DNA of 64,000 nt. Source: Cenococcum geophilum. Lineage: Eukaryota. Shown in pieces: positions 1-64,000 of the stretch. The translations under genes were made by a program, and so were the position numbers. The DNA is taken from contig CP158635.1 in the NCBI GenBank assembly GCA_050273025.1, positions 13,268,001 to 13,332,000 of the forward strand. The letters run 5' to 3'. Every line of letters begins with the position of its first letter. Position 1 is the first letter of the stretch. A model generated the notes under the pieces. It saw only the letters and a list, made by a program, of their open reading frames with translations. It searched no databases and was not told where the DNA came from.

Positions 1-573
1 AGAACACATAGGGCTCTATTTAAGGTTAGGTTAACGTTATATAAATATACCCTAGCCGCAAAATGCACTATTATTAACTTTATTAGCTACCTAAATTAGG
101 AGGCTACTGTCTATAAGCGCCTCTGTCCGATTTAAGGTATATATATACTGGTATATCTAGGAAATATTAATCTTAACCATCTATATTTCTATAACAGTAT
201 TATAGAGATTATTTATATAATGTTCCTTAGTTTTAGGGGGAAACTAATCTTTTAATATATTAACGGCGATAATAGGCTATACCTAATAGAATAGGTTAAG
301 CGCTTAATTCGGGCCGTTTATTAACTAGGAGTTTTGCACTAAGATATAATGCCTTATAATATACTTTGGAATATAGAGGTTAGCAAAGCAATAATAATTA
401 ACTTTAAACGGGCCGAAGTTTTAAAACCATAGGCTGCGCTAGGTGTTATCTTACTAAATTAAAAGAAAAAATGGGTACCTAAAGAGGGTTTAAATAAGCA
501 GCCGGGAGGATATTATAATGAATTTATATAGGAGATATAACGGGTAATAGTAGAACTCCGCGGGTTAAAATAG
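1..573 (+). pseudogene. RIP-degraded C-terminal kinase-like domain of a Spok-family (spore killer) protein; 5' part outside window
   Basis: Frame +1 de-RIPs to GARGALFKVRLTSYGYTLAAKCT..F...L..EAAVYERLRPIQG.HVPVYLGNIDLDHPYFYDGIAEIVHMMFLSFGG...AVHQLGVLHRD.MP.NILWN.....MVIDFERAEVLKPR.ALG.ISPNRKRK, ending at TAG 571-573. Internal stops are TAA/TAG derivable from CAA/CAG/CGA. Motif order matches the Spok kinase domain as I recall it. Confidence 0.75.
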
Positions 574-789
574 CTAGGGTGTTTACCGTATTAGTAAATT
601 AAATAGTCTTTATAGCTTCTAGACCTAGAAACCCTTATAGGCCCCCTTTTTTTCTATTATTCTATAAACTAACTTCTATTTTAAGGATAATGCTATCCTC
701 TACTAGTAAAGAAGACGCTAGTAGAGCGACTAGACTTAAATACGTAATAGGGGAATATAGTTCTGCTTGCTTTAGACGCCAAGCTTAGT

Positions 790-1672
790 TAAATCTGCTA
801 ATTTATTACTAATTAAGTATATAAATACGGCAAATACTCGCTATAAAGGGCGGGGCTGTTTAGCTTAAATCTAATATATAAATTTCCTTTAATAAGCAAA
901 CAATATAAGACTAAAGAGCGTACTATTTAAGCTAATAAATTTCCTCCTTAATTCTGTAGACTTCTCTATCCTTAGGCTAAGCATACCCTTTTCCTCTTAA
1001 ATGCCGTAATCTTATTTCTTACCTTTATAACCCGTTTATCTCTATAATCTAAAGTTTTATTACTACCTCTCTTAAGAGTATAGATTTCGTTTTAAAGCCG
1101 CTTAATAATATCTCTTATCTCTTTCCAGTTACTTCTTAGGTTGTTAATCTAATTGTTAACTTTCCCTAGATAACTTATAATATAGCGGTCGCATTTTTTA
1201 AGGCTACTAACTCTCCTATTAAGTTGGCTAAGCTTATAACTAAGTTAATTAACTAAGCTACCTAGTCTCTCTATTGCCCCTAATAGAGTAAGCTAGGGGT
1301 TAGTAAGCTTTATTAGAAGAAGTTACTAAACGGACTATATTAAGACGGCTTCTTTATCTCATTAGTGCGGAGTAAGTATTTCCTTATAGTTCCTTTCGCA
1401 TTAGCCTTATTATTCTCTAAATCACTCTTACATTCCGATACTAACTAAATATCCTACTTATATTAGTAAGCTGGCAAATAGATAAAACTATAGGGAAGTA
1501 ACTATTATATACCTACCCTACTATATTAACGGCCTTATTGGAGCCCTTAAAATAGAAAGCATATAGTATATCCTAGCTCTATTAGCGGTATCCCATAAAG
1601 GATTTAATATTTAAAGCGCACCTTGGCCTAATACAATATAGTATCCTCTATTATAGTATCTAAGTGGCTCAT
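790..1672 (-). pseudogene. RIP-degraded unknown gene with a coiled-coil-like C-terminal part (putative Starship cargo)
   Basis: ATG at 1672 preceded by TATAAAAGG on the minus strand (~1785); GTAGGT...CAG intron ~1516-1472; Q/S-rich then heptad-like de-RIPed translation (KVDDQIDDLRSDWKEMRD...). No family recognised; ends approximate. Confidence 0.35.
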
Positions 1673-2865
1673 TATTAAAGAGATAAGGCAGCTAATAGTT
1701 TAAGTATCTTTACAAGAAAGTAAGGAGGGATTTTCTTAAAGGATACTATACTTAATATAGATCTAGTTAAAGGATATAAAGGCCTTTTATATCCTACTCC
1801 TCTCTACCACCTAGCTAATAGGAGAGCTAATAGTAGACTCCGCTTTAACTATACCTTAAAAGTCGAGCCGATTTACTAACTTAGGGATACTAGCATAGTA
1901 TTACAAATGCGCTATAATACGGCCACAATAGGAGTATAATCCTTCCTATCTATACCTACCTTTACTATACCTCTATAGGAGGGTTACATTAAACGACAAG
2001 GGCTAGCATTAACCCCTTTCTTTTAATTATTCTAAGACGGCGATATAGAGGCAGCCGGTTAAGCGTTGCTTCGCACAGCAATACCTATCCGGTTGCGTGG
2101 CTTCACTTAAGCCCTATTATACGCCTCAACGTAACTTCCTGTTGCCTTAATAGCTAACAAGCTAGGCCTAAGGTTAAGACAAGGTAAATAGGTAACTTAG
2201 CTTTTAGATAGCCCCAATAGTATAGGGTTTAGAGGCGTTTATATAAAATTATAAACTAGAACTAGAAGCTAATAATAACCCCCTAATAACGCCTTACCTA
2301 GTAGGAATAGCATTATATAATCCACTCCTAACGCCCACCCTTTACAGAGCAGGGTATTACTTAAGTAGTAGACTTATCTTAGCCAGTTAATCTTATATAT
2401 TTACTCCTTATCTATAGCAAAGGAGCTATTAGTGCGTTATAGGGTAGTTTAATTAATATTCTAGCTAAGCCCTTTATAAGCGCTCCGCCTTATACAGGCG
2501 GTATAACAACTCCTATTAATCTATCTTGCGTTAAGGGAGAACTTATATTTAAAACACTAAATAGCCGGTACTTAGGTATATAGACTTATACCCTTATTTA
2601 TACGTTCTACTACGTCCTTATTTCTATAAGTAGTCGGTTTACTTTTTACTTATTATTTATCTATTAAAACACTCCACCTTCTCTTTTTTTACTAGCCGTT
2701 CTATCTAGTTATTAACGTTAATCCTCCTCTCCTCTATAGCAACTATTCTGGAATTTACTTTAGATCCTCACTTATAAAATTAACTAAAAAAAAAGCTAAA
2801 CGCACTATTGTGGATTTAAGGCGTTAGTGTTAGCCTAAGTACTATTAGACTTCTTAATCTTTACC

Positions 2866-4570
2866 ATATATAGGTACCCTCTAGACTATAAAATCGCCCT
2901 TCTCTATTATGCTCTTTTTAGGAAAAATTAAAAACCATACTTATAATAGTATATTTAGATCTAGCAACACTTTTAAAAGCCTATTAAGCAGCCTAAATAA
3001 GGCCTAACAATAAATAACCTAATAAAAAGGCCGGTGTAGGCCTATAAAGATCCTTATATCTTAAGCTAATAATTAAAAAGAAAAGGCTAAAAGTAGCTTT
3101 AAAGCGTAATATACCTGCTAGGGATTAGGTTTATGCTATTTTATTTAGCTTATAAATAAACATACTTCTTCTTACCGTTCTCGTCGGCTTTATAGTTAAT
3201 TATCTTTACGTTAACGGTATTACTATATTTATTGTTAACTTTATTGCTATTATTCCGCTTACTGTAATACTTAGTTACGCTACTAAAGAGATTACGCTCC
3301 GCGCTAATAATATATTAGGTAGTCTTTTAAACGCAACTTTTAGGTACATTTCTCCGCTTCTTATTTATTCTAATATTATCTAATATTTGGCGTAAAAACG
3401 CTATTAAATTAATTATCTCCATCTTAGCCCTAACTAAGGGCTAGATTACTATTATTTAAACTTACTCCTTATCCTTAGTATATACTTCTTCTTTAAAGGC
3501 ATTAACTAGGTAGAACAACATTTCAATATAACAGTAGCAGGTACTACGGCCGGTCTTCTAGCTCTATACGTTAGCAGTCTAATTATTCCAACTACCTTCC
3601 ACTCTACGCTGTTAAGTAAGTTAAATAATAGCTTTAGACCTATAATAGGTACTAACCTACGTAGCTATAAGCCCTAATAGCTCTATACTTAATCTGGAGC
3701 TTTCCCATAGAATAGCTATTATCCTCCTAATTATATACGTTTGCTACCTTATATTTTAATTAAAGTTATATACTAAAATATATAATACTCTAAGCTAAAG
3801 GGCTCCTAAGCGCAGGTCCTCCTATAAGCAGGGTATACCTCTCTATAGTATTATATAGATTAGTGCTAGAGCGCCGGCTATATCTAGAGGCGGAGTAAAC
3901 CAAGAATAGCCTATACAGGATTTAAACGCAGAAAAGGAAGATAACGAGATTAAGGAGCCCCAATTAACGATCTGGGGTGTAATTATAACCCTTAAAATCT
4001 CTACCGCGTTAGTCGCCTTCTATTCCAAGTTTATAGTTAACAGTATTAGTAATATTACGGTAAGCGGCACTATCTCCACTACTTTTATCAGTCTTATCCT
4101 ACTCCTAATTATTAAAAACGCTGCTAAGCACGTAATAGCGGTTATAGTAGCTTATAAGGATAAAATAAATCTAGCAATTAATATTACTATTAGATTTAGT
4201 ATATAAATCGCTCTTCTAGTTCTCCTATTTGTTATTATACTTAATTAGATTATAGGCTAGGATTATATAACGCTTTATTTTAATACCTTTCTAATTACTA
4301 TTTTATTTATTACTGTACTTTTAATAAATTATCTTATCTAGAATAGCAAATCTAGTAAGTTTTCCTTTCTATATAGGTAATCTACTATAACTAATACTAA
4401 AATAAACTGGCTTAAAGGCGTTCTTATTATAGCAATCTATACTATTATTACGGTTACTAGCTAGTTTTATTAAGTTTTAAATCCTCTTTATCCTACTTAG
4501 TTTAAGCCTCTAATTAATATCTTACTCCTCTATTAATATTAACCAGTTTCCATTACCTAGAGCTAAATAG
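2866..4570 (+). pseudogene. RIP-degraded vacuolar Ca2+/H+ exchanger (CAX/Vcx1 family)
   Basis: De-RIPed: ILFSSWINILLL...NFIAIIPLAAMLSYATEEIALR.G..LGGLLNATFG/NAVELIISILAL (alpha-1 repeat, ~3140-3430); FFFGGINRVEQHFN; LILLPIVGNAAEH.TAV.VA.KDKMDLAINVAIGSSMQIAL (alpha-2 repeat, ~4095-4215); NWLEG near 4405. Several introns are recognisable; ends approximate. Confidence 0.9.
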
Positions 4571-5130
4571 GATTTTTAAAAATTGTATATATGGCTTTCT
4601 AGCGAACCCTAGGTTAATCTTCTTATATCTATTAAGCCGTCCAAATTTCCTAAAATGTTACTTTCTTTATTTTCTCTTAAAAAAAATTTATATTTATATC
4701 CTTTTTCTTTTATATAGATTATGTCTTATTATACTATTCTCTACTATATAAATCCTCTTATATATTTATTATACCTATAATAGTGCGAGAGTAATTGCTA
4801 CTATTAACGAATTAATACGTCTAATATATCTCTAGTATAATAGATATATAGGACAGGTAACTATATATAGAATTTCTAAAGTATAAAAACTGGAAGCCAA
4901 TTTATAAGCGACTATCCCTTAACCTAGTATATATAGGGCTGTAAGGCTAAGGTAGCATAAGCTAAAGGCGTAAAGCGAGATCCGCAGTTCCTTTAGAGTT
5001 TAAGGGGAAGATATTTTAGAACCTAGAATAAGAACTATAAGGCGTTTAAGGCCGTTAGAATACGGAGTAGGCAAGAGTAAAAGAGGTAATCCGCTTATTT
5101 AGGCGGTATATATTTACATTAGATTATAAG
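4540..5130 (-). pseudogene. possible small RIP-degraded gene immediately downstream of the captain
   Basis: One minus frame de-RIPs to protein-like sequence (HRLDERIASFALAYSAF...IDVDFFREKMKEVTFQEIWTAQQ...AIFENPIQLQ) with stops mostly explicable as CAA/CAG. No family recognised. Confidence 0.25.
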
Positions 5131-5598
5131 GCTAGTTTTAGCTATATTATAAATCCGCTCTTCTTTCTAATATATATTTAAGTTTACCGGCTTATTAGCA
5201 ATTAAAATTCCTATAAAGAACTAGATAAGTAATAAACGTTATATATAAGCTATTTACTTATTATAAGTAATAAGCAAGTGCCAAATAAATGGTAAATAGG
5301 TAGTAATACTAATACCTTTTACTATAAAGAGGACCTTATTATAAACTCTCGCGGCTAAGTTACCCCCTATTTCTCTTACTTCCCTTACCATTCCTTCTAA
5401 TTAAGAATTCTCTCTAAAGGAAAACTTCTTAATATAACATAATCTATAACTAAAGAGAGAAGGAGCTACCTACTATTACCTTCCTCCCTCCCTTTTTTCC
5501 TTCCCTATTTTCTTTTATTTATTATCTTAAATATAAAGACAGCAATAATAATACGTTTCCCTTGCAATATATACTAGCAAAGGAAGAGTCCGCGTATA

Positions 5599-8282
5599 TT
5601 AGTGAGACACTCTATATACATTAGATATATATCTCTTAAAATATATTATGCCATCTAGCTTAATGGAATATTTAGGGTAGCGACATTAAAACTCTCTCTA
5701 ATATTCGGGGCGTCGAAAATAGGTATCCATATACTTCTTTAGGACATCTTTTTATAGTATATAGCGTATCCGTTTTTTATATAAGAATTTATTATTACCT
5801 ATATAAATAAGGTATACTAGGTGGGGAAGCTCTATAAGATATAACTAAACTATCTTAGCTTTAGCGGCGTCTAAAGTGCTAAGCTCTTATTAAATAGTCC
5901 CACAATATTTATTATCCGGCAACTCTTCCTTTAGGGACACATAATCGGGAGTTTAGTAATTTAAGGTACTCTTAAAACTGATATCCCTTCGCTTTTACAC
6001 GTAAGATATTTTCTTATTTTTAAAAATAACAAAGTCTATTTTCTTCTATTTTAAAGGTTTGCGTTAAGCCGTTTCTTATTAATAACACAGTTAAGCTAGG
6101 TTTTTGATAAACTTAACCCGGGCATTTTTATTTTTAAAAGATATAAAAAGTATTCTAGCAATGGTAGCCCGCTCTAGAAGTTTAAATTCCTACCTTAGCA
6201 GTATTAATACCTTAGTTAGGCCCTTCCCACTAAGCTGCCTAGCTATCTCAATTATGTTAATTAAGTCGTGGAATTTATAAATAGCGGTTATTAATCGTTC
6301 CCTCTATAACTTTTAATACATTATACCAATATTCCGCTTAGTCTCTTTATATTACTAGTATAATTTAGTACCTTTAGCCTTAGTAACGGGGTAGAGGCCT
6401 TTACTGTAGATAAGGTTTTTATATTCTTCTCGTTCGTCACAAAGCGCTCTAAGCTTAGGGTTATTGCGGACTTCTTCTAGCTAGTCGTTATTAAGCTCTA
6501 TAGGCGCTCGTCGATCTTATAATAGCCCCATTTTCGCGACAGATTTAATAAGGAGATTCTATAAAAGACTTCTAAAATAGATACTCTGGTAATCGCTTAT
6601 AATATACATTAGTATATAATATCTCTCGTATATACTACTAAGATGGCCTATAGTCTGGTTCCGCTCTTCTAAAGTAAGAGTGTCTATCTATATAATTAAT
6701 ATATAACTAGGTCTAGAGGTAATTATTAAGCGGACCTACCGTTAATATTTTTACCTAAAGCCTATCGCAGCTAGTACAGCTCTAGTGCCTCCTTAAACCC
6801 AGTAATAAGCCCTAGGCGTATAAATATATCACAGTATTTAGCGTATAGAAAGGCCTTTTCTTTTATAATATTGCCACCCCTAGTTATATAGCTAACGTTA
6901 TAGAAGAATAGCCAATCTAGTACTTCGTCCTTTTACCCAATATATAGCACGTCGCGGTGCGCCAGTACCTTAAGGTTAAAGATATCTTAAACACTCGTAA
7001 AGTTATCTTAGAATGCATTTTAACTAACGCTAATAGCTAAGATATATAAAACAATACAAAACGTAGGAAGGTCTTCTAAACGGAAGGTAAATTTCTTTCT
7101 ATAAATTTACAGTTAGTAGGATATATTATTTAGACACAGCATAAAGCTTACAGTTTACTATCCTTTTCTTTATTCTTAATATATTCTAGGTTTATATTCA
7201 CCACAACTATACTCTTATTAGAGTGTTTCTTACTACAAACAACTATAATATTAATATTCTTAAACCAGACGGCTTTATTACTACCTTTAACACTAGCACT
7301 TTCCACTAAAGCGCCTAGTCTTATAGCTATAGCTGCACTAAATAGGAGAAGAAGCGAAATTTAAACTTAAATAAAGCTATAGAGTAGCTTAATATCGTTA
7401 ATCTAGAGAGCGTGGAGGATAGTATAAAGGTCTTAGACAAACATAGCGTACTTTTCCTTTTACAACTTATTAAGCTTAAGGCTTAGGATCCACTTCTATA
7501 GCTATTAGCCTACCTTAAAGGAGGGGTAGGAACTTATATTGTAAATATTATTAAGGATATTACTATCCATCTAATAACGTGTAAGGTCTATATAGCACAT
7601 ACTAATTCATTTCCAATAGCTTCGCATTAAGCTCTCCTTCTTAATTCGAAAATTTCTCTTCCGCTAGCGGAGATATGCTTTAAAAACCATCGGGGCGCAT
7701 TTATACAGCTAATTATCTGCGGTTTTTTAGGTTTTCTTTTTAATCTTTAGGCAGTACCTAGTTTATAGTAATTAGAGGGTGTAATAACGAGTTAGCAGAA
7801 ATTTTTATAATTTACATCTCCCAGATTTCGCCTTCCCTCTTCCATAGTTTCTTAGTATAAGAAGTATGGTTTAGTTTCGCGGGTCCCTCCTCTTCTAATT
7901 CAGCAATATCTTTTAGTATTTCCTCAGCTTTAGAGTCTAATTCCACGTCTAATCCCGCATCTAACTCTGTATTAGACTCCGCATCTAATTCCGCATCTAA
8001 TTCCGCATCTAATTCCGCATCTAATTCCGTATCTAATTCCGCATCTAATTCCGTGTCTAGTTCTCCAGAATCTGAATCTATACTATCTTCTAAACGAATA
8101 TATATATCTAGATCGGTATCTATATCCGAGTCTAGACTTTAGAGTCGTGAATTTAAGTTTTAATAAACAGCGGCGGCGTAGAGTGCTCCTCTCCTCTCCG
8201 TCCTATAAGCCGGAGCAGCTACTTTAATAGGCGTACCACTATTCTAGCAACGGCGAGTTTGCTAAATAGGTAAGGTAAGCAT
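5599..8282 (-). pseudogene. RIP-degraded Starship captain (DUF3435 tyrosine recombinase with C-terminal C2H2-like zinc fingers), 5 exons
   Basis: ATG 8282, stop 5599-5601, four GT-AG introns. De-RIPed motifs: EGPAKPNH...KLWKREGE.W; FKAYLRWR....RIKKESS..SYWKR; LLLL.SAATATRPGALVES....SNKA.WFKDI (catalytic R ~7320); ELYQLRRASG (~6765); ERNQTMGH..GTYERYY (catalytic H and Y ~6650-6615); MGLSRDRRAP; PVCLICIG...KKHVDTHF...CRHPKC...HFKRHA.DVH. Confidence 0.92.
7935..8060. repeat. 12-bp tandem repeat (TCTAATTCCGCA)n encoding an acidic (ESDA)n tract in the captain N-terminus
   Basis: About 10 units are visible; the minus strand reads GAA TTA(<TCA) GAT GCG in frame with the captain. Confidence 0.9.
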
Positions 8283-9130
8283 TATAAATAAGGATTAAAT
8301 TGCGGGAGAGGAAGTGGAACGAGGATAGTAAAGGAAGAGAGAGAGGAAGTAGAATGAGGGTAGTAAAGGGAGGAAGTGTGGGGAGAAGGCGAGCAGGCCA
8401 TTTCTTTAAGTAGACGCTGGCTTTTCTATATGGGCTATACCATATTAAATTAATATAAGCGCCGACGAGCTTTGCTAAAGCTCGTGTCCCGTTTCTGCCC
8501 CTTTAGAATAATAGACGGGGTATAATAGGGATTGCTTAAGCAAACAGAGCTTCTTTAAAGCGGCGATGTGATAGGGTCTAAGCGAGGTAGGAACGCCGCC
8601 AAAAGCGGCGGCCAACAACCCCCAAAAACAGATGCATTCCCACCACTATATATATTTACGTAGGTATAAATAGAGGTTATAGAAGAACGTATATAGGTAT
8701 TATAGGATAAATATAAGCACGGATTAAGAACGTTAGAACGCGTAGGGACATAAAAACGGGTAAGTCTCGTAATAAGGAGCTAGTTTTAGACGTGTTCTTT
8801 CTACCTAGTATTTATAGGTTAATACCTATAGGGGTAAGTAGGGGTAACGATATAGTAGATCGTGGGTTTTAACGGATTTCCTTAATTTCCTCTTTAAAAG
8901 ACTTAATCGTCTTATAATATTAAGCTTTTTAGCAGGTAAGGGATTCTATAAAGACCTACTATAGGCCCTTTATTTATTTGGTAAATATAGTATATAAATT
9001 AGTTATAAATATAGGGGCTTTTAAGTTATTTTATATACCAAATAGGGCGGTATAAGGTATAGGTTTAACGCAATATAGTATTATAGAGTAAGTATAAGCG
9101 ATAATAATATATCGCAAAGTAGATATTATT

Positions 9131-9755
9131 AACCTATATATATAAGCTATATAATAAAGCTAAGACATTAGATAAGGAAAGAATGTAAGGAAATAAAAGG
9201 AAAGGGTATTTATTATTAACTTAATTGCTTAGTTAATATATATATAGGGCAGAATAGGATTTAAATAGCGGTCCTAGCAGAACTTAGTAGGATTTAGTAA
9301 ACTTGGTAGAATACAATAGAATACAGTAAATTGCCATAGATTACGGTAAATTGCGGTCTTGTGGTTGGTCTTTTATTGCTAAGTCGGTAGAAACAGGTAG
9401 GTGTATATAAGGTATTACTGGGGTGTTATTACGGAGTAAGCATAAGCTATATATATGAACTGTATAATAAGGTCAAGACGTTACATAAGGAAAGAAGGTG
9501 AGAAAACGGGAAGAAAGGGTATATATTATTAGCTTAGTTGCTTAGTTAATATATACACGGAGTAGAATAGGATTTAAGCAGTAGTCCTGGCAGAACTTGG
9601 CAGGATTTAGTGGAACTTGGCAAAATATAGCAAAATGTAGCAGATTGCCGTCAGGCTGCCGCGGATTGTTATCAAATTGCCGTCTTGTTGTTGGTCTCTA
9701 GTTGCTAAGTTAGTAGAAATGGGTAAATGTGTATAAGGTATTACGGGAGTGTCCT
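9131..9755. repeat. diverged tandem duplication, period ~313 bp
   Basis: 9131-9430 and 9444-9755 align (e.g. ttgcttagttaatatata, agaataggatttaa, gtcct.gcagaactt.g.aggatttagt, tataaggtattac). Confidence 0.8.
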
Positions 9756-9768
9756 ATAATAGGTGTCC

Positions 9769-9987
9769 TATAATAAGGGGTTTCCTAGGCGTATAGTTAT
9801 ATATTTAAGGACCCTTAATCCCTACTATAGATAGTTCTCTCTTTATAGTAAATCTTAGAATATAATCGGAGTCGATCTATTAGGTAACTACTCTACTAAT
9901 TATTATTATATTATTAACTTCTTATTTACCTATATACCTAGCCCATTAACAAGTCTACCGTAGTATTTCCTATAAGGCTTTATTATA
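9769..9987 (+). repeat. 5' LTR (short form)
   Basis: Termini tataata...tattata (RIPed TGTAACG...CGTTACA); the last ~190 bp match the end of the 3' LTR. Confidence 0.75.
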
Positions 9988-10139
9988 CATTTACTACTAA
10001 GGTTATAGTATTAATAAAGTTAAATAATATACCACTAAAAGCAGCCGCTACGACGCTGTTAACGGTAGCAACTATATTAGGATTAGGTAATAACACTAGT
10101 ATAGTAAATACTAACTCTTAGCTAGTTACTATTAGATAA

Positions 10140-13100
10140 CTATAGGAAATAGTTAATTAATTAATAGATAATAATAGAATACTTAAAGAAAGGATTACTG
10201 GAATCGGAGCAGCTAAGGTTAAGTTACCCTTAATTAAGCGATTCTTAAGAGAGAAGTTAAAACTTAAGGGATTCCTTATATAAATACACTTTAAGGTTAT
10301 GTAGGAAGGAGTTAAACTAGGAACGCCTATAGATTAAGTCGCTTACGCAGGATTATTCTTAACGGAAAGGGCACTTAAGTGGTTTAAATCTTACCTTATG
10401 GAGGTATAGGAGCACAGCATAATAACTACTAATTAAGAGGTATAATATATATTCTTAAGTTAAAACGGGTTCGTGGAAAGATTAATATAGATATTTAAAG
10501 ACCTAGAGGTAACTACTATAGTAAAAAGAAAGCTTTAAAACCTAGTATAAAGAACTTTAGTAATTAAGTATATAATATAGTTTTAAACGCTAGTAATATA
10601 AGTTAAATAGAATAATAAGGCGCTTATAGTATAGTATAAGTAAGGACTTAAGGTAAAAGTCTAAAATATAATTATTTTAATAAAAGATACGGACACTTTT
10701 AGGGAATTAATTAATTAAGTAATTAAGATTAATAATAGGATCTATTAAAGAGAGCAGACTAAAAAGGGTTAGGATAGAGTTCTATAGTTATATAAGGCGT
10801 AAGGTACGTAATAATAAAGCTAAAGTTAAAAACTATAGTATAGCGCAGATTTAATAGACCTAAGCGGTACTAAAGAAAATAAGAAATAAAATAAACAACT
10901 ATAGAAACCCAGAGGATAAGAATTAAATAATTAAAGGTCTAAGGAGTAAAGGCTAAACTAGGGATTTTAGTAGCAAAAGACATTTAGGCGGACTCTATAG
11001 TAAGAAAAATAGTTTAAAAAAGGAGTTTATATAAATTGCGGAAAATAGGGTTATTATATTAAAGACTATAGAAATAGTTAGAGTTACTATATAGTAAAAG
11101 AAATAAGACTAGTAGACAATATATATATATAGAGGGACGATAATATACTACAAGGAACAAAAGAATATTTAATTAAAAGTTTTACATTTTATTATAATAA
11201 CGTATACTAAATTTATAAGACGCTAAGTATAGCGTAAGCTATTGGCTATAGGAGCTAAAATTAGTAGAGTTTAGAGAAACTAATAAACTAGTTTATAAAT
11301 TGGATATTAAGGATAATAAATTTAATATAGGCGAAATATTTAGTAATAATAAGGTAATAAAAGTAGCTTACTAGAAGTATATAGATCTTAAAGATATTAT
11401 AAAAAAATAGAGGATAATTCCACTATAGAATAGGGAATATTAGTAGGGATTAAGACCCTACTAAATACGATGTTTATCGCTTTATAAGACGCAAAAGAAG
11501 TAGGACGATAAACTACTTCGGTACTTAATAAAGGCAAAAGGCTAAAGGCTTAAGATTCTTAAGACGAGATATAAGACGCTTAAGATTCCTAAGATAGGAT
11601 GAGATAAGCTTAAGGACCTATAATAGATAATAACCAATGGAGCAGAGCAACGGCTTAGTTTAGTAACATATAAATAAGCTTAGGACGAAGTTTCCTAAAG
11701 GCATAAGACTCTTAAGACGAGATAAGTAAGATTTAAGATTTTTAAAATAAGATAAGAACACTATAGAAGCCTAATTAAACTAAGGCTAGAGCTAAGCTTA
11801 AGAAAGAAGTAAGCTTAGAATTAAGAATCCTATAGGACTAAGATTTTAGTAATAAAATAAGGACTATTAAAGAAATTACGAGCAAGGCTTAGCAACAGGA
11901 TTAAAATATTAATACTAAGATTAAGAAGTAAGAAGACTTTAAAAATCTACTTATAAGGCGAAAACCAAAAGAAATTAGGGAGAAATTTAGACAGAGAATC
12001 CTTACTTAGCAAGAACAGAAACTAGATTAGAAAACTAGTACACTAGGTTATATAAGGGATAGGGCACCTATATAAAGAATTACTAATAGGCCTAGGGCAG
12101 GTATACTAAGAGCTAAGTAGCTTACTAAACTAGAAGATAAAGAGGATTTAGGGATCCTTACTAGGTTTAAAGAACAACATATAAAGGGCTATTACGATAT
12201 AGTAATAAGAAGATACTTCCTTATGGACAAACTGTATACACTTCAACAGCTATACTAAAAATAGTATAGGCAACGACATAATAATAAGTAAGAATATTTC
12301 TATATATAGTTGGGTAAAAAAGTTATTTAGGACTACCCTATTATAGAGAAGGCTATAACTTATATTAAAGGAGCCTTAATTATAATATTAAAGGATCTAA
12401 AGGAACGATTAAAGGACTAGAGAAGTAAGAGATATATCTTAGTACCTGTAAATAAAGTCGTAACGTCTAGATTAATATAGTAAAGGTTTAAACTTAAAGA
12501 TAAAGATAAGTTAAGAGTTAACCTAAAGCACCTAGTATACTATACGCTATTATAGATCGCATATATAAACAACGTATATAAAATGTATAAAAATCCAAAA
12601 GAGAAAAACCGGAAGTACTCTATAAGGATATATTGGGCGCCAAATAAGCGATAGTATAGGAATGCTAAGTATATACATAGATAGCATCTAGTAGAAGTTT
12701 AGGAGTTAGGAGACTTAATACTTTAATTAGAAAGATTCCTTACAGAAAAATGCTTAAATAGATAATAGTAGTAAAAATGTCTAGAGAATACTTATTTATG
12801 GTATATTAAAGATAAAAAGCGAACTAGGTATTAGCTAAAGAGTAAGCCAAGTATATAAGGATCTAGTAGCTAATAGTTAGGAAAAGTAAATGCCTATGGG
12901 ATTAAAGGGAGCCAGTAATAAACCCTTAAACCCTTAAAGGAATTTAAGGATAACACCTAAATTTATAAGTTAAATAGTAAGATTAGCAGTTTAAAGTACT
13001 AATAGATAGTGGAGTAATACGGAACTATATCTTATTAGCAGCAGTTAAGAGAATAGGATTACCTTATAGATAGAAGGAACAACCTTACCTATTATTTACA

Positions 13101-16100
13101 ATTTTAGGAGATCTAATAGCCTATAGAGGAGGCATTATTAACCTTAAAACAGGACCTATTTAAATAAACATTAAAGGGAGATAAATTAAGATATCTTTTA
13201 ATATCTTACTATTAGGACAAAATAAGGCAGTATTAAGAATGCCTTAGTTATAGGAATATAATCCAAAAATTAATTAGATTATAGGTTAGGTCGATATTAG
13301 AGATACTTAATGGCGTAAGATATAATAATAGACTAAGTTAGTATAGTACTAAGTCGGAGTAATATATAAAGAGATTAAGCGAGGCTTAAGTTATATACTA
13401 AAGAGATACCATAAGTATAGCAAAAAGTTATAAAGCCTAAAAAGTAAAAGGCTAGCAGATTATATAGCATAGAACTATAAGATAGAGTTAAAACTAGAAA
13501 TAAGTCTAAGGTTCTTTCTAACCTATAAGCTTACTTAAGAGGAGTTAAAAGTACTTAAAGAGTTTATCTAGGAAAACTTATAAAAAGGATATATTAAACT
13601 ATCGCAGTTATTAGCGGAATATTTAGTATTATTTATACCAAAGAAGAATAGAAAACTTAGGCTATATATTAACTACAAACAGTTAAATGGCATTACTTAA
13701 AAGGATAGGTATTCTTTACCCTTAATTAGCGAAATCTAGGACTAGATAGGTAATATGTAAATCTTTACAAAGATAGATCTAAGGTAGGTATACTATTAGA
13801 TTAAAATTAAGAAAGGCGATAAATAGAAGGCAGCCTTTAGATTAAGAGAAGGACTATATAAACCATTAGTTATACAGTTTAGGTTAATAAATATACTAGT
13901 AATATTTTAAAAAAGAATTAATAGTATATTAGGAGAATACCTTAATAAGTTTGTTATAGTATACCTTAATAATATTATTATCTACTTAATAACTAAGGAA
14001 GAATATAGAGAGCATGTTAAATAGGTTTTAAAAAGACTATAAAAAGAATAGATACTAGTAGCAATTAAGAAATACGAGTTCTTTATAAGGAAGACCGATT
14101 TTATTAGGTTTATTATTAAACTAGGTTATATTAGTATAGACCCAAAGAAGATTAAAGCCATAGTAAGTTAGTAAGAACTAGAGAACGTAACGCAGTTAAG
14201 GTTATTCTTAGGGTTTTATAACTACTATAGAAGGTTTATAGCATAGTGGTTAAAAAACATTAAACTATTTACTAGGCTTATAAAGAAAGAGGGATTGTAG
14301 GCATAGGGAGATAAATAAAAGAAGTTATTTAAAGAACTTAAAGAGTTATTTACCTAGGAGCCAATTCTTAAGATCTACTAACTAGGACTAGACATGGTTA
14401 TAGAAACGGACGTATTAGACTTTATACTAGGAGTATATTTGCTATAGAAGTATAAGGACGTATAGTACCCAGTAATATACTATAGTTGGAAGATAATACT
14501 ACTAAAGTTAAACTATAACGTCTATAATAAGGAGTTATTAGGTATAGTTATAGCACTTAGGGAATAAAGAGCATTTTTATAAGGCGTAGAGAAACTATTT
14601 ATAATTAAAATAGATTATAAGAACTTAACGGGGTTTCTAATAATAAAAGAACTTAATTATAGATAGGTTAGATAGGCAGAGATGCTTACAGAATACTATT
14701 TTAAGATTTAGTATACTAAAGGAACTAAAAATATAAGGGTAGACGTACTTAGTAAAAAAGCTAAACTATAAAATAATAAGAAACTATTAGGAGTAATACT
14801 ACACAGAGATAAGGATGGATTAATTAGATATAATTACCCTAAACTAGTAGTAACTTAAGAGGATAATAAACTAAAAAGAGTCTATAAGACACTAGAGAGC
14901 TTTTAAGTATAAAGAATTCTAGAAGTATAACTAGAAGATCTATAGATGGATATATACGAAAATTAAAAAATAAAGTATATCCTAAAAAGCATAGTAGAGC
15001 ATTTTATAGAAGATTTCTATAAGGAAATAACTTAGGGACATAATAAAGCGACAGGCTTAGTGTTAAGACTTTAGGAAGAATACATTATTAATAGAATTTA
15101 GGGTATAGCTAGAAAAGTAATAAAAGAGTGTTTAGATTGCTAAAGGAATAAACTAATAAGGTATAAGCTATACGGAGGGCTATAACCTATTAAAATACTA
15201 GAGAGACTATAGGAGTTTATATTATAGGACTTTATTATTAAATTACTAAAGTTAAGAGATCCTATTACCAGATAAGAGTATAATATAATCTTAGTAATAG
15301 TAGACAAGTTAACTAAATAGGGCTACTTTATAGCATGCATAGAAGAAATCTTAGCAGAAGATATCACTAGAATCTATATTAAAGAAGTATTTATAAGATA
15401 TAGAGCACTAAGCAAGATTATATTAGATAGAGATCTAAGATTTATAGCAGCATTTTAGGAGGTATTCTTAGCGGAATAAGGGGTTTGCGTAGTAATATTA
15501 ATAGCATATTATCTACAGACGGACAGATAAACGGAAAGATTAAATTAAACGCTAGAATAGTATTTAAGATATTATATTAATTATATATAGAATAATTAGG
15601 TATTACTATTACTAGTTATATAGTTTATATACAATATAACACTATAGGAAGTAATAGGCATATTACTATTTAAGGCAAATTATAGATATAAGCTAAGAAT
15701 ATTATTATTACTACAATAAGTAAAGAAAACAAGTAGCACAGCTAAAGAAAAAATAAAGATGTTAATAAATCTTTATATAAACCTTATAGAATTAGCGAAA
15801 AAGGTATAAAAGAGAATAAAAAGGTACTATAACGCTAAGAGATCTAAGGGACTAGATCTTAAGGAGGGGGATAAAGTATAGCTACTATATAAAATTTTTA
15901 AAAGTTAATAACTAAGTAAGAAATTGGACCATATTAGACTAGGACCTTTTAAAATTATTTAGAGGATTTTACTAGTTACGTTTAAGTTAAACCTACTAGC
16001 TAAGATAAAGATTTACCCTATATAGTATATTGCAATGCTAAAGCTAGTATATAGGAATATTAAGCTACTAATTTATAAAGTAGACACGTATAGAGGATAA

Positions 16101-16290
16101 GAGGAAAATAAATAGTAAGTTTTAAAGATTATTAGTTATAAGGATATTAACAATAAAATATAGTATAAGGTTAAGTAGATAGGCTATAATAAAACTACCT
16201 AGGAACTACTATAAAATTTAAAGAATGCTATAGAAAAGGTATAGGAGTATTAAAAGAAAATGGGTTAGGTAATATTAAGAAAAAGCTAAA
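10140..16290 (+). pseudogene. RIP-degraded gag-pol
   Basis: De-RIPed: gag ERFSGEKSKLKGFLTQM; CCHC knuckle C.NCGKQGHYIKDC ~11030-11070; protease IDSGATRNYI ~13002; RT YLDDIIIYS 13962; RNase H VETDASDFALG ~14400; integrase RPWE..SWDFIVKLP ~15203 and AYHPQTDGQTER ~15504; chromodomain ~16110-16250. Confidence 0.93.
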
Positions 16291-16888
16291 GATAAAGGGA
16301 TTAGTTAAAGGCGATAGATAAGCCAAATTATCTAAGGGATTTACCACTAGCGTATAAGCTGTTTCCGCCTCTTCTTAATTAAAATCCTTTTTAGCCTCCT
16401 TAGCCTTAAGTTTAGATAGACCTTACTCTACTAAATAAAGCTCTTTTAAGCGTACTTTTTTACGGACCTTTACTAGACGGCTTAGGCGAGTATAAATATC
16501 TAGTTAAGCTTTTAGAGCTTAAGATGCCTTATTAAAACGACGCTGAACTTTAGCAAGGGCCTCGGCTAGCTTACTCTCTAGTTTTTCAGCCGCTACTAAT
16601 ACGCGCGACCCTAAGACAGATTAGATAAGAAACTAGACAATTATAAGAAATAATAAAATATATATACTTAGTATTAGAGACGGATTAAACATTATAGGAT
16701 AACCGTATATTCGCTCGCGTATACTTAATATAAGAAGAAGGTTAGCAACTAGACGGAGATGCGATTATAATATATACTAGCTTTTTCTCTATATAACAAG
16801 AATAGGATAGTATAACTTTACTAAGTAATAGAATAAATGTTACTAGCTAGTTATAACGATTAGGCGTAAATAATCTAATAGGAGGTAT
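16230..16888 (-). pseudogene. antisense extra ORF of the Gypsy element: Cys6 zinc-cluster-like motif plus coiled coil, one intron
   Basis: De-RIPed MPPIRSS...GEVMPSCSRCTEKKLVC.......QPSSC.ECTRANMRSSCDV; intron 16665-16611 (ctaat branch, ttag acceptor); then WSRVLAAAEKLE...ARLSRLVKVRKKVR..E...VEQGLSELEAEE. 3' end approximate. Confidence 0.7.
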
Positions 16889-16995
16889 TAGGAATAATAA
16901 AGGTTATTAAATTAAAGATAGAAATGCTATACCTCTAATAGACGACTTAGAGATAGGAGATATCTTTAAGGATAAAGAAAAGAGGAGGGGGGTAG

Positions 16996-17415
16996 TATTA
17001 CGGACCTTATATTAGCAGTAGCGCAACTACTAAGAATAGACATAAATAGGTTAGTTAAAATAGTATAGGAGGCGCTAGAACCGATTAAGCTATAGGATAA
17101 GGGGTAGCTAAGTTACGTGGCTAGTTACGTTATAAGTTCGGAATATAGGAACATAGGAATATAGAAACGTGACGTACTAACGTACTAATATACCAACGTA
17201 CTAAACCCTTTATTATAGAGAGGAGTTATATATTTAAGGACGCACAGTCTTTATAGGTAGTTTCTTTTCTTTGTAGTGAATCTTAGAATATAATTAGAGT
17301 TAATCTATTAGGTAACCACTCCACTAGTTATTATTACGTTGTTGACTTCTTATTTACCTACATACCCAGCCCATTAACAAGTCCACCGTAGTATTTCCTA
17401 CAAGGCTTCGTTACA
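16996..17415 (+). repeat. 3' LTR (long form)
   Basis: Begins tattacgg (RIPed TG...) just after the PPT and ends cgttaca; internal short tandem repeats (atataggaac, aacgtact). Confidence 0.85.
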
Positions 17416-17449
17416 GTCTACCGTAATACTCCTATAAGGTTTTATTATA

Positions 17450-17803
17450 CTTATCTAATAGCTAATAGAGCTCTATAAACTTATTTATCTACTTTATAAG
17501 CTTATCTATTATATCCTCTATAAAGAATAGACTAAATATCGTAAGGGCATCGCTTGTATTAAGGTTAAGTAGAAGATTTAACTAGCTATAATCGCTAATT
17601 ATTAATTTTTAGGGTTTAAAGCTGGGTATTAGCTAAGGCTTTAAAGGATTTTTTTGTAATTTGAGTCAGTGGAACCTTGTATTATATGCATTAAATAATA
17701 TTTAGGTCTTTAAATCGAGAAGAGGAGACTATATTGGCAGTGAGGGTGACCAGGGGCCCGGTCTGTTGAGTTGGACATATCTCAAAACTCGTAGCTGAGG
17801 GGG
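17450..17803 (-). mobile_element. piggyBac 5' fragment (terminus plus transposase N-terminus), truncated by LTR sequence
   Basis: Minus strand from ~17701 de-RIPs to ...PSFEP......GQSNLPPNLDTSDALAIFSLFFTEDIIDELVEWTNEFAE, the typical start of the piggyBac DDE_Tnp_1_7 domain. A CCCCCTCAG terminus-like sequence starts at 17803, but is flanked by GTGA rather than TTAA. Confidence 0.7.
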
Positions 17804-18073
17804 TCACTCTTTGGTAATGCAACGAGTATCAAGTGGAGCCTTGTATTCGAACATAGTTATCATCTCGAAGGTAGTGAAGTCGGTATTGAAGAGAGGCGTG
17901 AACAATATTGAAAGCCGTCGGGCAGATCCCTGTTCGGGGAAACCTTGGGGGAAGCCCGAGAAAGTGCCCGAAAGCTGGCGGGAGCTCAACCTCAACTCCA
18001 AATTTAAGGACCAACACCACATCTCCCTCACATCTCCTCTCTCTTCCTCTTCCCTTTCTCGATCTTATCAGAT

Positions 18074-19614
18074 ATGTTCGCGAGGACGTTACGGAAAAGC
18101 ATAGCATCGCCGCTACGGCGTAACGCTTTTGTTCCTGTGACAAGACCGGCGTTCAGGACGGTCACCACCGACGCGGCTTCCTCGCATGCTGACAAGGAGA
18201 GCGTACCGGAGGTAGGGCCACCAATTCCTACCCACAGGATACACAATTAAGAGGGCAATTGCTAATGATCAACAGGAAGATGACAAGCCCTTCAAAGTCC
18301 ATCTCTCTGATGAGAGCTTTGAGACATACGAGCTCGATCCTCCGCCATACACCCTGGACACCACCAAGAAGGAATTGAAGCAGATGTACTACGATATGGT
18401 GGCAGTACGGTGAGTACCACTTAAATAAGCTTAATTGATACCATATATGGTCTCTGAACCTAATTTCTTCCACTCTGCAGACGAATGGAAATGGCCGCCG
18501 ATAGACTCTACAAGGAGAAGAAGATTCGAGGTTTCTGCCACTTGTCTACTGGGCAGGAAGCCGTCGCTGTCGGTATTGAGCATGCCATCGACAAGTCCGA
18601 TAGCGTTATCACAGCCTACCGTTGTCACGGTTTTGCTATGATGCGCGGTGGAACTGTCAAGTCTATTATCGGCGAACTACTAGGCCGTAGAGAGGGTATC
18701 GCCTATGGCAAGGGTGGCTCTATGCACATGTTTGCTCCTGGATTCTACGGTGGTAACGGTATTGTCGGCGCACAGGTCCCTGTTGGTGCTGGCATTGCAT
18801 TCGCGAACCTCTACGAGAACAAGAACCATGTGACCTTGGCGTTGTATGGCGATGGTGCATCGAATCAGGGACAAGTTTTTGAGGCATTCAACATGGCGAA
18901 GCTGTGGAACCTACCTGTTATCTTCGGATGCGAGAGTAAATCAGCCTTCTCCGAACGCAAAACTGCCTGGAATATGACGCTAACATAATAATAACCAGAC
19001 AACAAGTACGGCATGGGAACTGCAGCCAATCGTGCCGCAGCGTTGACGGATTACTACAAACGTGGTCAATATATCCCAGGTCTCAAGATCAACGGCATGG
19101 ACGTCCTGGCCGTCAAGGCTGCCGTCCAGTACGGTAAGCAATGGACCAGCGCTGGCAAAGGTCCTCTGGTCTATGAATATGTCACTTACCGATATGGCGG
19201 ACATTCGATGAGTGATCCTGGTACCACTTATCGCGTAAGTTCTCACTTTAGACTTGACAATTGAAAGCCGTAAAACTAACACTCTTTTCCATCACCTAGA
19301 CTCGTGAGGAAATTCAACGCATGCGCAGCACCAACGATCCTATCGCCGGCCTGAAGCAGAAGCTCATTGACTGGGGTGTTGTATCTGAAGATGAACTAAA
19401 GCAGATCGACAAGGACGCCCGCTCCTCTGTTGATGCCGAAGTCGCCGAAGCCGAGAAGATGGCCCCGCCTGACCCAACTCCTCAGATCTTGTTCGAGGAT
19501 ATTTACGTGAAAGGCTCAGAGCCCGAGTACCTGAGGGGTCGGACCCCAGAGGAGAACTTTTATTACACCGAGGCAGATACTCCTGCGGGCCCAAAGTCTG
19601 TTGCAAGAACGTAA
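18074..19614 (+). CDS. PDA1: pyruvate dehydrogenase E1 alpha subunit, mitochondrial; exons 18074-18211, 18276-18409, 18481-18935, 18999-19234, 19300-19614
   Basis: [18 protein letters not shown] motif [31 protein letters not shown]-rich presequence; canonical introns. Confidence 0.98.
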
Positions 19615-20217
19615 AAGATGTAATTGGTGGGCGAGGTGTGAAGTTCTGAGGTGAAGCTGGAAGTAGGGGAGTGAAGGGTCGGAAGTTTTGGATTCAGAGT
19701 CTAGCAGGTATTCTGAAAAAGTTGTAATATTACAATCCTGTGACATTGCTGCTGTCTTAGCCTTCTCTTCCTACCGCACGTCATCCGAGTCATATAGAGA
19801 TTATTGTACACAGTTACAAGACAGTGGAATATGTTGTGATTGATGTGTTGCTTTGCATCTCCATCCCGAAAGAACCTCACCGTTGCTGATATACATAAAA
19901 AGTTTAGTCATGATCCCGGTACTAGTTATAACTCCCGAAACCTCGAAGGTAGAGGCTGCATAGGAGCCCACATTAGGCGCAGTCAATGCTAAAGAGAACG
20001 CATTCCAGCACCAGCTACCCATGGGATATCGAAAAGTACCAGCCCAACCCCTTTTAATCCTAATCTATAACGCACTTCGAAATGTTCTATCAACTGCATT
20101 TGTACCTAAATCATAGCAATATTCCGATCTAGGGCAGTTATATCGAAGCGGTGGGAGAAAATGGCCAGGAAGGTATCCGGAACATATCCGCCTTAACGCC
20201 CATCCCATACCCATAAA

Positions 20218-21937
20218 TCATCCCGCAACCTTCGGCCTCTTCGCCGCAATGACCTCCCGCGCACCTCCTACCACATCCTCATCATCGTCTTCATCTTCCT
20301 CGTCTACCACCCTCTTCTTCCTCTTCCCCCCATGCGCTGCACTACCGTTCGCCTCCTGCACCTTCGCCCACTTCGCCCGCTTCTCCACTCCCTCCAGTAA
20401 CCGCGTATAGTCCGCCTCCACACCCTTCGCCGTCTCCTCGACCTTCTCTATCCGCTCACTCTGCTCCATCTGCGCCAGCTGATCCGCATTATGTCGATAC
20501 AGGCGCTCCTTCAACGCCAGGCGCCAGAAATAGTAGCGGCGGTCATTCTCGTGACCGCTCTTCTCCTTGCGCGTGATACGCGCAGTGCTGCGGTGGAGCG
20601 GCGGGATGGTGCTGAGTAGGTGCATCTCGACGAGGCGGGCGAACTGGCGCGGAGAGATCTTGGCGGCGCGGCGCAGCGCGGTGAGGGTTTCTTCTGGTCC
20701 GAGGATCAGGTCGGTGGGGATGTCGGCGTCTTTTTGCAGTGTCGAGGCGGGTAGGGCGGTGGGCAGGGAGAGTGAGGCGAAGGCGGGGAGTGTGCGCAGG
20801 TACAGCATGTCGCAGTAGTCACGCATGTCGTCGAAGGCTTCGTTCGGGTCTTCGACGGTGATTTCGTAAATGTTGGGTGTGGAGACGAAGAGAGTGAACA
20901 TGGTGTTGTAGAGGTGGGTGCCGTGGGATTGGGACTGGTATGGAGGGAGGATCACGAATTGCGATATCCGTTCGCGTGAGGGGGCGGAGAGAGGATTGTA
21001 TGGTTCGGCATATCTAAAAGTTTCAGGATTTGTGGCTAGTTGTGGTGGTGTATAGGAGGTCAAATTGCCGTTTGAGGTATCGGTGATGGAGCCGGTTGCG
21101 CGCAGGATTTCTAGGGTTGGGAAGATCCAGAGACGGTAAGAGGTAGAGAAACCGGCAATGGTATAAGGCGAGGTTCCAGGTAATTTCTTCAGTGGGGTGA
21201 CTTCGTAGACAAGAAATAATGTCCAGCGTTCCATTGTCCAGTCTTGATCATCTAAATTCTGACACGTGCCGCCTTCGATATAAAACGGGATGAATATCTG
21301 CATTCGACGGAATATCTCCTTGGCTGCAGGGTCAGCCAGGCAGGCGCTCCATATTTCGAATTGCTTGCCATGTAACAAATAGCTATGCAGAAGTTTGCCG
21401 GGAGGCTTCCAGGAGCTATCAATCACATCTGATTCTATCGTATCCGCGGAAGTATTCGCCGCGTCAAAGACATCTATAGATTGTCAGCCTCATAATTTCT
21501 AGTTTCAATTTACTAGATGCTCCATATTTAGAACTCCTCCAGGAAGTTCTATTGTCTACGCAACTGCCGAGTCATACATTCTGGAAGATAATCCTTCAAC
21601 ATTTCCTTCAAGTCCATAGCTTTCGTATGGCCAATAGGTTTCCATTTCTCTTCATACTGGATATCCAGAGAAAGCTTGAGATCGTTGGCGCGAAAATCAA
21701 GGTTCAATTCCAAATCAATATATCCAAATATCGTCTCATCTTCGCCGAAGATTGGGTAGGTAAAGGTGGGATGGAACGGCTCCTCAAAGACTCGTAGGTT
21801 TCCAGATTTGCTAGTTGGGCGGACGAGGTTAATGTTCAGCGCTTCATTGGAGCTGACCAACCCTGATAGAGAAATTAGTGCGCAATGATCAAGCAAGTTG
21901 CTGAAGTCAACCCACATTTCTCAAGTTCTTCCGCCAT
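20218..21937 (-). CDS. HAT1: histone acetyltransferase type B catalytic subunit (3 exons)
   Basis: FHPTFTYPIFGEDETIFGY, FYIEGGT, RERISQFVILPPYQSQSHGTHLY, EITVEDPNEAFDDMRD. Confidence 0.95.
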
Positions 21938-22375
21938 AGTATTTAAGTCCCGCGCTCGGCGCCGATGCTGTAGACTGTACAATAGGTAGATGCAACTGTT
22001 TGCAGGAATGCGAAACAATTGTTGGCGTTGGATTAAGACCAGGGCGTTGGCGGAGGAAGAGTTAAAATGGAGAAAGTGAATGAAGATCAGTCGCGAAAGA
22101 AGGCGACGTTCACGCGTCAAGCGTCTCGGTTGGCCTTGTTCTTATGTACATAGCCCTGCATATGGCAATCAAGGAACTCTAGCTTGATCAACACTCCCGC
22201 ATACCACGAAAGACTGCCACTTCAACTTCGACACAGCACGCCAAAGGCATGGGTCGCTAAAAAGTAAAATGCTCTGGCCCGTACGTTATTCAGCTACTCC
22301 TTGAAAGACTTATCGACTATAAATCCACCATTTGATCAACGACGTCAGGAGCTCAACTCTTGACCATAGGCCAAC

Positions 22376-23766
22376 ATGTGGGACGGTCTATTTATGCTGC
22401 TCACTTTGAGCACGGTAATGGCAGTTGCGTGAGTACCAAGATAAACCCATCTCGATAACAAGCTTGGGTCCAGAAGCTAATAATTATGCTTGTAATAGCT
22501 CCTTTCTTGCCGGCGCTCTTCCTCTATCCTTCGCCCTGTCGCCACGACAGTTGCGATTCATATCTGCACTAGGGACAGGTGTCCTAGTTGGGACAGCACT
22601 CATTGTTATCATACCCGAAGGGATTGAAACTTTGTACAGTGCAGGGGGGAAGGGGCAGTCACATTCCCACGCAGAGAGGGCGATCGAAGTTCAAGAGTTC
22701 CCCAGCGAAGGCGTGAATATCCGGGCTATACATCCCTCTATCCGTTCTTCAACACGAGATCGACGTTCTGTTGAAGACTCCCTTAAACTTGGGGCTATCA
22801 AAGCTCCGTCAATAATAGTTAGAGCATCCCTCCAGGGCGACGACGACTCCACAGAAGGACACGAAGATGGCAAAGACCGTACCCACGGACCCACAGATGA
22901 GAACTCGTCTGATTCACCAGAAGACGAAAATCATGGGCGCGAACCCCATGCCTGGGTTGGTGTATCACTAGTCTTGGGTTTCATCCTCATGTATTTGGTG
23001 GATGTCCTTCCAGATGCTTTAGCGCCTGCTCAACCCAAGTATCGTCCATTGCATATTTCGCTATCGAACCTCTCCCGAGGGCCGCACCATTCTACCTCGC
23101 CAACGATCCCTTCCTCACCTCCTCCAGGGCCAGAACCTCCTGTGGCGCGTTCGTCCGCAACAACCATCGGCCTCGTAATCCATGCTTTCGCAGACGGAAT
23201 TGCTTTGGGCGCGTCAACCACTGCGCCCTCGACCTCTCTCTCTTTAATCATCTTCTTGGCCATAATGCTGCACAAAGCACCTGCGGCGTTCGGACTCACC
23301 TCAGTACTCCTCAAGCAGGGAACCTCCAAGCGGATCGCAAGAACCCATCTCATATTGTTTAGTCTGGCAGCTCCAGCTGGAGCCATGGTAACCTGGTGTG
23401 CAGTTCACCTCCTTGGCCGTGCCAGGCTAGGCGGAGACGATGGCCTAACATGGGCGACAGGGTGCGTGCTGCTGTTCTCCGGAGGAACATTTTTGTAAGT
23501 CTTTCCCTTTCAAGTTAAACCTAAGATAAGCATCTTATTAATTTGTTTGCATAAAAAGGTATGTTGCCATGCACTCGATGAACGAATCCGCTGCCACTGG
23601 TCACTCGTACGACCATGAGACTGGCTCGAACGGCTACGCGGACGGTTCGCTCGGCGTGGCATACGCACGGCCTCACGCGAAGAACCCGCCCGCAGTGAGC
23701 GAAATTGTAGTCGCCGTAATAGGAATGCTTGTTCCACTAGTGACACAGGTGGGGCATGTGCATTAA
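22376..23766 (+). CDS. ZIP-family metal transporter (Atx2/ZIP9-like), 3 exons
   Basis: SFLAGALPL, GVLVGTALIVIIPEG, GLVIHAFADGIALGA, LHKAPAAFGL, LFSGGTFLYVAMH. Confidence 0.92.
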
Positions 23767-24175
23767 AGGTGATATTCGGGGTCATTTTTGGTGTTACGCT
23801 AGGTAAAAGAGAAGAGATATCATGTATTTGTTAGCTGTTCGGCACTATGAGGAGTTATCTATGGAGTATGAAATATGTTCGCGATAGAATTAGCTTATTT
23901 CAAGATTCTAGGTCCTTTCTTCTCCAAAGAGAACGGTTGGAGATGAATATGGAACTTGAAACGGTAAGAAGATGCGTATCCAAGTTCAATGTTGCGTCCA
24001 CACTGATTTAAATGCTCTTCATGAATATATATATATATCCCTCAACCTCAACTTCTACTGAAAGGCCTTTAACAGAGCTACTAGATTGCAAGTCTCTGCC
24101 TCGAAGGCCATGCAAGACCAAAAATCGCATTCCAACAACACAGTTCGCCAGGCAAAGAGATACACAAAAATTTGA

Positions 24176-24256
24176 AGCTGGATGCGGGACTTGAACCCGC
24201 CCTTGAGGTGGTCTTTTTTTAAGAGCCACACGCTCTACTGATTGATCTAACCCAGC
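24176..24256 (-). tRNA. tRNA-Lys(CTT), intron-containing, degenerate (probable pseudogene)
   Basis: GCTGGGT/ATCCAGC acceptor stem, CTCTTA anticodon loop, GCGGG-TTCAAGT-CCCGC T arm, T5 terminator just downstream. D-stem and anticodon-stem mismatches and a short variable loop. Confidence 0.75.
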
Positions 24257-25581
24257 AACTGGTGGTAGAAAATTTTATTGATATATGACTGTAGATTTTG
24301 GCGTGTGCTGTAGATATCCCAGCGTCTCGGTTGCAAATGCCTAACTAGGGTATCCACTCGTGCCACTTAGTACCCTCGCCAACACAATTTAAAAAAGAGA
24401 AGATACTACGGGGAAAGCCGAGGTATCAACTCGAAAAACCGCAATTCACCATCGGGAGGGCGCAAGAGTTTCCGACAAGAATAAGTATATTACATATGGT
24501 TAGGGATACTTTGCAGCTTACATCAAATCGGCTGGTGCCGATCACTACTATATTGGGTTAGATCAGGGTTTCCTATAACTCATCTATTTCATGTATATAG
24601 TCTCTTTTCTTCATAGATCAATCTACACACGAGTTCGTTCGACAGCTCTTGACGCTATCCACAGTCCATTAATTGTATTCCTCGGATCTTACTTGAACTG
24701 CCACCAGGAGGATCTCACTTATTTAGGGTCGGGGAAATAAAGGGTAAAGTGCCAGGATAGGAGACGCTTGTCCCGAGTTGAGATAATGGTATCCAACAAG
24801 TGGACACCTAGAGAGAAATGTCACTTCACCTGTGCCATACTCTCTGAATGCTTAAGATAAACAGAACGAGGTGTATAGAGTAGCCCTTATTGATGAGTTC
24901 AATCACATACGCGGCGTTCTAGCTGCTCGACGTCTAGATTTCATCCAAGAAGTCTACGTTTGAGATGCCTACATTCCAAGGCTTCATTACATTAGCTAAC
25001 TTAGTTGTATATCGTCACATCACCACGTCATCGTCTAGTGCACTAATCCTAATCTGTAACACTACTATGACATGATATTTTGGTTCCTGAAGTTTACTTC
25101 CGAGGCCTCTATGAAAACTTGTAATACCACCCGCTCAATTAACTCTTCTGGGGGAGCAATCTCATTAGTAGAAATAGCTATCGCTGCATGGCTTGTGGTA
25201 AGAGTTGGAGAATGAAGCATCGAAACAAAAAGGTCGGAATGTGTATCGGGCAAGTGCTCAGCAAAGCTCACCCGCCTTCGCAAGTTAAAATCATACAATG
25301 GTGTCATTTTAATGCCTTGCCGAAGTACCGAAAGAGATATACATGGAGAAATGAGCTAATTAGCCTAGAACAGCCTCATCCAATTAGGACTAAGTCAACT
25401 CCGAAGGTGCCAAATTACGAAAACACCGTATTGTCTCTCTACAAGCCATTTTCTCTAGATGCTCCTCTCATTGCTTACTAACAATTCCGTTCATCTTCAG
25501 TTTCAATTGCACAAAGACCCGCAGAATGAATACACAATATGATACGTGAGCCCGAGGTCCCAAACGCCGTTACATAATATA

Positions 25582-28500
25582 TCATTTCCTCGAACTAGCC
25601 ATCTCACCGTATCTGCCTCTTTCACGTGTAGTATCATAGGCTTGTAATACTCTAGCCTGCGATTCGTCTGTTTGTGAAAAAGCGTATCCTCGCTGCTTGC
25701 GCATGCGTTGTACTTGTCGGACTTTGCGGATGGCTTTCTGGAACTGCTCCATCCTATAGACACGTCAGTATGAAAGAGTGAAGGTATTTGAAGGAATACG
25801 GACCGTGGGCGGTAATCTTGAATGTTATATTTCTGAATCTCCTGAATGTGATGATAGGCTTGCGGATAATACATGCGCTTGGCACTACACACCAATGTCA
25901 GCATAGTCCATATTTCTGCAAGGAATCAAGAACTCACTATTTCCATGCAAAATCCCTAGTCAAGCACAGTGCTGGAAGTACAAGCCCCATAAGCCAAAAG
26001 ACAGGGCTTGGAAACAGTCTCGGGATAACCCCTGTATACTCGGTCGAGAATCCTAGTTTCGGAGCCACGGTCCCATAAACTGGCAAGAATATCATCCAAA
26101 CAACCATGCTTCCCGGAATAGCTAATACTGTATACTTGGTCCATATATTCGTTATCAATGCCGCCTTGCCTAGCACTGTCGCTAGAGCCGCAGTGTACAA
26201 TGCTGCACCCCATACCCAATGACCTGCGTTCTTGCCGTCACTTTGTGGCAGATCCCATAAGAATATGGCCTGGGAGACGAAGTAGAGGATCATGGAGTGA
26301 TAGAAGCCATTGAGAATCCAAGACCAGAAGGAGTGCATTTTGAAGAAAACCCCCTTTTGGCTAAGTTGGTACAATTGTGGATAGCGATCGAGAAGGCGAG
26401 CGCTAACGAATTGGTCGAAGATACCGAGCACAAAGGGCGGTAGAAAGGTGAAGAAGACATTGTAAAAGGAGAGAGTCCACGATTCATATATGACTTGACC
26501 TGAGAAACTATTTTGGAAGGAGTACTAGTGTGCATTAGAAAAAGATATTCTCAACGATTATACGGAGGATGGAAGGAAGGAGCATACCCAAAACTGTGTC
26601 ATGAAAAGTGCTATGTTCTTGTAGAACGAGTATAGGATCACTTTGCTGATTCGCTGGTAGCTCCAGGAACCGTGAACGAGGAGCAGCTTGCGCAGATAGC
26701 GGAATTGCCCGATCGCAACATCAGCGCTTCGAGCGGCTTGAAGGCCCTCAACGCCGCTAATACCGACGCCAACATGTGCAGCTTGTATCATAGAAACATC
26801 GTTTGCTCCGTCGCCGATAGCGAGAAGAATGGCCTTTAGGTGACGCTTTACAAGTTTCACAACCAGGGCCTTTTGCAGAGGGGAGACACGACTCAGGAAG
26901 GGGTCAGCACTATGAGCAAGAGAGATGATATTCAGTGGACTTACCAACATATGACGGCTTTGCACATCACTGCAAGCTCCAGGAACATTTTCTCTATATC
27001 TCGCTCTAGCGCAAACGTGAGAGACTTGCCATCAATAACGAGAGCTAGAACATCCATCTCGATACCGCCGGCGGATTGGCTCTTAATCGCGTTTAGTTTC
27101 TTAGACAAGTTGTCTCTCGTTGCCTCCGCGGTATTTTCATTCACGATAAGAAGCGTCATGTCCTCACTTATCAGCTTGCAGCTCATGCCAATATTTATAG
27201 CTGTTTCCTGACGATCGCCAGTCAATACCCAGATCTTGATACCAGCGGATTGCAGTGTGTGAATTGTATCTGGAACGCCATCTTGCAATTTGTCTTCAAT
27301 GGCGGTTGCTCCCAGGAGTGTAAGTTCCCGTTCTATAAGCTCGGCAGCTTTGTCCAGTTCTTCGGCACGATTCCCGCTAACAGTTGTTTGCGCTGTATTG
27401 AAGACGTGCCACCAGTCTTGAAACTCGCTTTCTGGAACTTCTCGCATCGCCAAACAAAGTGTACGGAGGCCATCTGCAGCATATTCTTCCAAGTGCTGTA
27501 ATGTAGGCTCCACAAACGGATTGTCTTTCGCAAGGCGCTCCAAGATGACCGTATCCGCACCTTTGCAATAGCACCTAATCTTGCCGTCCGGACATCGGAA
27601 TATTGTTGACATCCGTTTCCTGGTAGAATTAAACTCGCAGACTGCAAGCAGTTCATACTCACGCTCCTGGCCCTCCACAAGGATGGTAACAGAGCGTGGT
27701 TTTCTGGCAATAAATCTATAGCCTAGCATGACTGCCCCTTCGACGAGCGCGCCCTCATCGGGAGAAGCTGCTTGATATTTGATGTCGCCGGTCTTTTCGT
27801 CGCCTCTTTCTGGAATAACAGTGTGACAAGTTGCTAGGAGGGTGAGAAAATGATTGATGATCTCTCGCGAAGCGTGAGCTTGCCGATTCTCTGCAAGCCT
27901 CTTGAAGTCATGGATCCCAATTTCCTGACCATCCTGAATTGTTGCTCTTCTGTCCTCTGGAACCTCGTCGGCGTATTGGATTCCTGCAATAGAACTTTGC
28001 CTGAACTCCATCTGGTTACAAGTTAGAGTACCTGTTTTATCGGAGAAAATGTACTCGATCTGACCCAGTTCTTCCACCAAGGAAGAAGTGCGGCAATTAG
28101 CCGGGGTATCCGTCTTGTCATAGTAGATGTCCAGGTCAGAGTCAATCAAAAAGGCCTGATAGTACTTGACAATTTCAATTGTAACGAAGAGAGAGATAGG
28201 AACCAGGTTAGAATAGAGAACCCAATAAGTGAAAATATCGGAGAAAAACTGCTGAGCAGCGTTGAAACTGCCATAGTCGAGATACTGCAGCTTTGAACTT
28301 GCCGTTTCTCTCACAACGAGATCGCCAATAGAACTGACCAAGCTGAGGGAAATCAGGATTGCTCCGAGCATTAGAATTTGGCGGTTTACCATCCTTTCAA
28401 CAGCGGTTTTCTTGATAGGTGTGGCTGTGGCATTTCTCATAAGTTTGGTTTCGTGTCCAGTGAAAACAGCGACTCCATGGATCCAAGGGGTGTTTCGAAG

Positions 28501-29871
28501 AGTAGCTCCACGCAATAGGAGCTGATCAGGTGCTAGCGAGAGCTCCTTCTCTCCTCCTCCAGTGTGGACGGTTAGTGTTGCCTCATAAGTATATAAACTA
28601 CTATTTGGCTGCTCGGACCGAATCTTTCCACCCAGCCTACTAAGTTCGGCAGGGCTGACAAGGTCTGCTGTTTCCGGGATAGCTTGCTTAATTTTAAGAT
28701 TTGTTTCCCCGTCCAGATTTGCAGTTTCAATGTAACATAATCCTTCCGGTTCAGAAGAAGCTAGAAGTACTAGATCCGCAGGGAAAGGCTCCTCAGACTC
28801 CACTCGCACAATGTCCCCTACTGCTACGTTGACCCACCGAGTATCCTGGAAGCTGGAACCCTTCAATACCCGTGCTTTAGAACCATTGAGTGACTTATCC
28901 GAGTGCTTCCGCCGATGATCTTCAACATACTCCTTTATTGCAGAGACTAAAAGCACAACACCGAGGGGAACGATAGTGGTGAACTTGTTTGTGGGTGAGA
29001 TGTTAGGTATCTGTTGTAGTATGGCAGTAAACAAGAAGAATAAGTTTGCGTATTTCGAGAACTGTTCAAAGAGGAATTTCGGTACGAACGTGGCGACATT
29101 GTATTTAGCAGTCGATATGTGATTGTCAACGTGCTTATTCGCCGCATTTGCGGGTGGGTTGTTCAGATGTATTATCCGTGGACCCAGTGTTGATGGATCT
29201 GGCTGTCCACGTCCGAAACCAAACTTGAATTTACCAGAACTGCGCCTCTTGCGCTTCGGATATTTTGCGCCAGCATCAAGACCTCCGCTGTCTGTCCGTG
29301 ACTCTCGAGCCCCTGCTTCCGTCAATGGAAGGTCCATTTCTGAGTATTCTGGTGCTCTTCCCAACATGTGCTTGGCTCGGCCGACCAAACCCCCACCCAG
29401 ACTCAGTATGCTGTTCCTGTTCTTTGCTATGGAAGCGCCGTGTGAAAGACCTGGGGTGGCCGCATCGTCAACTCCCCCAGAGGCATAGTAGCCCTGCATT
29501 GATCGGTCATCGTCGCCAATGTCGTCCGCGTCTGAATACCTCTGGTAGTTGTGTAACTCAGACGTCTGCGAGTATAACCTGCTTCCGCCAGAACCGTAAG
29601 GCTTAGGCTCAGGGGGTGACGCACCTGGTCCTCCTGGAAGACCAGCAGTCGACCTACCACCTCCGACAAAATCATCGTAGGAGACTGATGGTCGATGCTG
29701 AAGTTCAGGCTGGTGCGTCTCAGAGTCGTTTATATCGTATTGTCGCAATAAATCCTGATCGTTCACCGGCGCTCGTTGGCCAGAGGAGTAGGTAGGGTGC
29801 GAATCATCAAAGTCAAGCAGCAGGTCATCGTTGTTCGCTGAGGCCTGACTTCCAGGAGGCCTACCGGCCAT
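25582..29871 (-). CDS. DRS2: P4-type ATPase phospholipid flippase (5 exons)
   Basis: [58 protein letters not shown]-terminal [11 protein letters not shown]. Confidence 0.96.
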
Positions 29872-30709
29872 AGCGGCCAGATGCTTGTTGTAGGACTTTA
29901 TCCTCTCGCAATACCGCCGCGTACCGCAGAATCATCCAGGCAGATTGTGATCCACGCAGTGTCCTCCCTCTTCGGTTGTGGTCGTGTATGCGCTGATTGT
30001 GCTTTTGGTGTAGGTGAATAAATTCAAGGAAGTGGTTTCTTCGATCAGCAGCACAGCCTCCAGGCTTGGCTAACGTTTCGAGAGACGAGCTGTTTGAACA
30101 AGGTAAGAGTCGGCCAAACCGCGGGTACAAAAGAAGGGGCAATTCAAAGTAAATTCAAGAACTGCAAGCATCTTCAATCAGGCTTTCTTTTAAAGTGTAT
30201 GTTGGAGGTGACTTTGGGGCTGGCCTGTTCTACATAGGATTTAGCGCTCGGAGACAAAGGCTAAGCAAGCGCGCGTCAGTTCACAGAGGGTTCACAACGA
30301 CAAACTGACTAGACCCGATTTCACTTACTACTGAATGGTTTGAAATTTACATAGAGACAATATAGACAAGTAACTTACACAAGATCTTTGAAAAGAATGC
30401 GGCCTTCGCAAGATTTGCAGACCTTCTCTGGTTTATAAATATCCGAGCTGAACCCTGCACTGTCCATCCTTCGCAACTCTATCTCATTATAGTCTCATAA
30501 ATAACATCTGACTAGTAAGTTATAACGGGAGTTGATTTCTCTACTGACCTTGATTGAAGAGTAATTTACGGAAAGGTTCCCGTTTTATGCTTAGAAATCT
30601 CGCCATAGGGTTCTTGAATGGAAAGATCCAAAATGATGTTACAAATAGTTCTACACAAGATCCATAATTCTACGACCGCGCAAATCATATCTCATGCATT
30701 TGCGGTCCC

Positions 30710-31922
30710 TCATCTCTCTGCCAGCATGTTCCGTATAGCGTTCCAGTACCTCGGAGTAACAGTACTTTCTATCTCTTCCTTCGCTAACCACTTAAAATCT
30801 GAGAGCCCAAACTTGTTATTGGTCAAATTTGCTTGCCCAGCCATGATACGCGCCTTCATAAAGAAGACCTTTTCTCCTAGCTCCTCAACGTTTTTCTGCA
30901 GATCCGATCTTCTAGTCAGAAAATCGAAGCTGTAATGACCTATCGGCGCATTTCCAACAACCCACGTATTCATATTAAGGCCACCGGCTTGCACTAATAC
31001 TCGTTCTGCTGCCTGTATAATCCGTTAGCTACACTGTCCTATTTGAACCCTGAAAATGCTAGTCTGCTCACTTGATGCAAATTCTCCCTCCCCACCACCT
31101 TGTCGTCCGGAAACGTCCACCTGCCTTCTCTGTTCTTCACCAACAAATACAGACTTCTCTGTAACAGTCTGTCCAAACTCTTCACATCACCCCTTCTATC
31201 CGCTGCTGTAACCCTTGGCATTAGTTTCTCCACTGTTTCCGCCTTCCCCTTCTTAGAAGATACTTCAGGAACTTGTTCTCCACCAAATTTTATCCCATCC
31301 GGAGTTCCAATACCATCTCCATTTTCTTGCCCAGGTATCCCTGTAACAGGCGCCTCCGCATCCTTCAATAAACTCTCAACCTGCCATTCTGTCTCTGCCT
31401 CTTTAGCTCCTACGAGTACCTCATCATTCCAGCCTTCGTCTCCATACGCGTTGTAGACACCGATGTCCCTAGCGGGCGTAAGGCGTGTCTTAACTTTGCG
31501 CTTCCACTCAACATCAGCGGGTGTGCCCTTTTTAAAGTAGAAGTAGCGAGTAAAAGGTAGAGCCAACCGTTCGTTAAGGCGGCGCTGGTAAAGATAAAAG
31601 GCTTTTTCGAAGGGGTGGAGGTCCCGTGTTAGAATGGGTGGCCGTGAAAGGACGACTCCAGCTCGGACTTGGTAAGCTTGCTGTAGAGATATAGATGTGA
31701 CAGGATGTATATAAGACAGGTTGGCTTGTGCCTGGTTTTCTACTGCAGTGGTGGCTGCGGTTGCGTAGGTCCGCCGGGAGCGTTGGTGTTGGCAGGAGAA
31801 GCATACAGGGTCTTTTGCGGGCCAGCCTAGGAACGGTCAGTTGAAAGAATAATTATTAAGAGTATTGCATGCTAACCAGCCTTCGAGGCTAATTGCCTTG
31901 CGCTTTTTTGCCCAGTATTCAT
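30710..31922 (-). CDS. MRPL17: mitochondrial large ribosomal subunit protein mL46 (3 exons)
   Basis: AGVVLSRPPILTRDLHPFEKAFYLYQRRLNERL, PRVTAADRRGDVKSLDRLLQRSLYLLVK, NMNTWVVGNAPIGH, DFKWLAKEEI. Confidence 0.93.
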
Positions 31923-32649
31923 TTCTTCATTGCTCGATGTGCTGCGTTCAATTGATCCCGTCCTCAAGTTCAAGGAAAAGTCAAGATGCATCTACCTCCT
32001 CACGTGATCGCTAAGAAGCTCGGATGACACAAAACCTTTCTTGATGCTCCGTCTCAACTTTTCGTTCTCTTCTTCGCAATGGCATTTACTCCTTATCACC
32101 AATGGCTCATCATGCTCCAGAGGATATTGGTCATTTAAGAGTGCCAAGAGGAGAGTAGGGCAGTCTTTTTCGCTAGCGGTACCTTCAAAGTCTTCAAAGG
32201 CGTACAGCTAGATAGATCCTGCTCACATTTTGTCTTCAATCGTTATGGCTTGATTATGCATATCTTCAATTGTTATTTTCGATTTCATATATTACATAAC
32301 TTTGCACATTGCTTCTATTCCTTTCTAGGCAGATCTTAGTCCGAGATCTCCTTCCCTTCTACTAATAATTCCTTATATACTAGCTAATTAGTAGAAAGTA
32401 TTTGATACTGGATTGTTTAAATAATAAAATTAATTTCATGCAGACTGATATTATACATACCACTTTACTCGGGCAGCAACTTCCAAGCGGTGCACTGAGG
32501 TATGACATTCCTATTTGCCATAATGAACACGTCTTCAAGTATTTTTGCAACCTAAGTTACATAATTCAATATTGCTTACCAAACCTGCATGGTATCAGAG
32601 GTCATCCTTGATCACCAAGCTCACTTTGATTCTAATGTCTTTGAGGAAT

Positions 32650-33190
32650 ATTAAAGTCAGACAGATGTCCTTTCTAATCCCTCAAGAGCATCGTAACGCT
32701 TCGTCCTGCAATAGGGACAGATATGATTACCCCGCAAAGATTCAAGTAAACTTTGCAAAAATTGCGATCGCATGGTGCAAGAACAGCGTCATTGCATTTG
32801 AGGATCACATCCAAAGTGCGGAACGGTAATTCCCTGTATGTAACGGCGTATTCCTCCCCTCCAAAATCTTCATACTCCTCAAATTTTCTCTTGGTTTACA
32901 CGGTATACCCGTGTCAAATTTACGCTTCCAGTAGTATAGATTTTGCAGCACGATGTCTCTACCCATCCCAAATACCTCGGACGAAGCCTTTGTTTAGACC
33001 TAAGCCTTCGAAGTCTTCGCCTCCCACTCCCTCTCCGGTTTCTAGCAAGAAAATCTCAATCGAAATACCCAATTCCAAGGCCGCGCTCATATATCGGGAT
33101 GACCATACATCGCTGCTCCCCTCCTCGAATATTCCTTCAACCAGGAAATATGCAAACTCAATTCCAAAGTAGCGCCACTACATAGCTATA
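32650..33190 (-). pseudogene. possible decayed orphan gene
   Basis: One minus frame reads WRYFGIEFAYFLVEGIFEEG...GFVRGIWDG*RHRAAKSILLEA*I*HGYTV*TKRKFEEYEDF...; its internal stops are single C>T from CAG/CAA/CGA. Confidence 0.3.
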
Positions 33191-34119
33191 GCAGTGCCGT
33201 TAGGGGTTTGAAGTCAGCTAGGTATTTTTTAAGCCTTTAGCCGAATTTCCAAGTTCTTGGTTAGCTTAGGGATTTCAAAACCCGTTTAATTCCATGTTCT
33301 CTCCTTTTCACCAGCCTACATTTCTAAGCATACAATCAAGACTTCCCCCATCTACTCTGAGGCTTCATGTAGACCCTTCTCCGAGGCCCAGAAACACTTA
33401 AGGGCGCCTCTGGATAACACGGTGGAGATCATTTTCTTTTGTGTAATGTACTCTACTGTACATATTAGAACGGGAACCCCAAACATCATTCAGGCGTTGA
33501 AATTTTCTTCGCCGCTGGGAGAAAGTAGTGGCAACCATGAGATGTCTGGAACAATAAAAGTCCGTTACTATCGGAACACGAAGTATTTCTATTAATATAG
33601 CAGAAGACAACGCTGAGAAGCATGGCCTCGAAGGAAAATGAGGAAGAACTCTAGTGGTGGAATCTTAGCACTAGACATCCCGGATTTGTGAATGCACCGT
33701 ATCAAATCCATTCGATTATCGATTGATGACCTGCAGTCCTTTATTGAATATTTATTTCTAGGAAGAGGAAGTAGTAAACTAGAGCTATTTAGTTACAAAC
33801 AATTGTTAGAATGTAAGGCCCTTTAGGTTTAAAGGGCAACCTACAGACAGTATCTTACATGCCCACTGTGATACAAGGGAATTATTGAATGTCTGACCAA
33901 CCTCAACCCCCTGACAAATGCTGTACGCCCCTTAGTGTTTCGCCCTTCGTGGCGGACGTCGTATTTGCTGGTGGAAGGCTCTCGCTCGCTCAAGCTATCT
34001 AGTCGCCAAGCTAATGGCCCACTTCAGCGCTGACTGACAGCGCTGGCCACTTGTGCGGCTACTCTGCCGACAACATACACACTTGTGCTGCGTACGTACT
34101 GCGCCGAGCAAGCATCGCA

Positions 34120-37100
34120 ATGGCTGAGGGAGAGACAAAAGGCATGGTGGATTTAGAGAAAGAGTTGAGCTGTTCAGTAAGTGCGTTCTGGTTTATTCGC
34201 TTTGGAGGTGCGGTGGAGACTGTGAACGACGGACGTCATAGGCTTTACCACAAAGACGTTTGAGAAACGATACCCATCATACACGAGTTTTATGATGTAG
34301 ACGTTGTCCTGAGATGGATCGGTCTATTATATCAAACCCAGGATCCGCTTCGCTAATTTATTTGTTCAGATATGTACAGACGTCCTATACCAGCCTCTTA
34401 CCCTCCTTGACTGCCTGCACACCTTCTGCGGCGCCTGCTTGAAGGAATGGTTCCAGTTCCAAGCCTCTACCGCAACGTCCATCCATCCGTACACTTGCCC
34501 GTCATGTCGAACTTCAGTGAGGGGCACGAAGCCGAACGCTACTGTTACCACTCTTCTAGACATGTTCCTACAGGCGAACCCAAGTCGCGGGAAGTCAGAG
34601 CAGGACAAAGATGATCAGAAGAAGAAATATAAACCGGGGGAGAATGTGTTGCCAAAGCTAAGGCGAAGGGAAGAGCCCGGGGCCGAGGAGGACCGCAGGG
34701 TAGTGCAAGAGGTTCAAGAGTTAAGTTTAAGGGAAGTAGGAATCAGTGGTGACAGCAACACCAGCTTAGAGGCTCCCAGGGATCGTAGGAGAAGGGAAAG
34801 GAGTCGGGATAGGAGTCGGGACACTAGGGACAGGGATGGGAGACAACGAAGGACGCGGGATGATAGCCGTAGTCGAGCTGAACCATTATCGTCCTCCCGG
34901 AGAGATGCCCCCCCGCGGCATGTGGAGCACCAATCGAGTCTTAGGTCTCTTCTAAGCGCCTCTGAGCTCGATTCTCAGGAGATGGAAGAGGAGATTATGA
35001 GACAAATCATGGAAGAGGGGCTGTTAGATGGAATCGATCTTACCACGATAGATGTATCACAAGAGGACGAGATCAGCGAAAGAATAGCCCAGGCGTATAG
35101 GAGACGGCAGAGAGAGAGAAAGCGTGAAAGGCAAGAGAGGCAGGAGCGGCAGGCAAGGGAGAGTCGGGGTGACACAACTCTTTCATCTTCTCCAGTGGCT
35201 CGCGAAGGTCGTAGCGAGACGAGAAGCACTCCGGCACAGCCAGCTCGCGATAGAGATCTATTTAGAAGGCGACAACATGCTGGATCGGAAAGCACAATAG
35301 TAACAACACAAAGCACATCTGCTTCGCGGCCGCCTGTATCTCGACCCCAACTCATTGATGCAGCGAATAATAATGGCCGACAACCTCATCGGAGATCCTC
35401 AAGCCAAGGAAGTACTCGCTCCATATCTCGCCCTAACCCCCCTGCCGCGCTTTCTGTGACTTCATCTAGGCAAGCAGCGCGCTCTGCCGGTGAGTTAACA
35501 GATCGTCCATCAACTTCTGAGTCGGGCGGACCAAGACGAAGACGTATGTCACACAATGACCGGAGTACTACAGACCCTGATAGGCAGCTCTTTCGAGCCA
35601 ATAATGCACTCACAACCAATTCAAATCCTGCTTCTGCATCTCCCAGGCGATCCGCTTTCCCAATCAATTCCGAAGGCTCGTCTACTCCAACACTTACAAT
35701 ATCTTCTGGCGCAGTTGTGGCGCCAACTGCTACATCTCGTCGGACCACGGATCCCACACACTCAAGGCCAGCGCGGTCGCCAAGCAGCAGCTCCCCCTCC
35801 CTCGGAGTTTCGCGGTCTACTACAGACCCTTCGGCTGCTGATACAAGGCCGGCTACCTCTGCTGCAACCGTACCTACTGCAACTCCTACTGCAACTCCTA
35901 CTGCGGCTCCTACAGTATACACTGAACCCGAAATATCGTGCAACTGTTGTGGAAAACAACACATTGAATACGACCTGCATTATAATTGTTCAAGATGTGA
36001 GAACGGCAATTACAATCTCTGCTTGAGCTGTTACCGCCTAGGCAAAGGGTGTAAGCACTGGTACGGCTTTGGCTATGCTGCCTGGCCACGGTACGAACGG
36101 CAAGCACCTTCAGGCGGATATCCTCCCAATCACGAGCATCCTCATATCCTAACAGGCCACAAGTATACAAAGCCTATTGATACGCTTCCGGATACATCTA
36201 CTATAGCTCACCGCCAAGCCACGACAAACGAAGACCCCATAAAACGTCTTCAATCAGGCGTGTTCTGTGACATGTGCCTCAAATTTGCTGACTCCTGCTA
36301 TTGGAAGTGCGATTTCTGTAATGAAGGCGCTTGGGGTTTCTGCAACGACTGTGTGAACCAAGGGCGACACTGTACACACCCTCTGCTCCCTGTGGTACAC
36401 AAGGCCGCCACCACGTCCTCGAAACAGAACGCTGAATCACCCAACCCCGCTCCAGCCTCTAGCTCGAACAGTGCCACCACTAGCACCCGCGCCGCACCCC
36501 TATCCATGCACATGGAACCAGAGCCTACGCCCACGACCCCGCCCTTAACGCCAAAAGCAGCCTCGCTGATTAGGGGTTCAGGAATCCTCGCAATCGCAAA
36601 TGCAATTTACCGGCCCCTAACCTTTTCAACTGCATGCGATATCTGCCGCTATCCGATTCCACCTTCGCACACGCGCTTCCACTGCCCACGTTGCAACAAC
36701 GGGGACTACGACATCTGCACCTCCTGCTACCATAACCTTATCTCCTCAGGCCGCATCAGCACGGAAAACGGACATCAGGGATGGCGGCGATGCCTTCGAG
36801 GGCATCGCATGGTCGTTGTCGGATTTGAGGACCGCGATAGCGGACAGCGACGCGTCGTGACGCGCGATCTTGTGGGCGGACTGGCCCTTCGAGATGAAGA
36901 CGGGATGGATTCGCAGGCTGTGCGGACCTCCGGGCGGAACGCGGATGTGGGTGTGAGTCCAAACTGGAGCTGGCGGGACGTCGATGGGACGGTTAGAAAA
37001 AGCCGAACCGCTTACGGGGCTGGCGGAGCCGCTTCCACGAGCAGTGGGGCACCGGGAAGATTCCCCCCAGATGGGGGCGTTGGGTTGAGAGTACTAACGC

Positions 37101-37258
37101 TGTGGGGTTATTTTCCAGCGGAGGGAGTGGAGGATGAGCTGATGTTTCCAAAGAATGCAGAAGTGAGGGAGGCAGAGAATATTAATGGAGATTGGTTTTG
37201 GGGGTGCTATGCAGGGGCTAAAGGCCTTTTCCCTGGGAATTATGGGAGAGTTTTGTAG
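34120..37258 (+). CDS. RING (C3HC4) + multiple ZZ-type zinc fingers + C-terminal SH3 domain protein, putative E3 ligase; exons 34120-34176, 34370-37258
   Basis: LSCSICTDVLYQPLTLLDCLHTFCGACLKEW...CPSCR; Cys-rich ZZ-like units (CDIC...RFHCPRC...DYDICTSCY); VLTLWGYFP....DELMFPKNAEV.....INGDWFWG.Y.G.KGLFPGNY. Confidence 0.9.
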
Positions 37259-37596
37259 AACGACTGAAAGATTGAGCAACCTAGAGTTTCCTGAGATTTT
37301 TGAATGGGCTTGGATTTGAGTTTGACTCGGCACGCAGGAGGAGTTGATGGATCTCGGGCTGCATCAGCCTGGTTTGGAAAAGGACACGATTCATAATTTG
37401 GTGTTTGGGAATGAGACGGGAGTCCGGAAATTGGAAATGATGGTATATGAAATCAATCTGGAGTGTTAAAACAATGCACCTAAATAATTTTACAACTAAA
37501 AACAATAAAAAGCGCATATTAGAATAATCACTATGCGTAAACGTGAGATCAGAAACAAACAAAGTGAGACAGTGGAGAAACGTTGTCGAGGGTTCC

Positions 37597-38727
37597 TTAA
37601 TCGTCCTTCTTACCAAGGTAGTTTACGAGGTCAACCATCTCGGCCTGCGACATGGCGCTGTTGATGGCTTTGTAGGATTCGTAGAGAACCCAGAGTGGGA
37701 ACCAGACCCAGAGCGTGTTGAAGAAGACAAGGTAAACCCAGCTAGAGACAGAGTCGCACGATTAGCTTTATCCATATAGGGTAGAGGAATGGAGAGCGAT
37801 GGATGAATTGAGTGATAAACTCACAGATACATCCAATTAGAAGTATCCAGGTTCGGGGATCCACTAAGCCATTCAGGAGCGAAAGTCATGAAGCCTTTTT
37901 TTGCATTTTGACGTTAGCATATTAATCACCGTTCGCGTCAAATGGACCTCGCTTTTCTACTAGTTCAGGACTTTCTTGGTAAATGGATAGTGACAAGATG
38001 CGGAGGTCCATAGAAGACGCGCTACAACCAAGACATTGAAGTTACTTTAGCAAGAAATCCCATCGGATATATTTTGCTTAGTAAGCACCTGATATACCTC
38101 TAGGCGCCTTTCCTGCCAATTTCATACTTCCACGAAAAGAACAAGGGTAAATCACTCACCTCCATAAAGCTCTGCTGTTGCCAGAACGATCATCCAAAAC
38201 CACTTCCTGTTGCCACCCTTTTCACCCCGTCGCAGTAACTCGCATATCCACAACGCAAGCGGTGCCCCCAGCCCCACTGTGAGCAACTCCAAACTTACAA
38301 CCGTCAAATCGGCGCCTCCCCACCTCCTATCTGCCTTCGCATATTCTTGCCATAGCCGACTAAAAGGACCGGATCCATATGCAGCCCCATACAACCTATC
38401 ACTCTGGCCTAAGAAGAACACATCAGGGGGCGTAAGGAGTAATGGCGGGGACGCCGGGCGCGGGGTGGAGGCCGAGAAAGAGGTCGGGAGCGAGTAGTAG
38501 ATGAGGAAGCAGTTTGCGAGGAAGGAGCCTTCAAAGAAGAAGTGGATAAGAGCATCGAAGAGGTGCCAGATGAAGAGAACTCTGACCTTCACCCCGGAGG
38601 TGCTGGGCAGGAGGCGCACACTGAGAACATAGGCCGCACCAAGCAGGATCAGGACAGAAAGGAGGGAAAGAATTGTGGCTGCGTCGATTACCGGGACATT
38701 TTGCGGGGGAGATGCTGTGGCAGCCAT
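37597..38727 (-). CDS. emopamil-binding-protein-like (EXPERA domain) membrane protein, 3 exons
   Basis: WHLFDALIHFFFEGSF, LWQEYAKADRRW, VVSLELLTV, AELYGGFMTFAPEW, WVYLVFFNTLWVWFPLW. Confidence 0.92.
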
Positions 38728-39861
38728 ATCTGCACGTGTGGAGGCCTGCGGGTTGGTACTGATGCGGGTTCCTGGCGCTTCAAACGTGACAGAAATCCAA
38801 TTGTAGTTGCAGGATCCAAAATATATTTCCCAAAGTGGCGGGCGGTGTGTGCGGCCCGTGGGGATCCGCGGCAGAATGTTCTTTTTGACCTAAAGAAGAA
38901 AAGACTGCAGCTTCCAAACAAGAAAAGGTCAGCTGGCCAGCCATTGTCGAATGGTTTAGTTCCAGCGATAAGGCACGGCACATACATAATCCACTCTGGA
39001 CCCCACCGTCTAATTCTGAAATTTTTTTTGGAATTCTTTAGGTTTGGTGGACTACCTGCACCTATAACCATACCCTTCCTGGAAGAACAAATCGAAGCAA
39101 GATGGAAAAGAAAGAACCCCGTAAACCCAATCGCCTTTCCAGCACTTGAAACACTCTGAACAACACAACGGAGGAATAACCTGCTAGTGATAATCAAGCC
39201 TGACCCCAAAAAGTCCGGCACGAACCATGGATGCCCTTCGCACAGCTGACACCAAAAATTGTCATTCTCCAGTAGTGCCGCTGATTACGATATTATATAT
39301 ACGAGAATGCCAGACCCAGAACGAAAACAAAAACAAAAAACAAACCAGCGCGCATTTCAACAAGCAACTTTTCCTTCCCTATACCAGTGACGAGAAAAAG
39401 AATAATAGGGAATCCGCAGAAGGTACAAAGACACGTCTGAAGGGGAGAGCCCTGGAAAAGAGATGCACAATTACAACCCGTCTATGGGAAAGGAAGCCCG
39501 ACAAGAAAGAGATAACCACCAAAACCCGCCGAACATCACGATAGAAAATAACATGCAAGAATCGCCCAGGAAATGCAGCACAAGCAATCCGTTCCGGAAA
39601 AATGCAAGCAAGAAGCATGACGACAGCCGCTATTGCAGCTATGAATTGTTGCAGGTAATACTGTTGGAAAAAGAAGTAGCCTACCGTGTTGACCTGGTTG
39701 AAGAAGACTCGTGAGCTTGCGAGGTATTTGCAGCTAAGGCATCATGCCTCTCCACACCACTTTGTCGTAGCCAAATAAAGTCGTAACAGCGTGATCGTGA
39801 CTCCAAAAAATTCGTTATGTTTGAAAACGACCGAATCCGTCACCATCCTTCAGTGCAGTTG

Positions 39862-42128
39862 CTACACGCAAGCCTGAGGCGTATGCGTCTGCTCAGCGAA
39901 AATACCACCATGCATGTTGTGATTGTAGAGAGAACCGCCATAGTACAATGGCGAAGTCATTCGGTCTCCAGGACCAGATCCGGTCATAGGTCCCGGGGAA
40001 GTGGAGCGGGACAGGAAATGGTTCGGACTTCTCGAGGGATATCGCGAGTCATTGGCACTATCAACAAGGGGTGACATATCCTTAGAAGGTGACGGACTGC
40101 TTTCTGCCGAGTTTTGATTGCTTCCAGAGCTATAATCATGGACATAATCACCAGCCCCATCGATGCAAGAATTTTTGGTGGTGGGAGTGGTAATCTGTGG
40201 GGAACCCTTTCCAGAGGGAGTGCCAAACTGGGACGACAATTAGCATCGAAGGGTCAGGCCATCCCAGGCCGTGGAGTACGTACGAAACAAAACTTCTGAA
40301 TCAACTCATTGTACTCCGCTGATTGCAAGTCAGGTTTCTCGGAAGAAAAAACATCAGGCCGAGTACCTGGAACTGGAGCAGCGGAAATGTTTGTCTTAGG
40401 TGTGTTGTCCTTCTCGAAGCAACCACCATTTGCTTTCGCAGCATCCTTTGGCGTCAGGCCACTCTGGTCCCCAAGAGCAGTTTGAGCGTTCGATAGGGCT
40501 GCAGAGAGCGATGCACCAAAATCATAACGCGTTGAGAAACCTCGTCCATGCGGATTTACTCGGCGAAGCGCCTGGTCCGGGAAGAAGTTCCCTCTATTTT
40601 TGTTCTTGGACTTCAGGAGTATAGTAGAATTAGGCGAGTCAGTAATGCCTCCTCTTGCTAAGCCGAAATGATACTTGGAATCAAAACCTTGGCTGAAGTC
40701 GTCGTCAAATGAGATGGGCATAGAGTGGGGTCGTGCTGCAGGTGGGGAATGTCTGCTACGTGGAACAGCTCCCAAGGAACCAGCACCGAGTACCTGCATA
40801 CCGCCTTTGGACCTTGGTTTCATCTTCTTAGTAAAGTCGACTTGGAAGTTCATCGACCCGTTGTTGTCCCAGAACTCTTGCCCATTAACGTTATACCGCA
40901 CACATAACAATAGCGTCTTCGATTCCAAGTTCGCCTGATCTGTCAGTTTGATGTTGAAGTTAAATCGGTCGTACCCATCGTTACTTTGCTTTTTGCGAAC
41001 ATCGTTGTTGTACTCGGCGACAACCTCTGACGTTGTCTTCCAGTAATCCAAAGTAAAGCGGGCCACTACGAGCTTATTAAATGCAATATTGGCAACGGCG
41101 GCGCTACCAACGAGGGTTTTGTTGTCAGCAGATAGGAAAATCCGCTCGACCCTGACTGGCATTGCCTTTCGTTCAAAAGTCTCTCTAGGAAAGTTTGCCA
41201 GCCGAATTTCCCACTCTACAGCGCGTGATGTATATCCATCATCATAGCTAAATGGATACTCGGATTCGCTATCGTAAGTTTCAACTGGGGAGGATCCAGC
41301 ACTGACAGCGATCGGCTTATCGACCTGGAGAAAGTGTCGGACCTGTTCAATGTCCTCGTTGAAATGGACAGCCTTGGAAAAAGTGGGAGTGCCAGGCATA
41401 CTCGATGGCCGCCGATGGGACGAAGGTCTAAGCGCCGGTTTCACCAACTCACCAGACTTCTTGCGGAGAAGAGGCGGTTTTATCCGCAACTCGTCATCCT
41501 CAACATCACTGTCTTCTGAAGAGCTGATGAGATTATCGGTGGTAAGCTGGGGAGCATGTTTTGACAAAGTTATCTCACTCGAGGAGCGAGAGTGTGAAAT
41601 TTTCCTAGCCTCTGGTGTAAGAGCCGATCTCGAGGGAGACACGGTTGATGCTGTATTCTGTGGCGGCGCTGGAACCCCATCTTCGTCTCGGCTTGGAGAG
41701 TGTCCTCTTTTCAGGTCGATGGATTGAAGTGCTTCGTGGAGCTCTTTCAAATTACCCAACTCTCGACCTCTATCTTCGTCATCGGAGGAATCAGGAGGAG
41801 TCGTAATCGCACCTGACGGAATCAGAAGGTTGTTCACAGGAGGAGGAGACTGTCGGAGGCTACCATTTGAGGGACCTTGGCTTTCCCGGGACTCTGAGGA
41901 CGAGTTTACACCACCCTTCGTTGTACCATTGTCCCGCGAGATAGACGGGGTGCGGCGGTGCTTGTTTAGGTATGAGGTCGAGGATATTGATCGAGGAAGG
42001 GCCGGTCGCTGAGAAGTGTTGGGCGAACCCGCACTCTGTTCGACGGCGTAAGGATGATTCCGGCTGAGGATAGGGCTATTTGGTTTTGTGGACGCAGGTG
42101 ACCGCTGGGACGGCGGCGTGTAAGGCAT
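39862..42128 (-). CDS. protein phosphatase 1 glycogen-targeting regulatory subunit (Gac1-like, CBM21), 2 exons
   Basis: RKKSGELVKPAL, RVxF-type KAVHF, CBM21 (VANIAFNKLVVARFTLDYW...YDRFNF...EFWDNNGSMNFQVDF), YNELIQKFCF/F across a GTACGT...CAG intron. Confidence 0.92.
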
Positions 42129-45100
42129 CCGGTCGACTTCCTAAGGGTCCGAGAAGTTGATCGAATGGGGTCGTATATGTTAGGAGCTCTAGGTCATTAC
42201 AAGAGATAGTATTAAGGCGAGGAGTGACTGTCGAGGTTTGGTGGTTAGCATTAGAGTTGGATCGGTCAATGAGGCGAGTAAGCGAACAGAGATTTTTTGA
42301 CTATAAACTTACAGAAAGATAGGCAGAAAACGTCCGAGAATCGGAAGCGCTTCTGATAAGGCCCTCGTAGGGTGAAAAGGTCGCGGTGGCTGAGGATCAC
42401 AGCTAGTGAAAGCTGTGACGTCGAACTATAGAGCGACAGACGAGGCTGGTGGGGATGAAAGAGGATCCTGTCGACAATTTACAGAATTGTTGATCGAGGA
42501 AAGCGAGGCCGGCGGATCCGGTGAGCGGCTGGCCCTCTGCTTTGCTCCTGCTTTGTGGTGGTGGACCGATGCTAGATCAAGTCTTCGTTTGATAAGCTCG
42601 CCACCAAGGGCTCTGATGTCGAAATTGACAAGCTTTGCTCCGCACAGTGGGAGGCCCTTTTAGTATATAGGATGCAGGCTGGCGAAGGCCTAGATGGGGT
42701 TTTGGAGGTGAGGAGAAGTGGTGAGGAGATGGTTCCGTTGCAAACGATTTCGGATGGAGGAACTAGGATGTTCTCGATAACCTCGATGGGTGGCCTGGGC
42801 CTCAGTTTCGCGACGCACGTCCAGACTCTAACTTTGCCTGCACAAGCGAATGGATGGCTTGAACGGGCTGCAGCCCCAAGATTGGTGATCCACCCCAACA
42901 GACCCGGGATGCCTTCCAAGGATTGTGCTGGGATGCGACCTTAGCACGGTAGGCGTGATGGTGGTTGGATACGGCTGTGGCTAGGGGGCCAAGCGGCGGC
43001 GGCAGCAGAGCAGCGCACACAACAGAGTTTCGGCAGGCGAAAGTAGAGTAATCCAAAGTACCGCAGAGAACCTCTTAAGACTTTTTCTGCCCAACCCACT
43101 TCGCCGCGCATGGCTGGATGCTGTGGCTACTTTCAAACAAAATCCTCCCGCCACAAGCTCCATCATCTCAACGTTCCCGGCCGAAACGGCGTAACGCTGC
43201 CCTTTTGCAACCCTCAGCCATGGCATGACAGACGGTGCGGCGTCGTTGGCTGATTCCGCAGTAACCAAGCAACCAAGCAGCGGACTGACATTGCCTATTA
43301 CCCTCGAAGAGTCTCGCACGGGGTATATGGGACTGACATGCTTTTTGCACACCGTTGACATGGGGCCGGTCGAGCACAAGCGACCTTCAGCCACCCACGT
43401 TCCGCGATGCTGAGGCTGCCCTGGTTTTGTTTTGCCCACTTTTCGCGCCGTTAGTCATCTCGCCAATTTAAAATCCACCGCTGCGAGTCACCATGATGTC
43501 ATGCCAGAACCCAATGCCGTCTCCGCCGCTCCCGCGCAAGGCCAATTGATCCAACAACCGCAAAGCAAAAAGAATAATTTCAATGGCAGACGGACGGGCT
43601 GTGCGCCCAAATATCTGTCCTCACGCTGTGTTGGGCGCGCATACTTGAAACGTGCGCGGCACTGCCTATTCAATTGTGCCTCAAAGGAACCTCTGGAGTC
43701 TATACTTGGCATGCCATAACCCCTCCAAGCGTGGCGAAGAACGGCGAAGATCACCTTTCTCCGACAACGGTCGCGAAAGGGCGGTCGGGGTCCATTGGCC
43801 GCCAACCACAACAAGCTAACAGGCCACTTTGCCAAATTCCTTTCTGCATCGCGATTGCGCACGGTGCTTCAGTCCGTAAAGGATGCTGCAAGCGAGCCGT
43901 CCGTGGCCGGCCGCCCGAAGACCCAAGGAAGTCGATGAACGCTTTGCCCTCCTCAGCGACATCACGACTTCATTTTTGGATGCCGCGCACATGGTTCTCC
44001 TGCGCCTTAATTTGAGCCCCCTTTGAAATGCCCTCATGAACGCGTCCTTGTCTCCACTTGCCTAGCCGTGTTTTGCGCGCGGCTCGGAGTCCCATAAGAG
44101 ATGATGGTGGTGCCGGAAAGATCTGTTGTTGCAGAGCGCGTTGGTGGCTGAACCTAAATTTACTTTCATCAACATGAGATGAGCTGACGAGTGCGCTCCT
44201 CCAATAAGATCTTATCATAACAATGTTTGGTCGAAGACTCCGTCTGACTTTGGCAACCAAACACTAAGGAATGACCAAGTTCACGCTCCCATCAGAGTTC
44301 AAAGGTCTCACTAAGTCAGCTACCGTATTTTCCAATTGCGATGCCCGTGAAATCCTCTTGGCCAAGCTCTTATCGCCAAATTTAAAACGCGTTGCGGCCT
44401 CGTACACTGCACGAGCTTCCTAACGCCATGGAGCAAGTCGAAACTCCGAGTACGACGACATGCAATGCAAGCCAGGGTGGCCTGTAAGTTCCTATCTGCA
44501 CATCTCAACCGCCAATGTCCGTCCGATTTTTAACCGGCAGAAAAGTGCCCACTCATCGCGCCTCGAGATGATTCTAGCTTCACCGCTCGCCAAGGCTGCT
44601 ACGCTTAAACGGCTCGGTTACAGCCAAGACATTCCACCTGGCCTCACGCTGAAGCATGGGCGAATTACCAAATCATCTACTTGACAGCAGAGTGCCAGGT
44701 TTGGACGCATATCAGTAGGTGGGAGTGGGGTGTTTAAGACCGTTATCAAAGGAGTTCCCACTGAGACAAATTTCTCACTGCAGCGGCTGTTATCTCGTCT
44801 TATCAGGCGCTACGAACCTCTGCGACACCAAGCTGCACGTTCCTATCAAACACTCCGCATCCTAGCGAGCTGAGCCAGATTGAGCAAAATCTCACCCGGC
44901 CTACTAAAACGATCCAAGCGTGAAGCTCTCCTCATGATACCTCCAGGTGTGCGAGAGACTCAGAGGCATACTTTTTACCAGCGGCTCTGTGAACCACTAG
45001 TATCTTCGTTGAAAGCATGTCATGATTCATTATATTGTGGAACAGAGACCCATAAAACCATCGACATAGAGGCTGCGCCACTGACCAACGAAGGAATCCT

Positions 45101-48100
45101 TTCGGCCTTAGCCTTCGCAACGTGTGTCCGGAGGTATTTTACAGGCATGCCATTTTGCAAGTTAAGCCTCAAACGCTCATCACCAACTATCAAGGCCAGT
45201 AGCGAGACCGTGCGCTGCCTATTTGTCCTATTGGGCAGTATTCTGCTTGGTGCTCGCCTGTCAGACCGGCATTCCCCACGCGACATGCAAGACGCAAATC
45301 AACCTCGCCAAATGTGCAAGGTCGGGGTTCACGAACGCCATTGCGGGGAAAATTATCACCTCAAAACTTGGATGCCTTAGGAATACAACGCACGAATCAA
45401 GCCATATTATTCCATCATTCAATGAGCTCCCAGCGCTCTATCTTGTTTAAGAGAACGTGACTGTGTAAACTGCCTGCTCATGTCAGCACTTTCTGCACCT
45501 GCTCACGCGGACCTCGTTCCCCGCTGCGACGGCACAACCGGAAGCCTTGGCCATGACGGATGGGAATCCTTCAAGCGTTTTAACATCGTAAATGCACAAC
45601 AAACCAGTTTTAATCAAATATCCCATGCTGTGTCGCCCTGTAGCCTTGTGGCAAGGCTTGTAACCTGAGAACCGGTCTGAAATACAAGTTTACATCTAGT
45701 CATGTCCAACTTTTTTATATAAAATAGCTACGATATAGCTACAGTGTGAAGTAGAAAGAGAAAATAGAGCTTATACCTCGTATTATTTTTAAAATAATTA
45801 GACCATGGAAGTGCAGTAAGGTATGGCAGTGGTTGATTATCGCGACCGGACCCTTTGTGAAAATTCGGTTGGTTGATAAGGAGCAGGCGCCAAATTAACC
45901 ATTCCAATTCCATCGCAAAGTGGCACGCCTTCAGCCTTCCAAGATTCAGCCGCAAAAAAATCGGTGTTGCTTTGCATAACTACAGACTCTATTGGCATGT
46001 TACCAACAATGCTATAATCATGGTAAATAGAAAGGCTACTCTAATCTCCTAAAACTGTTGAATTGCTGCAGCCTCTTTGGAGGCACCATCGACTCAACTA
46101 TCTCGCTACTAGACTTCCACCAATCACAAGCCTGCGAATATATAATTCTCATACAAGATCGTACCTCATACTAATTTTTGATTTCCTAGTTAACTACTAC
46201 CCAACGCTTTTATCAATAATCAGGCGATATAATGTTCTAGATCTAAATCAAACACGGTAAAAATTATCATAATCGGCCTGGTGGATACAATTATAGAGAC
46301 AAAGCTATTAACCATGGCCACTTTTTACTGTTTAGCCCCCTATCTTAATATTTATAGTAGAAAGGCTGCAATCTAGCTAATATATTACCTATAGATCTGC
46401 TTTACATGTTCTTAACCATCTAATTGCTCCCATATTGCCTCTGCCGTTCCGTTGTTTATATATAAATTTCTACTGGAATTTTCATATCTATGCCGGTACA
46501 TAATTAACTTGTCCGCGATTGGATATAAATCCGCGCGAATTTTGACTGCTTCCTGATCCTGGCTCGTGCCTTGGCTGCAGTAAGAGCGCTACTGCGGTAT
46601 TTGGTGTTTAGGAGAGAGGGCTATTACTCGGTCACACGACGATGTAACAACAGAGTTGAATCAGGCAAATCGGACCACGCAGTCTTCTTCGCCAGGTTTA
46701 TTTAGTTATTCTAACCATTAGTAATAGCTTAGGGAGTTATATGCATTAATTTAATTAAGCTTAAAGTAGGTATATATAGGTCATTTAACCCCGCACGACA
46801 CGGCTTACCAGACCTTCCAACCAAGGTTTTCTTGATACGGTTTAGCGTGATGGTAAAACCTCGTCAGAAGGTCGGGGAACAGATAATGACTGGACATCTC
46901 CACGGAGAATTGTGCAGCAGCGACACTGGAGTAAGATTTTTCTACATATTTTGCCACATCGCTTTCACCGCTCTCCCGTTCACTTTCCTCCCGGGAATAA
47001 CATCGGAAAGTCTGCCGTAGCTCAAAGTTTGTTCAGACTTCAGGACGCGGCGCCCCACCCGGCATTTCACAGATCAAGTAATCTAGCAATCATCGATCTG
47101 CTTTCGCTGGTGTGATATGGAGTTTATTCCGTCTGACTACTGAATGCCAAGAAACCACTTTTGTCACACCACCGGATAAGCACCAAGTAACTCGTGTACT
47201 CATCCGTTGTTGTCCCCCGAGGCAGTTTCAAGCAATCTTGAAGAAGCAGGGTCATGTTGTCAGTTTTCCAGAATAAGTCGTGAGAGGAAACGTCAGTCGG
47301 CTACGGAAATAAACGGGTCGGAAAGTTCGATGCACTATGGCAGATGCTAGCAAATTGCCAACACTGTCGGATAGAGCCAACACCTTCGAAGCGTTTCTGA
47401 GACAGCCGCCACAACGGTTATGCAGTCAACCTGGACGCAATGCATGGCGGAAAAACAAATATAATCACATCGCTGCCGCAGATCCATTTATTCTGCGCTC
47501 AATTGAGGATGAGTAAGATTAAATGGAGGTTAAAACGATAGCGACGGCCCGCCGCCGACGGAAACCCTTCCGAGCAGCTTCTAGCCATTCTCAGCCGGTC
47601 GCCAATGAGGGCTTTTCTCGGGATTCGGCTTCATGCTGCAGCTTTATCGACTGATACCAGCCATTGTGTGCGGCAATGCTCACACAACATTGGACCCAAA
47701 ACTCCAGTTCACTATGCCCCCGTCATGTGTAACAAACCCACTCTGCACATGGCAACTTCAAACTCATGAGGCATTAGCTTGCCATGCCGAGCCTCGAGCC
47801 GCGCAGCATCCAAAGCCTTTCTCATGTACAACTTCATTCTTGAATGATACTATGTGTTATCAGATTTCGCCACTGCCTCCTTTAGATCTTTCTAGAACAA
47901 GGTGATTGACTTTCTACCCCTCCCAGTTCCGTACCGTAGTTGCCGTTCCGTCAAGGGTCCTACCCGCTTACTCGCGGCTCACATTCAGCCTACCCATACC
48001 AACGGATTAGACTTGTGGCCGAGCACTGCCGAAGGGTGTGGCTCATTGATATGTAAGTGTCAACGTGTCCCAAGCAGATCCCGCCGAACAAGGCAGTACC

Positions 48101-49347
48101 CGTCACCCAACCTGCGCCATCTCCCCTCCTCTACCGCCTTCGTAAGAACTGAAGTTTTGTGTTTATGGTAGCTTTGCCGATTTAGTCTATCCCGGGCATT
48201 TCAATTGGTAATGGTTGGATTGGGTCGCATTTGCACAATGCCCCTTGTCGGAGGCTTGCTTGCGACAGCAGCGGTGGCTAGGCGTTGAAGGAGGTTTTAG
48301 ATACGCGCGCGCAGCATTGCATGGATTGATTTCCTCGACAACACGATTGCAGGGTCTCGCTTGATGACTTTCTTCCCCTTCGTATCAGACCCACCATTTA
48401 CACAACTTTATCTTCAGTGATGGCAAGCACAGTCTTGCCGTGCAGCGCTGTGCATTGCCCAGCTCCGCAGTGGGTCCAGAGGGCCAAAACTCCGCACAGC
48501 TCGGTTCGAATTGTATGCAGGCGCAGATGCTAGGAGCAACTGGAGGTCTCCGCAGCATGCCGCTTGATGCATGCAAACCTAATCCGTCGTCGTAGAGGAG
48601 AGTAGGTCAGTCATTGCCTCACCGAGAGCAATATTATAATCCAATTGGGACCGGGTCTTGGACCCTGGTAGTTTTGCGCCGTGGCGCCCGTTCGCATATC
48701 TTGGGTAGTCTTCGCTGAAGCTCTGCGTTAAGGTTGAGTGTTTGCTGGCACGTGAAGTGATTGGCCTGAGCGATTATGGAAGCGCTGCAGGCTGAGGATT
48801 CGTTCGAGACCGAAGCTCTGCACGTGCCCCGCTGAGGGTCTGCAGGATTAGTACTGAGGGGCAGCGAGGGGGCCCATTTTTGATGTTTAAGAATTGCGAC
48901 AAAACGTCATACCGTAATAAGCACGGGGGATCGAGGGGATCGTGTCAGAGCCATGGAAATAAAACCTGACGGCGCGAAACTTTGAGGTACATCGAGGTAC
49001 ATCTGTCTCCACCTTCCCCGGACTAATCTCCGCATGCAGACTCTGTTAGCCTGAAGGTTTATCGGTTCTGGACCTTTTGTTGAGATGGCAGGATTTTCGT
49101 AGCACCCGTGTGTGTTGAAGATGACGGATGGGGCCGGATGAAGTTCTCGAAATCCGAGGAGGAATGAATAAGCAAAGCCCGCTAGTCAAATTCCATAATT
49201 GGGTATGTTGGCGAAACGCCGGAGCTTCAATCGACTTCAACACGAAGTTGAACTATTCCCAAGTCAATGACCTTCTTCAATCCCCATTGACTGCCCAGCG
49301 CTCTGCAATTGCTCATTAGCAACACGAAGCCTCACCATATCACCAAG

Positions 49348-49934
49348 ATGGCGCCTTCCCGAGCGCTCTATCAATGCACAACTTCCTTGGGAGGCAGCCA
49401 AGCACCTCGCCTCCTTGCAGCATGTCGGATACGGAATAAGCCATCTTCTCCTCTCGCAACACATCCCGTACCCCACATGAACATATCGCCGAGGTCATCA
49501 GGCCCTCTTGCAGCCTGCAGGAAGATGTATTCTCAAGCAGGTAATGTTCCCCAGCCGCCAGACTATCTTTCAGAAGGTGAATTAGAGATCTTCAATAAGA
49601 TCAAGGCGGAGTTGGATCCGATCAGACTTGAGGTACACATATAGTTTAAGTTTCTTCATCACCTCTTCAGTCACGATCTTCAAAGGGAGAGGAATGTATT
49701 GAGCTAAGATCGGCGATACCTCATGCTTTCTCGGATGCGCTGGAGACTAACACAATATTCGTGTACCAGGTCCAGGACATTAGTGGCGGTTGCGGATCAA
49801 TGTATGCTCTAGAGATTGAGTCCTTCAAGTTCAAGGGGTTGTCGATTATCAAACAACACAAACTGGTAAACCAGATTTTAGAGAATGAGATTAAGAAGTG
49901 GCATGGTATACAATTGAAGACAAGAGCACCTTGA
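49348..49934 (+). CDS. BOL3: mitochondrial BolA-family protein (Bol3/BOLA3 type); exons 49348-49632, 49770-49934
   Basis: LEVQDISGGCGSMY...FKGLSIIKQHKLVNQIL..EIKKWHGIQLKT; N-terminal presequence-like extension. Confidence 0.9.
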
Positions 49935-50156
49935 CGAAATAAAATTAACAAACAAATAAAATCAATTTGTTTGATAAGATAAATATAACAAAACCTTGGC
50001 ACTTAAGAATAGGCTATATAAACCCTATTTCATTACGTAAGACTCAAGGTGTTCAATTAGACATTCTATTAAATAAATTCTCTATAGCATGAATAATATT
50101 CAGATATTCCTAGGGCCTTTCAAAGATCGCTCCTCCACCCAAATCTCCACTACTCC

Positions 50157-51322
50157 TCAGTTACCCACCCCCACCTCCTCGCGAAACATCTTCTTCATCT
50201 GCTCCAGGTCGTCGATTTTAGCCCGAATTCTTTACAACTCACTCGTCCGCTTCAGCACATTGTCCAGGCGCTTCGAATGCTTATCTGTTTTAAGGTCCAA
50301 GACCAGTCGCCCAGCCTCTCGGTTCGCCTCGTCCAGAATAGTGTAGATGTCGAATTGCTCATTGGTGACCAAGTCGTTCTCTGCGGGCACATCCTCAAAA
50401 AGATCATTTACATCGTCCGGTTTGGGAACCTTGATGGTCGTCTTGCGTTTAAGATCATATACCTGTTTGTGTAACCACCCTGCTTTAGAGGTTGGAATGA
50501 TGCCATATCGGTGGCATTGCGTAGGAAGCGGTCGACAACGATTTTGAAGTTTCCTACAGCACACGTGGCATTGTATTTTACCATACCAGTTGGATGGCTA
50601 GTGAAAACCCATTGCCGAGTATAAGGTCCAATAGCTACGCCGTTATGCTCCTTCAAATCTTCCTGGCTGGCAGTCATGTTTGCGTCTTCCAGTGCAGTGT
50701 AAGAGAGGCTGCCACAGCGTATGGGATATCTTCCTCATTCTCATTGTGCGCCCAGGTTTTCCGCTTTACTTAGTATTCCCAATGGCAGCAATCATCTGAT
50801 GTGACAGAAGAATCCTCTTGCTCGTCCTCGGAATCAAGCTCTGCCTCTGAACCCGTATCTTGTCCCTCTCGCATAAACTCCAAACATGCTTCCAATGCTT
50901 CCATATTGTACGTCTTCCCACCAATAATAGGTCGTGCTAGTGCCGTTGCATGCAATATCGTCTCGGAATAAGGAACCACAATGGGTGATGGAGCTGACCC
51001 TGGAACTGGAGCAGATATTCTCTCTTGCATCAAGTGTACAGTATCGCTAGAGAGAGATTGATTAACGGTAACAGTATTTTGCTTCAGCCTGTCGGGCTGC
51101 CCCTCACGTATAGAGGTCCTGCTTTCATCTGAACCCGAATCTAAGTCCGAATCCTCACTATACTCTACTAAGGCTTCGCGAACTCCATTCGTTTGCGACG
51201 AGTTGTCTAGGCGTTTCTGAAGCCAAAGAGCGTCCTCTACGTCTATAGCCTTCAGAAAGTTTGGAGGTTCAGAAGACAATCTAGGTAAAGAGATTGCTGT
51301 TTCACCCAGAATATCTTTCGCT
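50157..51322 (-). pseudogene. 3' part of a large pseudogene split by the hAT insertion
   Basis: In frame with the ORF on the other side of the hAT once one TSD is removed; C>T stops and frameshifts; repeated YTxLxxAN motif (SYTALEDAN, IYTILDEAN). Confidence 0.65.
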
Positions 51323-54300
51323 CAGTGTGTTCGACAGGCAAGCCGCTCGACGAGCGCGCCTGCGATTAATTAATTAATAAGCAATCAATCGCAACCAGGA
51401 ATTATCATTAAGTAATTAATCGCAACCAGGAATTCTCATCAAGCGCCTGCAATTGATTGATATAAAATCTTACTAACGGAGGGATGGTTCATAATAGACT
51501 TTTGGTATTAAGGTATACGATTTTAATAAGGTGTGCAGTATTAATCTAATTAGATTGCTTGGGAATGCAGCAATTAAATACGCCAAGATTAATAGGTTTA
51601 GCGTAGTCTACCACTAGAACGCGTTTTATTAGTTATATTTACTTACGCCTGTCCCCATAGAGTTTTCTTAATTATCTTCCAACCTCTATTACCTTAACTA
51701 CCTCTAATATTATGCCTCTTAACCCCTTCTAATAAGCCAAACAAAGGCCTAAAACCTCGCCCTTACCCTTACCGTCTTTATTATTATCAAATTTAACACC
51801 GTTAACACATAATTCCCCTATTCTAATTAACAACGCGCCTAAATTATAGGGTAGTAAGGTGCCCGAAACACCTACTCTACCTTAACTAACTCCATTAAAT
51901 ATATAACTGGGTAACGCTATAGCTTCTTATATCTTTACGATTAAGTAGAATAAGCTTTGCCATAATTTAAACCTATTAAAAGAACCTTACTATTAAGCCA
52001 GGCACAAACGGCACGTTAATACTAGTTTTACACCCTTACCAATCTATAGGCATAGTACAGATATTAAGGATAAAGAGGGTAGGCGCTAGTGGGTTTATAA
52101 GCTCTACTATATCTCTAAACGATACTAGGAGGGCGTATATCTATTAAAAAGTACTACTAAAGCAGCAAGGCATATAAGAAAATAGCATAATATTATTATT
52201 ACACGAGACAGCAAAAACGTTAAATTATTAACGTCTCTACCAGGCAGCCCTTTTAAAGTTGCCATTACCGCAACTCTAAAGCCTACTACTAAATCTAAAG
52301 CAGCGAACTCTTAAATACTATTTAATAGCGAGAAATATAATCAGAACTATATAGATTAGATTATTACTAATAATATAACCTTTTGGCAGGTATGCAGCTT
52401 ACGGCTTAAGAAGCTACTTACTATACCTTATTTAGCTGCTACCTTAGCTAGCACTATTAGCGAATAGGTGCTTAAAGCTCTACCTAAGTAATGGCTTATA
52501 ATCAAAGGCCTTCTAAAAAAGTATATTAGTAAGGTTAATATTAGTAGCGACCTTTAGACGGGAGAAAATAAGCGTAATTACGTTGGCGTTGTTGCTTACT
52601 AGATTAGTAAGTTTAACTTCTATATTAATAAGTTATCGCTTACCTAAATTAGCTACTAAAGGTAACCTTTCTACCACCCTTAATTAATTGGCTCCTATAC
52701 CAGCTCTAACATTACGTAATTAATTATAGATATAATTATAAAATATTATATAGAGGATAATATTAGCGCCTTTATAATGGATAACGCCAAAAATAATAAT
52801 AAGCTTATAGAAACAATTATAATAATATTTCTAACTATAGATCTAAAATAGGCTTAACTTCGGTACGCTAGACATATTATTAACCTTATTATTAAGGCCG
52901 CGCTCTTTAGTAAAGGTATAAGCAAGCTTTAAAAGTAAATTGCTAGTATAGGTACTAATAATATCTTCTAAATCTAGAGTAAGATAGGGCTAATTAGTAG
53001 AGTAAAGATAATTACGGTATATATTAGATAAACTAATTAGCGGTAAATAGCCTTTTAGAACTACTAGACTAACTATAAGGAAGGTAATAAGAAAGTCTTC
53101 TATCTAAAACTCTTAAAAGATGGTGGAGTACGCTAGAACGCTATATATATAATAATTAAGAGAGGTATATTCTAATATAATTGTTTCCTTTTAGGTGGGG
53201 TTCTATATAAAGTTTAGTCATTGCTAAATATTCTACTTAACCTCTACCATTCTCTACCACCTTATTATATCATTAAACTACCTTTAGCGCGCGTAGATAC
53301 AGCCTATAGCTTACCCCTCCACTAGTAGATTTAATGGAATTTAATAGCGATAACGCTTAGCCTCTTACCATTAAATTGCTTAAAAATAAACTTTTGCTAA
53401 CTTCTTACGTCTAATAGTACTTAAACTTTAGAACCCTATTAAACTCTACTAAACCCGCTGGGTTAAGCCTACCAATAAAAATACGTATAATCTCTTACAG
53501 GACTTTCTTATAAATAAGGACTTTAAGATACTAAAGAAGTTTAAGTAACTTAAGCCTTTTAAAACTCTTACTAATAAACTATAAGGTAACGTAAACGCCA
53601 GAGGCTTTAAGGGCTCTTATAGTGCAGTTTAGGAGGTCCTTTAAAGTATAAACTATATATTTAAGGTCCTATAACGAGCTAATAATAAGATTAAGGCGTC
53701 GCCGGTAGAGTACTTGGAGTACTATAAAGTAGGAGTTTATTACGTATATATAAAGCTTATTAAATATTTTAGCCTTACTAACTAAACACCTATCTACTAA
53801 GCAGTAATTGTCCTCTACTTAGCCTATAAGTTTAACTACTTTAAATAGGAGTAGGCCAGTAAGGCTGTATGGTAATTATAATATAAGAAAGATGTTACTG
53901 CGTTATATAAGCAGTATAAGGAGAAGTATACGCAGTTAAAGGATAAGGAGGATAATAAGCCGGTTACTCCTAAGCGGCTTATATATAAGAAGCGTCGTAA
54001 TTTAGATTTATTATTATTAGGCGAAGAAGGCTTTAACTTTTATAGTATGCTTACTAGTAAATATAGAGCTCGCAAGCGTTAAAGACTTAAATCTAAACTT
54101 AAGCGCTTTACTAAAGATACCCCCACTAAAGCTAAATAATATATTGTTAACCCGCTGGCTTATTAGTAAGGTATTAAGCACGTCTATCCAATCCTCTATT
54201 GTATAGCAATGGACCTCTTTTCTATACTAGCGATAAGCTCTAAGTACGAGCGTAAGTTTAGCTCTGCTAATAACGTAATTACTAATAACCGGAACCGCCT

Positions 54301-54627
54301 AGCTAATAAGACAATTAAGGCGCTGGAGCTTTAGAAGAGCTAGTTAAATAAAGGGCATTTAGAAAAGGATGAGGATAAATAAAGAGTATAAGGAGGACTT
54401 ATTTTTGGAGTGTATATTTACTATATAAGGCAAAGCTCTGCTAAAAAAAATCTAGTACCCAGATTCTCTATCACGGACTACCCAATTGGGTAATTCTTGG
54501 CAATCAATCGCAATCATTTCAATCAATCAGCTAATTCTCATCAGTCGATCAATCGCAACCAGGATTTTAGCCAATCAATCGCAACCAGGGGTCCCTGCCT
54601 GCGATTGATTGCCTGTCGAACACACTG
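51323..54627 (+). mobile_element. complete hAT DNA transposon, RIP-inactivated
   Basis: 19-bp TIR CAGTGTGTTCGACAGGCAA (51323-51341 and 54609-54627); perfect 8-bp TSD CTTTCGCT (51315-51322 and 54628-54635); subterminal CAATCAATCGCAACCAGG repeats. Confidence 0.97.
51712..54382 (+). pseudogene. RIP-degraded hAT transposase
   Basis: De-RIPed BED finger WVCKLCH (~52090), ISSDLWT (~52545), MDNAKNND (~52780), RCAGHIINL (52861), VRWNA (~53130), YPIL..MAMDLFSIPAMSSECEREFS (~54185-54262). Confidence 0.92.
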
Positions 54628-57600
54628 CTTTCGCTTTCCTATATCTCTTCTACAGGCCACTCTTAGTGAGAGCTTCGCCCATTTTCTTATTCCAAAGGCC
54701 TTCCACCTCCTGCCATTTCATAGGACGATCCCGCCATTCAACTATCAACCTATCTTCATCTGATAGTTTGGCTAGTATGAGCGATCGAGCCGCTGCCGTC
54801 ATTTCTGTTACCCGAGAGGCGTTGTCGATCGTGATTAAAATACTTTCCGATGGCCTTGGTGCAGAATTCGCTTGGGGCATTTCGCACCCCCCTATATTAT
54901 CAACCGTAAACATGCTAGTCATAACCCGAAACCTCATTATGACAAACCTGACCTTTAACGTACCATTTTCATATCCCGCTATATACAGTTTTTCTGATAA
55001 TAGAGACCTTCCGAGTGCCTAAGGATTGGACAAGTAAGCTTGGGGTCATGAACATTATGAAAAGGAAAATTATTTTTTGAGCTTGAATTGCTTTATCTGT
55101 ATCTTTTTCGGCTAGATGAATGGGGCCTGTGGAGACGCTCTCCAGGGTTGCAATGTCCTGTGGCTCTAGTTCTTTTGTATTGACTTGCGGTAAAACTCCT
55201 AGCTCACTGTGGGTTTCATATACTGGGATTGCTACTGGCCTTACTGATTTATGCCCCGAGGGCTTAGAATCCCGACCACGAGTGGCGTCAATTCCAGGCT
55301 TTCGAACTGGGCCATCTCTTGACGTTGAATAGCTAGGAACCTTGCTAACTTCCGCATTGCTTTGTTGTCCTTTGCTTTTCGTGGAAGATTTCTCGCAAGG
55401 CTTAGTGACTCCGAGCACAATGGGGGTTAATTTTACACCTCTAGATGTAGCTTCGGAATCCGGATTGAGACGTCGCTGGGCATTCCTACGATGCATATCA
55501 CGGATTTGCTGAGACGTATACTTCTTCTTTCTAGGGGTGTCGGGATCAGTCTGCTTCTTCTCCTTGTGAATTGGTATGGCCTCTTCTTGATGGTTTTCTG
55601 AATGACCTGCTCCTGTTCTACCTTCCGCTCCTGACAACGCTGCTCTTTGGTCTCCGATTTCTCTCCGACATTGGTAATTTCTCTCAGTCGAAATTCCAGT
55701 TCTAGTTGTCTGTCTCTAGATCGGGCAATGCGGTCCTCCCTATCCTTTTGCTTATTCGACTGTTTTTCAGCTTGTGTGAGTTTCTCCTGTAATTCCTTTT
55801 CTTTGGAAATCTCTCGGCACTCTTCTGCGTCTGGCACCACAGATGACTGTCGAGCCTGGGTCTGAACGAGAGGATCCACATCAGCCCACTCAGTCCGTAT
55901 CGCACCCGAAGAAATATGGTTAGCACCCTCCAGTATACCGTTGGCTGGGATTGGTGAGCCAGGAAGAGTTTCCTTGGCACCGGCCGTAGTATCAGGTTCG
56001 CATCTCTCTACAAAACCTACTTGTATTTTCTCCTTCTGCCTGCAAAGTTTGGGACGCTCTGGGAAGTAATGGTGGCTCCCCATCCTTGATCCGATCATTA
56101 TTGCAATATGGACCAAGGGGAGCTCGCTGCCCATTCACAGTTGCTTTGTGTAGCTTCCTCTTAGGCGTTCCGGACAAGTTCGGCGATATATCATTCCTTT
56201 CATGGGAAACATGCCCACTCTTCTGCTTACCCTAGGCGAGTTGTTTGCGTTTGTAAGCTCCGTGTAAAGATTCTCCCCCAGTATTTCGTTCCGCGATCTT
56301 TGGTCTTTTATGAGTCCGGCATGTAGGCAGGGGCTTATTGGAGACTTGAACTGAGAATGGGTTGTAAAATACGAATTGAAACCAACTAACAGTTCCGATT
56401 CTGCATTTTCAGGAATTACCGGGTCTAAATTAGAGGCTAAAACGCCACTCGAACCTAGCGCATTCGACGGTGGCAGAGAGCGAGATTTCTTGGCCTCTAG
56501 CGCCAGTTCATCATTGATAAGGCTAGACGTCGGCGAATCTGCTTGGACTAGTATATGCTCGCGTGGGACAATTTTGTCAGCCCCTACATGAGCTCCACTA
56601 AGTATTTTTAGGCTGCCGTGGGCCGAGCCTTCCCCCTTTGGCGTTTGGTGCAGTGGATTTTTCGAATCTTTCAAAGATGCCCCATAGCAGTCCCCTCTCT
56701 GGAGTTGAGCCTGGTGTCGCAGTGACCTGCTCATAGCTGCACCGCTTCTGTCGGGCTGGTATATGTTGAACTTCTCCGTAATGATGGATGAATTCTGCTC
56801 GTCGTATATATCATCTAATTTGGTCTGATTTGGCAGTGCTGAGTCTTCGAATCCGACCGTTTGCGTGGCAGACTGAACAGGCTGATGACAGCGGGGACTA
56901 TTTATGACTGTATAGCATTCTTCATTATCCGTACTATCATCTGCCACAAAGGGCCCTGTCTTCTTCAGAATAGATCGTGGAATTTTCACATATCTGGGTA
57001 TCCTAGGCGTTTGGGTAATTATATCAACTTGACGACGCTTAGATTCCTTCCGATTCTCTAATGGGCTATCTGGGTATCTTGCAGTAAGCTGGGGGGATAT
57101 TGGATTCTGTGTACTGTGCACTAGTTTTCCTGCGGTCTGGTTGTATCGAGCAAGATTGGTGTCGGACGGACAAGTCACTCATAAGAACTCTGTCGATTGA
57201 AGCTGGCTCTAGAAGCTCTCTATATACATGAGGTCGGGGCAAAAGACTGACGACGACGCTGACGACGATTCTGGAACTATTACTCAATCGCCACCAGGTC
57301 GATATTGCCACTCAGTCGGTAATAGGTAATAGAAACAGGGTGTGAGTCATAAGGTGGTACCTGACAGTGACCTCAACGTTCGACAATTGGCATCTGTTCC
57401 GCGGTAAGAACTGTAACTTCCGCTAACGGAGTGTTCCTCATTCACGTCGCTGATATATCCTGACTGATTTGGCGCCACCGGAATTCTAAGTCCTGGACTA
57501 GAGTAAGATACCAAATGTTGTCGCTGGTCCCACAGAGGGCGCTCATCCACAGTCTTGACCGCTCTCGTCTTTCCATTCCGATTTGCCATCCGTGAGACCC

Positions 57601-58486
57601 CTTGCAAAACTCGCACTGATTCATTCCAAGCACGACCCCCTCTCACGTCATCTCTTAGCTTCGTCGTAACTTGCTGCTCCGTCTCCTTGTTGGCACCTTA
57701 AGACAGGTCAATGACCTCTAAACCTGAGACTGAATGATCGGGGTTGGCAGAGGTTGTTCTAATATTCGTTCCGTGATTGTCGATGCGAGCGTATTTGGAG
57801 GGATGTTGAAATTGAGAGGGATTCATTAGAGGCTTGCGCTTAAGGCCCTCAGTGTTGCAGACTGGTTGATGGCTAGAAGGCGTTACCATATGATGGGTTT
57901 GATTTGGTGGGTTTCCCTCAAAGGTCGCCCTGGGGTCAGAGTTGAATTGTTTGCGTGAAATGAGGATGCTTGAATCCCTCGTCGATTGCTCATCGGACCC
58001 TTTGTAATCGTCCATTGTTTCCCCATGACCATTGTGGATTGGAACACTCTGAGCTAGTGGAAGGACTAGGCTCATTATGGGCAGCCTGTGAGCAGAATGT
58101 TGCTGAGCATAAGAGTACCTACGTGACCGTTCATCTGTTGCTTCCTGATCATACCCCAACTTTGCGTGCCAATTCATGGAATATCGAAACGAATGGTCGT
58201 CGGGTCGCTGAGTTACTGAATTGATGATATAACGCCGAAGATTGGGTTTGGAAATTAGTGTCCTTATAGTCCTTCGCGCATCGGTAATTGCAACAAGATT
58301 TTGAACGTGGCGGATGCTCACCTCGCCCTTTTTGGAGTTGGGATTTACTTTTTGCAGAGCCGGACATGGTAAATGACCTTGCGCGGTCCTGATATGTTTA
58401 TTTAACTGAAGAGTGTTCGAGAAGGTCATAGCCTGGTCAAAGGACTGTCTTAAACCTGGGACCGATATTGCTCCAAAGGTCATCAA
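54628..58486 (-). pseudogene. 5' part of a large low-complexity-rich pseudogene with a Myb-like helix-turn-helix domain
   Basis: ORF-track pieces 57698-58486, 57347-57646, 56135-57178 and 55433-56134 share one frame and are separated by TAA/TGA/TAG stops; frameshifts follow; LSDEDRLIVEWRDRPMKWQEVEGLW...LTKSGL*KRYRKAK is Myb-like. True start uncertain. Confidence 0.6.
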
Positions 58487-60208
58487 AATTTCAAGACTGG
58501 ATCACGGCAAGATATGACAAGGTAGAGTTTGGGCAGGTAATGCCGGTCCGTAGATAAGCAACTAGGTTACGACAAGGGAAGTGTGGCCGTATTATCTGAG
58601 AAGCTGTTAAATCATCCTAAAGATGAGTGATAAGGATACCATGATGAAAATGTGGTTAACAAGGCTCACAATGAAGTGAGATGGAAAGTGTAAGTAACTT
58701 TACTTTGTCCGCTTCGGCAAGCGGGATACGACAGCGCCTTTTCCAAATGCTTCCTCAGTTTTCTCCGCTTTTAAAGTACTCTATTACTAAAATCCCTACT
58801 GAAGTTATGGATTAAATTGAGGATCCTCCTCAAAATTTGAAGCCTCTTCTAAGCTTGTTGTGAATTGTTTTCATCTTCCTTCGTAGTCGATTGAAGAACA
58901 TATGTGGACTCTGCCCGGTAATTGAGAGAAGGGGATCGAATATTTGTCACGCCCAAAGCGTTTGGAGTCGCGCTAACCAAGACTTTCGACGACCTTCAAC
59001 GTGTGATTGACACATCCAAAACTCTTCTAGCACGTAAAGCCACACAAAGTCTTGAAGGTATTAAGCGCGGACAATGCCCCGTTGCTTTTGACACTAACTG
59101 ATGGACTGTCCTGCGCTGCATTCCCTCCGTAAGTTAGATAGCAAATAACTCGGAAATGAATGGCCATAACCAAGAGTTACGGCTTTAATGAGGAATGTCT
59201 CAAAATCGCAACGGAGATGATGATGATGACAATGATAAGGGCCATTCATCTTAAGGGGTGTTCGGTTGCAACTCCATATTGTAACCGAAATGGAGCTCAA
59301 ATCTGAATATGAGGTGGTTGTTCGGTAAACCTGACGACTTCTGAATCTGAAGCTCCTCCATATCGGTAAACGCGTTAAATTTGTAAGCTATACTGCATAC
59401 AGTAGTTGAAATGAGGTTCTTGGCACCGTTTTAATATGTAGCTTCGAGCTCCCGTTCCATATTCTATATCAATCTGGAGCTCCCATATATGCGCCAAAGT
59501 GACGACTTCTCGTCATATGGCGACTCCACACGCCTCGACCGCTGTCGCATTTGCAAGCCTTATATGATATTATTATCTTAACCTTCGTGATCGCGGGCGT
59601 CGCTGTAATTCTACTACGACTCGTACGGGAGGTGGGCAAAGATGTGGGAAACGTCAATCGTAGAGAGGGCGTTGGCCGAGGAGGAGGCTGTTAAATTGAG
59701 GTTATGGAGCTAAAACTCTGTGTATTGCTTATTATCTATATAGGTGGTTGAAGAGATTTCAAGGAACTTCGACCGCCGGTTGAAGTTGTCTGATTGGTCA
59801 GATTCCTGCCAAGAGCTTTCTCCCACAAGTCTCATCACGTGATATCGTTGCAGGCTTGTTTTCCAACAGAGGCTCCATTATTACACCAAAGTAAGGAGTC
59901 GCGATAGAGGCCTGGTGGTAGGGAGGGGCTCATTCGAATTGCTCACCGACGTCAATCATGTATTATGCGAAGTCAAATATGGAGCCTTATCTGGAGCGGG
60001 CAGTCTCCGGGCACATTCATTTATCTCGGTCCCAGACGATCAGCCAATCATAAGCTGCTTACATAACAGATTAATCATCTTATGTTATTGTCGTCTGGTA
60101 CTTACCTCAGCGAGCTCAGACGTGAATTTGATTGGAGCGGATGTTCCTTCGGCCCGTCAGCAAGCTAACTAACATCCACCAAAATCACGTCTGAGAGCCT
60201 TTGGCGAG

Positions 60209-61577
60209 TTTTGTTAAAAGCGTAAGCAAAAATCTTAGTTTTAGCAACTTTATAAGGGGATTTCCTCCACGGCATAATAAAATAAAGTCTTTTAAAACTC
60301 GTCAATAATTTTTTAGGGGGCTACTTTATATATTAAATGCCTTTAAATTATATTATCCCCTCCCAAATCTAAGATTAATTTTGTTAAAGTTGAAATTCCC
60401 GTTGTTAAAAGCGTAAGCACTTTTATATACAGGCCTATATAGGCCCACATAAAGGTATAAAAAGCCTAAACTCTCACTAATCTATAGAGCTAGATCTCCT
60501 GAGTAATTTGATATAATTTTTACCTTAAGAGACGTTGTAGGGATCTTAATCAATTTCGTTGAAAATTGTGAGTTTTCCCATACAAAAAACGCTTGTGCTT
60601 CCATACAAATCTCGCCAAAGTCCCTCAGACCAAGAAATCGATTAAATATCCGAAGGAGATCAACGCGCCAGCGCAATCGATTTCTTAGTATGAGTCCACT
60701 GAGGTAAGTCTGGTACACGGTTCAGAAATTTGTTAATCCCTCGCGCCAATTTATATATAATTCTTATACAAACTCACGCGCCATACTAAATTTTTAGCCA
60801 TTAATTAATAACGAACTAACACCTTTATAAACAATTGGCTAACGTTATATTCTAGAACTTTATAAGGCAATTCTAACGCTGCTAAAATTATTGCGAGCGG
60901 CCTGGTGGTTACTGCTATATTTCGCCTTAAATAAGCGGGTCTCCCCTTTAAAGCTCCGCCTAAAACCCTACTGCTATTAATTAATAATAAACTAACGCCT
61001 TTATAGATAATTGGCCAACGTTATATTCTAGAGCTTTATAAAGCAATTTTAATGCTACTAAAATTATTACAAACGGCCTAGTGGTTACCGCTACGTTTTG
61101 CCTTAAACAGTAAATATTTAGCCAGAGCCATTAACCATCACCAATCCTTAACGTTTAACCTCCTATATTAATATTTATAGTAGATAAACACCTAAATAGC
61201 TAATATATTGTATCTAGATTAATTCTATGCCTTATTACCTACTTTATTGCTCCTCCGCTACCTATACTACCCAAATATTAACCTACGAACCCCCTACCGA
61301 CTCTATATTTACTAATAAGCTATATACCACCGTTTAGTATAAAGAAACGCTTAAAGGCCTTAATAAGGAAGCTAAAAGTTAGATATACGCCTAGTACAGT
61401 ACACAACTATCCTTATACTGCTAGCAAGGTAGTGGATAATACTATTAGTGTAATAAACGTCTTTAAAAAGTAACGCACTAATAATAAGGCGTCTTAGTTA
61501 CTAGCAGCAGATGGTAAAGCTTTTTAGTTACTGTAGACAGATCTACAAATATCTTAACTCTCTACTAGCTTGGCCTA
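60209..61577. mobile_element. unclassified RIP-affected repetitive element, interrupted by an LTR
   Basis: Abrupt onset of AT/TpA richness at ~60210; 18-bp direct repeat TTGTTAAAAGCGTAAGCA (60211, 60402); 12-bp inverted repeat 60632-60686; 176-bp tandem duplication; degraded plus-strand reading frame ~61230-61577. Confidence 0.45.
60801..61109. repeat. direct repeat of ~133 bp with 176-bp period
   Basis: 60801-60933 and 60977-61109 differ essentially by C/T and G/A transitions. Confidence 0.9.
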
Positions 61578-61764
61578 TGTCATAGTGCTGCAATAAAGTA
61601 GACTAAATAACTACGTTGTGGTATAAAGAGGGGAAGAAGGTGGAAAGGGGGTATTATATATAAATAGTAGGGCCGGCCGTTAAGTCGCTAGTAGTGGGCT
61701 AGCTAATAGTAGGGAATAGTACGAGATAGTATAAAACAGTATGCGTCAGGTTAGTACCGTGACA
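61578..61764 (-). repeat. 3' LTR of a minus-strand Gypsy element
   Basis: Termini tgtcatag (RIPed TGTCACGG)...ccgtgaca; immediately followed by the reverse-complement PPT ctcctctcccct. Confidence 0.85.
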
Positions 61765-64000
61765 GTACTCCTCTCCCCTAGATGGTTTGGTCCCTAAACC
61801 AAATAAATAACTTAAAAATAGGTAGTATACGGGGTTGCCTATTTTCTACCGCAAAGATATTAGTTCCACTTACCGCCCTTAACTAAGCTAATAGCGATTT
61901 TCTATGCTGGGTATAGAAAATCCTAATTAGTTAGTTTAGTAAGTAAGGTCGGCAGAACTCTATACTACTACCCAAATCGGTCCGTGTAGCGTTTCTTAGC
62001 AAAAATTTAGCTAATTAGATAACTTTGACTACTGGTTAAAGTTCTATAACATCTTAACTACTATAAATTTTAATGCGGTAGTTGGCCGTAACTTTAGCGT
62101 AACTTTTCCTTATTTTATGCCCAGTCTGGGGGTCCTAGCTTCTTAGGGTGTTACTTATAAAAGCGTTGTATAGCTTATTTGTAACCCTTTAGGTCTTCCT
62201 CTAGCTGCTAAGTTATATCCTTATAATATTTCCATTTAATCTTATAAGTTAGGCCCTAGGGGTCTTCGTTATATATATTAAGGATTTTCTTAAACTCCTA
62301 TTTGTCTTCTATATTGCCGTTATTATCTCTTTCTGCCACTTGTCCTTATATATTACGGCGCTCTACGGTATTAATATTTACTTAGCCAGGGATCTCTTTA
62401 GTAGCTTAGAGGCGGACCTTAGATATATAAAAGGATTTATTTACTTAGATATAGTCTAGGAGGTTTACTATAACTGCCCCTTAGTATACTACGAGTATAG
62501 GGTACGGGCCGTCCTATTTATTGTCCTATTTCTTCTTAGGTCTATTTATTTTTATATTTTCTAAGCTAACTATAACTATATTACCTTTATAGAATAACAC
62601 GCTCTTATCTCTATAGGTATTAGTATTATCTTTATAGTGTTACTATAAAATCTAGGCTAGGGCCTTAAGCTATATTAATATCCGCTTAAAGTGGTTAGCC
62701 ATAGAGTCTACGCGGAAGAACTCCTTCTTTGTTTATGCTAATAGTGTTAGTAAGCGGGGGCTAGTAGGCTTAATTCTAAGGCAAGGGTTAAAGCCATAGT
62801 TTATAAAAAACGGGGAAATGCCTATACTTTTATTAACTTAGTTATTCGTAGTAAACTTAGTAAGTAGCAGGTAGTTAACCTAGTCGTCCTATATAAAGCT
62901 AACAAAAGCATAAAGGTATTTATTTACGGCGGCGTTAATAATTTTAGTTTAGCCGTCCGTTTCTAGGTACTAGGCTAAGCTTAATTACAAGATTGTCTTA
63001 AGGCGTTTACTTAGTCGTCGCCAGAAGTTACTAACAAATTATATACCGCGATTAGAGATAATTATGCTTAGTGCACCGTAGAGCTTATATATATTATTAA
63101 TAAAGCTATTAACTAACTCCTCTATTAAGAGTCCTATTACTAAAATAAGGTATTATATTTTAGTTAGGCGGTCTATAATAATAAGGATATATTTATATGC
63201 CTTGCTATAGCGTTAGTATACTAGCAGCGTTATGATATAGTTAATTAAGATATTGGTTTATAGGTAGGCGGGTAATTTTAGTAGCTTTAGGAAACCGGGC
63301 GGGGTAGAACGGGGGGTTTTAGTACGAAAGTATAGGGCATAGTCTTTAATAAAGGTAGCCGTAAACTGGGAGATTCCTAACTACTAGTATATTTAGTTTA
63401 AGAGGTTAAGAGTCTTAACCCGGCCAAAGTAACTAGTGGGGCTACTGCTATAAGAGTAATAGGTAACTTCTAGGTAGAGGTCTAGAGTGTTAAGGACGAA
63501 GAGATATTAGCGGAAGTAGATCTGTCCGTTGATAATACTATATTCTAACTTATCGTAACGGAATAATTTCCTAATTTTCTTTAGCTAACGGCAAGCTTTT
63601 TAATTACGTAGGGCTGCCACTATATTTCTTACGAGTTTGTTCTCCTAGTATCCTAGCCAAATTAACTTGTCTAGTGACTTTTCGGCTATTTTGGGGTCTA
63701 GAGCGGCTATAAACTCTGTGTTATTAAAGTTACGGGACTTATATAGTAATTCTTCTAAAATTGTAGGGTTAACTTTCTAGGGCGGTATAATAACTTAGGC
63801 TTAGTAGCGGAGGCGTTTATTATTAGCGTCCTTAGGCCTTATTCCTAGTAGCCAGCTTAGGGCGTTAGGGAGCGTAGCTTTACTGCTAGGTCTATATATA
63901 ATTACAAAGTTAAACTATAAAAGGAACTCTGCCTACCAGACTTAGCGCTAGTTTAGCTACTTAGTAGTTATAAACATCTATAGGTTCTTATAGTCGGTAA
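61578..64000 (-). mobile_element. RIP-degraded Ty3/Gypsy retrotransposon, 3' half (RNase H end, integrase, chromodomain), truncated by the window
   Basis: Minus strand de-RIPs to TDHKNL..FMTTKQLNRRQVRWAEFLS (~63930-64000), GHFGRVKTL.LL.R.YYW...CALC.R.K......GFLKPLELP..PW.DISID, SDRG.QF.S.FW, PETDGQTE. Confidence 0.93.

Follow-up and report, generated by a model that had tools for sequence, protein, structure and literature searches.

A repeated, RIP-inactivated transposon of probable Starship kind with a Spok-family kinase relic near its captain

What is the heavily mutated block at the left end of this 64,000-nt stretch of fungal DNA (hereafter the window)? The initial annotation took it for a dead Starship giant transposon, with a captain recombinase pointing left into a run of genes that ends in an apparent Spok-like meiotic driver. 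The first 17.6 kb are heavily RIP-mutated: in 1–9000, TpA/ApT is 1.47–1.89 and (CpA+TpG)/(ApC+GpT) is 0.35–0.61, compared with 0.47–1.10 and 1.06–1.48 in 18–51 kb, and the GC content of the block is 0.28–0.39, compared with 0.40–0.57 in the comparison region. No open reading frame (ORF) of 60 aa or more overlaps 1–12000, so that, as had been remarked, none of the relics shows in the ORF track. The analysis presented here indicates that 1–8658 is probably the 5′ portion of a transposon of Starship type, one 'derelict' copy, killed by RIP, of a repeated tyrosine-recombinase element whose first gene is the captain (Table 1).

Table 1. Features of the RIP-mutated block, in window coordinates.
Feature	Position	Strand	Basis and remarks
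C-terminal kinase (resistance-type) domain relic, Spok-family gene	1–573	+	phmmer, tblastn
Kinase sub-segment	84–464	+	recurs in L012–L015 and L017; blastn, 81–84% identity
RIPed DNA without recognisable gene	574–3152		colinear with L002 from nt 1214; read depth peak at 2002–2668
CAX/Vcx1-type Ca2+/H+ exchanger gene relic	3153–4472	+	PDB and Pfam matches; also in L002
RIPed spacer, CAX relic to captain stop	4473–5598		blastn; no Pfam match
Captain, DUF3435 tyrosine-recombinase pseudogene, near-complete, 5–6 exons	5599–8457	-	Pfam, tblastn
12-nt tandem repeat in captain exon 2	7924–8079	-	repeat family D1, 9 copies in register
5′ non-coding end of element	8458–8658	-	last base common to copies is 8658; consensus ends ...CACATGTATTTA
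Target-derived flank, loose motif NNN-AG-G/T-T/A-A-T	8659–8667		A and G at +4/+5 in 17/18 flanks

First, the leftward-pointing DUF3435 tyrosine recombinase described at the outset was borne out. PF11917 (DUF3435) matches two minus-strand frames (E 3.5e-19 and 3e-10) and is the sole Pfam family at E ≤ 1 across the six frames of 1–9000, taken as 3000-aa read-through frames; searched in this form, Pfam overlooked the CAX and kinase relics, both of which were recovered with short frames, PDB or phmmer. The same domain is present in all 25 captain homologues, the best at 56% identity, and the closest protein relatives of the captain come from Dothideomycetes. An 815-aa homologue, P0002, aligns over residues 99–815 in four blocks (8087–7800, 7759–7157, 7097–6738 and 6678–5602) and over residues 5–47 at 8445–8335 (E 3e-7), which places the captain start near 8457; the stop codon is at 5599–5601. 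The 40–60-nt gaps between the blocks are as expected of short introns, and one further intron would account for a 15-residue insert at about 7565–7520; we therefore assign five to six exons to a near-complete gene, where a complete five-exon gene had been reported.

Across the aligned blocks the captain carries 41 in-frame stops. Its signature motifs had been located correctly, but all are damaged in the window copy, which reads RLG for RPG, Y*LR* for YQLRR and IGH...YERYY for MGH...YY. The 12-nt repeat specifies an acidic run, (D/E-L-D-A/T)n, which P0002 has as well (alignment to residues 99–156), and the C terminus ends in a putative Cys/His DNA-binding-like tail. A de-RIP-style consensus of ten copies, in line with the de-RIP step that had been proposed, lowers the number of captain stops from 41 to 12, raises GC from 0.354 to 0.49 and increases identity to P0002.

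Second, the block has a sharp end. Searching for other copies, as had been suggested, retrieved 17 further RIPed copies on metagenome contigs (L001–L017), each with its own flank, making 18 with the window copy; the remainder of the window, 17.7–64 kb, had no detectable similarity to these 17 loci. All 18 copies extend to the same base (8658 in the window, some 200 nt upstream from the start of the captain) and continue into 18 different flanks. Pfam gives no other gene signal between this terminus and the captain start. The captain is therefore the first gene inside the end, in keeping with its earlier placement at the 5′ end of an element, and the boundary moves from 8650 to 8658. Eight of the 18 insertions are on contigs with one common name prefix.

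The target motif is also present in uninterrupted paralogues. The flanks of L012 and L016 continue, at 90% identity and 0–3 nt from the junction, into uninterrupted paralogous repeat copies in L017. In both loci, the first 10,065 nt from the terminus do not contain the remaining half of the interrupted target, and the queries for these halves did retrieve paralogues elsewhere. Within the window and the loci, all of which stop short, we found no 3′ end, direct repeat pair or orthologous empty site, which counts against the Starship reading. Candidate terminal inverted repeats were rejected: a purine/pyrimidine-degenerate terminal 22-mer gave about 20 extra matches, which is chance level, and the single candidate site common to class-B copies proved to be one homologous position counted five times.

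Third, the block was multicopy and mobile before RIP silenced it, as the initial annotation had deduced from the uniform mutation of captain and cargo; the 18 copies in 18 flanks, the read depth and the excess of transitions all support this. In run X1 of the probable source strain, summed contig depth over 1–8671 is 1488–20703, compared with 79.5 on the unique flank, or 19–260 times single-copy depth. Differences between copies are almost all transitions: in an alignment of ten copies, 892 variable columns have transitions only, as against 111 that vary in other ways. Neither the low cover of 1–8671 in run X21 nor the small word shares in runs of organism B and of metagenomes were counted as absence or presence. 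The starfish paper predicts a 'low copy number' for Starships (PMC11162782); this family far exceeds it, which in this respect counts against the Starship reading.

What the element carried is harder to read. At the left edge of the window, phmmer with nt 1–573 returns 887 matches at E ≤ 1e-3 and 9 at E ≤ 1e-30 (best, 1.2e-46 to 1e-33), and tblastn aligns the relic to residues 563–715 of P0032 and 453–628 of P0034. The N-terminal part of P0032 is common to 102 of the best 150 kinase matches, and PF27653 (named SPOK2_N) is found in P0032 and in all 120 of its relatives among the matches listed. Judged by these alignments, the relic belongs to the Spok-family clade, in agreement with the Spok-like kinase domain that had been noticed 5 kb from the captain. 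The relic is interrupted by 10 in-frame stops, and its HRD and DFE motifs read H*D and NFK, so neither frame nor active site is intact. Homology starts at nt 4–19, and the gene therefore continues beyond the window's left edge.

These matches raise the possibility that the element bore a complete Spok-type toxin–antidote gene, SPOK2_N killer plus kinase, as cargo that acted as a meiotic driver before RIP. The Spok N-terminal part is present in 90 of the 91 best kinase matches longer than 350 aa, the homology reaches the window's first bases and so probably continues leftward, kinase sequence accompanies the captain in 6 of the 18 copies, and Spok homologues are frequent Starship cargo (PMC12693581, PMC9156397). 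However, ten Spok-family proteins found no SPOK2_N-like sequence in the window or the 17 loci at E ≤ 1e-4. The other five copies, L012–L015 and L017, which are the only loci with a tblastn kinase match, each hold an internal 380-bp fragment cut at both ends; these fragments abut the 3′ end of the captain, 70–90 nt past its stop and in opposite orientation relative to it. In the window, moreover, the kinase relic lies 650 nt beyond nt 1214, the last base colinear with another copy (L002), and we infer its place inside the element. Drive itself is not readable from sequence. We therefore regard a complete driver as unlikely; of the earlier claim that the element apparently carries a Spok-like meiotic driver, the Spok-family kinase is what stands.

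The DNA between kinase and captain bears on whether there was cargo at all. By blastn, the window is colinear with L002 over 1214–8668 and with L009 to 4507, and nt 5384–5586 of the spacer are common to L001 and L009. Five copies share a different stretch downstream of the captain, at least 9.4 kb by one count: L012, L013, L015 and L017 have 8.5–10 kb in common and L014 matches over all of its 6.5 kb, with identities of about 90% and different flanks. The element would measure at least 8.66 kb in the window, where it would pass the left edge, and more than 10 kb in L012 and L016. An alternative is that the mobile unit was the captain module alone (~3.07 kb, 5587–8658), Crypton-like or 'mini', the CAX and kinase relics being unrelated RIPed target DNA. 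Exactly this module is common to all long copies; several of them, including other-haplotype copies, part from the window sequence only a few bases from the captain stop, at about 5587–5599 (L001 parts at 5384). A minimal transposing unit requires the captain alone (PMC12506042), and the high copy number is like that of ordinary small transposable elements (TEs). Yet the 11 copies that are readable past the captain stop have only 3–4 kinds of downstream DNA, as against 11 different upstream flanks, and five share 6.5–10 kb of it. L001 joins window-type and class-B-type downstream segments, as expected of rearranged interiors and not of random flanks, and the missing target half in L012 and L016 does not lie within 10 kb. 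A captain-only unit is accordingly very unlikely.

The second recognisable relic in the interior is the exchanger gene. Its first half matches yeast Vcx1 (PDB 4k1c, E 8.4e-21 for nt 3156–3614; YfkE, 1.3e-4) and its second half Pfam Na_Ca_ex (E 5e-9, 36.7 bits against a cut-off of 24.9, nt 3982–4461); both Na_Ca_ex halves are kept, in different frames and with many stops, which marks a pseudogene. The 'run of RIPed non-TE genes' described earlier is RIPed as stated but reduces to these two relics, 465–3152 and 4473–5598 having no Pfam match, and no convincing inverted or direct repeats bound 465–5586. Of the 11 copies readable past the captain, only 3 contain the CAX-bearing stretch, which could be a nested repeat and not cargo because its summed depth exceeds that of the captain (5019–20703 over nt 668–4669, compared with 1488–3249 for the kinase and captain parts), a comparison between segments that is unreliable because the copies are 82–87% alike and reads were placed at ≥90%; copy numbers for single segments were therefore not taken from depth. 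The same depth differences, together with nested TE surroundings (a Gypsy element at 9.8–17.4 kb, and Gypsy or pogo pieces in many of the 17 loci), could be taken for a chance mosaic in an AT-rich repeat island, in which a dead captain element, a CAX repeat, a Spok pseudogene and Gypsy were piled up by nested insertion and segmental duplication with no cargo link, but this account is very unlikely given that the order over 1214–8668 is repeated in L002 beside a different flank, that the kinase fragment recurs beside the captain in five copies and that the depth comparison cannot carry weight.

Pfam identified none of the accessory families DUF3723, FRE, PLP and NLR in window 1–9000, in L017 1–7200 (only BTB, E 0.007) or in L016 1–7100 (only a DDE_1/Tc5 transposase relic), a further point against the Starship reading, although RIP may hide them. 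Such accessory genes are typical of Starships, not obligatory, and Starships typically span tens to hundreds of kilobases.

A derelict Starship remains the probable identity of the block because the copies have one terminus and 18 flanks, five of them a shared interior of at least 9.4 kb and two a target half more than 10 kb away. A near-full-length captain reading inward from just inside the terminus, insertion at many sites with a loose target motif and interiors in several haplotypes favour the same reading. While active, the element would have been cut out and inserted as a whole by its captain, through site-specific recombination at ATT/NNTAG-like sites in AT-rich repeat DNA. Its amplification would have exposed all copies to RIP, which would have destroyed the captain and everything carried with it, in the window haplotype a CAX gene and a Spok-family kinase domain.

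Similar arrangements have been described. In Enterprise of Podospora (the 'Spok block', with Spok3 and Spok4), a captain-first layout is combined with a Spok-family gene in the interior (PMC12693581, PMC9156397). The window element shares with it a DUF3435 captain at the 5′ end reading inward and an interior Spok-family gene; it differs in that all of its genes are RIP-dead, only the Spok kinase domain is visible, there are many copies, and its captain's nearest relatives are in Dothideomycetes, whereas Enterprise is from Sordariales. Sanctuary and Horizon, from the Pleosporales Bipolaris sorokiniana and Pyrenophora tritici-repentis, also have the captain first, a few hundred base pairs from the 5′ edge; these captains measure about 760–815 aa and have a DNA-binding tail at the C terminus, and the cargo varies between haplotypes (PMC12506042). 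The window element resembles them in captain position, predicted tail and several cargo haplotypes, but lacks ToxA and ToxhAT and has a much higher copy number. The best relatives of its captain include B. sorokiniana and P. tritici-repentis proteins (53–56% over 178 aa), which we do not equate with the Sanctuary or Horizon captains.

The term 'derelict' denotes a Starship inactivated after insertion, RIP being one named cause (PMC11162782, PMC9156397), and some Starship families prefer AT-rich or TE sites (PMC11162782). The Macrophomina Derelict consists of regions without a captain, whereas in the window block no part is better preserved than the captain relic. Among the Fusarium FuSpoks, 33 of 408 are inside Starships of several families, and some of these are intact and proved to act as toxin or antidote in yeast (PMC12693581); the likeness lies in a Spok-family gene within a Starship, but that of the window is a pseudogene fragment. 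DUF3435 repeats were first annotated as Cryptons, and the Crypton tyrosine recombinases lie outside the clade that DUF3435 captains make up (PMC9156397). Cryptons resemble the window element as DNA elements that encode a tyrosine recombinase with introns, lack long terminal repeats and occur in many copies, but they are a few kilobases long with the recombinase gene only, whereas the window family shares 6.5–10 kb or more of extra DNA and has its target half more than 10 kb away.

The combination of a Starship, CAX and a Spok-type kinase is of an assembly type already known from other fungi, and only the high copy number is unusual. The initial annotation inferred an independent assembly of a selfish gene in a selfish element in a different fungal lineage; assemblies of this type are already on record, Spok homologues having been described on numerous Starships besides Enterprise (PMC9156397, PMC12693581). 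A bolder proposal, that a Starship lineage broke the low-copy rule, with captain and cargo making dozens of insertions in one genome at a loose ATT/NNTAG motif in repeat DNA, possibly helped by a Spok-type toxin–antidote gene, until RIP killed the swarm and left kinase fragments beside many captains as a trace, strikes us as decidedly unlikely.

Because the element is dead and both its type and its Spok association are already described, its value lies mainly in annotation and comparison. What is new is a well-delimited derelict Starship family, with an exact 5′ end and a target motif drawn from 18 copies, which Starfish-type tools and ORF tracks would overlook. A fungus whose transposon has dothideomycete relatives thereby gains a derelict Starship family. 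The Spok kinase that recurs beside the captain is a further data point on whether the joint movement of Spok genes and Starships exceeds chance, and the family indicates that elements of this sort can multiply to tens of copies before RIP destroys them.

The 178-aa core of the captain relic, a DUF3435 tyrosine-recombinase pseudogene, matches 25 proteins, all 25 with PF11917, and its best relatives are dothideomycete (Zopfia, Pyrenophora, Alternaria, Bipolaris and Plenodomus; 53–56% identity with the 178-aa query). DUF3435 (PF11917) is also the sole Pfam family in 1–9000 when six frames are scanned with stops read as X (E 3.5e-19 and 3e-10, in two minus-strand frames). In tblastn, residues 99–815 of the 815-aa homologue P0002 align in four blocks (8087–7800, 7759–7157, 7097–6738 and 6678–5602) and residues 5–47 align to 8445–8335; the stop codon lies at 5599–5601. 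The blocks are separated by gaps of 40–60 nt, and the second has a 15-residue insert. These look like short introns and, read as such, give 5–6 exons, much as in the 5-exon gene of the initial annotation. The captain motifs named there occur at their assigned positions but are damaged in sequence, with RLG for RPG, Y*LR* for YQLRR, and IGH..YERYY.

The aligned blocks contain 41 stops. Across 10 aligned copies of the captain module, 892 columns are transition-only versus 111 others, and a de-RIP-style reading of these copies, as the initial annotation had proposed, takes GC from 0.354 up to 0.49 and brings the stop count down from 41 to 12. Identity to P0002 increases as well; in one exon, for instance, it goes from 58% to 76%. 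The captain family therefore descends from a working gene. The transition-only differences between window 5550–8670 and the loci (10 copies) comprise 161 C>T before G and 175 G>A after C at CpG, with roughly equal numbers at CpA/TpG (157 and 158), a broader mutation context than that of classic CpA-biased RIP.

The relic lies in an AT-rich island that takes up window 1–17.6 kb, with a GC of 0.26–0.39 versus 0.40–0.57 in adjoining normal DNA; single-copy DNA begins at about 17.5–17.7 kb. Both RIP indices separate 1–9000 from 18–51 kb: TpA/ApT is 1.47–1.89 versus 0.47–1.10, and (CpA+TpG)/(ApC+GpT) is 0.35–0.61 versus 1.06–1.48. No ORF of at least 60 aa overlaps 1–12000. The Gypsy retrotransposon of this island reaches a summed contig depth thousands of times that of single-copy flanking DNA, and many of the 17 related loci described below have pieces of this family beside them. 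No protein family was found in the 8668–9790 repeat. In the third RIPed island, 60300–64000, there is no Pfam match at E ≤ 0.01; a minus-strand frame looks, by eye, like an LTR-retrotransposon RNase H/integrase region, and a 98-nt stretch (61112–61209) is repeated at 46289–46386.

Features of the window and downstream arrangements of the related copies
Feature	Position (nt) or copies	Strand	Description
12-nt tandem repeat in captain	7924–8079		Encodes an acidic stretch; homologue P0002 has it too
Arrangement 1	Window, L002, L009		L002 colinear 1214 to 8668, its contig end; L009 to 4507
Arrangement 2 (class B)	L012, L013, L014, L015, L017		6.5–10 kb at ~90% identity, limited by the length of flank analysed
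Mixed arrangement	L001		Window-type 5384–5586, then second arrangement
Arrangement 3	L016		With nested pogo-type transposase relic
High-copy repeat between element end and Gypsy LTR	8668–9790		Contains 313-nt tandem duplication 9130–9426 / 9443–9752, 75% alike
RIPed Ty3/Gypsy retrotransposon	9790–17415	+	RVT_1, two RNase H families, integrase pieces (Pfam matches within 8.4–18.4 kb)
Gypsy LTR pieces, ~190 nt	9795–9980 and 17224–17408		Belong to the Ty3/Gypsy element above
Second RIPed island with hAT transposase relic	51000–54600	+	Dimer_Tnp_hAT, E 4.4e-9, at ~54.1–54.3 kb
Third RIPed island	60300–64000		176-nt tandem duplication 60797–61107

Several lines of evidence place the captain at the end of a mobile, multicopy element. 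First, a 26-nt pattern from 8594–8619 searched against metagenome contigs returned 17 further loci (L001–L017), eight of which come from eight contigs that share a name prefix. In these and the window the common sequence stops at the same terminal base, 8658 (consensus ...CACATGTATTTA), about 200 nt upstream of where the captain begins, and gives way to 18 distinct flanks. Flank positions +1 to +9 are loosely similar, 17 of the 18 having A and G at +4 and +5. The flanks of two copies, L012 and L016, match paralogous repeat sequence in L017 that carries no insertion (90% identity). The match begins 0–3 nt from the junction, marked by a slash in the uninterrupted sites ...TATTTT/GTTAG... and ...GCATT/ACTAG.... 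Since the uninterrupted paralogues match up to the junction, the flank motif is the target's own and 8658 is a true element end.

Second, in X1, a public sequencing run of the probable source strain, contig mapping at ≥90% likeness gives a depth of 79.5 in unique flank versus summed depths of 1488–20703 over 1–8671. Summed depth does not equal copy number and the copies are just 82–87% alike, so we use it solely as a sign of many related copies. Eighteen insertions are seen directly and read depth suggests tens, bearing out the claim that the block was multicopy. Differences in X1 are nearly all transitions (A>G 346, C>T 304, G>A 273 and T>C 242, with 2–14 of each transversion type). Of the sampled words of 1–10000, a fraction of 0.57–0.59 occurs in public runs from the probable source strain, 0.25 to 0.00 in other strains of the same species label and 0.14–0.18 in three metagenomes (two from roots, one from soil); the element family, or the window locus, appears to be variably present among strains and metagenomes.

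Third, the mobile unit probably extends past the captain. The captain module, 5587–8658, is common to all long copies at 82–87% identity, and downstream of the captain stop codon the copies show few arrangements. Because copies sharing this downstream DNA have different 5′ flanks, it should lie inside the mobile unit. In L012 and L016, searches over 10,065 nt from the element end do not recover the remaining half of the interrupted target (homologous to L017 18215–18820 and 19397–20026), with queries that do find paralogues elsewhere, and a 3-kb captain-only unit is thereby excluded for these two copies. L016 is a less RIPed copy (GC 0.41–0.49), and its pogo/Tc5-type DDE_1 relic (E 1.6e-7) lies at about 3700–4500 of that locus, downstream of the captain.

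The window interior contains two further relics, and no Pfam families occur between relics in 465–3152 and 4473–5598. The CAX relic of the initial annotation is real: a frame from 3153 resembles yeast Vcx1 (PDB 4k1c; E 8.4e-21, nt 3156–3614) and another from 3901 matches Pfam Na_Ca_ex over the curated cut-off (E 5e-9, nt 3982–4461). As this stretch is found in just 3 of the 11 copies readable beyond the captain, and its summed depth is above the captain's, it may be a nested repeat instead of cargo. Separately, summed read depth peaks at 2002–2668 (20703 versus 5000–8000 either side), and a weak 30-nt inverted pair is present (2002–2031 / 3068–3097); a small high-copy element may be nested here.

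The second relic, nt 1–573 (+), is the kinase domain of a Spok-family gene, as had been proposed. A phmmer search with it finds 887 proteins, 9 at E ≤ 1e-30; many are 700–830 aa long and align by their C-terminal end, which in the 13 matches scanned with Pfam gives only weak Pkinase, Kdo and APH signals. The assignment follows from the N-terminal part of the relatives: the closest long match, P0032 (751 aa), carries PF27653, named SPOK2_N in the protein atlas, as do all 120 relatives listed for it, and 102 of the 150 best matches to the window fragment, including 90 of the 91 longer than 350 aa, resemble P0032 residues 1–540. The relic has 10 internal stops, with HRD reading H-stop-D and DFE reading NFK. 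Homology to P0032 starts at window nt 13–19, at residue 563, so that the gene runs off the left edge and probably continues past window base 1.

In the five class-B copies, part of the relic, 84–464, recurs 70–90 nt past the captain's stop codon, which shows a recurrent association of the captain family with Spok-kinase sequence. These copies hold a fragment, not a gene: 380 bp, internal, cut at both ends, about 3.1–3.5 kb from the element end and in the captain's sense, hence inverted relative to the window copy, which is more complete and extends from N-lobe to C-terminus. In L001 the downstream DNA is the same but the kinase fragment is missing. Ten Spok-family tblastn queries (E ≤ 1e-4) found no SPOK2_N part in the window or the 17 loci, matching kinase parts only, in the window and the five class-B loci. 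The window relic also sits 650 nt past 1214, the last base colinear with another copy (L002). An element carrying a Spok-like meiotic driver is therefore no more than a possibility.

Read from its 5′ end and shared interior, a captain-first element with a variable interior and a length above 10 kb would have Starship architecture, matching the definition and the Sanctuary example in PMC12506042. Pfam detects no Starship accessory genes in window 1–9000, L017 1–7200 or L016 1–7100, where RIP possibly hides them. PMC9156397 describes conserved captain position and orientation, DUF3435 captains as a clade separate from Crypton recombinases, Spok homologues in numerous Starships and degraded ‘Derelict’ regions. 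PMC12693581 describes a SPOK protein whose three parts include a nuclease-like domain for killing and a kinase domain for resistance, and finds 33 of the 408 Spok homologues of Fusarium within Starships belonging to several families; in a 2026 preprint, a Starship of another pathogen is reported to carry a spok. The starfish paper (PMC11162782) recommends ‘derelict’ for RIP-inactivated copies and notes that some families insert in AT-rich or TE DNA. It also expects low Starship copy numbers, unlike the 18 insertions seen and the tens suggested here. Because Starship captains, Starship-borne Spok homologues and derelict copies are all reported in PMC9156397, PMC12693581 and PMC11162782, the element belongs to an already described kind, and its copy number is the sole unusual trait.
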